From contig NC_086097.1 of NCBI RefSeq assembly GCF_963921235.1, positions 172,176,001-172,240,000 of the forward strand: a stretch of 64,000 nt of DNA, in the 5' to 3' direction. Below the pieces are notes generated by a model. That model did not search any database. It was not told where the DNA came from and saw nothing but the letters and a program-made list of their open reading frames with translations. Made by a program: the position numbers and the translations under genes. The first letter of the stretch is position 1, and each line of letters starts with the position of its first letter. Of this stretch, positions 1 through 64,000 are shown in pieces. Source of the stretch: Mobula hypostoma. Taxonomy: Eukaryota.

Positions 1-430
1 CCAGAGGACTGGAAAGTGCAAATGTCACTTCAGTCAAAGTTATCAAAGTTCACGACATAAGCCAGTGATATTAAACCTGATTCTGATTCATCCTTCAAGA
101 AGGGAGGGAGGCAGAAGTAAGGAAAATATAGGCCAGTCAGTCTGACTTCAGTGTTTGGAAAGATGTTGGAGTCCGTTATTATGGAGGAGGTTTCAGGGTA
201 CTTGGAGGCACATCATAAAGTAGATTGAAGTCAACATGGTTTCCTTAAGGGGAAATCTTACCTGACAAATCTGTTGGAATTCTTTGAAGAAATAACAGGC
301 AGGAAAGACAAAAGAGAATCAGTGGATGTTGTTTACTTGGATTTTCAGAAGGCCTTTGACAAGGTGCCACACATGACATTGCTTAACAATATGAGAGCCC
401 ATGGTATTACAGGAAAGATTACCAGCAGAG
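1..430 (+). mobile_element. CR1-type LINE RT fragment
   Basis: EFFEEIT...VDVVYLDFQKAFDKVPH motif; degenerate. Confidence 0.85.
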
Positions 431-1512
431 ATGCTATTTGGCCTCATTCTCTCTCATATTCTTTGTTTGGAAATTGTCTCACAACCATTATCTCTGAAAC
501 GGAATAGAAAATAGTGCTCTGTCGTACATCTAAAAACACAGTAAGATTGGAGCTAAATTTTTGAAGCAGTTTTCAGCAAGCTAACATTTCTATATCATGT
601 TCCTAGCATATCTACTACATCCCAGAAAGAGGTAGTTCAGCCCAGCAGATCCATTCTGGCTCCGTATTAGAGGAACGATGTATTTCCATTTACATGTCCA
701 ATCTCCACAGCCCCAAGGTTTCCTTCCTGTCAAATACCTTTTCCAGCCTCCTTTGATACAGTAAAATTGAATGGGCTCCCTGCACTCCATCACAGCGTTG
801 CAGACACTAACCTCTTGCTCCATAATAAAAAAAATATCCTCTGGTTACTTTTGGTTCTTTTGCTACCAAAGGATAAATGTCTGGTCCATCATTTCAGTGG
901 TGCCTTTGAGATCTCACTGTGCAATAAAGTAGCCATGCTTCGTACAACAGTGGTATCACGATAGTATTCCAATGAAGTAACATAAAGTAAATACAAGTTT
1001 TATTTTCTACAATCAGACCCAGACTGGTGATAAACTAATGCGGTACTGCTTGAAGCTGTTACATTTTCATAATTTTATGAAGGAAGGAACATTTGCTCAG
1101 TAAGTATCTGGAAAGTGTCCAGGTGCTCTTGTATATGTCAATACTTTATAAGTCCAGTTTCACTCGACAGTATTGCTAGTAAAGCCTCTCCGACAATAAA
1201 CTTGGAAACCAGTTCAAAGCCCGACTGAAAATGCAATATAAATGCAATTTTTTTGCCAGCACTTGGTGCACACAGCACAGCTCGTGAGGTAAGCTGAAGA
1301 AAGTCCCAAATTTATTTTATTTGATTGGAGATGTCTTGATGTTAACTTTAATGAAACAAAGCTTGATACTATATTGAAATATGAAGAGGTTACCAATAGA
1401 TTTTAAGGAGAGTTAGAGACACAAGGCAATGCAGCTACTGGAGTCCCAAGGAAAAAGCAAGCTCTGCAGCTCAGACAGCATCTGTAGAGGGAAATGGACA
1501 GTCAAGGTTTTG

Positions 1513-2098
1513 TCACAGTCACACTTTATTGATCCCGGGGGAAATTGGTTTTCGTTACAGTTGCACAGAACCATAAGTAGTTAAATAGTAATATGTAAAT
1601 TATGCCAGTAGATTATGAAATAAGTCCAGGACCAGCCTATCGGCTCAGGGTGTCTGACCCTCCAAGGGAGGAGTTATAAAGTTTGATGGCCACAGGCAGG
1701 AATGGCTTCCTATGACGCTCTGTGTTGCATCTCGGAGGAATGAGTCTCTGGCTGAATGTACTCCTGTGCCCAACCAGTACATTATGTAGTGGATGGGAGA
1801 CATTGACCAAGATGGCATGCAACTTAGACAGCATCCTCTTTTCAGACACCACCGTGAGAGAGTCCAGTTCCATCCCCACAACATCACTGGCCTTACAAAT
1901 GAGCTTATTGATTCTGCTGGTGTCTGCTACCCTCAGCCTGCTGCCCCAGCACACAACAGCAAACATGATAGCACTGGCCACCACAGACTCGTAGAACATC
2001 CTCAGCATCGTCCGGCAGATGTTAAAGGACCTCAGTCTCCTCAGGAAATAGAGACGGCTCTGACCCTTCTTGTAGACAGCCTCAGTGTTCTTAGACCA
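1513..2098 (-). mobile_element. Rex1/Babar-type LINE 3' fragment
   Basis: ORF 1637-2008 FYESVVASAIMFAVVCWGS...RCNTERHRKPFLPVAIKLYN; AATAAA plus short repeat tail. Confidence 0.8.
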
Positions 2099-2239
2099 CT
2101 GCTAAGACCCTTCATCCAGAACCAGAATGTCAAATGCCCATTACTCTCTACAGATGCTGCCTAACCTGCTGAGTTTCTCAGGCAATTTTTTCTGTTCAGG
2201 GAGATTCTGGTAGAATGGGTAGCTAGGGGGCAGATGAAG

Positions 2240-3672
2240 ACCATAAGATGTAGGAGCAGAAGTGGGCCATTCAGCCCATTGAGTCTGCTCTGCCATTCAG
2301 TCATGGGCTGATCCAAGTCTTCCATTATTCCCACTCCACTGCTTTCACCCCAGACCCTTTTATGCCCTGGCTAATCAAGAACCTATCTATCTCTGCCTGA
2401 AATGCACCCAATGACTTGGCCTCTACAGCCACTCGTGGCAACAAATTCCACAGATTTACCACCCTCTGACTAAAGTAATTTTTCCGCATCTCAGTTCTAA
2501 AAGGACGTCCTTCAATCTTGAAGTCATGCCCTCTTGTCCTAGAATCCTCTACCATGGGAAATAACTTTGCCATATCTAATCTGTTCAGGGCTTTTAACAT
2601 TCGGAATGTTTCTATGAGAACCCCCCTCATTCTCCTGAACTCCAGGGAATACAGCCCAAGAGCTGCCAGACGTTCCTCATACAGTAATCCTTTCATTCCT
2701 GGAATCATTCTTGTGAATCTTCTCTGAACTCTTTGCAATGTCAGTATATCCTTTCTAAAATAAGGAACCCAAAACTGCACACAATACTCCAAGTGTGGTC
2801 TCACAAGTACCTTATAGAGCCTCAACATTACATCTCTGCTCTTACATTCTATACCTCTAGTAACAAATGCCAACATTTTATTCACCTTCTTCACAACCAA
2901 CTCAACCTGGACGTTAACCTTAAGGGTATCTTGCACAAGGACTCCCAAGTCCCTTTGCAGCTCTGCATTTTGAATTCTCCTCCCATCTAGATAATAGTCT
3001 ATTTATTTCTGCCACCAAAGTGCATGACCATACACTTTCCAACATTGTATTTCATTTGCCACTTCTTTACCCATTCCCCTAAACTATCTAAGTCTCTCTG
3101 CAGGCTCTCTGTTTCCACAACACTACCCGCTCCTCCACCTATCTTTGTATCATCGGCAAATTCAGCCACAATTTCATTAATACCTTAGTCCAAATCATCA
3201 ACATGCATCGTAAAAAGCAGCGGTCCCAACAATGACCCCGTGGAACTCCACTGGTAACCGGCAGCCAGAATAGGATCCCTTTATTCCCACTCTGTTTTCT
3301 GCCAACCAGCTAATACTCCACCCACGCTAGTAACTTTCCTGTAGTTCCATGGGCTCTTATCTTGCTAAGCAGCCTCATGTGTGGCACCTTGCCAAAGGCC
3401 TTCTGAAAATCCAAGTACACCACATCTACTACATCTCCTTTGTCTACCCTGCTCATAATTTCCTCAAAGAATTCCAGTAGGTTTGTCAGACAGGATTTTT
3501 CTTTCAGGAAACCATGCTGGCTTTGGCCTATCTTGTCATGTGCCTCCAGGTACTTCGTAATCTCATCCCTAACAGTGAATTCCAACAACTTCCCAACCAC
3601 TGACGTCAGGCTAACAGGTCTATAGTTTCCTTTCTGTTGCCTCCCACCCTTCTTAAATAGTGGAGTAACATG
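2240..3672 (-). mobile_element. CR1 LINE, 5'-truncated
   Basis: ORFs 3310-3714 (NYRPVSLTSVVGK, LDFQKAF) and 2325-2948 (LVRPHLEYCVQFW, FSQRVVNLWN); CR1 3' UTR. Confidence 0.9.
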
Positions 3673-4059
3673 AAATCTAATGCAGTGAAATGCAAAGTAC
3701 TTTGGTTGGAACAATATAAAACAAGAGCTTTAACTACAGAACATTTAAGGTAAATAAATACTTCCTCTCTCAGCCACACACTGCCTTCTCCTTATTCTGA
3801 GACTGTGACCTTTGTTTCCAGACAAGGGGGAAAACAAGAAGAGCCAGTCATTACGAAAGTGATAGATTCTGGACTTTATAAATAAACACGGAATAGAGAA
3901 GCAAGGAAGTCATGAAGAATCTTTGTAACTCACTGGTTTGGCCACAAATGGAGCATTTTGTGCAGTTCTGGCTGAAAGGTTTTAGCAAAGACCAAAGGCT
4001 CTGGAGAAGATGTAAAAGAAATTGACCCAAAAATATCCAGGAATTTTAGCCGTGTGGAT

Positions 4060-4856
4060 TTCTGATGGTACTGAAGTGTACAGGAGTGAAATACAGTAAA
4101 TTAGCTGAGTGAGTGATATTGCAACAACAAACTTGAATTCAACATCAGTAAGACCAAGAATTAAGGACTTCAGGAAGGGAAAGTAGAGAGAATACATACC
4201 TGTCCTCATTGAGGGATAAGCAATGGAAAGGGTGAGCAGCTTCAAGTTCTTGGGATTCAACAAATCAAAAGATTTACTATGGGCCAAATATATTGATGCA
4301 ATTATGAAAAAAGCACACCAGCGGCTATTTTTCATTAAGAGTTTGAGGAGAATTGGTATGTTACCAGAGACTCTACAGAATTTCTTTAGATGTACTATGG
4401 AGAGTATTCTGACTAGTATGGATGTGGCAGTGCAGAGGATCAGAAAAAGCTGCGGAGGGTCATAAACTCAGCCAGATTCATCATGTGCATTAGTCTCCCC
4501 ACCACCAAGAACATCTTTAATAGGCGATATCTGAAAAAGGTGGCATCCATTATTAAGTACCCTCACCACCCAGGACATGCCCTCTTCTCCTTACTATCAG
4601 CAGGAAGGAAGTACAGGAGACTGAAGACACACACTCAACATTTTAGGAACAGCTTTTTCCCCTCTGCCATCGTATTTCTGAACAAGCCATGAACCCATGG
4701 ACACTACCTCAATTTTTGTTCTATTTTTGCAGAGCTTATTTATTTTTAAATATATTTATTTTTGTAACTTGCAGTATTTTTTATGTATTACACTGTACTG
4801 CTGCTGAAAACAATACATTTCATATGTTAATGATAATAAACGTGATTCTGATTCTG
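4060..4856 (+). mobile_element. Rex1/Babar-type LINE 3' fragment
   Basis: ERVSSFKFLG, KKAHQRLFF and RNSFFPSA motifs; (GATTCT)n tail. Confidence 0.75.
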
Positions 4857-5049
4857 ACCAGAGAAGCTGATTGTAGTTACTCGATTATTACAATTATATG
4901 CAAGTCAGACCATCCAGAATATGATGTCACAGAAGGATAAAAAGATCAGCCCCACTACCCATCAACTTACTGAGCTGAAGCTCTGTAATGTCATCTCTTT
5001 CATGTGGCAAACTGACATGGTCTTTTTGATTCCTTTGCCATCTATCCTA

Positions 5050-5260
5050 TGCTGAGGGGCAATTACAGTGGCCAGTTAGCCACACACACACACACACACA
5101 CCCCCCAGTGGGAAGTGAGGAGAAACTGCACCAACCAGAGCAAACCCATGCACTCACAGGGAGAATGCACAAGATTTCACTTAAGCACCACCTAACCAAA
5201 ACACCTGGAAGTCTGTAGTAGTTGAGAGACAACAGTGATAACTGTCGTATCACTACACTG
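5050..5260 (-). mobile_element. V-domain (HE1-like) SINE, degenerate, with internal CA microsatellite
   Basis: Reverse complement resembles the V-SINE core TTCTCCCTGTG..TGCATGGGTTT. Confidence 0.5.
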
Positions 5261-6482
5261 CGCTGAGCCTTGGAACTAAGGAGGCTCTGAGAGGACCCAA
5301 TACAGGTAATAAGATTGAGAAGTGAATTAATGAAGTCATAGGTTTATACAACATGGAAACCGTCCCTCTGGCCCAACTCATCCATGCCAACCAAGATGTC
5401 TACCTGAACTAGTCCCATTTGTTCGTTATTGTCCCACTTTCCTCTAAACTTTTCCTACCTGTACAGTCCAATCGAGTGGAAAATGACACAAAACACCAAT
5501 TTGGGTCTCACCAATGATGTATAATCCCATTGTGGGGAAAATGACAACAAATTTCCCCTCTGGTTGGATGAGACTAGAACTATAGTTCATAGTTCATAGA
5601 TATAGGACAAAGGTGAACCATTTATGAGGAATCTAGGTAGGATCTTCTTCACTCCATGTAAAGAATGCGTGTGGAATGAGCAGCCAGCTGACGCAAGTTC
5701 ACTTGCAACATTTAGAGAAGTTTGGCTAGGTACATGGATTAGAAGGGAATGGAGGGTTATGGTCCGCGTACAGGTAGATAGGACTAGGCAGAAGATCAGG
5801 TTGGCATGAACTAGATGGTTCAAAGGGTCAGTTTTTGTGCTGTAGTCATTTATGACTATATGACTCTAAGAAGGGAAAGATGGCAAGGTGAATATCTTAA
5901 TTAGTGTCCAATTTTATTCTGTTGTTTTCCCAGCTCTATCCTTTTGTTCAGCCACAGTGAAGCTGGACATCAATAACATTCCACTGCCCAAACACCCATT
6001 CATGTAAGCAACATACCAAGCACTGGAGGAACAGCAGATAAAGCAGCATCTGTGGAGGGAAATGGACAGTCAATGTTTCAGATTGAGACTCCTCAGCTAA
6101 ATACATGTGATAGTGACCAAATTATCCAATCAAGAGTCTCAGCCTGAAATGTCGAATTTTTGTTTCCCTCCAGACACTTCCCAACTTGCTGAACTTCTCC
6201 AGCGCTTTGTATGTTGTTCTACGATTCAGCATCAGTAGTCCCCCGTGCATCCATCCAGCTGATCTTGCCAAATCCATTATTTCCCAATATCATCTTCCCC
6301 TTCCCGATCCCCGCACGGCATGAAGTCACAAGAATTGCTGCTGAACCCACTTGCCCATCATGCCGCTGCAGTGTTACAGAACACGACGGTTGAATCACAA
6401 TGTCTACTGCACCTGTTACCCCATCACACCACGCTCCTGACTTAAGACTCGCCTTTAAGAAGTGATTACAAAGGTCACAAAC

Positions 6483-6931
6483 CTGTCCAGGAAAACAAGC
6501 TGGCTCTCTGGCCCATAGAACCAGTTGTAGTTAGAGTCGGCGATGCCAACACTCCGCTGGAAGCCGGGCAGCAACGTGGCATAGTAAAACCAGAAGTGTT
6601 GCTTCAGCCAGGGGTTGCCAGTGTGGTTCAGGTTGAAGTGCCGCAGGGCCAAGAAGATGTACTGTGTGATGGACTTGGAAGTGTAGCTGCCGTAAGCCAC
6701 CCCTTCATCCAGCGACCCATCTACCACGTGGCTCAGGAGGAAGAGAGTCTTCTCCATGATGTCAATAGCGAACTGCTTGCAGAGCAAGGCTGCCTGCGTC
6801 TGGTGGGGAGTGAGCACCAAGGCTCCGGTCAGCAGGGCTAGAACATTGGTGGCCTGATGGTTGTGGAGGAAGTGCTTGCCCCATGCCCGGTACTTGGAGA
6901 ACTCATAGAGCTCCATAGTGACGTTGTTGAC
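6483..6931 (-). CDS. DSEL: Dermatan-sulfate epimerase-like gene, second coding exon
   Basis: Acceptor tttttttaag|GTC in phase 0, matching exon 1. Encodes [29 protein letters not shown]...[17 protein letters not shown]...[39 protein letters not shown]. Probable donor AG|GTTTGT at 6483/6482, which is less certain. No downstream exon was found in 1-6482. Confidence 0.9.
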
Positions 6932-7062
6932 CTTAAAAAAACAAACATGGAACAGGCAATCGTAAACACACGAGACACTCCAAATGCTGGAAATTTAGAA
7001 CAACAAACACAAAATGCTAGACGAACTCAGCAGGTTGGGTTGTATTTATGGAAGTGAATAAA

Positions 7063-7100
7063 CAGTCAACGTTTCGAGCTGAGACACTTCTTCAGGACTG
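7063..7100 (-). ncRNA. Minimal hammerhead ribozyme motif (Penelope terminal repeat)
   Basis: Minus strand CAGUC-CUGAAGA-A-GUGUCUCAGCUC-GAAA-CG-UU-GACUG; 5-bp stem I, intact core, mismatch in stem II. Confidence 0.6.
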
Positions 7101-7186
7101 GAAAAGAAAGGGGAAAACGGTGGGGGCGGGGAGGGCAGGAGGACAAGCTTGAAGGTGATAGGTGAAGCCAGGTGGGTGGGGGGCAT

Positions 7187-10100
7187 AAAACATAGGAGCC
7201 TAATTAGGTCACTCGGCCCATTGAGTTCTGTTCCACCATTCCATCATGGTTGATTCATTATCCCTTTCAATCCCATTCTCCTGCATTCTCCCAGTGACCA
7301 TTGACGCCCTGTCTAATCAAGAACCTATCAACCACCACTTTAAACATACTCAATGACATAGCCTCCACAGCCACCTGTGGCAATTCCTTCTTATTTCTGT
7401 TTTAAATTAACATCCCTCTATCCTGAGGCTTTGCGTTCAGGTCCTAGACTCATCCACTATACTCCCAACCTTTTTATGTCATGGACCAATTCCATTAAGC
7501 AAGGGGTCCATGGACTATAGGAAACATCCTCCCCACACCCATCCTATTCAGATCTTTCAATATCTGATAGGTTTCAATGAGATCCCCCTTCATTCTTCTA
7601 AACTCCAGCAAACACAGGCCCAGAGCCATCAAACACTCCTCATATGTTAATACTTTCATTCCCAGAATCATACTCATGAACCTCCTATGCAAGCACAACC
7701 TTTCTTAGATAAGGGGCCCAGAACTGCTCACAGTACTCAGTGCAGTCTAATGCCTCATAAAGCCTCAGCATTACATCCTTGCTTTAATATCCTAGTCCTC
7801 TTGAAATGAATGTTATCATTGCATTTGCCTTCCTAACAACTGACTCAACCCGTAAGTTAAACTTCAGGGAATCCTGTACAGGGATCCAAGTCATTTTGCT
7901 CCTCTGACTTTTGCTTTTCTCCCCGTTTAGAAAATCGTCTACCCCTTTAGTCCTTCTACCAATGTGCATTATCTATGCTATATTCCCTATGTTATATTCC
8001 ATCTGCCACTTCTTTGCCCATTCTCCCAATCTGTCTAAGTTCTTCTCCAGACTTCCTGCTTCCTCAAAACCACTTGACCCTCCACCTATCTTTGCATCAT
8101 CTACTTGGCCACAAATCAATCAATTCCATCATCCAAAACATTAACATACTATACAACATGAAAGGAAGCAGTCCCAACATCAACTCCAGTGGAAAACCAC
8201 TAGTCACTGGCAGCTAACCAGAAAAGTCCCTCTTTATTCTCACACTTTGCCTCCTGCCAATCAGCTGATCTTCTATCCTTGCTGGTGTTTTCCTTTCCAT
8301 ACCATTGGTTCTTATCTTGTTGGGCTGCCTCATGTGTGGGACATTGCCAAAGGCCATCTGAAAATCCAAGTAAAAAACATCCACTGACTCTCCTTTTGCC
8401 TGTTATTTCCTCAAAGAATTCCAACAGATTTGCCAGAAAGATTTCCCTTAAGGAACCCATGCTGGCTTTGGCCTATTTTATCATGTGCCTCCAAGTACCC
8501 CGAAACCTCATTCTTATTATGGACTCCAACATCTTCCCAACCAGTCAAGCTAACTGGTCTATAGTTTTCTTTCTTCTGCCTCCCACCCTTCTTAAAGAGT
8601 GGAGTGACATTTGCAATTTTCTGGTCCTCCAGAACCATTCCAGGATCTTGTGGTCCTTGAAATATCATTACTGATGCCTCCACACTCTCTTCAGCTACCT
8701 CTTTCAGGACCTGGGGTGTAAGATCATATGGTCCAGTTGACTTAACTACCCAATTTTTAGCTTCCCAAGCACTTTCTCCCTAGTGTAGCAACTAAGCTAA
8801 CTTCCGCTCCCTGACACCCTCGAACTTCCGGCATACTGCTAATGTCTTCCACAGTGAAAACTGATGCATAATACTTATTACATTCATTTGCCATTTCTTT
8901 GCACCCCCCACCCCCATTACTTCCTATCCAATGTCAATGTCCTATCCGGTCCAATATTGATTCTCAGCTCTCTTCTACTCTTTACATAATTGAAAAAAAC
9001 TATTGATGTCCTCTTTTATATTATTGGCCTGCTTACCTCCATATTTCTTTTCTCTCCTTATGGTTTTTGAAAAGCTTCCCAATCCTCTAACACCCCACTA
9101 ATTTTTATTCTATTATATGCCCCTCCTTTACTTTTATGCTCTCTTTGACTTCTCTTGTCAGCCACGATTGCCTAATCTCCCTTTAGAAAACATTTTTGGA
9201 ATACATCTTTGGAATGAATCTTTCCTATGCTTTCTGAATTGCTCCCAGAAACTGCAACCATTGTTGTTCTGCCATCACCCCTGTTAGTGTCCCTTACAGT
9301 CAACTTCGTCCAACTCTTCTCTTGTGCCTCTGTAATTACCTTGACTCCACATGAAGTATTGATACTCCTGACTTTATCTTCTCCCTCTCGAACTGCAGGG
9401 TTAATTATACCACATAATGATCACTGCCTCCTAACGGTTCTTTTACCTTAAGCTGCCTTTCCCCTAGTGGGCTCAACCTCAGGCTACTCTAGGCATTCTA
9501 TAAATTCCCTCTCTTGGTATCCAGCACCAACCTAATTCTCCCAATCTACCTGCATATTGAAATCCCCATGACTATCGCAACATTACCCTTTTGATGGGGT
9601 TCTCTTAACTTCTGTTGTAATTTGTATCCCATATCCTGGCTACAAATTGGAGGCTGGTATACAACTCCCAACAGGGTCTCTTTATCCTTGCAGTTTCTTA
9701 ACTCTACCCACAAAGATTCTACATCTTCCGATCTTATGTCATCTCTTTCTAAGGACTTGATTTCATTTTTTACCAACAGAGTCACCCCACCCCAATCTGA
9801 CAACCTGCCTATCTTTTCCATACAAGATGTATCCTTGGATGTTAAGCTCCAAACTTTGATTTTTCAACCATGACTCAGTGATGCTTGCAACATTATACCT
9901 GCCAATCTCTAGTTGCGCTTCAAAATCATCTGCCTTATTCCATATACTGCATGCTTTCAAATATAACAGCTTCAGTCCAGTGTTCAGTCCTCACAGTCTC
10001 ACTACTCATTGCATCTACTTGTATAACAATTGCCCTTTCCTCAGCTCTATTGCTCCATTTCCCATCTCCCTGTCAAATTAGTTTAAACCCTCCCCATTAA

Positions 10101-10372
10101 CTCTAGCAAACATACCCACAAGGGTACTGGTCCCCTTAGGTTCCTGCCCTTTTCGTAAAGATCACACCTTCTCCAGAAGAGATCTCAATGATCTGAAGAC
10201 CTGCCTTCTGCACCAATCCATCAGCCACGCATTCATCCGCCAAATCCTATCCTTGCCCTCACTGGCACATGGAAGCAATCCAGAGACTATTACCCTGGAG
10301 GTCGTGCTTTTCAGCTTTCTACTTAACTCCCTACATTCTTTCATCAGGAACTCCTCTCTTTTCTTACCTTTG
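7187..10372 (-). mobile_element. Degenerate near-full-length CR1 LINE nested in the Penelope arm
   Basis: ORF1 esterase-like remnant (VIVSGLLP..NAWL.DWCRR), endonuclease remnant (ITESWL, ESLWVELRN) and RT remnants in the expected order. Confidence 0.8.
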
Positions 10373-13300
10373 TTGGAGTAAGAAGCTGGGAGGTGATAAA
10401 TTGAAAAGGCAAAGGGCTGGAAAAGAACGGATCTGTTAGGAAATGAGAGGGGGTCATGGGAATAAAGGAAGGAGGAGGGGCACCAGGGGGAGGTGATACA
10501 CAGGTGAGGAGAAGAGGAAAGAAGGCAGAGTGGGGAAAATGAAGGAGCAGGTAGGGGAAGGGAAAAAAAAGTTACCAGAAGTTGAATACATAAATATTAA
10601 CGTCATCATGTTGGAGACCACCTAGATGGAATATGAGATGTTGCTCCTGAGAGTGGCCTCATTGTGGCCGAAGGAAACTGACATGTTGGAAGGGAAATGG
10701 GGATATGAATTGAAATGGTTCTCCATCAGGAAATACCACATTTTGCAGATGGAGCTGAGGTGCTCCACAAAGCAGTCTGCCAATCTACGTCAGGTCGCAC
10801 CAATGTAGAGGAGACTGCACTGGGAGCGCCAAGTACAGTGGACAGCCCCATTGATGCTGCCTTCCCCAGCACCTCCTCCATTTTCCAAACATCCGCACTC
10901 ACCACATCTTCCTCCACCTTAAGAGGGTTAGAGTTCCTCCTGTCTTCATCTACCACCCCATGAACCTCCACATCCAACACAGCATTCTCCACAATTTCCA
11001 CCATGTGCAATGGGACCCTACCACCAGACACATCTTTACCTTCTGCCCAGATTACTCTCTCCATGATTTCCTTGTCCATTCATCCCTCCCCACCAATCTC
11101 CCTATAAGCAGCAGATGTGCTACACGTGCCCATTCACCTCCTCGCTCACCTCCATTTAGGTCAAACAGTCCTCTCAGGTGAGGCAACACTTCACATGTGA
11201 ATCTGTTGGGGGTTGTCTACTGTATCCAGTTCTCCTGATAGAGCCTCCTTTATATTGGTAAGACCTGACGTAGACTGGGGACTGCTTTGATGAGCACCTT
11301 CACTCCATCCACAAAAAGCAGAATTTCTCGGTGGACAACCACTTCAATTCCTATCCCTATTCCTAATCCGACATATCGGTCCATGGCCTCCTCCTTCAGC
11401 AATGATGAAGCCTCACCCAGGTTGGAGGAGCAACATCTCATTCTCTGTCTGGGTTGCCTCCAACCTGATGGCAGGAACATTGATTTCTTCCCCTCCCCCT
11501 TCTTCATTTCCCCAGTCTGGCCTCTTACATCTTCTCCTCACCTGTCTATCACCTCTTTCTGATGCCCTTCCCCTTCTCTTTCTTCCATGAACCACTATCC
11601 TCTCCTATCAGATCCTTTCTTCTCCAGCCCTTTGCCTTTTCTACTTGTCACCTCCCAGCTTCCGACTTCATGCCCCCTCCTCCACCCCTGCCTTCACTGA
11701 TCACCTTTCAGCTTGTCTTCCTCCCCCTCCCGCCAGCTTCTTATTCTTTCCAGTCCTGATGAAGCGTCTCGGCCCGAAACAGCGACTGTTTATTCATTTC
11801 CATAGATGCTGCCTGGCCAGCTGAGTTCCTCCAGCATTGTGCGTGTGTTGCTAAACATAGAACAGGGACATTTCCTTCAGTCAATGATGGCTGCAGTAAA
11901 GTTAGTGCTAAATTAAACTAAAGCCATCTGCCTGGGCACATGATCCATATCTCTCTATTCCCTTTATATTCATGTACCTATCTAAGAGACTTCCAGATGA
12001 CAGTCTCATATCTTCTTCCATCACCAGCCCCGGCTGTGCATCCCAGGCACCCATGCACAGAAAACCTGCCCTGCACATCTCGCAGAGTCACACAGCATGG
12101 AAAGCGGAATGTTGGCCCAACATGTCCATGCCAGCCTACGCTACTCCCACTGGCCCACGTTTGACCCATCTCCCTCTAAGCCTTTCCTATTGATGTGTTG
12201 ATGAAAGTTATTGTGCCAAACACCTTCTTCACCAGCCCAGCTACCCGTGGTACCACTTTAATCTTTCCTCCTCTCACCTTAAATGCCTGTCCTGTGGTGT
12301 TTGATGTTCCTAAACTGGGGAACAAGATTCTGATTGTCTACCTTATTGCTGTCTCTCATTTTTTAATAAAAGCTCTGTCAGGCCTCATGCAAACCAATCT
12401 CCCCTCCACTGATTCTGTCTACAGTTCCCCCACCTCAAGAAAGCAGCCACCATAATCAAAGAACACTCCCACCCCAGTCGTTCTCTCTTCTCCCTGCTAT
12501 TGGGTAAAAGATGCAAAAGCCCAAAAATATGAATCACCAAACCCAACAACAGCTTTTATCCTGTTATAAACTGACTCCTCACATGATACAAGACAAGCTA
12601 TTGATCTCCTCGTTTAACTAGTCATGGTTCTTGCATTTTATTTGTCTATCTTCACTGCATTGCACTTTCTCCGTAACCCCAACCTATTTTCTGCACGATT
12701 CTGCAGATGCTGGAAATCCAGAGCAACACACACAAAATACTGGAGGAAGTCCGCAGTTCCGGCAGCATCTATGGAAATGAATAAACAGTCGATGTTTCAG
12801 CCAACATCCTACATCAGGACATTCTGATTTCTTATGTCTAGAATGATTCATCCTGGGTGACATGCAAATCAAAAGTTTTTCCACTCTATCTGTGACAATA
12901 GTAAACAATACCATCTTGCCCAGCACATCAGAGGGTCCCAAGTTTAAGGGGAAGGAAGGTGAGGGGCAGCATTTTTACCTGGAGGTGATCTGTATATGGA
13001 AGAAGCTGCCAGGGGAAATGGTTGTGGCAGATGCATTAACATTTAATCAATACTTGACCAGGTACAGTATTTCGATAATAAAAGTCTATGTGGATATGAG
13101 CCAAACATGAGCATATAGGACTGGCTTAAGCAGGCATTTTGATCGGCATGGACCAGTTAGGTCAAATGTTAGTTTCCGTGCTGTGTGACTCTATCCAGGA
13201 CATGCCCTCTATTTAATACTGCCAACAGAGTTTAAAAACCCACCTTTAACAATTCAGAAACAGCTTCTTCCCCTCCACCATCAGATTTGTGAATGGCCCA

Positions 13301-13639
13301 TCACCCTCTGAACAGTACTTAGCTATTCCTTTTTTTCACTTGTCATTTATCTTTAGCATTTATAGTAAGTTTAGTGTCTCTGCACTGTACTACTACCAAC
13401 ATCACCGCACTTCACCTCAAATAAACTAGTGATAAGAAATCTGATTCTGATTTCATCTCCTCCCTCCCCCTCACCTTAAAGGCATGACCTCTTGCCCTCC
13501 GGTATTTGATACTTCCGCCCTGGGGGTGATTCTGACAGTCTACCCTCCCTCTGCCTCATGAACCTCCGTCTTGGATGCAGACGGGACACTCAGGCACTCG
13601 GCCCCATATTGTCCAGACAGAATCCCAAGTGTGACTTAC

Positions 13640-14149
13640 CTTCTGCATGTAGTTCTGTCTCCTGTCTTCGTCCAGGACGGAGTAGAGGAAGTCCAGAGCA
13701 GTTGCAAACCCGCTGAGGGAGTGGGCCACCGGTACCTCATCGTTTGGGGCGGCCCGCACCTGCCAGCTGGGGTAAGAGGCCATTCGGTCCAGGTAGGTCA
13801 GAGCAAATTCTAGCGCGGCGGCGTCCTCGGGGAAGAGCAGGCAGTAGAGGGAGAGGACTCCCAGGTTGTTGCCGTACACCTCGTTCCACTTGGCTGAGAA
13901 GCTGGCGTGGTCTGGCGGAGGCAGGTAGAGGCCGGGCTTGGCCAGCATGGTCTTCACGGCTGCCCGGACAGCGCGGCTGATGGAGGAGTGGCTGCCCCGC
14001 GCCTTCTGCCGTAGGCTCCGCACGTCCCGCGCCTCGAAGTACAACAGAGGGTGGGCGGACGGCTGGCCGTCTCCGCTCCGCTGTCCGCTCGCCGCCCCGG
14101 CCAGGCTGAGAGCGGCGGCCAGGAGCAGGAAGAGGGTAGCTTGAGCCAT
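13640..14149 (-). CDS. DSEL: Dermatan-sulfate epimerase-like gene, first coding exon (signal peptide plus N-terminal epimerase domain, 170 codons)
   Basis: ATG at 14149 in strong Kozak context (GACATGG); hydrophobic leader MAQATLFLLLAAALSLAGA; motifs HPLLYF, YLPPPDHASFSAKWNEVYGNNL and DEVPVAHSLSGFATALDFLY match DSE/DSEL; ends at AAG|GTAAGT donor (phase 0). Orthologue versus paralogue status is unresolved. Confidence 0.9.
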
Positions 14150-14236
14150 GTCCCGAGGAGAGGGGGCCCCCGGCCAGAGCACCGGTACTACGCGTAAACT
14201 TTGGCAGCAGATCCTAGGACCCTGTGCTCCTTAACC

Positions 14237-14330
14237 CTCTCCCCCCCCCTTCTCCCCTCTCTCCCCCCCTTCTCCCCTCTCTCCCCCCCTTCTCCCCTCT
14301 CTCCCCCCCTTCTCCCCTCTCTCCTCTCTC
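14237..14330. repeat. 20-bp pure-pyrimidine tandem repeat (CTCCCCCCCTTCTCCCCTCT) x ~4
   Basis: Identical units at 14261, 14281 and 14301 plus a variant at 14241. Confidence 0.9.
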
Positions 14331-15623
14331 CACTTCCTCCGCTCTTTTTCTCTCAACCTCTCTCAATCTGTCTGTCCCTCCTTCCTCCAGCTGTGTGTCC
14401 TTCGCTCTCTCCTCCTATCTATCTCTGCCGCCTCCCCCGGCCACCCGCCCCCCCCCGTGTTTCCTCCCAGCTGCTGTTCTACACCCAGCCTCCTCCTCTC
14501 CTGCAACGTCCCCTCTCTCTCTCGATCGCGTTATATCTGTTGCCTTTCTCCTTCTTTCTTTCAGCCTGCCTCCCTCTGTTTCCTTTCTTCCCCCTTCCGT
14601 CTTCAAGCTCATTCGTCTCCCGTTCTGCCTGTCTCCTCTCTCCTCTCCCTTGTGTTCAGTCAGGCTACCGCACGCTCTTAAGCGTGAGTGCCGTGTTGTT
14701 TGTCGGCCCCCGTCTCCCTGCCCTCCGCTGCGAATGCTAAGTTTGTGGAGAGTGGGGAGCGACGTATGGATCTACTTTTATACCCAGAAAGGTTTTTCTC
14801 TTTATCTATCTGGCCAGCTAGTTATCTCTGTCTCTCGCTATGCTGGGAAATAGCATTTTGTGCTGGAATAAGTATCGCCGCTGCGGCTAGAAACGGTGTC
14901 CGTGACTGGAGATCGCGAGTGTATGTTAGCACTAGGATCTCTGCGATGGGTTTGGGAAGACACGCCGCCTGATAACAGTCTGAAATATGGGAGTGTTGAA
15001 ACGCAGGCTGGATATGTAATTTGTGTGCTGGTAACACTAAGTTCTGAGAGTATTTAAATGCAGACTGGACATGTCGTCTCTGTGTTGGGGGGTGGCGAGA
15101 TCTGTGTGGTGTATGTACACATTTTAAGCGAGAGCAAGATTTGATTCCCACCTCGGGATACCTCATCCCACCACGCGGCTTTTAACACCGGCACGGCCAA
15201 CGAACAAGGATTTCTTGGCAGCTCTAAATACTCCCAGCCAGCTCTCTGGAGATCGTGGCTGGAGGATATCCCGGACAACAGGAGATACTGTCATGGTTTT
15301 TCTGTCCACGGTTCTCCCGCCCCGGAACTTTTCCACCAAGCCAAACTTTTTGTCACACTGGTTAAAGTGCGCACGCGTGTGTGTGAAATTATTTCTCCAA
15401 TGGCCTTCAATCTCCTCTTTATTTTAAAATGCATTTCAGGAAATCCGAGATCAGTCTAACAATTTAAGTAGTCTCGTTGCAAACTTGAATGGTGCGGTCG
15501 GGAGGGCAAACCAGAGGAGGGCGCTGTCGCTGCATTTTCAGAAACCGGGTCAGTGACATCCGATTAGACCTCTGACACCCATCCAATTGTTTTAAGTTAA
15601 AACAATATATTACCACTGTCATG

Positions 15624-15682
15624 CAGTACTACGCAAAAGTCTTGGGCAGATATAGGGTGCCAAAGACTATTGCACAGTACTG
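15624..15682. mobile_element. ~60-bp hairpin MITE (Tc1/mariner-like ends)
   Basis: Imperfect inverted repeats CAGTACTACGCAAAAGTCTTGGGCA / TGCCAAAGACTATTGCACAGTACTG; TA on the right flank. Confidence 0.6.
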
Positions 15683-16065
15683 TATTTGTCAACGTGGAGC
15701 GGAGAGCGAGTTTGCAAGTCAGGCGGGAGCAAGGGTTGCTGGAAATGGCGAGGGTGGAGCGCTGCGAGAGGGGTGTGGTACAGGTGGCAAGAGAAAGAGT
15801 GCCGGGGTTGGGGCGGGGTGGTGGGAGGGTGGCGCGGTGCAGACACAGCCAGCCCTGAGACATCAAGCAAGGTATTTTTGATGTCAAATAGTTAGATTAT
15901 TGATCATTACAGAATGTCTGGTGCTTCCCACTCCCTCCCCTCTCCCTGCAACCTTCCCACTGTCAGTCCACAACAGAGACCCATAGCAGAATCAGGCTTA
16001 TCAGTACTCAAATATGTCATAATTTTTTTTGTGGCAGCAGTACAGTGCAATACATAAAATTACTA

Positions 16066-16126
16066 CAGTACTCTGCAGAAGTCTTAGGCGTCTGAGATAC
16101 ATACGTAAGATATTTGCACAGTACTG
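16066..16126. mobile_element. Second ~60-bp hairpin MITE of the same family
   Basis: TA-CAGTACTCTGCAGAAGTCTTA...TAAGATATTTGCACAGTACTG-TA. Confidence 0.6.
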
Positions 16127-16211
16127 TATGTGGAGAACTGTTTTGTAGCGGTGGTAAATTACTATAAGTAGCAAAAACAAATACATAAAACAAGAGGAAT
16201 AAGGAGGGTTC

Positions 16212-16432
16212 AAGCAACACACATCAAAGTTGCTGGTGAACGCAGCAGGCCAGGCAGCGTCTCTAGGAAGAGGTACAGTCGACGTTTCAGGCCGAGACGA
16301 AGGGTCTCGTCCTGAAACATCGACTGTACCTCTTCCTAGAGATGCTGCCTGGCCTGCTGCGTTCACCAGCAACTTTCATGTGTGTTGCTTGAATTTTCAG
16401 CATCTGCAGAATTCCTGTTGTTTGCATTTTTA
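16212..16432. mobile_element. Fold-back Penelope mini-insertion (near-perfect palindrome) with 14-bp TSD
   Basis: Inverted arms of ~88 bp (both strands translate MLVNAAGQAASLGRGTVDVSGRD); exact AATAAGGAGGGTTC at 16198-16211 and 16433-16446. Confidence 0.85.
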
Positions 16433-16470
16433 AATAAGGAGGGTTCGTGGGCTATTCAGAAAGCTGGTGG

Positions 16471-17755
16471 TCAATTGAATTGAGTTTATTTCTTACATCC
16501 TTCACATACGTGAGGAGTAAAAATCTTTACGTTACGTCTCCGTCTGATTGTGCAATGTGCAGTTTACAGTAATTTGTAATAAATAGTATGTACAGTAAGA
16601 TATACAACAGAACAGTCAACATAGCTTCGAATTGTGTCAGCATGAATTAGTCTGATGGCCTGGTGGAAGAAGCTGTCCCGGAGCCTGTTGGTCCTGGCTT
16701 TAATGCTGCGGTACTTTAATGCTGTTTCCTGGATTGGAGCAGCTGGAACAGTTTGGGTTGGGGTGACTCGGGTCCTTTTTCGGCACCTATCGCTGTAAAT
16801 TTCCTGAACAGTGGGAAGTTCACATCTACAGATGCACTGGGCTGTCCGCACCACTCTCTGCAGAGCCCTGTGATTGAGGGAAGTACAGTTCCCATACCAG
16901 GCAGTGATGCAACCAGTCAGGCTGCTCTCAATTTTGCCCCTGTAGAAAGTTCTTAGGATCTGGCATCTCATGCCAAACCTCTTCAACCGTCTGAGGTGAA
17001 GAAGACGCTGTTGTGCCTTTTTCACCACACAGCCAGTATGTACAGACCGTGTGAGATCCTCAGTGATGTGTATACTGAGGAACTTGAAGCTGTTTGCCCC
17101 CTCAACCCCAGATCCATTGATGTCAATATGGGCTAGCCTGTCTCCGTTCCTCGTATAATTCACAACCAGCTCTTTTGTTTTTGCGATATTGAGGGAGAGG
17201 TTCTTTCCTTGACACCAGTGTCAGCGTGATGACTTCCTCTCTGTAGGCTGCCTCATTATTATTTGAGATTTGGCCAATGGTGAAGTGTCGTCAGCAAATT
17301 TAATTAGCAGATTGGAGCTGTGGGTGGCGACAGTCATGGTTTTACAGAGGGTAAAGGAGGGGGCTTACGACACAGCCCTGGGGGGCTCCTGTGTTGGGGG
17401 TCAGAGGGGCAGAGGTGAGGCAGCCCACTCTCACCACCTGCCAGCGATCTAACAGGAAGTCCAGAATCCAGCTACACAAGGCAGGGTGAAGGCTGAGGTC
17501 TCTGAGGTTCTTGTCAAGCCTGGAGGGAATTATGGAGTTGAATGCTGAACTGTAGTCCAAGAACAGCATTCTCACATGAGCATCCCTCCTCTCCAGGTGT
17601 GTAAGGACGGTGTGTAAAGACTGTGGCTATTGCATCATCTGTCAATCAGTTGTGTCGATAGGAGAATTGTAGGGGGTCTAATGTGAGTAGTAGCAAGCTG
17701 CAGATGTAGTCCGTGACCAACCTCTCAAAGCATTTGCTTATTATTGAGGTGAGTG
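16471..17755 (-). mobile_element. Rex1/Babar-type LINE RT fragment
   Basis: RMLFLDYSSAFNSI, TGAPQGCVVSPLLY, FKFLSIHITEDL and KKAQQRL motifs. Confidence 0.85.
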
Positions 17756-18495
17756 GAGGGGTAAGAGTTGTTCCTGAAATGTCAAATGTGGGTCTTGAGG
17801 CTCAGGTACTGTTCCTCCCTTTCATTGTATTTGTCTCTGTTTCATCTTTCCACAGTGTTTCCTCTCACATCCCAAGGACAGGTGGTTCAGTAGGGTAATG
17901 GCCTCTGTGAAGGAGAGTGGGAGCATCTGGGGGTGTTTGGTGGGAATGAGGGGGGAATAATTGGTGTAGGATGAGTGTAACTGACCGGTTGATGTTGGGT
18001 GCTGAGCAGCCGGCCATGTTTCTGTGCCGTGTCTGTGAGAAAACAGGTCCGGAGTGGGATTCCCACGGTTTGGGATCAGAAGGCAATGGTGGAAGGATTA
18101 AATTTGGGCCACTTGTCTGTTTATTGTCCCATGTTGGCAGCCTGAATGATGGTAGAATCTTTACCCCAGGGTGGAAGTGTCAGATACCACAGAGTGTAGG
18201 TTTAAGGTGTTGGGAGAGAGTATAACGGAGATTTATGAGGCACGTCTTTTATACGAAGAGTAGTAGGTGCCTGGAACATGCGGCCAGGAGAGATGATGGA
18301 AGCAATACGATAGCGGTGCTGCAGAGGCATTTAGACAGACACATGAGCAGGCATGGAATGAAGGGACGCAGACCACTTGCAGGCAGACATTAGTTAGACT
18401 GGCGTCATGGACGGCTGGAAGTGCCTGTTGGTGCTGTACTGTTCTGTCTTCTGTGATTAGGGGCTGGAGGGCTACAGGCAATTGACAAAGGGAAG

Positions 18496-18724
18496 TGTTG
18501 TTTTGTAACTCTAGAAACTAATCAAAAAAAATCAAGGGACTGGTGATAAATGTGTCTGCTTCATTTTTACTTTTAGTAAGGTACGCACTTATGACATGGT
18601 GGCATCCTGATGTATGCCATTCAAGTACTTTTACATTAAACCTATAATAATGAGCAACAAACAATAAAGGAAGCCTTATCAAGTATTATATTTACAATAT
18701 TACTGAAATATTAAATAGACAACA
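18496..18724 (-). mobile_element. Solo LTR of the Gypsy family at 40338-44002
   Basis: TGTTG...CAACA ends; reverse complement aligns to the Gypsy LTRs (atatttcagtaatattgtaa, gaatggcatac, gagttacaaaac); interrupts a CR1 3' tail. Confidence 0.75.
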
Positions 18725-19833
18725 GAGAGGGAATGAGGCCTGGGACAGATCAGCCATGATTGTATGGAATGGCAGGGCAGCCTTGAGGGGCCGAGTGGCC
18801 TCCTGCTCCTACTGCCATTCGGGGTTTCGACCCAATACATTGACAATTCCTTTCCCCCACATCACAGAGTTCCTCCGACAGACTGTTCGTTGTTCCCTTT
18901 CCTAGTTTCTGTATTCCATGTTAACAACGTGCCTTTATAAATGTATGTGGTGTAAAGGCAGTGATGAACGACTGCAGTCCTTCAGTAAAAGTTTATCCAA
19001 AATGGTGCAGAGTGGAGGGTTCCAGGACATCGACTCATAAACCACAGAGAGGTGTAAGGAGTGAAGTAATTGTGATTCGTGCAGAGCTTAAAACCAAGGC
19101 AGAATTGGAAGGACTAAAGCGTCTCACAGGACTGGATGTGGGCACAGAGAAGACATCTGTGGAGGGATGACAAAGCAAGAGAAAGAATTTCAAAGTGCAT
19201 GGCTCCAAGGCATGTGAAATCAAATAATTTGGGTAATGTCTTCATGTTCTTAATATTGAGATAAACAAGTTGCACTCCTTTTCACCAAATATCTCATTAA
19301 AAATAGCAAAAAACATGTTGGACATTTCTGACTGTATCCACAGTTGAGACAGCCTTAGGCATTTATTAACTTGATTAAAAGGACACATTTTGTTTTTCAG
19401 AAAACAGCTCAACTTTTGCGTTCCCTTCCTGACTTTGTTTTAAAATTTACTTTGGAATTTATTTACCCGTCAGAGGGAAGACCTAATCAATCATTTGTCC
19501 AAAAGTCTGAATCTGTATTATGAATGGAAGATGTTTTTGGGTGGGAGGATGTGTTAGGAATCAACAGAAATCTTGCTGGGTAAGGGCACAAGGGAGAAAG
19601 TAAATGACTGTTTGTACTAGTTCCAGGTCTTCCTCTCCAGCACAGATTCTGTTGGATCATTTGTTACATCCATTAGTTAGTGATTCAAAGTAAAACAACC
19701 CAGCATAACCACATTACATAAACGTTTGCAGCCTGCTCCTGTTCTGAGGAATGGTTTGATGCTCAGGATCTGACCGCACAGTGTTGCTCTGTGGTTTACT
19801 CCACACCCCCACTTTGACTCGGCTCCTCTTAAC

Positions 19834-20070
19834 TCGGCACAGTAGCGTAACAGTATTACAGCACAGGCGAATAAGTTTCAATTCCTTCTGCTGTCTGTAA
19901 GGAGTTTGTACATTCTCCCTGTGACCATGTGTGTTTCCTCCGGGTGCTCCGATTTCCTCCCACATTCCAAAGACGTACAGGTTGGTATGTTAATTGGTCA
20001 CGTGGGTGTAATAGGGCAGCTCAAGCTCATTGGGCCAGATGGGCCTGTTACCGTGCTGTCTCTCTAAATT
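19834..20070 (+). mobile_element. V-domain (HE1-like) tRNA-derived SINE
   Basis: GGAGTTTGTACATTCTCCCTGTGACC...TTTCCTCCGGGTGCTCCG.TTTCCTCCCACATTCCAAAGAC core; related copies near 34785-35110 (+) and 59420-59690 (-). Confidence 0.75.
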
Positions 20071-21295
20071 TCACAAAATAGTCTCGCGTATTGTTGCTTC
20101 CTGCCTACCTCATACCCTCTGTCAGGCAGATTCTTTGCCGCTGCCAGTACAGTGCCTCTTTCTGGAATTCCCCTTAGCTCTTGAGTTCAACTGTTGGCTT
20201 TTAGTATGGAATGTTTTCCCAAAAGCCTTTTGAGAAGTTGAGATAGCCAGAATCATCTGAGTTTCTGAAGTACGTTTGGGTTGTTACTGCACCAGTGAGG
20301 ACCCACTGCTGATTGACCTTCATAGGATTATTGATGTACAGATTGCAAAGTACATACAGCATGGCAACAGGTTCATAGCTGAGTCCTGACCCACAGAAAT
20401 CCAATGCTTTCAGCTCTTTAATCAAATACTTTGTCCTTTCTCACTCAGGTAATTACGTACTCACCATTTACTAAATCTCTCTGTTCAAAATGAGTATCAT
20501 ATCCCCACCATTTCCCTGCTGAGGACATTTCACCTGTACAAACAATTGGATCAACTGGCAGGATCACAAGGGACTGCAGGTGCTAGGGTCTGGACAAGGA
20601 AATAAAGAATCACAACTCAAAACATTGACTGTCCATTTCCCTCCAGAGATACTGCCTGGCCCACTGAGTTCCTCCAGTATCTTGTGGGTTGATTAGTGTT
20701 GGTTCTGTATACGTTACATTTACAATGTTCATTTCTGGTCCTGCCTGCAAGTAAACATAGGTGTAAACTCAATCAAACCCTTGTACAATTTTGAACAGCT
20801 TTGGCAGATAAGCCCACAATCTTTCCTTATCCAGAGAACCAAGCTGACACCTCTATATCCTTCCTATAACCTGTAGACCTTATATAGACACACCACTAGT
20901 AAGGCCAACACTTACTGCCCACCATAATTTCTCCATGATGACTGATGATGAGTTGTCCTCTGAATCTCTCTAGCCTGTGTAAGAGCCTTCAGAATACTAT
21001 TGAGTCAGGAATTCCAGGGTTTTGGCCTGGAAGGAACAGTACCATGTTTCTGGCTGGGATGGTGTGTGATTTGGAGGGGAACCTGCAGGTGGTGGAGTGG
21101 GTGTAAATATGGGGATCTTGGGGTCCAGGTCTATAGCTTCCTGAAAGTGGCTGCACAAGTCATTAGGATGGTAAAGAAAGTGAACTTTTCATCCCTCTTC
21201 CCTCCGGGAGAAGGCTCAGGAGCTTGAAGACTCGTGCGGCCAGATTTGGGAACAGCTTCTTTCCAACTGTGATAAGACTGCAGAACGGATCCTGA

Positions 21296-21503
21296 ACACG
21301 AGGAGTTCTGCAGATCCTGGAAATTCAGGCAACACACATGAAAGTTGCTGATGAACGCAGCAGGCCAGGCAGCATCTCTAGGAAGAGGTCTTTCTTTCAG
21401 TTAGGCCTGACGAAGGGTCTCGGCCCGAAACGTTGACTCAGCCTCTTCCTAGAGGTGCTGCCTGGCCTGCTGCATTCACCAGCAGCTTTGATGTGTGTTG
21501 CTT
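21296..21503. mobile_element. Fold-back Penelope mini-insertion with 13-bp TSD
   Basis: Inverted arms; exact GAACGGATCCTGA at 21283-21295 and 21504-21516; sits inside a Rex1-type 3' end. Confidence 0.85.
21403..21438 (+). ncRNA. Minimal hammerhead ribozyme motif
   Basis: AGGC-CUGACGA-A-GGGUCUCGGCCC-GAAA-CG-UU-GACU; intact core and stem II, one mismatch in stem I. Confidence 0.7.
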
Positions 21504-22250
21504 GAACGGATCCTGACCCGGATCTGGGCCGTACCCTCCAAATATCCGGACCTGCCTCTCGGTTTTTTTGCACTACTTTACTTTCCCTTTTCTATTTTCT
21601 GTTTATGATTTATAATTTAAATTTTTAATATTTACTATCAATTTGTACTCCAGGGAGCGCAAAGCGCAGAATTAAATATAGCTGTGATGATTGTACGCTC
21701 TAGTATCAATTGTTCAGCGACAATAAAGTAAAGTAAAGAGAACTTTATTAGTTTAGTTATTGAGTTCAATAATTAGGAAGTTATGTTGCAGCTTTATCAA
21801 TCTCTAGTTCAGCCAGCATTTGGACTATTGTATTCATTTCTGGTCACCGCATTACAGGAAGGCTGCGGAAGCTCTGAAGAGAGAGCAGAAGAAGTTTATC
21901 AGGATGGCGCCTGGATAGGAGTGGGAGAGGCTGAGGGGAGACCTGATAAAAGTTTATGAGAGGGATAACCAAACTCCATTCTTTCCCAGAGAGAAACATT
22001 TAGTTCCAGAGGGCATGCATTTAATGTAAGTGAGTTAAGTTCGAAGGAGAAAGGCTTCAGGAAGGTAGATGTGGAAATGATGTTTCCAATAGTGGGAGAG
22101 TCTAGGACTAGAGGACACAGCCTCAGAATATAAGGACATCTCTTTGAAACAAAGATCAGAAAGAACTACTTTAGCCAGAGGGTGGGTGGTAAATTAGTGG
22201 AATTTATTGCCACAAACTGCTGTAGAGGGCCAAGTCATTAGGTATATTTA

Positions 22251-23120
22251 AAGCAACACACACAAAATGCTGGAGGAATTCAGCAGGTCAGGCAGCATCT
22301 TTGGAAAAAAGTACAGTCAACATTTTTGGCCCAGACCCTTCAGCAGGACTGGAGAAAAAAGCTGAGGAGTAGAGTTTAAAGGCAGTGGGGGGGGGGGGGG
22401 GAGAGAGAGAGAAAAACAATGTGATAAGGTGAAATCTGAAGGGGGAGGAATGAAGTAAAAAGCTGGGAAGTTGATTGGTGAAAGAGATACAGGGCTGGAG
22501 AAGGAGGAGTCTGATAGAAGAGGACAGTCAGCCATGGAAGAAAGAAAAGGTGGGGGAGCACCAGAGGGAGGCGATGGGTGGGCAAGGAGATAAGGTGAGA
22601 GAGAGAAAAGGGGATGGGAAATAGTGAAGGAGAGGGGGGTGGGGAAGGGGCATTACCAGAAGTTCGAGAAATCGATGTTCATGCCATCAGGTTGGAGGCT
22701 ACCCAAACAGAATATAAGGTGTTGTTCCTCCAACCTGAGTGTGGCCTCATCACAACAGTGGAGGAGGCTATGGATGGACATAATGGAATGGGAATGGGAA
22801 GTGGAGTTAAAATGGGTGGCCACTGGGACATCCCGCTTCCTCTGGCGTTCGGCAAACGGGTCTCCCAATCTATATTGGGCCTCAGCAATATACAGGAGGC
22901 CATCTGGAGCACTGGACACAGTAAATGACCCCAACCGACTCACAAGTGAAGAGTCACCTCACCTGGAAGGACTGTTTGGGGCCCTGAATGGTAGTGAGAG
23001 AGTAGGTGAAGCACTTGTCCTGTTTGCAAGGATAAGTGCCAGGAGGGAGATCAGTGGGGAGGGATGAATGGACAAGGGAGCCACGTAGGGCGCGATCCCT
23101 GCAGAAAGTGGGGGAGAGGG
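22251..23120 (-). mobile_element. Penelope-like 3' fragment (GIY-YIG end plus terminal repeat)
   Basis: ORF 22653-22943 LLYIAE..RLGDPFAE..PVATHFN..RLEEQHLIFCLGSLQPDGMNIDF; hammerhead core mutated. Confidence 0.85.
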
Positions 23121-26100
23121 AAAGAAAGAGTGAAGGTTGAAAGGTTTTTGGTTCGTAAAGGTGTCAAAGTTTACAGGAGAATGGAGTTGAGGGGAAAATA
23201 AATAAGCCATGATCGAATGGTGGAGTAGACTCGATGGGCCAAATGGCCTAAATTCTGCTCCTATGTCTTATGGTCGTATGGAGATGTCGGTGGGGGGGGG
23301 GGGGTAGTGGTGAGAGGTTTTATTTACACAGAGTGTGGTGGATACCTGGAATGTGCAGCCAAAGACAGTGATGGAAGCAGATATATTCGGCATTTCTTTT
23401 ATCCCAGGAGTCTGTGAATCAGCGTGCAAGGCAAATATATCCCTCCCTCTGTAACGAAAAATCATTAACGTTTTATCTATCTGTTGCCTTGGTTCTTCTT
23501 TCTCGATTTTGCATCAGAAGCTTTCATTTCTTTGAGTTCTCTCTCCGAGCCTAAATCTGACAGCAATAGATTCTGAGTGATCTCTGCAGGACACTTCATC
23601 ACTGGGGGATTTTAAGTAGGCTCCGAAAAGAAGACCAGGAAATAAGGTGTTCAATATATCTGGCAGTTACAATTAAACCCATTTTCTTTTTTTGTTGTTT
23701 TCTGCAGACTATTTTAACACAATACCTCAGTTTTCATTGTTCTGATTGCAACAAACAATAAAAGAATGCAAGATTATCATTATTTGGACAGGCTCAGTGA
23801 AGGGATACTGTCCCCATCCACAGAAAAGGGACATAGATAACATTTTGCAGAGCAAATTACAAGGGAAATGCAACAAACCATTTTTATTCATGAAGTGGTA
23901 CTGGTCTGGATATCACAGCATCTTAAGTATAGTAGAGACAGAACTAGTCGAGGCTTGTGAAAGAAGACTGCACGGGTACTTGATGAGACACTGACTAAGT
24001 GTAGGTAAGTCCACACCTGGGGTATTTTATACAGTTGTGGTCACCTTGTGATAGGAAAGATGTCAATAAGTTGGAAAGGGTGCAAAGAAGATTTACAAGA
24101 ATATTACGAGCACTCAAGGCCTGAGTTATGGGGAAATGTTGGGCAGGCTAGGACTTTATTCCTTACTGAGGTGACCTTTCTGGGGTGCTGGGGGCAGCCC
24201 ATAAGTGTTGCCACATATTCCGGTGCCAAGCTGGCATGCTCAGCAGAACACAAGACAACCACATGACGAAACAGCAAAACAAGCGCTGTTCCTCCTATGG
24301 AACTCGAGAGATTCACAGACCTGAGGCTCTAACTGACTCCACTGGGCCTTGACTTCTGGACTTCTGATCGACCTTTGGGCTTTGATCTTCGGTATCGCCC
24401 CCAGTGGGCATGTCGGTTGGCATGGACAAGATGGGCTGAAGGGCCTCTTTCTATGCTGTGTTGCCCTGTGTTACCAATACACAATAAATAATTAGTGGTA
24501 AAATAAATAAGGAAAAGAGTAATGGAGTCAGTGGATTCCCATTGCAAGATTACTAAAATGCTATTAGATGCAAAGAACGTACTAAGGGGATCGGTTTTCA
24601 GATTCTGTGGTTATTCTCCTCATCATCTTTCTGATCCTTCTTTGAAACACCTTGCATTTTTATTCCTCTGGAAACTAACAGGTTATCCCTCTTAATTCTA
24701 TCAGAATGCTTCCTAACTTTGAAAATCACTTTTAGACAGCTTTTTGCTATCATAGTTTAAAGATACGTCCACAAATATCTGACAGTTGAGATGTGTTGCC
24801 AAAGGAGTCAAGCTGTCAATGTGAAATACAAATCAAAGGACAAAATTGAGTCTTGCAGGAAAATTAAAACCACTCACATCACAAATGACACTGACCACTC
24901 TACAGTTTTTTACTAAAGCCAATGCCTTTCTTCATCATGCTTTGTTTATAAATGGGTAACTTAAATTAGTAAATCAGTTTATTTTCACATGTACCATGGT
25001 ACATGAAAAAAGTTGTTCTGCATGGTCAGGCAGCGACCATGGAAAGGGAAATACTCAACAGGTCATTTAGGCTGGTGACCCCTCACTAGTCATTTTGATG
25101 AATTCTCAGCGATTTGAGATGTTTCTCTACAAATGCTGCCTGGCCTGCTGAGTAGTTTCACCATTCTCTCTTATTTCAGATTCCCAGTATGTTGTTTTGC
25201 TGCATTTGAAATTTGTAAACAAATGTGTTTAAAGATCATCTGTGCCTTTGGAGAGAAAATGGTAGTGCTATTTCCACAAAGTGCTTGATAAATTGGCTAT
25301 TTGGAAGGTGCCAACCACGGTTCAGTGCTGGTGCTCGCCACACAGTCTAAAGCTGGTGAATCTAAAACCCAGTCTAAAGGTGTGAATATATAATTTGATC
25401 TGACAGTTAAAGTTGAATGCTTCAGTGGGCAGTACAGTGGTACAGCTGGAGAAACCACTGCGTCACAGTGCCCAGGTTCAATCCTGACTTGTTTTTTTAT
25501 ATATTTGCACAGTTTGTCATCTTTTACACTTTGGTGTTTGTCATTCTCTGCGTGCAGTTTTTCATCAAGTCTGTTATGTTCTACTGCGAATGCCTACTCA
25601 GGGTGTAGGCATTCACATTACTCATGGTGACATATACAGTACGTACTGAGGAATTTTTTTTAGCCAGAGAGTGGTGAATCTGTGGAATGCCCTGCCACAG
25701 GCTGCGGTGGAGGCCAAATCCATGGGTATATTTAAGGCAGAAGTTGCTCATTTCCTAATCGGTCCTGATCAAAGGATATGGTGAGAAGGCAGATGTATGG
25801 GGTTGATTGGGATCCAGGATCAACCATGATGGAATGGCGGAGCAGAATTGATGGGCTGAATGGCCTAATTCTGCTCCTATATCTTATGGTACTTTAAATA
25901 ATAAACTTACCTCGAACATTGAAATTTTAACTTGTTTATTAGCTGTGTTACAGATGCATCAAAATAAAACACGTTTCCCCTGAACAGGTACATGGAGACA
26001 TTTTGAAACTGATGTCATCCTTGTAGAAATATGAATGAAACCATTTAAAGTATAACCCAACAGATTGAAATCAATTTCTGTTTTCTATTTCAGATAGAGT

Positions 26101-27745
26101 AATGATTAAAAATGTTTAGGTGAAAGAATAATATGAGGGAAAAAATGAGGGTGGTGGAACAATCAGTTTTGCAGAGGGAAAAGGGATTAAATGAGGACTG
26201 CAGAGAGGATGTGGGGTGTGGGACCAGTGGGATTTCTGTTCCTGATGCCTAATTGGAGAGTGTAGTAAGAGGAACTCATTCAATATTCAGTTCTCTGAAC
26301 TCACTAGAGAAAGTTTGGGAACCAGAGCGTAATGCACACTCTTTGTTATATTGTCGGTTTAACATATGTACATACTGTAGGCAGCAGTGGATACTTTGCT
26401 TCTTCTCAACACCTAACATGATAGTTTTCACTTGAATTGAAGTAGAAAACATGGCCCCAATCCAGTCTTTAATAAAATCTGCACAAAAAAATTCATAATT
26501 TGATGCAGGCAACTCCTCTATATTCAATATTTCATGTACAAGTCTACTTGCAACATCATATTCTCAATCCATTTAGAGGAACAGCGCAAGGTCCTGTAAA
26601 AAATTGGGAATAAATGGTTGCCATTGGACTGTGTAGGTTGATGAAAATTTTTATATGAAGTTTCATGCTGAGTTAATCATGAAAATAAATTCCCTAAATC
26701 TAAGTGGTGACATGAAGGCAACAAATAATCTGCTAGAGGAACTCAGCAGGTCAGCACCTGTGAGAGGAAAGGAGTGCAGATGTTTCGGGTAAAAACCTTG
26801 CGTCAGGACTTTTGTCATCATCCCTGGAATGTTAACTGTAGTTTGGTTGAGACTGACTGGGAGCTGAGAAATTACTACACTGGAATGATTAAACATTTGA
26901 GATTTGTTTCCTGTTAGAACAAATGCCTTCGAAGGAGTTGCCTGAATGCATTATGCAGGAACTTTGCAGCTTGGGGCATTTCTGTTGTATTTCACAGGCA
27001 AAGCCTGTCCCAGCCACCCCTCCCCCCTTTTAAAGCCAGAAAATAAAATGGGCATGATAGTCTGGTGGATAAATCATTAGGCCAGCAGCCAAAGTTTCTG
27101 TAAGAGACATAGGAATTCAAATCCCATTTACTGCGACTGGGGAGTTAATATTCCGATAAATATATCAATCTGAAACTATAAAGAAGATAATTTCAGTGAT
27201 TGTAACTATGAAACTACTTGAAATCCTGCCTTCATGTACTTAATAAAATAACAGGGACCATGAAGAATTCTTGAATAATTTGCATGCCTCAGATATTTGA
27301 CCTGTGACGCGATGGCGTGCATGCCTTTCACTGTGCAGACTGGCCCCTGCATTGTTGCCCTGAAACTGTAATCTCAGACTTTTTCACTGCATTCTGCAAC
27401 AGGCTTCTCAATGTGGGCAAGCTAGGAGGCTGAGAGGTGACCTTGTAGAGGTGTGTAAAATCACCTGGGGATTAGGAGGAATGAGTTCAAAGTTCAAAGT
27501 AAATTTTATTATCAAATTACAGATATGTCACCATATACAACCCTGAGATTCATTTTCTTATGGGCATTCTTAACAAATCTATAAAATAGTAATTATTTAA
27601 GAATCAATGAACGACCACCCAACTTGGGTGTTCAACCAGAGTGCAGAAGACAACAAACTGTGCAAATGCAAAAAGAAAGAACGATAATATAAATATCAAG
27701 ACCGTGAGATAAAGAATCCTTGAAAGTGAATCCATTGGTTGTGGG

Positions 27746-28385
27746 TGTTGTTGCATGAATAATGTCACCAGAGAAAAGTACTGGTAGGTATGAAGCAACC
27801 CCTTAATTTGACAAATCAAGATACAGCAGGCACCATGTTGAGACCCTTTCAGTGGAAAGGTCTGCCTGGCCCAACACTATCCAACATTTTATATGCTAAA
27901 GATCAAAGAAAATTCAGGACGGTTCAAACAAATCCATATGTACAATGCCCCCTTTGAACTACACAGCCCTTTCACACCTCCCTCCTTCACAGCCACCGCC
28001 TTCACACCCATACTACAGACACCCAACTACACACTAATGAACTTAAATCAGCATTGCTTACCCATTGTTCAGTGTTGCATTTTAGATTTAATCTTCAATG
28101 CATATTCATATCTGAAGGTTGGTCATGGAAGTCAATATTTACTTTATGTCCTAACCACAAAAATGCCCTAACTGTCCCTCTGCATGGACAGAATAAATTT
28201 CTAACAGGAAAGGCCAACCTTAAGGAGGATCTACTCGAATAGGGCAGCAGAAATGCTCTGCTTCGAACCCTCCCAATTACTCTATGTGCATTTTAGATTT
28301 AATCATCAATGCATATTCAGACCTGAAGGTTGGACAGTGAAGTCAATATTCGCTTTTATGTCCTAACCCCAAAAACACTCCAACA
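27746..28385 (-). mobile_element. Solo LTR (640 bp) with internal 211-bp partial tandem duplication
   Basis: TGTTG...CAACA termini; interrupts a Rex/L2-type tail at gttgtggg|..aacatttc; degenerate 5-bp flanks gtggg/gagag; repeat starts at 28076 and 28287; related to 49963-51379. Confidence 0.65.
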
Positions 28386-31300
28386 GAGAGAACATTTCAA
28401 TGATGGGACAAGTGAGGTTGAGTGAAGCTATCCCCTTTGTTAAAGAGTCTGATAGTTGAGAGGTAATAACTGTTCCTAAACCTAATGGTGTGAGTCCTAA
28501 GGGTCTTGTACCTTCTTTCTGATGGCTGCAGTGAGGAAAGCATATCCTGGGTGGTGGGGGTCCCTGATAATGGATGCTGCTTTGCTGCAACAGCATTTCA
28601 TGTAGATGGGCTTTATGGTTGGGAGGGCTTTACCCATGAAGGACTGAGCTGTATCCACTACTTCTTGTAGAATTTTCCGTTCAAGAGCATTGCTGTTTCC
28701 ACACCAGGCTGTGATGCAGCCAGAATGTACTCTCCACTACACGACTACAGAAGTTTGTCAAAGTTTTGATGTCATGTCAAATCTTCGCAAACTGCTAAGA
28801 AAGTAGAGGTGCTGGTGTGCTTTCCTCATAATTACATTAAGGTACTGAGCCCAGGACAGGTCCTCAGAAATAATAACACCTAGGAATTTAAAGTTGCTAA
28901 CCCTCTCTACTTCTGATCTTCCAATGAGGACTACCTCTGGTTTCCCTCTCCTGAAGTCTACATTCAGTTCCTTGGTCTTGCTGACATTGAGTAAGAGGTT
29001 GTTGTTATGACGTCACTAACCACATTTTCAATCTCCCTTCTATATGCTGATTCATCACTACTTCAGATTCGGCCAAGGTTTTGTGGGGTTGGGGAATCAA
29101 CAACAAGAGGGCATGGTTTAAAGTTCAGTCACAACATGGAAACAGGCCATTCAGCCCAAGTGGTTCATGCCAGTCAAGATGACTGTCTAGTTGCATTTGT
29201 CTGCTTTTGGCTCAAAAATCTCTCTAAAAGTTTTCTATACATGTACCAGTCCGAGTACTTTTGAAGGTACCTGTCCCTGCTGCTTCTTCTGCCATCTAAT
29301 TCCATATACTGACTCCTTTCTGGGTGGAAAAATTTGCCCCTCAGTTCCTTATTAAATTTTGCCCTCTTACCTTCAATGTATGCGTGAAGTTCTTGATTCC
29401 TCAACCCTGTGGTAAAAGACAATGCACATTCAGCCTATCTACTGTATGCTCCGCATGACTCTATAAGATCAACCTTCATTCTCCTACATCCAATGGAAAA
29501 GTCCCAAATTTCTTAACCACTTTACATAATTCAGCCCGTTCAATCATGGCAATGTCCTTGTAAATCATCTCTGTACTCTTTCCAGCTAATGCCATCTTTC
29601 CAAATTTGAACACATCCTGGAGGATGTGCCAAATTTCTTCAGATTCTTAAGGAAGTAAAGCAAAATTGACGAGCTTTCTTGGCCATAACATCAACGTGGT
29701 GCACCAGAACAGGCTACTGGCGATGTTCATACCTAGGAACTTGAAGCTCTCAACCATATTCACCACAACACCATTGATGCAGACAGGAACATGTGCACTG
29801 ATCCGACCCCGCTTTCTGAAATGAATGACCAGCTCTTCATTTTTGTTGACATTGAGAGAAAGGTTGTTGTCATGACACCATGTCACTAAGCTCTCTATCC
29901 CCTTCTTGTATTCCAACAGGAAATCCATTTTAGCAGGCATGGGTGAGTTGGGGTGAGTTGGGGTGAAGGATTTGTTTCCAAGCTGCATGAATCCTTGACT
30001 CTCTGGCTCTAACTTACTGGACCAAAGGAGAAGGATGGTCTACAGATCCCCCCCACCCCCCCGCCATGGCAGGAACCTTTAGGCCATGCATATGGCTGAG
30101 AGTATGAGAGTTCGATGGAAGGGATTTTCGTGCTGCTATGGGGCTGCAGACATCTTCTGGCACCCGTGGACTTGATTTATGGCTGCAGTTCTGAGTACTG
30201 AGTGATTCATCGGGACAAAACCTCACACTTACCTGCGGTGGATCTACACACCGTCTTCCCACCGGATCGACTTCAGCTTTGGTCAATATGCTGCCATACG
30301 CAGACAACACTTTGTGTTTGCACGTGTTTGAATGTAGAACATGGAACAAAACAGCACATAAACAGGCCCTTTGGCCTACAATGTTGTGACAAACTAATTA
30401 AATTGGTAATTAAAATCCCAGCTAACCACTTCTGCGAACACAATGTCTGTTTCCCTCCATTCTCTGCACAGTCATGTGCTCATCTAAGGGTTTCTCAAAT
30501 GCCTCTGTGGTACTTACCTCCACTACCAGCCTGGACAGTGCATTCCAGGCACACACCGTACGCTGTGTATGAAATGTGATGCTGACACCTTCTTTGAACT
30601 TCCCCGTTCTCACCTTAAGTGCATGCTTTCTGATATTGGACACAATACTAGAGGGCATAACATTTCACTGCTAACCTCCAAATCTTTAATAACGTAATAA
30701 GATTGACCTTACTAAGCAAAGATCCCCATTGAGCCTGTTGTTGCTGTGCAAGCCTTCCTGACTGTTTTTCCACAACAAGAGTGCACAGTGTGACCTTTCA
30801 AAGGTCAGTCCAAAGGAAGGGTCTCAAGTCTCAACCTGAAATGTTGAGTCAAGAGAGACTACAGACACTGGTCTCTGGAGCAGCACCCAAAGGAGCCTGA
30901 AGAAGTCTGTTGGTCAGGCAGCAACTATGGAGGGAAATAAACAGTTAATTTTTTGAGATCCTCCAGCAGGACTGATATTCTTTTATCCCGATGAAGGGTC
31001 TCAGCCTGAAATGTCAACTGTTCATTTCCCTTGATAGATGCTGCCTGACCTGCTGAGTTCCTCCGGCATTTTGTTTGCATTGCTACTGAAACATCAACTG
31101 TTCATCTCCATCCAGAGATGCTACCTGACCTCCAGAGTCCCTCCATCTTGTTTTCTTTTTTATTCCAGCTTCTGCAGTCTCTTGTGTCTTAACTGATCTT
31201 GGAAACTTCCAGACAGAGTAGATACAGGGACAATGTTTCCACTGGCTATGGAATCAACTCCAACTGGTATTGTTATAGGTTTCTTCATGTCACATATATC

Positions 31301-32431
31301 AAAATGCACTGAAAAGCTTGTCTTGCTGATGATCTCATTCATACAGGTCAGGTCATTGCACTGTGCGTTGATGCAGAACAAGGTAAAACAATAAAGTCCA
31401 ACAGCTGCAGAGAAAATCAGATCCCAATTCCAATGCCAAACCAGTGGTCACCATTGCAAAATTAGAGGGTGGCCACACAAGAACAGAGATGAGAAGAGAC
31501 TTATTCACCCAAGAAGCAGTGGGTTTTTGGAACTTTCTACCCAAGAGAGCTATGCAGGCTCAGCCAAGAAGTATAGTCAAGACAGAGGTCAGCAGAATTT
31601 CAGACATTTAGGGCATGAACAGATATGGTGTTAGTGCAGGTAGATGGAGTCAGGATGAGTCGCGACATCCCTGAATGGCAGAGCAGCCAGAAGAGGCCAA
31701 ATAGCATCATGCTCCTGTTTAGGATATGATTTTAGCATTAGCAGCATGATATGAATTTTTAAATAATAGTGTACAGAAGTCTAAAAGTTGCTGCCAGTTC
31801 CAGAGTGATGACAGAGAAAAGTGGTAGTTTCTGTCATGCTGTCACAGAATCTGGGTCACAGTAATAAGACTGTCCTTGTCCTTGGAAAGAATGAGCGCCA
31901 GACACACTGCTCTCAGTGCTTAGTGAAAGAGCTCTCACTAAGCTACTCACATTGCCCTTGATGCTGGTGTGGAATTATGTTATTATTAGGTCATGAAATT
32001 AATGGATAGTGAATAACAAATGTGCCAAATGAGGCTTAATCAAAATGTCAGAGGAATGCAATCTTTTGATTTGTGATTAATACAGATGAAACATCTGAAC
32101 TACCTCAAGAAGCCAACACAGCATCTGTAGACTGAGTGAGATTGTACTCAAAAGGTCACATGAAGCGGTAGAATTGTTGCATTTGTATTTTGCTGTGATG
32201 GTGGCTGTGGGATACAAAATAAATAGTTAGCAACTTGGATGGAGAAGACCAGGAGACGTTATGGACCAAATGCATGCAACTAGCTTAGATAGACTCCTTG
32301 GTTGGCACGAATGAGTTGAGCCTAAGGACCTGTTTCTGTGCTGTATAATCCTATGATGTTATAAATGTCAATTTAAGATAGTAAATTTTATAAATTAATG
32401 TAGACTGGAACTGTTGTATAAGCATCAAATA

Positions 32432-34345
32432 CAGTGGATTCTGGTTAATTGGGACACAACAGGACCTGTATATTTTGGCCCAATTTGTAGCTGCCCAATT
32501 AACTGAAGTTTCCTGGAACTAGTTAAAAAGGTATATAAAAAAATCTACCATTTAACTAAGTAACAAGTTATGTATTTAAGTGTAATACAGAACAAATTAT
32601 AACACCATCACTGCTACTTCAGTACTTTAACTGTGCATTAGTTCCTAATAGTTATCAGCGGAAAGATTCATCTGGCATATGCCGGCCTTTATGGGGTGTC
32701 CAGGGAGGGGTAGCACCTCTGGTGAAGGGGCTTGTTGTGCCTCTTCAGGGCAGCTCGCTCTCTGTTGGTCACTCAGCGAACACTCAGCTCTCACCTGTGA
32801 CTCTGAGTAGCTGTTTGCACGCGACAGCAGCCACCTCCCGGTACTCTGCTCGCCAGGCACACTAAACCAGGTGAGGATAGCTGGTGGGCGTCATACTCCA
32901 GTGAAATAGGGACTGCTTGTCCTAGCATGTGAAGTCAGCTGCGGCAGACTGGGTAGGTGAGATCAACAGAGAGATACAACAGCTAAGAAGGTGGCTCTGA
33001 AAGCCTTCATGGAAGGGAAAAGCATGATAAGGCAAAGCATTGTCATCGTTTTTTTTTCTGCAACCAAGGAAGACCCCAGTTTGTGATGACTACTTGTACC
33101 ACTGGAACCAGACTTTCGAGGTCAAGAGAGTGGCAATGTCCTATTGTAATGGCTTTTCCACTTTAAAAACTCTCTGGCACAGGTTTCACTGCCATCAGAT
33201 ATGACAGACTGCTGCGTACTTTTGATTTACTGTAAATGAATAAAATTAGCACAGGCAGCTAGTGCAGAAAATGGACTGACCTCATACAATGCTTCCAATG
33301 ATTGCATCCTCCAGATCTGCACCTTCTTTGTAACATTCAAGATGATTGTTAATACCTTCAAATTCTTTGTAGTTAAGGTAGTGAAATTGTTCATTTTCAC
33401 TCCCGGCCATTTCTGACATCTCCAAGCCTGCGAGCCTGAAATCGCTGTAAGCAAAACAATACTAAATTGCCTTAATGCTTAATGCTCACTAATGGTAAGT
33501 GACAAAAATCATTGATTTTTGAACACAAACACGAACAAATGATAATACTTAAAAACTGTTTGCTCTAAGCACAGTGTCATGTCTACTGACATGACTGACA
33601 GTAGTTAGAAACTGTTCAGCAGTGGTCTCCTGTCCCTATTAAGTGGCATAATATCCCAAATAAACAAAGGTAATCCCAGCAATACCTGAGATTCCCTTTA
33701 CAAACAAAGGAATCCCCATTTCCCTCTCTCATGGATATGTTCATCCATGGCCTCCTACACTGTTGTGATGAGGCCACACCCAGGCTGGAGGAACAACACC
33801 TTATATTTCATTTGGGTAGCCTCCAACCTGATGACATGAACATCGATTTCTCAACCTTCTGGTAATGCCCACCACCTCCCTTCACCATGTCCCATCCCCT
33901 TTACCGTCTCTCAGTTTATCTCATTACCTGCCCATCACCTCCCTCTGGTGCTCCTCCCCCCTTTTTTTTTCTTCCATGGCCTTCTGTATCTTTCACCAAT
34001 AAGCCTCTCAGTTCTTTACTTCATCCCTCCCCCTCCAGGTTTCACCTGTCATCTGGTGTTTCTTTCTATCCCCTCCCCCCATCTTTTAACTTTACTCCCC
34101 AGCTGTTTTTCTCCAGTTCTGCCGAAGGGTTTCAGCTCAAAACATCAACTGTACTTTTTTCCATAGATGCTGCTCAACCTGCTGAGCTCCTCCAGCATTT
34201 TGTGTCTGTTGTATGGATTTCCAGTATCTGTAGACTTTCTCTTGTTTGTAAAGGGAATCCCATCTATTTCCTCGATCAGTTTTTGTTGCTTAAGCGTTGT
34301 CCCAAATCTCAAATAACCAATGAACCAATTAACCAGAATCTACTG
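32432..34345 (-). mobile_element. Internally deleted pogo/Tigger-like DNA transposon with nested insertions
   Basis: 21-bp TIRs CAGTGGATTCTGGTTAATTGG / CCAATTAACCAGAATCTACTG (1 mismatch), TA on both flanks; minus-strand remnant resembling a transposase C-terminus at ~33280-33480. Confidence 0.8.
33710..34250 (+). mobile_element. Penelope-like 3' fragment nested in the Tigger-like element
   Basis: CDEATPRLEEQHLIFHLGSLQPD coding remnant followed by the terminal repeat with a decayed hammerhead. Confidence 0.75.
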
Positions 34346-35420
34346 TATTTGAACTCTCAGCAAGTCAGGCAGAGGATGAAACAGTCAGAGTTCAAAGTTT
34401 CATTGGAATACTGCTGACTCAAAGTCTACAATCACCCTGATGTGAGCTCAGAGGTATTGTGACAGGGGGAGTGAGAACATAAACTGGCCACTGGTGAGGG
34501 AATGCTTTGATGTACAGTGCAAGCAGGAAAGTTAATCAAGATCAGAGCAGCTCAAAGTTCATGGGAAATTCATTGAACATGCCAGAAAAAAAGTTATTTG
34601 CAGCAACACAGGGGCAAGAAAGAGTTATTGTGGACAACAAGCCAATGGTCAACTCAAAGGAGATAGGACAAACAATGACATTTTAGAGCTCTTGATCAGA
34701 CCTCACACACTTAAACTAACAACTCATGTTCCTTCTCTCCTCTAAGACCATTTGAATCATTAACCATACAGTAATAATGCATGAGTGGCTCTACAGTGCC
34801 TAGAGGAGCCCCATCTTCACAGAGCCAGACACTCTGGTTCGATGCCAATACCAGGTGCTCTCCGTATGGATTTTGAACGTTCTTCCTGTGACCACATGGG
34901 GCTTCCTTCAGTTGCTCCAGTTTTTTCCCACGTCCCATTAACATGGGTGTTGTTGGATTAATTAACTGTTATAAATTGCCTCAGTGGTTGAATCTGTTGA
35001 GAGTTGACGAGAATGTGAAGAGAATTAAACATTGGGGTTGATGTAGGGCTAGTTTAAACTGGTGAATGATGGCTGGCACAGACTCAGTGAACTAAATGGT
35101 CTCTTTCAGAATTAGAATCAGGTTTATTGTCACTGATATATGTATGTCGTGAAATTTGTTTTGCAGCAGCAATGCAGTGTAATTCATTAAAAAATTGAAA
35201 TAAATTACAATAAGAATACATTAAAAATATTGCAATAAGAGAGCAGTATGGTAGGGAATTGTTCATGGAACATGAACAATTCAGAAATTTAATGATGGTG
35301 AGGAAGAAGCTGTTGCTAAAATGGCCAGTGTACCTCTTCCTCGATGGTAGTAGTAAGGAGAGGTTATGTCCTGCTTCTGAACTTGATCACAATGGACAGG
35401 AAACATCATGGTTTCTTTTC

Positions 35421-36047
35421 ATAGAAACATAGAAAATAGGTGCAGGAGTAGGCCATTCGGCCCTTCGAGCCTGCACCGCCATTTATTATGATCATGGCTG
35501 ATCATCCAACTCAGAACCCAGCCTTCCCTCCATACCCCCTGACCCCTGTAGCCACAAGGGCCATATCTAACTCCCTCTTAAACATAGCCAATGAACTGGC
35601 CTCAACAGTTTGCTGTGGCAGAGAATTCCACAGATTCACCACTCTCTGTGTGAAGAAGTTTTTCCTAATCTCGGTCCTAAAAGGCTTCCCCTCTATCCTC
35701 AAACTGTGACCCCTCGTTCTGGACCTCCCCAACATCGGGAACAATCTTCCCACATCTAGCCTGTCCAATCCCTTTAGGATCTTATACGTTTCAATCAGAT
35801 CCCCCCTCAATCTTCTAAATTCCAACGAGTACAAGCCCAGTTCATCCAGTCTTTCTTCATATGAAAGACCTGCCATCCCAGGAATCAATCTGGTGAACCT
35901 TCTTTGTACTCCCTCTATGGCAAAGATGTCTTTCCTCAGATTAGGAGACCAAAACTGCACACAATACTCCAGGTGTGGTCTCACCAAGGCCTTGTACAAC
36001 TGCAGTAGTACCTCCCTGCTCCTGTACTCGAATCCTCTCGCTATAAA
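35421..36047 (-). mobile_element. CR1 LINE 3' end, well preserved
   Basis: Open ORF 35511-35999 (YKALVRPHLEYCVQFWSP...FFTQRVVNLWNSLP); (TTCTATG)n-type tail. Confidence 0.9.
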
Positions 36048-36074
36048 TTAAAATTTTCATTAAAATTTTCGTAC

Positions 36075-36740
36075 TTCAGATTTCAATATCTCTGAGGATC
36101 TAACCTGGTCACAACATATTGACGCAGCTATAAAGAAGGCAAGACAGTGGCTATATTTCATGAGGAGTTTGAGCAGATTTGGTTTGTCATCTAAAACACT
36201 CAAACTTCTATAAGTGTACTGTGGAGAGCACAGCCATTCTGACTGGCTACATGACTGCCTGGTATGTGGGGTGGGGGGGCAGGTGGATGTGGCTGCAACT
36301 GCACAAGATTGAAGTAAGTTGCGGAAGGTTGTAAATTAGTTAGCTCCGTCATGGGTACTAGTCTCCGTAGCATCCAATACATCTTCAAGGAGTGGTGCCT
36401 CAGGAAGGCAGCGTCCATCATTGAGACCCCCACTACCCAGGATGTTGCCCTCTTATTATTACCATCAGGAAAAGGTACAGAAGCCTGAAGGCACACAATC
36501 AGTGATTCAAGAACAGCTTCTTCCCCTCTGCCATACGATTTCTGAATGGACATTGAACCCTACCTCACTACTCTTTATTTCTGTTTTGCACTATTTATTT
36601 AATTTAACTGTTTAATATACATATATATACTTATTGTAATTCAGGTTTTTTTCTGTATATCATGCATTGCATTGTACTACTGCTGCAATGTTAACAAATT
36701 CCACGACATACACTGGTGATACTAAACCTGATTCTGATTT
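36075..36740 (+). mobile_element. Rex1/Babar-type LINE 3' fragment
   Basis: ISEDLTWSQHI / KKARQ.LYF coding remnant; aacctgattctgat tail; similar fragments near 27490-29070, 48644-49120 and 61830-62250. Confidence 0.65.
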
Positions 36741-39700
36741 CCAGGATCAGCAGTGTTTTGCTCTTCAGTCAGGGATAATAAGAGCAGGACTAAGCCATTC
36801 AGCCCTTCAAGCCTAGCCCTACCCATTCATCATGACCATGGCTGATCATCCAAATTCAACCCCCTCTTCCAGCTTTTCCCCACATCCGTTGATCTCCATT
36901 GCCGAAGAATAATATTTAATTCCATGAATATATTTAATGATTTAGTTCTCTGTGATTGGGTTAGCTCTTTGAAAGAAAGCCAATTAGGTTTGCAAATGTT
37001 TTTCTTACAAATGTAGCCCAACAGCAACATTTTATGTTTTATTGTTGCTTGGCGAAAGTAACAACTGGTGCAGAGTTTGTGGAGTTATTGCTGAGATATG
37101 CCTCTGAAAAACTGGTGTACTGATTCCAGTAAGGGGTGGACAACAGTCTGTTAGAGGAACACAATAGATCAAGCAGCATCAATTGGACAAAGGAGCTGTC
37201 AATTCTTTAGGTGAAAACCCTGCATCAGAACTGAGAGGGAAGTGGGAGGACGGATGACAACAGAAGTCATCTTTCCATTATGATTGAAGACCACCTGGAG
37301 GGAACCTTAGCACCTTCAGTCTCACCACTCCCCCCTTCTCTTTATACTGGCCATCTCTCTCTACACTCAGTCCTGATGCAGGGTTTTGTTCTGATATATT
37401 GACAATCAACATCCATCCTTCAAGAGCTGGAAAACCCCTTTCTGATCTTCCACATTATGGGTAGACCTTCAGTTTCGTGTGGATTTACCACAATTCTTAA
37501 AGGCACTGAGGACAAGCCCATCAACATCATTAAACTTGTAACTGTTTTAAACTGCTCAATTATTGCCTAATTGATGAAATTGGCAGAAAATGACATCCCA
37601 TAGTCAAACAACACTGAACACTTAAGACAAGATACCCCTCAGTGCCTGAAAATATAAGTGCTCTTTTAATTGCTATTGATCTGAAAATCATTTGGTTAAT
37701 ACTACATAGAAGGATCAGAAGTTATTCTGATCCTATTTTTCTTTTTTTTTCCCCCCCTTTCCACCTTGTATCACCTTTTTACCTTGCCAAAACAGCGCAG
37801 TAGTAAAACACCCATTATATGTGGTAAAGCACAGATCAGGTAAGTATCTGCTTGTTAAATTATGTTTATTTATCAAGATTGACAACAAAACTATCAATCT
37901 CTAGAGTAACAGGAAATTCCCAAATTTACTGTATAGTCTTATGTTAAATAAGTTTCTTATTTTCACATGCATGTTCAGAGGTAGATGAAAACCTTTGTTT
38001 TGCAAGCCGTCCACTTATATCAATCCATACGATTGGTGCATCAACATAAGCGAAAGGGCAACATAATGACAGAATACATAATGCAGTATTAGTTACAGAG
38101 AAAGTGCAGTGCAGGCAGACACATGCAGTAAAGTGTTAGGGCTACAGTGAGGTAGTCTGGAAGTTCAAAACTTTATCTTTATTGTACAAGAGGTCCATTC
38201 AAGTGTCTTAAAACAGTGAGATGGAAGCTGTCCTTGAGCATCATAATGCTTGTTTTCAAGCTTTTGTATCTTCTGCCAATGAAAAGAGATAGAAGAGAAA
38301 ATGTCTCTAATGGGAGGTGTCCTTAATTATGTTGGCTGCTTTCCAGAGTCAGTGAGAAGTGCAGACATATAAGTAACTAAATTCCCATTTTTTGGAGAGC
38401 GGGCAGATGATTTTCACCAGGATGTTGCCTGGGATGGTAAAACTGGATGAACTGGGTTTGTTTTCCTTGGAACAAAGGAGGCCGAGAGAAGACCGAACCG
38501 AAGAGTATATAATTATGGCAGTTTAAGTCCCATTTGAATAGGTTCAAGAACAGAAACTTCCCTTCAACCATTCAGTTCTTGAAAGAACTGGCACAACCCC
38601 AATCATTACCTCAATATAGCAATGCTACGTCCTTCTGAACACTAAAATTGAACGCAATTTTTAATGTAGGACATAGATCGTGCAGCACAGTTGGAGTTCC
38701 TCAACACACAATCTTCTGCTGACCTATATAAACCTACTCTGGAATCAATCTATGACCCTCCTTTTTGTGTTCTTCCTTGTAAAAATTATGTCTAATTTAT
38801 GTTTTTTTCCTTATGCTGCTTATATGATGGTATGTGCCTGTGATGGTGCTGCTAGTATGTGGTAAGTAATTTACTGCACCTGTGCATATGACGATAAGTT
38901 CGACTTTGAATTTAAATTCTGATCCTTCCAACAAGCAATCAAGTTCTTGTCAAATGCAGCGGAAGAAAGCAGCAATTGGATTTGGATTAAAAGGAAAGAC
39001 AGCAACTGGGCTGCAAGATGAAGACAAGGGGATATGGAACTGAGGGGGGTATATCTGGGACGCCAGGTAGCCCCGTGGAGTCCTCTGGAGATGAACGAGA
39101 TGTCAAAGAAGGAGGGTGCCCACCTGATGATCCCAATGACGTATCTACCCTCCTTGTCACCACTCCAAGCCCACTGCCAATATCAAGAGTGCCGACTTAC
39201 CATGGGGATTGAAACATCAAGTCCTAGTAGCTCTACTGCCCAAGTCCTCTCACATATACCATTCTTTCTATTTCATTCCTCTTCACTACTTTCTTATCAG
39301 GTTCCATCATCTTCAGTCCATTGTTGTCATCACCTATCACTTCACACCCTCTGTCAGTAACTTCACCCTACCCTCCCCCACCTGACTCACCTGTCAGTCA
39401 ACCTCTCCTCACTTTGATCAATTTATTGCTTGCCAGCATGCCCCCCGTCCCTCACCAATTTTTATCCATGCGCCAACATCCATGTCTGCCTGTGCTGCAT
39501 TTTCTCTGTAACTGTAACAATTAGTTCTGCTTTCTATTATTGCTTTTCCAATGTACTGATATGATAAAATGATTTGTATGGATGGCAACAAAACCAAAAA
39601 TTTCATTACTCAGTACCTTTGAAAATAATAAACCAATTTACTTGTATACTCCTCTTTATGATGGCTATCTCCCCTCTACTCTTTCAGTCCAGACGAAGGG

Positions 39701-40337
39701 CCTTGACCTGAAATGTCAACTGTCCATTTCCCTTGACAGACACCTCCTCATCTGCCGAGTTGCTCCGGCAGCTCTGATTGTTATTCTTTCCTTCTGATTC
39801 TGATTACACTTTTTTGCTCCAGGTTCCAGCACCTGAAGTCCCTTGTGCCTCCAAGTAGTTCATCACTCTGTTGCTAAGGAAGCAAAACACTTTGTCAAGA
39901 ACACTCTGGATGGGCAACAGATACTGGCCTTGCCTCCCAACGCCTTCATTCTACAGAGGAGCTTAAAATAATATAAGGTTTTTAAAAGCATTCAGGTTAT
40001 ATCTGTTTCCATTGCAGTGAGAAATGTAAGTTCAGACATTAACTGAATTCTTATTAAATCCCTCAGGGTAGAAAATAATCTGAATTAAAAAATTAATGGC
40101 CAGAATGATGACCATGAAATGATTGGGCTATTGTAAATAAATCATTTTATACCTTCAAGCCCTTCATGAATGGAAATGTACCAGGATTACTCTGTTTGAC
40201 CTGTATGTGACTGTAGGCATGCAACACTGTGGTTGACTCTCAACTGCTCTTAAAGCTACAAGAGAAATAAATTGTTTACTTTGCAATTATCTCCTGCATC
40301 ACATGACTGAATAAAATAAGATTATTGTCCACACACC

Positions 40338-43300
40338 TGTTGTGTATGTAATATTTGAGTAATATTGTAAATCATTCTTTGTTGTTTAAGTAGTTCATTA
40401 AGTGTTATTTGTAAAAGTACATGAATGGTATACATCTTTATGTCACAACATCATATGTGTGCATCATTATGCCACCACATCATAAGTGTGCGCCTCTCTA
40501 GAAGTATAAAACGAAACAAGACATATTATTGCTGGCTCCGTGTTTTTCTTTTGATTAATTTTTGGAGTTATAAAACTTAACAGTGGCAATGAGTAAATTT
40601 CCAAAAATTAATCAAAGATGACTACCTACTTGTTGAAGTGCAGCAGTTTGGGGGTGGGGGGTGGGGGGAAGAGGGAAAGAGAAATGATCAAGTTTTAAAA
40701 AATCAAAGCATGTGTTCCTCAGAAGAGAAGAGACAGTTGAGTTGTAAAAAAAAGGCAGAAAACAGATTCATGGGTTCATTATCACCGGGTGATAATAATC
40801 ATAATTTTTTTAACACAGTAATATTTGGCTGCATCAGAAAGATAGACATGTTCAATTGCACAAAAGATAACTGGCTGATGTATACTGGGTGAAATGAGCA
40901 GTATTTGGAAACAAATGAAATGTAAGTGCCAATTTTGCTGAGTGTAATAGGTGAATGCAGTTTGCTTAGAAATTTAACTGCTCCAATCAAACCAGCCAAA
41001 CTGCGCTTTGCTGAATTGTGAACCTAAAGCAGGAACTTTTAGAACCATTTAGAACATTGTTGATTGCAGAACCAACCTTTCCAAACAAATTGTGTTGCAT
41101 TGTGGCAGCAGCTCACATGCACCAGAGCAATGCAGTTTTAAAGGAGAAGCTTGCAGAAAATGCGACAGAGTAGGACACATACAAAGATCATGTTGGGCAG
41201 ACCAAAAAAATTAATGGGCTACAAAGGGAAGAGATAAAGATAAAAGTCAAGTTGCAGTTTCAGAAAGAGCACTAATCCGCATGGCATTGATGTAAAACCT
41301 GACAATGATGTGAGTGACACAGGATTGAGTACCATTGTGATTTACAGTGTGAAAACTATCCTGAGACAAATAATATGGCTTACACCAGAAGTAGACAGAA
41401 AATTAATTGAAGTAGAATTGGACACAAGCTCAGCTGTTTCAGTCATTCCACAAAATGAGTTTGAATGGCGTTTCAAATATACTAAACTGAAGCCAGCAGC
41501 TATCTAATTAACTGGAGAGAAGATAGCTCCTGTGGGAATGACATTTGTAACAGTGAAATACAACAACCAACAAGCTACATTGGGCTTGTATGTTCTAAAA
41601 ACAAGAGGCCAGCATTGTGGGGGCATGAATGGATGAAACGGCAATTCATTTGGAGATCGATCCACAATTTGCAGGCCACAGCAGTATTCAAGGATGGCAC
41701 TGGAAAACTCAAATATATCAAGGGTAAAGTAGTGTTAAATGAAAATGCCACACCCAAGTCTTACAATGACAGTCTGGTTCCTTATACCATCAGTGATAAA
41801 GTAGCCGGTGAGTTAGATTGCATGGAGGCTGTAAGCAGTCTTTCCAAGTTTCAGTAGAGCCCAGAGGCAGTGCGAGTCGTCCCAGTAATGGGTCTGTCAG
41901 GATCTGTGGTGATTTTAATGTCACCGTCAACTGAGTACTGAAAGTAGATCAATACTTTCTGCCTGAGATAAATGATATCTTTGCAAATCTTTCTGGAGGA
42001 AAACAGTTCAGCAAAGTGGACTTAGCTGAATACCTACCTACAGATGGAGATGGAAGAAGAGTCTGAAGTGTTTCTCACCATAAACATTCAGAAAGGGCTT
42101 TATCACTGTTATTTTTGGAGAAGCAACTGCACCTGCACTCTGGTGGAAAGCTATGGACCAAGTGCTACAAGGCTGTCCAGGCACTCAGTGTTGGCTGGAT
42201 GACATCATTGTTGCCAGTAAGGATGACAAGGGACATCTCCAAAATTTCGAGACAGTGTTAAAAAGTTTAAAAGATTATAGGCTCAGAGCATGATGCAACA
42301 AGTGTGAATTCCTTAAACCAGGCATCACTTAATGTGGTTATCCTATTGATGCACAAGGATTGCATCAAGTGTGCTGAGAAAATTGAAGTGTTGATGGATG
42401 CCTCAAGACCAAAGGATCTTTTACAGTTGCAGTCCTTTTTAGGATTGGTCAATTACTATAATACATTCCTGTCTAACCTGGCTATTGTGCTCGACCCATT
42501 AAACTCATTACTACGGACTGGGAAGAAATGCCAATCGACAGATCAGTATGAGGTGACTTTTCAAAAAGCAAAAGAAATGGTGACAACCAACACTGTACTC
42601 ACATGTTATGATCCCATTGTCCTGTGAAGCTTGCCTGTGATACCTAGCTTTATGGTATAGTGGAACCATGTCATATGTTACGTTTGATGGAAGTGAATGC
42701 CCATAGTCTTTGTATCGCGTTCCCTTACTGCTACGGAGAAAATTTACGCACAGGTTGACAGAGAGGCCTTGAGCCTGCTTTGAGGAGAGCATTTCAACTA
42801 GTGCTGTGTGGGAGAGAGTTTACCTTCATTACTGATCATTCAACCACTTGTGTCCATTTTCAATCGAAAGAAGGGTGTTCCACTAAGAGCAGCAGCACGA
42901 ATGCAGAGACGGGCTCTATTTCTTCGAGGACAACATTGAATTCAAGAGGACGACTAATCACGGAAATGCTGATGGATTGTCCCATTTACCCTTGGAAAAG
43001 GGAGTACTGTACCAGAATTATTTAGAAAAGAGGATACTCTGCTTGACATATTCTCCTTAATGCAAATCAAAAGTCTCCCTATTAAAGCAGAGGTGATCAG
43101 AAATACAACAACCAGAAAAGTCACTGTACTGTCTCAGGTCTACAGGGCAACCCAAAGTGGATGGAATGCGAAGCAGGATTTCTAGTTCCCCCATTTTTAC
43201 CAGCGCCAGGATGAACTTGCCCTTGACAGAAATTGCCTTGTGTGGGGATTGAGAGCTGTTGTACCATCCAAGTTGAGAGCTAAAGTGCTGGAGGAGCTAC

Positions 43301-44002
43301 ATACCGGTCATCTAGGCATGGTCAAAATGAAAGTGTCGGCTCAAAGCTTTGTCCGGTGGCCTGAGATAGATCAGCAGATCGAACAGCTTGCTACGCACCA
43401 TCCAGGATGCCAACACATCCAGAAGAAAGGTGGCTACCACTGTCAGAACCACTTCCTGCAGTCCCAGAGTCAAGTTATATAACCACCACAGAGGAGGCCC
43501 CAGATCCTGAAATTATTTCACTGCCACAAGTCTCATCTGCCAAGCAAAGTGCCCCTCCCCCGCCCCACTTGTCAGGAAAGACGTTATCCCACAAGAGTAT
43601 GAAATCCTCCACAGTGATCAAATCTTTTGGCCCGAATGGGACAAATTAAAATTTACTTTGCTGTGTATGTCTATATAGTAGTTGTGTTATATACTATACT
43701 GTATATATGTATAAAGTTGAGATGCATTCTATATTGAGCTGAACATTATAACTAAGCAGGGAGCAGTGTTGTATTTAATATTTCAGTAATATTGTAAGTA
43801 TATTGCTTGATAAGCATTTAAGTGTTATATGAAAATGTATGTGAATGGCATACGTCATTACATCACCACATCATATGTTCATTTTGTTATGCCACCACAT
43901 CATAAGTGCACCCCTCACTAGAAGTAAAAAATGAAACTAGACATGTTATTCCCAGCTTCGTGTTTTTCTTTCGATTAACTTCTGGAGTCACAAAACATAA
44001 CG
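40338..44002 (+). mobile_element. Gypsy (Ty3; probably Mag-clade-like) LTR retrotransposon, degenerate and internally deleted
   Basis: LTRs 40338-40582 and 43767-44002; PBS TGGCAATGAG; purine tract before the 3' LTR; two CCHC knuckles ~41090-41195; protease ELDTSSAVSVI; RT WLDDIIV ~42192; SFLGLVNYY; integrase zinc region EELHTGHLG; integrase core missing. Confidence 0.9.
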
Positions 44003-46138
44003 GTACTCTCTTCCCACAATAATAATTCTTCTGCAATTTAGAAAGTTGAAGCCAGCCTCAGAAGAAGTGCTCTTTAACTGTTTATAGTGTCAAGCTGGGA
44101 ATCATTCACTGAGATCTGACTTTGACAATTTAACAATTGTTCACCTCTGAGTCAATAAATCTATAAGAATGTGAGGGGTCTTGACAGGGTGGAAGTGAAG
44201 AGGGTGTTTCATCTTGTGAGAGAATCTACAGCCAGCATTCACAGTCTAAGAGGGGCCACCCAATTAAAATGGAGATGAGTTATTTTATTTCGGTACTGTA
44301 TCCATAGAATCAGAGTCACAGAGTCATACAACACAAAAAGAGCCCTTTAGCCCAACTAGTCTGTACCCATCTACAGTAGTCCCTAATGCCCGATTTAGGC
44401 CCTTTCTTATCCATGTACATCATAACATATACTGACCCCCTCTGGGTGAAATAGATACCCTTCAGGTTTGTATTAAATCTCTTCCATCTCACTTTAAACA
44501 AACCCTGGGGGAAAGGCTGTGTGTATCATCCAATCTATGCTCTTCATGGTTTTATACACTTTTATAAGATCACTCCTCAATGACCTATGGTCCAATGATA
44601 GAAGTCTCAACCTCTACTGGTCCTGATTCTTTTAATCTCTCTTCTTCAAAGCTTTGTGGAGATATAGTCCATGACCAATTTTAGAGTACAGCAACAGATA
44701 AATTGTTGGAAGGAGCTCAGTGTGTCAGGCATCTTCTGTGGCAGAAAGCAGACAGTTGAATTGGAAATGTATTTAATCTGGTAACGATCAATGAGTTTTG
44801 ATACTCTTCATCACTCCAGGCGTATGTGTGGGTTTGAGGTATTTTTATTTGTTGATGTATCTGCGTGTTGCAGTGTATCTCAGAGTTCCTGCCTTGGGCA
44901 AGGTTGTTTTATATTAGATCTGTCTTTGCTTGCTTACATAATCTACAATATGAAGGATCCCACAAAAACTCAATTAATAATGTTGACCAAAGCACAAATA
45001 TTGGCAGAACAAATAGGGATCTCCTCCAGTGCTCTTCAAACAAAGCTTTCTTGGTCCACCACAAAGGGGCAGGCAAAGCCTGGGTTTAATGCCTCATCGG
45101 AAGTTCTGATATGCTGGGAGATTGACTGAAACAGTTTGCCTTTTCCTCTTCTTCTACAACACTGAGTCCATGAAAGTAAATTATGGTTGACGTGTAACTC
45201 GGACCTGCATGTTTATTGAACATTAGAGAACAGTATTGAATTCTTGAACATGATTAGTGCACTGATATGTGACTTAATTTTCAAGGAGTTTTCAAGATCT
45301 GCATCATTGTTGGTCAGTCCTGAAATAAACTGTATTATATTTGCATACAACTTCTGTTATGCCCCACTTAGAATACTACATGGAGTTCTAGATGCCCAAT
45401 TACAGGAAGGATGTGGAGGCTTTGGAGAGGATTCAGAAGAGGGTTAGCTGAATGCTTGAGCTTCAAGTTTATTAGGCATACCTACACAGAATATAAATGC
45501 ATGAGAATTAGATTTTTGAGCATGAAAATTAAACTTTTGCAAATGCAGCCTGGATTAGAGGGTATTAGTAGAAGGAGCAGTTGTTTTCTCTTGAGTGTCA
45601 GAGATTGAGGGGAGATCTGATAGTAGTTTATAAAATTACAAGAGGCATAGATAGGAGAGACAGTCAAAATCTTTCTTCCCAGAGTATAAATGTTGAATGC
45701 ATTGTTTTAAATTGAGAAGGCGACAGGTTACAGGAGGAGTATGGGGCAAGTTATTCATAAAGAGAGTGATAGGTGCCTAGATCATGTTGCACAGAGGTAG
45801 TGGAAGCAGATACAACATTGGCATTCGAAGGGCTGTTAGGTAGGCAAAGGAACTTGCAGAGAATTGGGGGGGGGTATATGGATCGTGTGCAAGCAGGTGG
45901 AATTAACTTCATCAGGTATTGAGCTTAGGACAGACATCATGGGGCGAAGGGCCTGTTGCTATGCTGTGCTGTTCTGTGTACAAAGAGATGTAGGTTTTGT
46001 TTCCATACTGCCCACCCCTGATTTAAGCACCTTTGACAGTAATGCTGGAATGCTAATAATTGTATTATGAAGAATGAAGTTTAGGGAGATCAAATGAGTG
46101 TGGAGGGCTCTACTTCAAAAGGAAACTTTATGTTTATA

Positions 46139-48589
46139 TTTGTTTATTTATGTCTCCGTCTCCGAGCCTACTTCTTCGGCAAGGACTCTTCCACCCCCAC
46201 CGATGACCCCTTCTCCCGTCTTCAACCCTCCTCTTCTTCATGGACACCCCGCTCTGGTCTTCTGCCTGCTCTGGATCTCTTTATCGCTAACTGCCGACGG
46301 GACATCAACCGTCTCGACTTCACCACACCTTGTCCCCATTCCAACCTCACTCCTTCGGAACGCTCTGCTCTCCACTCCCTCCGCACTAATCCTAACCTTA
46401 TTATTAAACCCGCCGATAAGGGGGGTGCTGTTGTAGTCTGGGGTACTGACCTCTACCTTGCCGAGGCACAGCGACAACTCGAGGATACCTCCTCTTATTT
46501 ACCCCTCGATCGTGACCCCACTAAGGAGCACCAGGCCATTGTGTCCCACACCATCACCAACTTTATCCGCTCAGGGGATCTCCCATCCACTGCTACCAAC
46601 CTTATAGTTCCCACACCCCGCACGTCCCGTTTCTACCTCCTACCCAAGATCCACAAACCTGCCTGTCCTGGCTGACCTATTGTCTCAGCTTGCTCCTGCC
46701 CCACCGAGCTCGTTTCTGCATACCTCGACACGGTTTTATCCCCCCATGTTCAATCCCTTCCGACCTATGTTCGTGACACTTCTCACGCTCTTAAACTTTT
46801 CGATGATTTTAAGTTCCCTGGCCCCCACCGCTTTATTTTCACCATGGATGTCCAGTCCTTTTATACTTCCATCCCCCATCAGGATGGTCTCAAAGCTCTA
46901 TGCTTCTTTTTGGATTCCAGACCTAATCAGTTCCCCTCTACCACCACTCTGCTCCATCTAGCGGAATTAGTCCTTACTCTTAATAATTTCTCCTTTGGCT
47001 CCTCCCACTTCCTCCAAACTAAAGGTGTAGCTATGGGCACCCGTATGGGTCCTAGCTATGCCTGCCTTTTTGTTGGGTTTGTGGAACAATCTATGTTCCG
47101 TGCCTATTCTGGTATCTGTCCCCCACTTTTCCTTCGCTACATCGACGGCTGCATTGGCGCTGCTTCCTGCACGCATGCAGAACTCGTTGACTTTATTAAC
47201 TTTGCCTCCAACTTTCACCCTGCCCTCAAGTTTACCTGGTCCTTTTCCGACACCTCCCTCCCCTTTCTAGATCTCTCTGTCTCTGTCTCTGGAGACAGCT
47301 TATCCACTGATGTGTACTATAAGCCTACTGACTCTCACAGCTATCTGGACTATTCCTCTTCTCACCCTGTCTCTTGCAAAAATGCCATCCCCTTCTCGCA
47401 ATTCCTCCGTCTCCGCCGCATCTGCTCTCAGGATGAGGCTTTTCATTCTAGGACGAGGGAGATGTCTTGCTTTTTTAAAGAAAGGGGCTTCCCTTCCTCC
47501 ACTATCAACTCTGTGCTTAAACGCATCTCCCCCATTTCACGTACATCTGCTCTCACTCCATCCTCCCGCCACCCCACTAGGAATAGGGTTCCCCTGGTCC
47601 TCACCCACCACCCCACCAGCCTCCGGGTCAAACATATTATTCTCCGTAACTTCCGCCACCTCCAATGGGATCCCACCACTAAGCACATCTTTCCCTCCCC
47701 GCCTCTCTCTGCATTCCGCAGGGATCGCTCCCTAAGCAACTCCCTTGTCCATTTGTCCCCCCCATCCCTCCCCACTGATCTCCCTCCTGGCACTTATCCG
47801 TGTAAGCGGAACAAGTGCTACACATGCCCTTACACTTCCTCCCTTACCACCATTCAGGGCCCCAAACAGTCCTTCCAGGTGAGGCAACACTTCACCTGTG
47901 AGTCGACTGGGGTGATATACTGCGTCCGGTGCTCCTGATGTGGCCTTTTATATATTGGCGAGACCCGACGCAGACTGGGAGACCGCTTTGCTGAACATCT
48001 ACGCTCTGTCCGCCAGAGAAAGCAGGATCTCCCAGTGGCCACACATTTTAATTCCACATCCCATTCCCATTCTGACATGTCTATCCACGGCCTCCTCTAC
48101 TGTAAAGATGAAGCCACACTCAGGTTGGAGGAACAACACCTTATATTCCGTCTGGGTAGCCTCCAACCTGATGGCATGAACATCGACTTCTCTAACTTCC
48201 GCTAAGGCCCCACCTCCCCCTCGTACCCCATTTTTATGCACACATTCTTCCTCTCACTCTCCTTTTTCTCCCTCTGTCCCTCTGAATATACCTCTTGCCC
48301 ATCCTCTGGGTCCCCCCCTCCTCCTTGTCTTTCTTCCCGGACCTCCTGTCCCATGATCCTCTCGTATCCCCTTTTGCCTATCACCTGTCCAGCTCTTGGC
48401 TCTATCCCTCCCGCTCCTGTCTTCTCCTATCATTTTGGATCTCACCCTCCCCCTCCTACTTTCAAATCCCTTACTCACTCTTCCTTCAGTTAGTCCTGAC
48501 GAAGGGTCTCGGCCTGAAATGTCGACTGCACCTCTTCCTACAGATGCTGCCTGGCCTGCTGCGTTCACCAGCAACTTTGATGTGTGTTG
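46139..48589 (+). mobile_element. Penelope-like element, 5'-truncated: RT, Cys-rich linker, GIY-YIG endonuclease and terminal repeat
   Basis: One reading frame to the TAA at 48203-48205, broken only by TGA at 46673 and 47936; motifs KPADKG, LPKIHK, GVAMGT, RYIDG, CKRNKCYTC, VIYCVRC..YIGET; 12-bp flanking repeat TTTATGTTTATA at 46127-46138 and 48590-48601. Confidence 0.95.
48492..48527 (+). ncRNA. Minimal hammerhead ribozyme motif in the Penelope terminal repeat
   Basis: AGUC-CUGACGA-AGGGUCUCGGCCU-GAAA-UG-UC-GACU: stem I AGUC/GACU, full catalytic core, GUC cleavage triplet. Confidence 0.75.
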
Positions 48590-49119
48590 TTTATGTTTAT
48601 AGCACATTTTTCACAACATTAAGATGCGCATATGTGTTTTAAAGAATCAGAATCAGGTTTATTATCACTGGCATGTGTTATGAAATTTACTAACTTAACA
48701 GCAGCAGTACACTGCAATACATGGTAATATAGAAAGAAAAAATAAATAAATAAGTAAATCACAGTAAGTTTATATGTGTATATTGAATAGGTTAACACAG
48801 TGCAAAAACAGAAATAGTATATATTTTCAAAAAGTGAGGTTGTGTCCAATGGTTCAATGTCCATTTAGCAATCAGATGGCAGAGGGGAAGAAGCTGTTCC
48901 TGAGTCGCTGAGTGTGTGCCTTCAGGCTTCTGTACCTCCTACCTGTCGGGAACAACGAGAAGAGGGCACGTCCTGAGTGATGGGGGTCCTTAATAACAGA
49001 TGTTGCCTTTCTGAGACACCACTTCTTGAAGATATCTTGGGTACTACAGAGGCTAGTACCCGTGATGGAGCTGACTAATTTTGCAACTTTCTGTAGCTTC
49101 TTTCAGTCCTGTACAGTAG

Positions 49120-51379
49120 ACCCAGCACCGACCGGAAAGGGAACGAGTGGGTAGACATCAGAGCGAGGAGGGCAGCTGAAGAAGAAGAAACTGCAACTGC
49201 CAACTTAATAAGATGTGAAGGACCTTCGTAACCAACTTAAAGTGTTGAAGGACCAGGCAGCAAACATGGAGCCAGTAGACACTGAGAGATTGTGACAACA
49301 AGCCGCGAATACCATGTTAATGTGTAACGGTAACTGTCCTCTGGTTGCTGAAGACGAATGATTAGTTGTACAGTTCAGCATAGAAAAAATATTGGGCCAA
49401 ATAGATGGGAAGAAATAGAAGTTACAGCAGAGACATCAGGTTCCTCAACTTCAATGGCATGGCAGACTGAGAGAGAGGAAATTGCACACTGCATCTGAAT
49501 GCAGTCACCCCAAACTGAATGGGGAGTAAATACAAATGAGCTGGGCCCTTTCAGTAGTGGGGGGGAGGCAGCGATCGAATGGACAGTCCAGCAGGGGTTG
49601 CCACTGGGGTGAGCTCCTTGTATTCTTTCAAATAGGGACTGTCCCAACCCCTCCTGTACATTGATGTAGAGGGCCTTGAGTGCCTGATACATCTAGGGCC
49701 CCGGCCCGAAACGTCAACTGCACCTCTTCCTATAGATGCTGCCTGGCCTGCTGCATTCACCAGCAATTTTTGTGTGTGTGGCTTGAATTTCCAGCATCTA
49801 CAGATTTCTTCGTGTCTGCATTTACCTTGCTGATGCCTTTGACCAGAGAGTAACCACTGACAGTCACTGCAGAGTTTTAGACTGAAGGGGTGAAGATAAA
49901 GAATGTGATTGACCAGCAGGGGAGAAGGCAAAAGGGATATGGTGAAGCTGCATTTTAAAGGCTGTTGGTTGCGCAGATGTAGATGCACATAGAGTAATTG
50001 GGAGTGGTTCCAAGGAAGAGCATGGCTGCTGCTGTATTTGAGTAGATGCTCATTAAGGTTGGCCTTTCCTGGTACAAAGTTATTCTTGTTTAGGACGGCC
50101 AAGAGGAGGGTCTGTTGAAGCATATTCTGGACTTAGGGTACATAACAAAATATTGACTTCAGCAACTAACTTCAGCAACCAATCTTTAAACCAAAACATG
50201 GACTGTAGAGTAAATTGAAAATGCAGCAAGAACCACAGATTTCTAGAGTTGTGAACAGCAGTTAACTGAAAAACCAGACAAAGCGGATTAACATTCATTT
50301 TGAGTACCTGGAGTGTTGGTGCAAAGAAAGAGATGGGAAAGCTATATGTAATTCAAAGAAAGCTTTGTAGATACTGTGACGACAGACCAAATTATCAGAA
50401 GATTGATGCCGATAAAAGGACAATGGGGGAACATTCAGAAATGTTAATGAGAGACGAGAGGGATTAACGAAAAGGAGACACAGTTCCGAGTATTGTCAGA
50501 GACCGGTTGCTTTGAACCCTGAACTGTTTGAAGTTTGATGGACAGGCGATACCCCAGCAGGGGGATAAAAAGGGACAGGTTCGCTAAGGCAACAAACACA
50601 CGACACCACGAGGTAACGAGACCCTGGAAGCGGTGTGCCCCTACAAGTTGGTGGGAGTTTTGGAGGTCTGGTCGCAGGACCAGCCATAGACGCACAGGGT
50701 GGAAAGATACGGTTGGGCGGGAACCCGGTGTGTGTGTCCGCCCTTGCCTGGGTGCCGGGTTCACCGCAGAAGAACGATCGTATCTGGAACGGAGGGGTCA
50801 CAGTCAGTGACCTCAGAAGACATTACAAAGGGCTCGCGCGAAAGCTAACTGCGAGGAATATCGTAGGTCTGTTTGGAATCCGATTTGAATATTCATTCGT
50901 TCTCTCTCTCTCTCCCCAACAGCACGACGGCGATTACTGCAAACTGAACTAAACTGAACTCTGTGTCACTTGTGACTGATCATTTTACCACTAGACTGTG
51001 ATAGAGCTTGATTGATCCTATTATCCTAGTTCCGTGTACATGTGTGTTTATTCATTGCTAACCTGTTGCATTTATATCCTTACTATTAGAGTACTGTGTT
51101 GCTTATTTCTTTAATAAAACTTCCTTAGTTCCAGTAATCCAGACTCCAACTAAGTGGTCCATTTCTGCTGGTTTGGCAACCCAGTTACGGGGTACGTAAC
51201 AATACATTGTAAATATAGAATTGTCCTTTGATCCTTAGCATATGAAATGTCACATAATATTGGGTCAAACAGGCCTCTTCCTCTGAAAGGGTCTCAATCT
51301 GATGCCAGCTTTACGTTCTTGTTGGATAAATCACTTCTGTATCATTTAGCATCAGTCTCTCTCTATTCACATTACAACA
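49120..51379 (+). mobile_element. Possible endogenous-retrovirus/LTR-element remnant: short internal region plus 3' LTR (~49950-51379, interrupted by a solo LTR)
   Basis: GNEWVDIRARRAA at 49139 resembles an RNase H C-terminal helix; 49985-50165 and 51225-51310 align with the solo LTR at 27746-28385; ends ...CAACA at 51379. Confidence 0.5.
50375..51201 (+). mobile_element. Solo LTR (827 bp) with exact 4-bp TSD ATAC
   Basis: TGTGACG...CGTAACA ends; ATAC at 50371-50374 and 51202-51205; AATAAA near 51113; homologous to 60951-61787. Confidence 0.9.
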
Positions 51380-52169
51380 CATGCCATACCTTGGAAGTGA
51401 AAGTAGCAGTGTATAGTCAGAAAATATTAGCTATGAACACAGCATGGGCCTGGAAACGCTGCCGAGAGAGTGGTGAAGCAGGAACTTTGATTCTTAGGTC
51501 AGAGCATTACTGTACTAAAAAAGTTGGGATATTATGCTGCAACTTTACAAAGTACTGGTTAGACAGCATTTGGAGTAATGTGCACAATTTTAATTACCAT
51601 ACCATTGGAAAGATGTGATTTCACTGAAGACATGGCAGAGCAGATTCAGCAGGATGTTGCCTGCATTGGGGACTTCAGTTATGAGGAGAGATTTGATAGG
51701 CTAGGCTTGTGTTCCTTGGAGCAGAGGAGGCTAAAGGATGATGAAAAATATACATAAAATTGTAGAGGCAGACATAGGGACATCAAAAAGAAAAGGGCAT
51801 AAGTTTAAGGTAAGAGAAAGAGGTGTTAAAGGGGATTTGAACGGAACACAGAGAGTGACTGATAATTTTAAACTGCTGGCAGAGGAGGTAGTGGAATCAG
51901 ATGCAATTACTTTGTTTAAGAGTCACTTAGACAGCCATTAGAATAGATAAGCTTTGGAGAGATATGGACCTAATGCTGACAATAGGATTAATCAGCATGG
52001 ATCTGTCTGGCTTTTGTTCTGGATGACTCTGTGACTATAATAGCTAGATAATCTAATAATAGACAGATAATCTGTTGGTTCAAGGAAACATGTTGGCCTA
52101 GGAAAATATGCAGACTATACAAAACTAAGTGGAGGGACAACTATTGTTGAGGAAGCTGTGTATATACAT

Positions 52170-54442
52170 CTATTGATGCTTCTGGACACATCTTCAGTGA
52201 TTTTCCTGGAATCATTGGGTGTTTTGAGTCTTTCAATATCATATAACCTCCTCTAGGTGACCCAGCCGGGGCTGATCAGATCCCAGCTTGTGTCCAGATG
52301 GCTAGCTACTTATGACTCCATGGCTCCCCTCTTTTGAGCCACAGCCATCTTGAGGCCCTCTCTGCCGCATCAGTGGTACTGTGGTTGGCTCTCCTCTTCC
52401 TCTCTCCCTCGTTGCCCAAAATGCTGAAGGCTCTAACTAAAGAACGGGCTATGAATCCCCTACAACCAACCTCCACTGGGAGACACCTCGCTCTCCATCC
52501 AGCCATCTGACAGTTGCTGACCAGTCCTGCATACTTGGAGAGCTTCCTTTGAAAGGCCTCTTCCAAGCTATCTTCCCATGGGACTGTCAGCTCCAACAGC
52601 ACCACTTGCTTAGTCAACTCAGACACTAGGACAATGTCTGGTCGCAGGGTGGTGGCTGCGATATGGTTGGGGAACTTCAGCTGCCCTTCGAGGTCCACCA
52701 ACAACTGCCAGTCCCTTGCAGAGGTCAGAATGCCTGCAGATGTTCTTTTGGCAGATATTGGCTGCTCCCCAGCTCTGACAAAGGCAATGGTCTGCTTGGA
52801 GGGTCGGGACCGCTTCGCCCACTCAACTCCTGTGCTGACAGCTTCAGCGATGGTCTTCAGGACCTGATCATGCCTCCACCTGTACCGTCCCTCACCAAGT
52901 GCCCTTGCACAGCTGCTGAGGATGTGCTCCAGGGTTCCTCGCTTGGAGCACGGTGGGCACGCAGATGACTCTGCCTTGCCCCATGTGTGCAGGTTTGATG
53001 GGCTTGGAAGCACATCGTACACTGCCTGGATGAGAAATTGGATGCGGTGTGGTTCGGCTTTTCAAAGATCAGCCCAGGTCACTTTCCTCTCAACCGCATT
53101 CTCCGATCTTGTCCAAGCTCCCTGTTGTTTCATTCCCACCACCTTGCAGGCTCTCATCTCCTCCACTACTGCTCTCACCTCCTCCTGAACTAGACGACGC
53201 CTTTCCTTCCCTCTGGTGTCCATTTGGGGAGTTGGAAAGGATCCTAGCCCAGCTCGGCCTCGTGTAACCACTCCCACCAGCCTCCTGTGACGCAGCCTCG
53301 CCTCTGCCTCCTGAACAGCTTCCTCTGCCCTCCACTTCCTGCCAGTCCTCACTTGGATCTCTGCTCTAGCCACCTTCGGGTCACTTGTGTCCCTATACTG
53401 TAGCACTTCTCTGGCTCTTGTTACCTTGAATTCTTCCTCCAAGGATTTGAAGGGCAGTTGCAGTTTGTTGTGGTGTCCACAGAGTGCGATGCTGCTCAGG
53501 CTCTTTGGCAGCCCCAGCCATCTCCTGAGGTGGTTGCTAACCCTCCTCTCTAAGGTTTCGACTGTCGAGATTGAAACTGCATAAACAAGGAGGGGGCACA
53601 GGAATCTGGGAAGAATGCCATGCTGATACACCCAGGCTTTAAACTTCCCAGGTAGGCCAGACTTGTCCACAGATTTCAGCCAGCCATCCAACCCGGTGCA
53701 GGTTGCCTGAATGGATGTTGTGTCCCTTAAAGAGCTGTCAAAAGCTTTGCCTAAGCTCTTGACTGGCTTTTCTGTGATGGTTGGGATGGCTGTGCCTGCG
53801 ATGCTGAACCGGAACTTGTTCTCCACCTTCCCTTTCCTCAGCACCATCAATCTTGATTTGGCAGGTTTGAAACACATCCGGGCCCACTCCACCAGCTTTT
53901 CGAGCCCTTTCAGAATCCACCAGCAGCCTGGGACTGATTCTGTGGTGACTGTGAGGTCATCCATTAATGCCCTGATAGGTGGTTGCCGTTGAGCAGAATT
54001 TATTCTGGGCCCTCTGCACTCTGGTTCAGCAGACTTAGTGAACATGCTCATGGCTAGGGAGAACAGTGTCACTGAGATAGTGCACCCAGTGATGATGCCA
54101 ATCTCCACCTTGTGCCAGGTTGATGTAATTGCTCCTGAAGAGACCCTCATCCTGAAGTTGCTGTAATAATCAGTGATAAGGTCTCTGATTCTGCTGGGGA
54201 CGTGATATTTGGTCAGTGTGAGCTGCACTAGCTTGTGCGGAATGGAGCCATATGCATTTGCCAGGTCAAGCCACAACACTGACAGGTTGCCCTTGTTCTC
54301 TCTGGCCTCCCTGATGAGCTGTGACACCACACCGATGTGCTCCAGTCAGCCCGGCATCCCTGAAATGCCACCCTTCTGGACTGATGTATCAATATAGGTG
54401 TTCTTTGCTAGGTAGGTGCACAGCCGGTTAGAAACGGCACTG
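52170..54442 (-). mobile_element. Hero/R2-clade non-LTR retrotransposon (RT plus restriction-like endonuclease), 5'-truncated
   Basis: WLDLANAYGSIPH, GCTISV, ALMDDLTV; zinc knuckle CPPC..LEHILSSC, RWRHDQVL, RPDIVL, LELTVPWE; single frame with two in-frame stops. Confidence 0.9.
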
Positions 54443-54629
54443 ACAAGTAATCTGCAGAAGGATTTGGACAGATTAGGAGTATGGGAATACAGTGCAGAGA
54501 ATCATATGGTCATGTACTATTTTCTAAATGGGGAGCAAATTCAGAAGTTAGAGGTGTAAAGTGCTTGGGAGTTCTAAAGTTAACTTTAGGTTAAGTCGAT
54601 AGTAGGGAAAGCAAATGCATTCTTAGCAT

Positions 54630-54767
54630 CACACACAAAATGCTTCAGTTGAAGAGCCCAAAATATCGACTGTACTCTTTTCCAAAGATGCTGCTTGGCT
54701 TGCTGAGATCCTGCAACATTTTGTGTGTGTTGCTTGGATTTCCAGCATCTGCAGATTTTCTCTTGTT
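54630..54767. mobile_element. Short fold-back Penelope terminal-repeat insertion inside a CR1 RT
   Basis: Short inverted arm cacacacaaaatgct versus cattttgtgtgtg; flanks tgcattcttagcat (54616-54629) and tgcaatcttagcat (54768-54781). Confidence 0.65.
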
Positions 54768-56049
54768 TGCAATCTTAGCATTCTTTTCCAGAGCACTAGA
54801 ATATAAAAGCAGAGACATAAGGCTTTATAAGGCATTGGTCAGACCACACTTGGAGCATTTTGAGCAGTTTTGGGCCCCTTATCTAAAAATTGATGTATTG
54901 TCATGGGGTAGAGTCCAGAGGAAGTTTACGGAAATCATTCTGGGAATGAAAAGGTTAATGCATGAGGAGTACTTAATGGCTCTGGCGTTTCTATTGCTGG
55001 AGTTTAGAAGGTTAAGGAAGAACTCATTGAAATCTACTGAATATTGAAAGACCTAGATTGAGTGGACATGTAGAGGTTGTTTCCAATATTGGAAGAGACT
55101 AGAGCCAGAGGGCATAATCTCAAAATACGACATTCCTTTAGAAGAGAGATGAGGAGAAATTTCTTTAGTCTTACTTACACGGTGAGCAGCAGGGCACTGA
55201 GAATTGTGGTAGAACAGAGGTGTATAAGATGATGAGAAGCATTGATCATGTGGATAGTCAGAGACTTCTTCCTGGCGAGTAGGTACAGAGGAGATGTCGG
55301 GGGTAAGTTTTTTTACACAGAGAGTGGTGAGTGCATGGAATGGGCTGCCGGCAACGGTGGTGGAGGCGGATACAATAAGGTTTTTTAAGATACTTTTGGA
55401 TAGGTACATGGAGCTTAGAAAAATAAAGGGCTATGGGTAAGCCTAGTAATTTCTAAGGTAGGGACATGTTTGGCACAACTTTGTGGGCCAAAGGGCCTGT
55501 ATTATGCTGTGCGTTTTCTATTTTTCTATGTTTCTATGATCTAGAGATACAGGTCCATAATTCCTTGAAGGTAGCATCACAGGTAGATAGGGGCATAACA
55601 AAAAAGCTTTTGGCATATAAATCAAAGTATTGAGTACAAGAGCCAGAATGTTATTTTGAATCTGTATCAGACATTGGTGAGGCTTAATTTGGAGTATAGT
55701 GTGCAGTTCTGGACCAATCTAGGGGAAAGATATCAATAAGAGAAAACTTTTACAAGGATGTTGCAGGATTTGAGGACCTCAAGGAAAGGTTGAATGGGTT
55801 AGGACTTTACTCCCTAGTGCAAAGGAGAATGAGGGGATATATGATAAGGTAAGGTCAAAGCAAGCAGATTTTCCCCACTGAGGTTAGGTGAGAATAGAAG
55901 TGGATGTCTAGGTTAAAGATGAAATGTGAAAGTTTAAAGGGAACATGAGAGGAAATTTCTTCATTCAGAGGGTGGTGAGAGAGTAGAATGGTGGATGCAG
56001 GTTCAATTTCAACACTTAACAGGAATTTGGATAGGTATATGGGTGGGTC

Positions 56050-56325
56050 AGGCTCCCCTGTCATGGTTACATGAAGCATTGTGTGCAGGTGGTGGGTGGT
56101 TGTATGAGCAGCTGGTGTATATCACAAGTCCTGGTTATGCAACCGTTGACGCCAGGCCGACAATCTCCTACGAGTATTGATAATGGCTGTGGTCTCCTGT
56201 CTTGAAAAGACTGTCCAGAAGAATGCAATGGCAAACCACTGGTGTAGAAAACTTTGCCAAGAACAATCATGGTCATGGAAGGACTATGATCGCCTACTGC
56301 ATTCGACGTGGCACACAACAAACAA
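56050..56325 (+). mobile_element. Short element with RTE-type 3' tail (SINE-like)
   Basis: GCAATGGCAAACCACT...TTGCCAAGAA resembles RTE/BovB-type 3' ends; inserted in a CR1 tail. Confidence 0.5.
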
Positions 56326-57121
56326 ACATGGACAGGAGGAGTATGGAGTGCTGCGGTCTGGGAGCAGGATAATGGGTCTATGCAGATAAATAGTTCAGCA
56401 TGGACAAGATGGGCTGTAGGGCCTGTTTCTGTACCATCATCTTCCCTGACTCTATGCCTCTAGTCAGAGATTGGTGAATCTCTGCAATTCATTGCCACAG
56501 ACTGTGGAGGCCAATTCAATGGGTGTATTTATAGTGAAGGTTGATAGGTTCCTAATTACTGAGGGTGTCTAAAGTTACAGGGAGAAGGCAGGAGAATAGG
56601 GTTGAGAGGGAAAATAAATCAGCCATGATTGAATGGTGTGGCAGATTCAAAGGGCGAAATGGCTTAATTCTGCTCCTATGTCTTTGGACTTATACTCTTA
56701 TGGCAAAGGATAACTTCGTCACATTTAGTAAAAGATTTATTTTTGTTACATATACCAAAATACAATGAAAAAAACTCTTGTTTTCATGCTTTACATATGA
56801 AGCGAGTATTTGGTCCATAATGACAGATGAGGAAGCTAGTTAAGTCAACAACCGTTTTACTGTGATAAACACAAAACAGACCAGGCACCGTGGCTCGGAG
56901 AGTGAACCCAACCAGTCTCATACAGATGGGGGAGGTGACCATCACACACCCCATTTACAGTCAGGGTGACTCACAAATACATAAGCGAATAACTGTATAA
57001 CCCAAGCTAAAATGTAACTGTAAATGAACTGTAACTTCCCCCCATAATCCCACAAAAGCATTTTAACATAAGAACACTAAACAGTGCTAGTTGTTCGAAA
57101 TGCAGAGGCCGTCTGTTGACC

Positions 57122-59376
57122 AACATAGAACATAGAACAGTACAGCACAGTACAGGCCCTTCGGCCCACAATGTTGTGCCAACCCATAAACCCTCCCTCC
57201 CATATAACCCCCACCTTAAATTCCTCCATATACCTGTTTAGTAGTCTCTCAAATTTCACTAGTGTATCTGCCTTCACCACTGACTCAGGCAGTGCATTCC
57301 ACACACCAACCACTCTCTGAGTAAAAAACCTTCCTCTAATATCCCCCTTGAACTTCCCACCCCCTTACCTTAAAGCCATGTCTTCTTGTATTGAGCAGTG
57401 GTGCCCTGGGGAAGAGGCGCTGGCTGTCCACTCTATCTATTCCTCTTAATATTTTGTATACCTCTATCATGTCTCCTCTCATCCTCCTTCTCTCCAAAGA
57501 GTAAAGCCCTAGCTCCCTTAAATTCTGATCATAATGCATACTCTCTAAACCAAGCAGCATCCTGGTAAATCTCCTCTGTACCCTTTCCAATGCTTCCACA
57601 TCCTTCCTATAGTGAGGTGACCAGAACTGGACACAGTACTCCAAGTGTGGCCTAACCAGAGTTTTATAGAGCTGCATCATTACCTCGCGACTCTTAAACT
57701 CAATCCCTCGATTTATGAAGGCTAACACCCCATAAGCTTTCTTAACTACCCTATGTACCTGTGAGGCAACTTTCAGGGATCTGTGGACATGTACCCCCAG
57801 ATCCCTCTGCTCCTCCACACTACCAAGTATCCTACCATTTTCTTTGTACTCTGTCTTGGATTTTGTCCCTCCAAAGTGTACCACCTCACACTTCTCCGGG
57901 TTGAACTCCATCTGCCACTTCTCAGCCCACTTCTGCATCCTATCAATGTCTCTCTGCAATCTTCGACAATCCTCTACACTATCCACAACACCACTAACCT
58001 TTGTGTAGTCTGCAAACTTGCCAACCCACCCTTCTACCCCCACATCCAGGTCGTTAATAAAAATCCCGAAAAGTAGAGGTCCCAGAACCAATCCCTGTGG
58101 GACAGCACTAGTCACAACCCTCCAATCCAAATGTACTCCCTCCACCATGACCCTTTCTGATGGCAAGCCAATTCTGAATCCACCTGGCCAAACTTCCCTG
58201 GATCCCATGCCTTCTGACTTTCTGAATAAGCCTACCGTGTGGAACCTTGTCAAATGCCTTACTAAAATCCATGTAGATCACATCCACTACACTACCCTTA
58301 TCTATATGCCTGGTCACCTCCTCAAAGTAGTCTATCAGGCTTGTTAGACGCATCTGCCCTTCACAAAGCCATGCTGACTGTCCGTGATCAGGCCATGTTT
58401 CTCTAAATGCCCATAGATCCTATTTCTAAGAATCTTTTCCAACAGCTTTCCCACCACAGATGTAAGGCTTACTAGTCTATAATTACCTGGACTATCCCTA
58501 CTACCTTTTTTGAACAAGGGGACAACATTTGCCTGCCTCCAATCCTCCGATACCATTCCCGTAAGCAACGAGGACATAAAGATCCTCACCAGATGCTCAG
58601 CAATCTCTTCCCTTGCCTTGTGGATCAGCCTGGGGAATATTCCGTCAGGCCCCAGGGACTTAACTGTCCTAATGTATTTTAACAACTCCAACACCTCCTC
58701 TCCCTTAATATCAACATGCTCCAGAACATCAACCTCACTCATTTTGTCCTCACTGTCATCTAGTTCCCTCTCACTGGTGAATACCGAAGAGAAGTATTCA
58801 TTGAGGGCCTCGCTCACTTCCACAGACTCCAGGCATATCTTCCCACGTTTATCTCTAATCGGTCCTACCTTCACTCCTGTCATCCCCTTGTTCTTCACAT
58901 AATTGAAGAATGCCTTGGGGTTTTCCTTTACCCTACTCGCCAAGACCTTCTCATGCCTCCTTCTTGCTCTCCTCAGCCCCTTCTTAAGCTCCTTTCTTGC
59001 TACCCTATATTCCTCAATAGACCCATCTGATCCTTGCTTCCTAAACTTCGTGTATGCTGCCTTCTTCCACCTGACTAGATTTTCCACCTCACTTGTTATC
59101 CATGGTTCCTTCACCCTACCATTCTTTATCTTCCTCACCGGGACAAATTTATCCCTAACATCCTGCAAGAGATCCCTAAACATTGACCACATGCCCACAG
59201 TACATTTCCCTGCAAAAACATCATCCCAATTCACACCCGCAAGTTCTAGCCTTATAGCCTCATAATTTGCCCTTCCCCAACTAAAAATTTTCCTGTCCTT
59301 TTCCATGATAATGCTAAAGGCCAGGGAGCGGTGGTCACTGTCCCCCAGATGCTCGTCCACTGAGAGATCTGTGACC
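57122..59376 (-). mobile_element. CR1 LINE ORF2, 5'-truncated and frameshifted
   Basis: ORFs 58344-59378, 58108-58353 and 57336-58253: HLGDSDH, GPDGIFPR, YMDFSKAFDKVPH, VPQGLVLGPLLF, KFADY; (TTCTATG)n tail. Confidence 0.95.
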
Positions 59377-60950
59377 ACCCCCCGCCCCCCCCCCAGAGCA
59401 TCACAATACTATATTTTTATTTTATTTAGAGATACAGCACAATAACAGCACTTTCTGGCCCAATGAATCTGTGTTGACCTGCTATTTTAACTGAATCCCA
59501 ATTACACCCATATGACTGATTAATTTACTGATATATAGGCCTTTGGAATGTGAGAGGAACCAGAGCACCTGGACAAAACCCAAACATTCATGAGGAGTAT
59601 GTACAAGCTCCTTGCATCCAGTGGCAGAACTGAACACAGATCTCTTGGCACTTTAAAAGCATTGCACCAACTGCTATGATACTGTGCCTCCCCATATGTG
59701 ATAAAGTATTGCAGTTATAGAGAAAGTGCAGTGCAGGTAAGCAAACAACGTGTAAGTGTCACAACAAAGTGTCCGAGATCAAGAGCTCACCTTTATGTAT
59801 AAGAGGTCCATTCAGGAGTCTTATAATAGAGGGATAGGAACTGTCCTTGAACCTGTTGGTGCATGTTCTGAATATTTAATATTTTCTGCCAATGGGAGAG
59901 GATAGAAGAGAGAATGACTGGAGTAGGAAGGGTCCATGATTAGGCTGTCTATTTTCCTGAAGCAGTGGGAAGTGTACACAGAATCAGCATAAAACTTACA
60001 ATCAAAGTACGTATACGTCACCATATATCATCTAGATTCATTATCTGACAGACATTTAAGAAAATTTTTTTTAAAAACAATAGAATTTATAAAGACTGAC
60101 AAACAACCAATTTGACAAAGAAGACAAGTGGTGCAAATAAAAAATCGCACCATCGACCAAGGCAACCAACAGTGACATTGTGCAGACAGCTCATGAAACT
60201 TCTTCCTCCTTTAAATATGCTTCTTCTGCTGAATTGTGATTGATTGCAGTCTGTAGTTTGCATTTTGATTATGTATTTCTGGGCCGACTGAGCGATCTGA
60301 CACTTTTACCATCCCTGAGGAACTCGGAGAGTTTGAGAGTGCAATGGGCAGCTATCGTTTTCTGGCTCCATTACTCCTCGCTGATTAAGACTTCGAGCAA
60401 GATTGAATTCGACGAGGATGAGAGTGGAAAGTAAGCGGGTGTTCAGTGCTGTCTGTCTGTGTTTGACCGGCCTCCCTCTCACAGCTGCTGGAGGAAGGTG
60501 CAGGAGGCTTGGGCCCCATGCTGCAAGGTTCCATCACAGTTCGTGTCTGTGGAACTCTTTCTTGAGGTACTCTGAGATTGCTGTATAATGTCCAAAGCAC
60601 TGAATGTACTCCGTGGCTGCAGTGTCATTTTTTTGGCGGACTCGGCGGTTCATGTTCCGTATGTCTCTGGTTACCCTTTTTTTGCTTTTGTGTGATTTGA
60701 TGGAGGCACCTCAGCGTGGAATGGTCTCTGTGGCTGACACAGTGCTAAACTGAACGGACTGTCATCCTGGACCATTTCAGAGACTGCTGGTTGTTGTTTA
60801 ATATTCTGTATGTCATTTGCTCACTTTTTACTGCTTGTGTGATTTTTTTTTGTGTGTTGGGTGTTTGATGATTTTTCTTCAAGCAGGTTTCTTGGTGTTT
60901 CTGTGTTCTGTGGCTGCCTGCAGGAGGACAAACCTCAAGGTTGTATACTG

Positions 60951-61787
60951 TGTGACGACAAACCAAGTTATCAGAAGATTGATGCTAATGATAGAGAGAT
61001 AAGGAAGACAATGGAGAAACATTCAAAATGCTAATAAGAGAGAAGAGAGAGATTAATGAAAAAGAAACACAATTCAGATATTGACAGACCGTTTGCTTTG
61101 AATCTGAATTGTTTGAAGTTTGACGGACAGGCGATTCCCCAGCAGAGGGATAAAAAGAACAGGTTCGCTAAGGCACGACACACACCACGAGATCACGAGA
61201 TAACGAGACCCTGGAAGAGCGGTGTGCCCCCACAAGTTGGTGCGAGTTTGGAGGTCTGGTTCGAGGGAACCGACCATAGATTCACAGGGTGTAAAGGTAC
61301 GACCGGCGGGAACCTGGTGTGTGTGTCCGCCCTTGCCTGGGTGCCGGGTTCACTGCGGAAGAACTGTCGTATCCAGAACGGAGGGGTCACTGTCAGTGAC
61401 CACAGTGGGATAGAAGACATAAAAGGGTCCACCCGAAAGCCAACTGTGAAGAACATCAAAGGTCTGCTTGAATCAAAATTTGCATCTCTCTCTCTCCAAC
61501 GGCACAACAGCGATTACTGTGAACTGTACTAAGCTGAACTGAACTCTGCATCACTTGAGACTGATCATTTTACCCCTAGACTGCGATAGAGCTTGGTTGA
61601 TTCCTATTACCCTAGTTCTGTGTACATGTGTGTTTTATCATTGCTAACCTGTTGCATTTATATCCTTGCGTTTAGAGTACTGTGTTACTTATTTCTTTAA
61701 TAAAACTTTATTAGTTTCCAGTAATCCAGACTCCAACTAGTGGTCCATTTCTGCTGGTTTGGCAACCCAGTTACGGGGTACGTAACA
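60951..61787 (+). mobile_element. Solo LTR (837 bp) with exact 4-bp TSD ACTG
   Basis: TGTGACG...CGTAACA ends; ACTG at 60947-60950 and 61788-61791; same family as 50375-51201. Confidence 0.9.
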
Positions 61788-63292
61788 ACTGTATACATAC
61801 TTCAATAATAAATGTACTTTGAAACTTTGACACATTAGTTATAGAGTCTTTGAAAGTGAGTGAAGTTATCCATGCCGGTACAGGAGCCTAATGGTTGTAG
61901 GGTGATAACTGTTCTTAAACTTGATGGTTTGGGAGCTAAGGATTCTGTACTTCCTGCCTGATGCTAGTCACAAGAAGAGAGCATGGCCTGGTTGGTGGGG
62001 GACCTTGATGATGGATATTGCTTTTCAGTGGCAGCACTCCATGTACATACGCTCAATGGTGGGGAAGGCTTTACTTGTGACTGACTGGGCTTTCATAGAC
62101 TTCTCTTTTCCTAGCATTGGTGTTTCCATTCCTGACTGTGATACAGTTAGAAAAATCTTCACTGTGCATCTACAGAAGTCTGTCAAAGTTTTTGGTGACA
62201 TACCAAATCTATACAAAGTAGAAGTGCTGTTGTGCATTTTTTCTGATGGTACCAGGATTTAAGGATGTTGCCAGGACTTAAGGTCCTGAGTTACAGGCAC
62301 TTTATTCACTGAAGCGCAGGAGAATGAGGAGAGATTTGATTCAGAGAAAGATTTTATAATTGGATAAATAGGGTAAATGCAAGTAGGCTTTTACCACTGA
62401 GGTTGGGTGAGACTAGAACTAGAGGTCATGGATTGATTGTGAAAGGCAAAATATTTAAGGGAAACCTGAGGGGGAACTTCTTCACTTCGTTGGTGGAGTT
62501 AGTGTGAAATGAGCTGGCAGACGAAGTGGTGTATGTGTGTTTGAATACAACAATTTAGAGAACTTTGGATAAGTGCGTGGGTGAGAAGGGTATGGAGGTG
62601 TATGTTGGGGGTTGATGGGACAAGGCAGAGTAACAGTTCAGCATGGATTAGATGAGCTGAAGAGGCTGTATCTGTGCTGTGCTGTTCCATGACTCTATGA
62701 TTCTGACTCCTTCCCTTGATCCCAATTCCAACATGGCATCAAAGGAGAGCTATTTATCTGTAGTGCGAGGAACCTGATTCTCTTTCGAGAGAGTTCCATT
62801 GTGGAAAGAGTTAATATCCTCAGAGTTTTTATCAGGATTGCATTAAACATCCAATTTAAACAGAAAGGTCAAAAATAGCAGCAAACAGTTATTTTTGAAC
62901 AATCCTTTTCAAGTAAGTCACAATTCATCCTGACCACTAGCTCTGATTTGTGTAATCAACTTACCTGAGAGAGAGCGACCAGCCAGTACAAGAGGCATTT
63001 TTAGATCAACATGTGATAAACGGCTGTCAAAGCTATGTAGAATTATATAAATCAAAGCTTTCCTTTAAACTAAGCCACAAATTGTTAAATGTCACTGTTT
63101 ACAATATGTCCCCAAGAGATGAAGCAGTAATAGGTTATCTGATTGGTTTGCAAATAGGCTCCACTGTAAGAGAAAACAGATTTATTGGATATCAATGAGC
63201 CAGATTCTTTTAAACAAAATCCAACAGAATCATAGAGCCATGGAGTAACACAACACACCGTCTTCTGTGTGGAGAAGTTGCCCCTCCATAAG

Positions 63293-63888
63293 ACCATAAG
63301 ACTGTAACAGGTAGGAGCAGAATTAGGCCATTCTGTCTATTGAGTCTGCTCTATCTTTTCATCTTGCTTGATCCATTTTCCTTCTTCTCTCCATTCTCCT
63401 GCCTTCTCCCCATAGCCTTTCATGCCCTGACTGATTAAGAACCTGTCAAACACTGCCTTAAATTAACCTAATAACCTGCCCTCCACAGTTGTCTGTGGCA
63501 ACAAATACCAGAGATTTACTACCCACTGGCTAAATAAATTCCTACTCATCTCCATTCTAAGTGGGTGTCCCTCTATTCTGGGGCTGTGCCCTCTGGTCCT
63601 ATACTCTCCCACTATAGGAAATATCCTCTCCACATCCACTCTCTCTGAGCCTTTTAACATTTGATAGGTTTCAATGAGATCACACCCATTCTTCTAAATT
63701 CCAGCGAGTACAGGACCAGAGTCATCAAACACTCCTCAAGCGCTTTCATTCCCGAAATCATTGCAATGAACCTCTTCTGAACCATCTCCAATGTCAGCAC
63801 ATCCTTTATTAGATAAGAGGCCCAAAACTGCTCACAATACTCCAAGTGAGGCCTCACTAGTGCTTTATAAAGCCTCAACATTACATCA
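63293..63888 (-). mobile_element. CR1 LINE 3' fragment
   Basis: LYKALVRPHLEYCEQFW and VVNLWYLLP remnants plus 3' UTR. Confidence 0.85.
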
Positions 63889-64000
63889 AGTCTCTCAGAT
63901 CCCTTTTAAATCTTTCACCTTTTATCTTAAACTTAATGTATACCCTCTAGTTTTCAATTTCCTTTATCAAGGAAAATACTGTGTGTTCATCCTATTTATA

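Follow-up and report, generated by a model that had tools for sequence, protein, structure and literature searches.

Head-to-head insertions of Penelope-like elements within single target-site duplications

Introduction

Insertions of Penelope-like elements (PLEs) have as their hallmark an inverted 5′-truncated copy and a one-sided tail of 30–40 bp, and the way in which PLEs form such inverted structures was called unresolved in the same work (PMC8557442). Rotifer PLEs, in the accessible text of Arkhipova et al. 2013, have an equal structure with target-site duplications (TSDs) of 8–10 bp, and the head-to-head form was read there as self-priming on an antisense template (PMC3846280). The tail length corresponds to the distance between two start sites of reverse transcriptase (RT), with both strands cut and extended (PMC11167929), and minimal hammerheads on opposite strands 100–700 bp apart are described in the accessible part of PMC4209133. 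Here, we compare with these systems a set of two-armed insertions from one window, by which we mean the whole 64-kb stretch of DNA that was analysed.

Results

An earlier note on this DNA had described four fold-back insertions flanked by 13–14 bp TSDs, two of them exact, and a TSD search of the window found all four head-to-head insertions in place (Table 1), together with a fifth, E34 (33679–34249), which was absent from that list. Their design consists of two PLE 3′ ends placed head-to-head and bracketed by a 13–14 bp TSD, with a 30–40 nt tail on one arm and a second arm that stops near GTGTGTTGCTT. One tail-bearing and one tail-less arm were present in all five of the TSD-flanked two-armed insertions, the 7-nt tail-less arm of E34 being less certain. 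The two arms face away from the junction, and at either end the TSD therefore passes into antisense (cDNA) sequence from the element 3′ region. The tail had been assigned to the longer arm, which was correct for E16 and E54 and wrong for E21 and E7, where the tail-less arm is the longer one.

Table 1. Coordinates of the insertions and related loci in the 64-kb window
Feature	Coordinates	Strand	Details
E16 left TSD copy	16198..16211	+	14 bp, exact
E16 tail-less inverted arm	16212..16298	-	87 nt; ends at GTGTGTTGCTT in element sense
E16 tail-bearing arm	16296..16432	+	137 nt; tail 16391-16432; hammerhead core incomplete
E16 right TSD copy	16433..16446	+	14 bp, exact
E21 left TSD copy	21283..21295	+	13 bp, exact
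E21 tail-bearing arm	21296..21389	-	94 nt; without hammerhead
E21 tail-less arm	21390..21503	+	114 nt; near-intact minimal hammerhead at ~21402-21438
E21 right TSD copy	21504..21516	+	13 bp, exact
E54	54616..54781	.	TSD 54616-54629/54768-54781, 14 bp, 1 mismatch
E54 tail-less arm	from 54630	-	15-21 nt
E54 tail-bearing arm	to 54767	+	~115 nt
E7	6943..11866	.	TSD 6943-6956/11853-11866, 14 bp, 1 mismatch
E7 tail-bearing arm	6957-7189 and 10374-10849	-	~710 nt in two pieces
Later CR1-type LINE inside E7 tail arm	7190-10373		3.2 kb
E7 tail-less arm	about 10869-11852	+	~985 nt
E34	33666..34262	.	TSD 33666-33678/34250-34262, 13 bp, 1 mismatch
E34 interior			7-nt tail-less stub, then inverted copy of own right junction (33690-33712), then tail-bearing arm
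E34 tail-bearing arm	to 34249	+	5′-truncated
Decayed compound locus	30803..31190	.	head-to-head pair and partial tandem unit; TSD search found none
Decayed head-to-head pair	6005..6250	.	left arm tail-less, right arm tail-bearing; TSD search found none
Dead PLE copy	46139..48589	+	5′-truncated, tail-less, single-armed; 12-bp exact TSD 46127-46138/48590-48601

The terminal unit is dense in the window, with 31 profile matches at E<1 in 64 kb, and no placed contig spans the whole stretch, both of which could be taken to favor a chance neighborhood of independent copies or an assembly artefact. This explanation is scarcely credible, however, because a single TSD surrounds both arms in five cases, against a null of 600 randomly drawn pairs of end windows, each of 21 bases, that yielded no exact repeat of at least 12 bases and two of at least 13 bases with one mismatch. 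Moreover, the arms differ by 5–23%, unlike those of mirror artefacts, and paralogous copies of the CR1-type LINE that hosts E54 run continuously through the empty site. Opposite-strand matches of the terminal unit lying within 150 nt formed seven head-to-head and two tail-to-tail pairs (one of the two resting on a match at E 0.48), and the profile search found eight single-armed loci. Five decayed pairs reported previously were recovered as head-to-head matches of the unit (the arm at 25 kb being weak, E 0.13), none of the five with a TSD of at least 11 bp; the search for TSDs of this length was negative at 12 other loci or pairs in the window. A partial tandem of terminal units lies at 30970–31184, and go-back joints also occur in sequencing-run contigs.

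The two arms of one insertion belong to the same subfamily: they are 95% identical over 87 nt in E16, 89% over 63 nt in E21 and, with a common subfamily indel, 77% over 112 nt in E7. Three subfamilies are represented among the four insertions first described. The five TSD-flanked two-armed insertions range from 138 bp to ~1.7 kb (nested LINE excluded), and all five inversion junctions are different, with an overlap of 3 nt in E16 (GAC, 16296–16298, common to both arms) and of 1 nt in E21. Because no two agree in size or junction, we regard the insertions as one-off by-products and not as a MITE or mini-element family.

Copies of a MITE share a uniform size and internal sequence, are amplified as a unit and carry the matching terminal inverted repeats of a DNA transposon, and retrozymes carry hammerheads in direct repeats that release a monomer RNA. 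The insertions described here have five sizes, five junctions and three subfamilies, their source is a retroelement 3′ end, and their arms are inverted, with an intact hammerhead core never on both. A non-autonomous family, MITE-like or retrozyme-like, whose short palindromes would be transcribed and re-inserted as units by PLE protein, could be argued from the small size, inverted ends and TSDs, from the non-autonomous PLE derivatives of Chlamydomonas, and from the abundance of the terminal unit in contigs. It is nevertheless very unlikely, given that none of the five insertions agree in junction or size and that, in contrast to terminal inverted repeats, only one of the two ends has the tail; the eight single-armed loci and the single-copy depth of the joints listed (at most 12.8, with one go-back joint at 43.5) also speak against it. 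The earlier term “MITE-like” thus describes appearance only.

The abundance was seen in contigs from four organisms (four runs) placed on the right arm of E16 and its flank (16299–16560), which amounted to 10,768–33,269 contigs per run, a count that takes in a second repeat of the stretch. Among the matches listed (24 of 882), eight of nine right-hand loose ends with long flanks fell at 16386–16389, and the joints listed (15 of 39) included no strand-changing one. The unique flank of E16 (16443–16460) was covered in two of the four runs, with no contig bridging the site among the matches listed. A rare C that the E16 and E21 tail arms have in common might have pointed to separate templates, but was dropped as compatible with chance.

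The pattern CUGANGA/stem II/GAAA/NUH matched at only three window positions, 21402 (+), 7100 (−) and 48491 (+), and scans with the core pattern gave no match in viral contigs, metagenome contigs or prokaryote genomes. The four insertions had been called hammerhead-bearing, which applies to two of them; the 16.2-kb and 54.6-kb elements are without the core. The E21 hammerhead has a GUU triplet and one mismatch in stem I. In Rfam searches no hammerhead reached the gathering score anywhere in the window, and 21280–21520 gave none even at E 10; the only matches to E21 were generic microRNA hairpins far under the cut-off. Folding of single arms was no better than that of shuffles in six of six (z −0.99 to 1.01). 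Several arms read through the predicted hammerhead cut site, as a template of uncut RNA would predict. In E16 and E21 the arms end 7–40 nt away from the ribozyme cut site, and a junction at that site was therefore rejected for these two. Separately, a prediction made from 10 tail-bearing arms places a 7-bp stem between core and tail; only one of its seven pairs shows a two-sided change, in one sequence, and the stem is offered as a lead only.

The long copy at 46139–48589 contains RT, a CX4CXXC linker, a GIY-YIG endonuclease (EN), the 3′ terminal repeat and a minimal hammerhead (48491–48528); it lacks ~210 N-terminal residues, carries two in-frame stops and, at the RT YxDD motif, reads YIDG. 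The single frame with these stops, 46085–48205, matched RVT_1 at E 0.00088, below the curated cut-off, and its translation includes the endonuclease motif GVIY..LYIG, with no Pfam match to its 88-aa end piece. Full-length relatives at 54–55% identity gave both RVT_1 and GIY-YIG matches, and the search for relatives yielded no named reference PLE protein. The EN+ PLE motifs PADKGG and YCVRCS*CGLLYIG, the latter followed by EHL and THF, are present in the long copy, and the linker CKRNKCYTC between RT and EN has the CX2-5CxxC form of the Neptune and Nematis clades. As judged from these motifs, the family is an EN+ PLE of apparent Neptune type, the linker being common to Neptune and Nematis. The terminal units of the 16.2- and 21.3-kb elements are 87–95% identical to the long copy, and those of the 54.6- and 7-kb elements 61–69%. 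The proposal that elements like this one mobilised the insertions therefore holds at family level for the former two elements only, the copy itself being dead and truncated. The insertions are truncated copies of a very abundant PLE family with a published anatomy, and no new kind of mini-element.

The six TSD-defined tail-less ends are scattered over seven positions, so that the termini, previously described as shared, are clustered and not identical. At these ends the target equals the element’s continuation at 17 of 30 bases versus 7.75 expected, and at 11 of 20 once the two cases behind the idea are left out. These two are the exact TSDs of E16 and E21, which, as first noted, begin GAAC directly after GTTGCTT, while the element itself continues GAAT. 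Strict contiguous microhomology outside these two cases amounted to one base in four ends (P 0.71). Microhomology-assisted integration, as proposed before, thus gains modest support in an imperfect form and none in the strict form beyond the two suggesting cases. Our tentative reading, which we rate a little below even odds, is that in the Neptune-type family the nicked target end may pair imperfectly (about 3–5 nt, up to 8/10) with RNA that lies immediately downstream of the proximal start site, thereby selecting the start base within a range of ~7 nt. This match between target and element is the only possibly new detail, a weak sign from a small sample.

A single priming event, after which self-priming or fold-back of the nucleic acid itself (antisense template or cDNA hairpin) would generate the inverted arm, was put forward for rotifer PLEs from palindromes at inverted junctions, according to the accessible text of PMC3846280. 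As such a process could produce, the E16 junction lies in the region of the stem II hairpin of the hammerhead, and E34 carries its own junction a second time in inverted form. Self-priming alone, however, would leave unexplained both the fixed stop of the second arm, at a site also used by single-armed TSD-flanked copies such as 46139–48589, and the tail-less arm extending further 5′ than the tail arm in E21 and E7. Both strands were, in addition, extended in vitro (PMC11167929), and we consider the explanation rather unlikely.

Discussion

We estimate at roughly 0.85 the probability that these are one-off 5′-truncated insertions of endonuclease-bearing Neptune-type PLEs (at least three subfamilies, one very abundant family), primed from both nicked strands and joined head-to-head. 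This reading is built on the anatomy, TSDs, matching arm subfamilies, differing junctions and clustered tail-less ends of five insertions, all in one 64-kb window, and it borrows two start sites and the extension of both strands, by analogy, from in vitro work on a Poseidon-type PLE, a type other than the one found here. The GIY-YIG endonuclease would make a staggered cut, ~12–14 nt apart to judge from TSD length, and both target 3′ ends would prime reverse transcription on element RNA, presumably also in vivo. The distal start site would give rise to the arm with the tail, and the proximal site, 30–40 nt upstream and at a small hairpin's base, to the tail-less arm, where the primer end might, less certainly, pair imperfectly with the RNA. 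Both cDNAs would end early at variable points and probably be joined head-to-head via 1–3 nt matches, with gap filling producing the TSD. The ~140–220 bp palindromes would represent the shortest products, with no further copying as units. PLE-derived fold-back insertions with stereotyped ends, the core of the earlier note, are supported.

No description of primer-end pairing in PLEs came up in our literature search, most subscription papers (including Arkhipova 2006; Evgen’ev and Arkhipova 2005) being beyond its reach. Should the primer-end match prove general across the genome, the current in vitro model would need correction and PLE priming would move nearer to annealing-guided priming. Short TSD-flanked stubs are suitable material, since within 150–250 bp they preserve traces of the two priming events and of the junction. 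As a kind of element, the insertions have little significance, their anatomy being already in print.

During LINE-1 twin priming, the internal site at which the second primer anneals varies, so the arms cover different parts of the element, whereas here both arms copy one terminal region from two apparently fixed start sites. Common to both systems, as far as the accessible text of PMC2837659 goes, is the priming of cDNA by both target strands, which leaves an inverted and truncated insertion within one TSD and short junction matches. Closer are the EN+ PLE insertions with an inverted pseudo-LTR and tail (Pen2a_Av and others), which, in PMC8557442 and the accessible part of PMC3846280, share the head-to-head 5′-truncated copy, the 30–40 nt one-sided tail, the single TSD, a hammerhead in the terminal repeat, and RT with a C-terminal GIY-YIG. 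The rotifer TSDs described in that part of PMC3846280 measure 8–10 bp versus 12–14 bp here, where most copies are reduced to the last 100–250 nt and copy number is very high. The minimal hammerheads of metazoan PLEs, as given in the accessible text of PMC4209133, are likewise type I, with CUGANGA, an extra base before stem II, GAAA, a one-pair helix III and a short stem I, and lie mostly on truncated copies, at times paired on opposite strands; here the core is broken in most copies, and that text makes no mention of cartilaginous fishes. PAc, a Poseidon element of the green anole, shares two fixed ends one tail apart, start sites downstream of a minimal hammerhead and copies that read through the ribozyme cut site (PMC11167929). 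Poseidon is without the CX4CXXC linker of Neptune and Nematis, which the present family has, and “no homology” was reported between the PAc start site and the cleaved DNA, in contrast to the partial matches at six ends observed here (PMC11167929).

Two-armed insertions and their target-site duplications

The window, animal DNA at ~43% G+C, is rich in repeats and contains fragments of CR1-type and other LINEs, some under provisional family names. Working from its sequence, contigs of four public runs and published papers, we found the four insertions of the earlier note in place (E16, E21, E54 and E7), each a head-to-head pair of Penelope-like element (PLE) 3′ ends with one tail arm and one tail-less arm. 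A search over 18 loci added a fifth case (E34), gave a target-site duplication (TSD) for a 5′-truncated, single-armed, tail-less copy as well (the long element), and at the other 12 loci returned no TSD of at least 11 bp. Among 600 random end pairs, exact repeats of at least 12 bp occurred in none, and repeats of at least 13 bp with one mismatch in two. Two LINE paralogues within the window continue straight through the E54 empty site.

Coordinates and TSDs of the features discussed
Feature	Position (strand)	TSD	Basis or remark
E16	16212-16432	14 bp, exact	TSD search
E21	21296-21503	13 bp, exact	TSD search
E54	54630-54767	14 bp, one mismatch	TSD search
E7	6957-11852	14 bp, one mismatch	TSD search
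E34	33679-34249	13 bp, one mismatch	Search over 18 loci
Long element	46139-48589 (+)	12 bp, exact	Search over 18 loci
Frame of long element	46085-48205		Read from translation
Extra bases, long element	46139-46153		~15, AT-rich, TSD-like, between left TSD and PLE start
Left end of E34	33666-33720		Inverted junction copy
Single-armed tail-less PLE piece	22251-23125 (minus)	Not found	Within CR1-type LINE
Decayed array	30803-31190		Four successive terminal units (+, −, +, +), combining inverted with tandem arrangements
Core-tail stem	16340-16347 with 16399-16406		7-8 bp, around small hairpin
Second repeat	16470-16560		Beginning of a further repeat of very high copy number
Coding-looking stretches	6455-6956, 13556-14230 (minus)		No Pfam match; similar to a dermatan-sulfate epimerase-type gene
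RT, then restriction-like endonuclease-looking frame	52306-54345 (minus)		RVT_1 E 3.7e-13; taken to be an R2/NeSL-type non-LTR element

A profile from 12 window copies of the terminal unit, run on the window, gave 31 matches at E<1, which resolved into ~10 two-armed loci (including E34, whose stub was too short for a profile match) and 8 single-armed loci; close opposite-strand pairs were head-to-head in seven cases and tail-to-tail in two. The tail, which the earlier note had placed on the longer arm, lies there in E16 and E54, and also in E34, but not in E21 (tail arm 94 nt versus tail-less arm 114 nt) or E7 (~710 versus ~985 nt, a 3.2-kb LINE excluded).

A likely splice acceptor sits at ~6933, and the E7 TSD falls in its pyrimidine tract, ~9 nt upstream. 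In E34, a 7-nt stub follows the left TSD, and next comes the element's own right junction in inverted copy, made up of about 13 nt from the tail end and 10 nt from the TSD. The top-strand primer may have copied its own overhang and started again from the same site in the tail; alternatively, the locus may have been rearranged later. The target of the PLE piece in the CR1-type LINE ends in GCA in three paralogues, and GCA is also the element's end.

Hammerheads, subfamilies and element ends

Only three window sites carry the complete minimal-hammerhead pattern: one each in the right arm of E21, the left arm of E7 and the long element. The description of all four insertions as hammerhead-bearing applies to E21 and E7; E16 begins within the core, and in E54 the core is gone. 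Three subfamilies are represented. One holds E16, E21, a copy at 49.7 kb and the long element (84-95% alike), the second E54, E34 and a copy at 22.3 kb, and the third E7 and a copy at 12.7 kb. Within each insertion, both arms belong to a single subfamily. The core and tail are able to form a stem, and the 3′ base of the hairpin inside it coincides with the tail-less end. This stem, conserved in 10 arms with almost no covariation, is a candidate RNA signal for the reverse transcriptase (RT).

Contigs of four DNA-type runs (four organisms) were aligned to 16299-16560, yielding 10,768 to 33,269 contigs per run, a count that includes the second repeat, where many contigs begin at 16473 in all four runs. 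Among 24 listed of 882 loose-end rows, eight of nine right-going loose ends into long unlike sequence fell at 16386-16389, the GTGTGTTGCT end, which was present in each of the four runs; the remaining one (16371) continues as a variant of the GTGTGTTGCT end. Contig depth drops once more over 16407-16433, corresponding to the tail end. Flanks beyond the loose ends have an AT-rich consensus, with GAA retained in the consensus of 4 right-going rows and absent in 4, at 38-43% agreement, which is compatible with primer pairing and equally with its absence. No joint was strand-changing among the 15 listed of 39, all at single-copy depth (the E16 junction lies at the edge of the aligned stretch). A rare C occurs in the tail arms of both E16 (16377) and E21 (the matching left-arm base); its frequency, estimated by subtraction for runs X1 and X5, is ~1-2%, and its sharing is compatible with chance.

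Primer-end match at tail-less ends

For the six TSD-defined tail-less ends, the first five TSD bases were compared with the continuation in same-subfamily tail-bearing copies. Matches per end were 3, 3, 2, 4, 4 and 1, or 17/30 versus 7.75 expected (P 0.0004), by a measure picked after looking and in a small sample; the far end of each TSD, serving as control, gave 9/30. Leaving out E16 and E21, because those two had suggested the idea, gave 11/20 (P 0.005). Leaving out E34, because its 7-nt stub could belong to the inverted right-flank copy, gave 13/25 (P 0.005), and 7/15 (P 0.064) once E16 and E21 were also omitted. Unbroken matches amounted to 7 bases over six ends (P 0.019) but 1 over the four independent ends (P 0.71). 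Total match being raised while unbroken match is weak in the independent ends, the signal is one of imperfect pairing, and in that form the microhomology proposed earlier has modest support. The remaining lead is that the primer end pairs at the proximal start site, to which we give slightly less than even odds (about 0.45); the literature covered, which excludes older key papers, yielded no report of it for PLEs.

Parent element

The frame of the long element encodes DKG, RT motifs and a linker of the form CX4CXXC, together with a GIY-YIG core that has two cysteines, and its relatives (749-889 aa, 54-55% identical) have RT and GIY-YIG matches. The long element lacks ~210 N-terminal residues and has two stops and an altered catalytic motif, and therefore cannot itself be the source, a role the earlier note had given to elements like it. 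Judged from translation, by the motif definitions in PMC8557442, the predicted parent is a Neptune- or Nematis-type PLE.

Relation to known PLE insertions

Taken together, the insertions are a real, well-formed example of known PLE insertion anatomy. An inverted 5′-truncated copy plus a one-sided 30-40 bp tail is characteristic of PLEs according to PMC8557442, and both are shown with 8-10 bp TSDs in PMC3846280; PMC4209133 describes minimal hammerheads on truncated copies, some in opposite-strand pairs 100-700 bp apart, and PMC9977147 gives a median of 128 bp for PLE insertions arising de novo. PMC12910113 contributed nothing further. The suggested MITE-like character failed the test of junction sharing. 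Arm orientation ruled out a retrozyme.

Antisense element sequence continues each TSD end. Each nicked strand would prime cDNA, and the two cDNAs would halt at variable points before head-to-head joining; the junction overlap is GAC, common to both arms, in E16 and one base in E21. According to Frangieh et al. (PMC11167929), the protein of a Poseidon PLE cleaves both strands and extends them, using an uncut RNA template and two internal start sites whose spacing gives the tail. This scheme accounts for the pairing of a tail arm with a tail-less arm, for single-armed tail-less copies such as the long element and for arms crossing the ribozyme cut site. A rival explanation, from PMC3846280, has self-priming on an antisense template make the inverted arm. 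For priming from both strands, we infer the joining step and, in vivo, the two-ended priming itself. LINE-1 twin priming (PMC2837659) works alike, whereas the PLE case uses two fixed sites.
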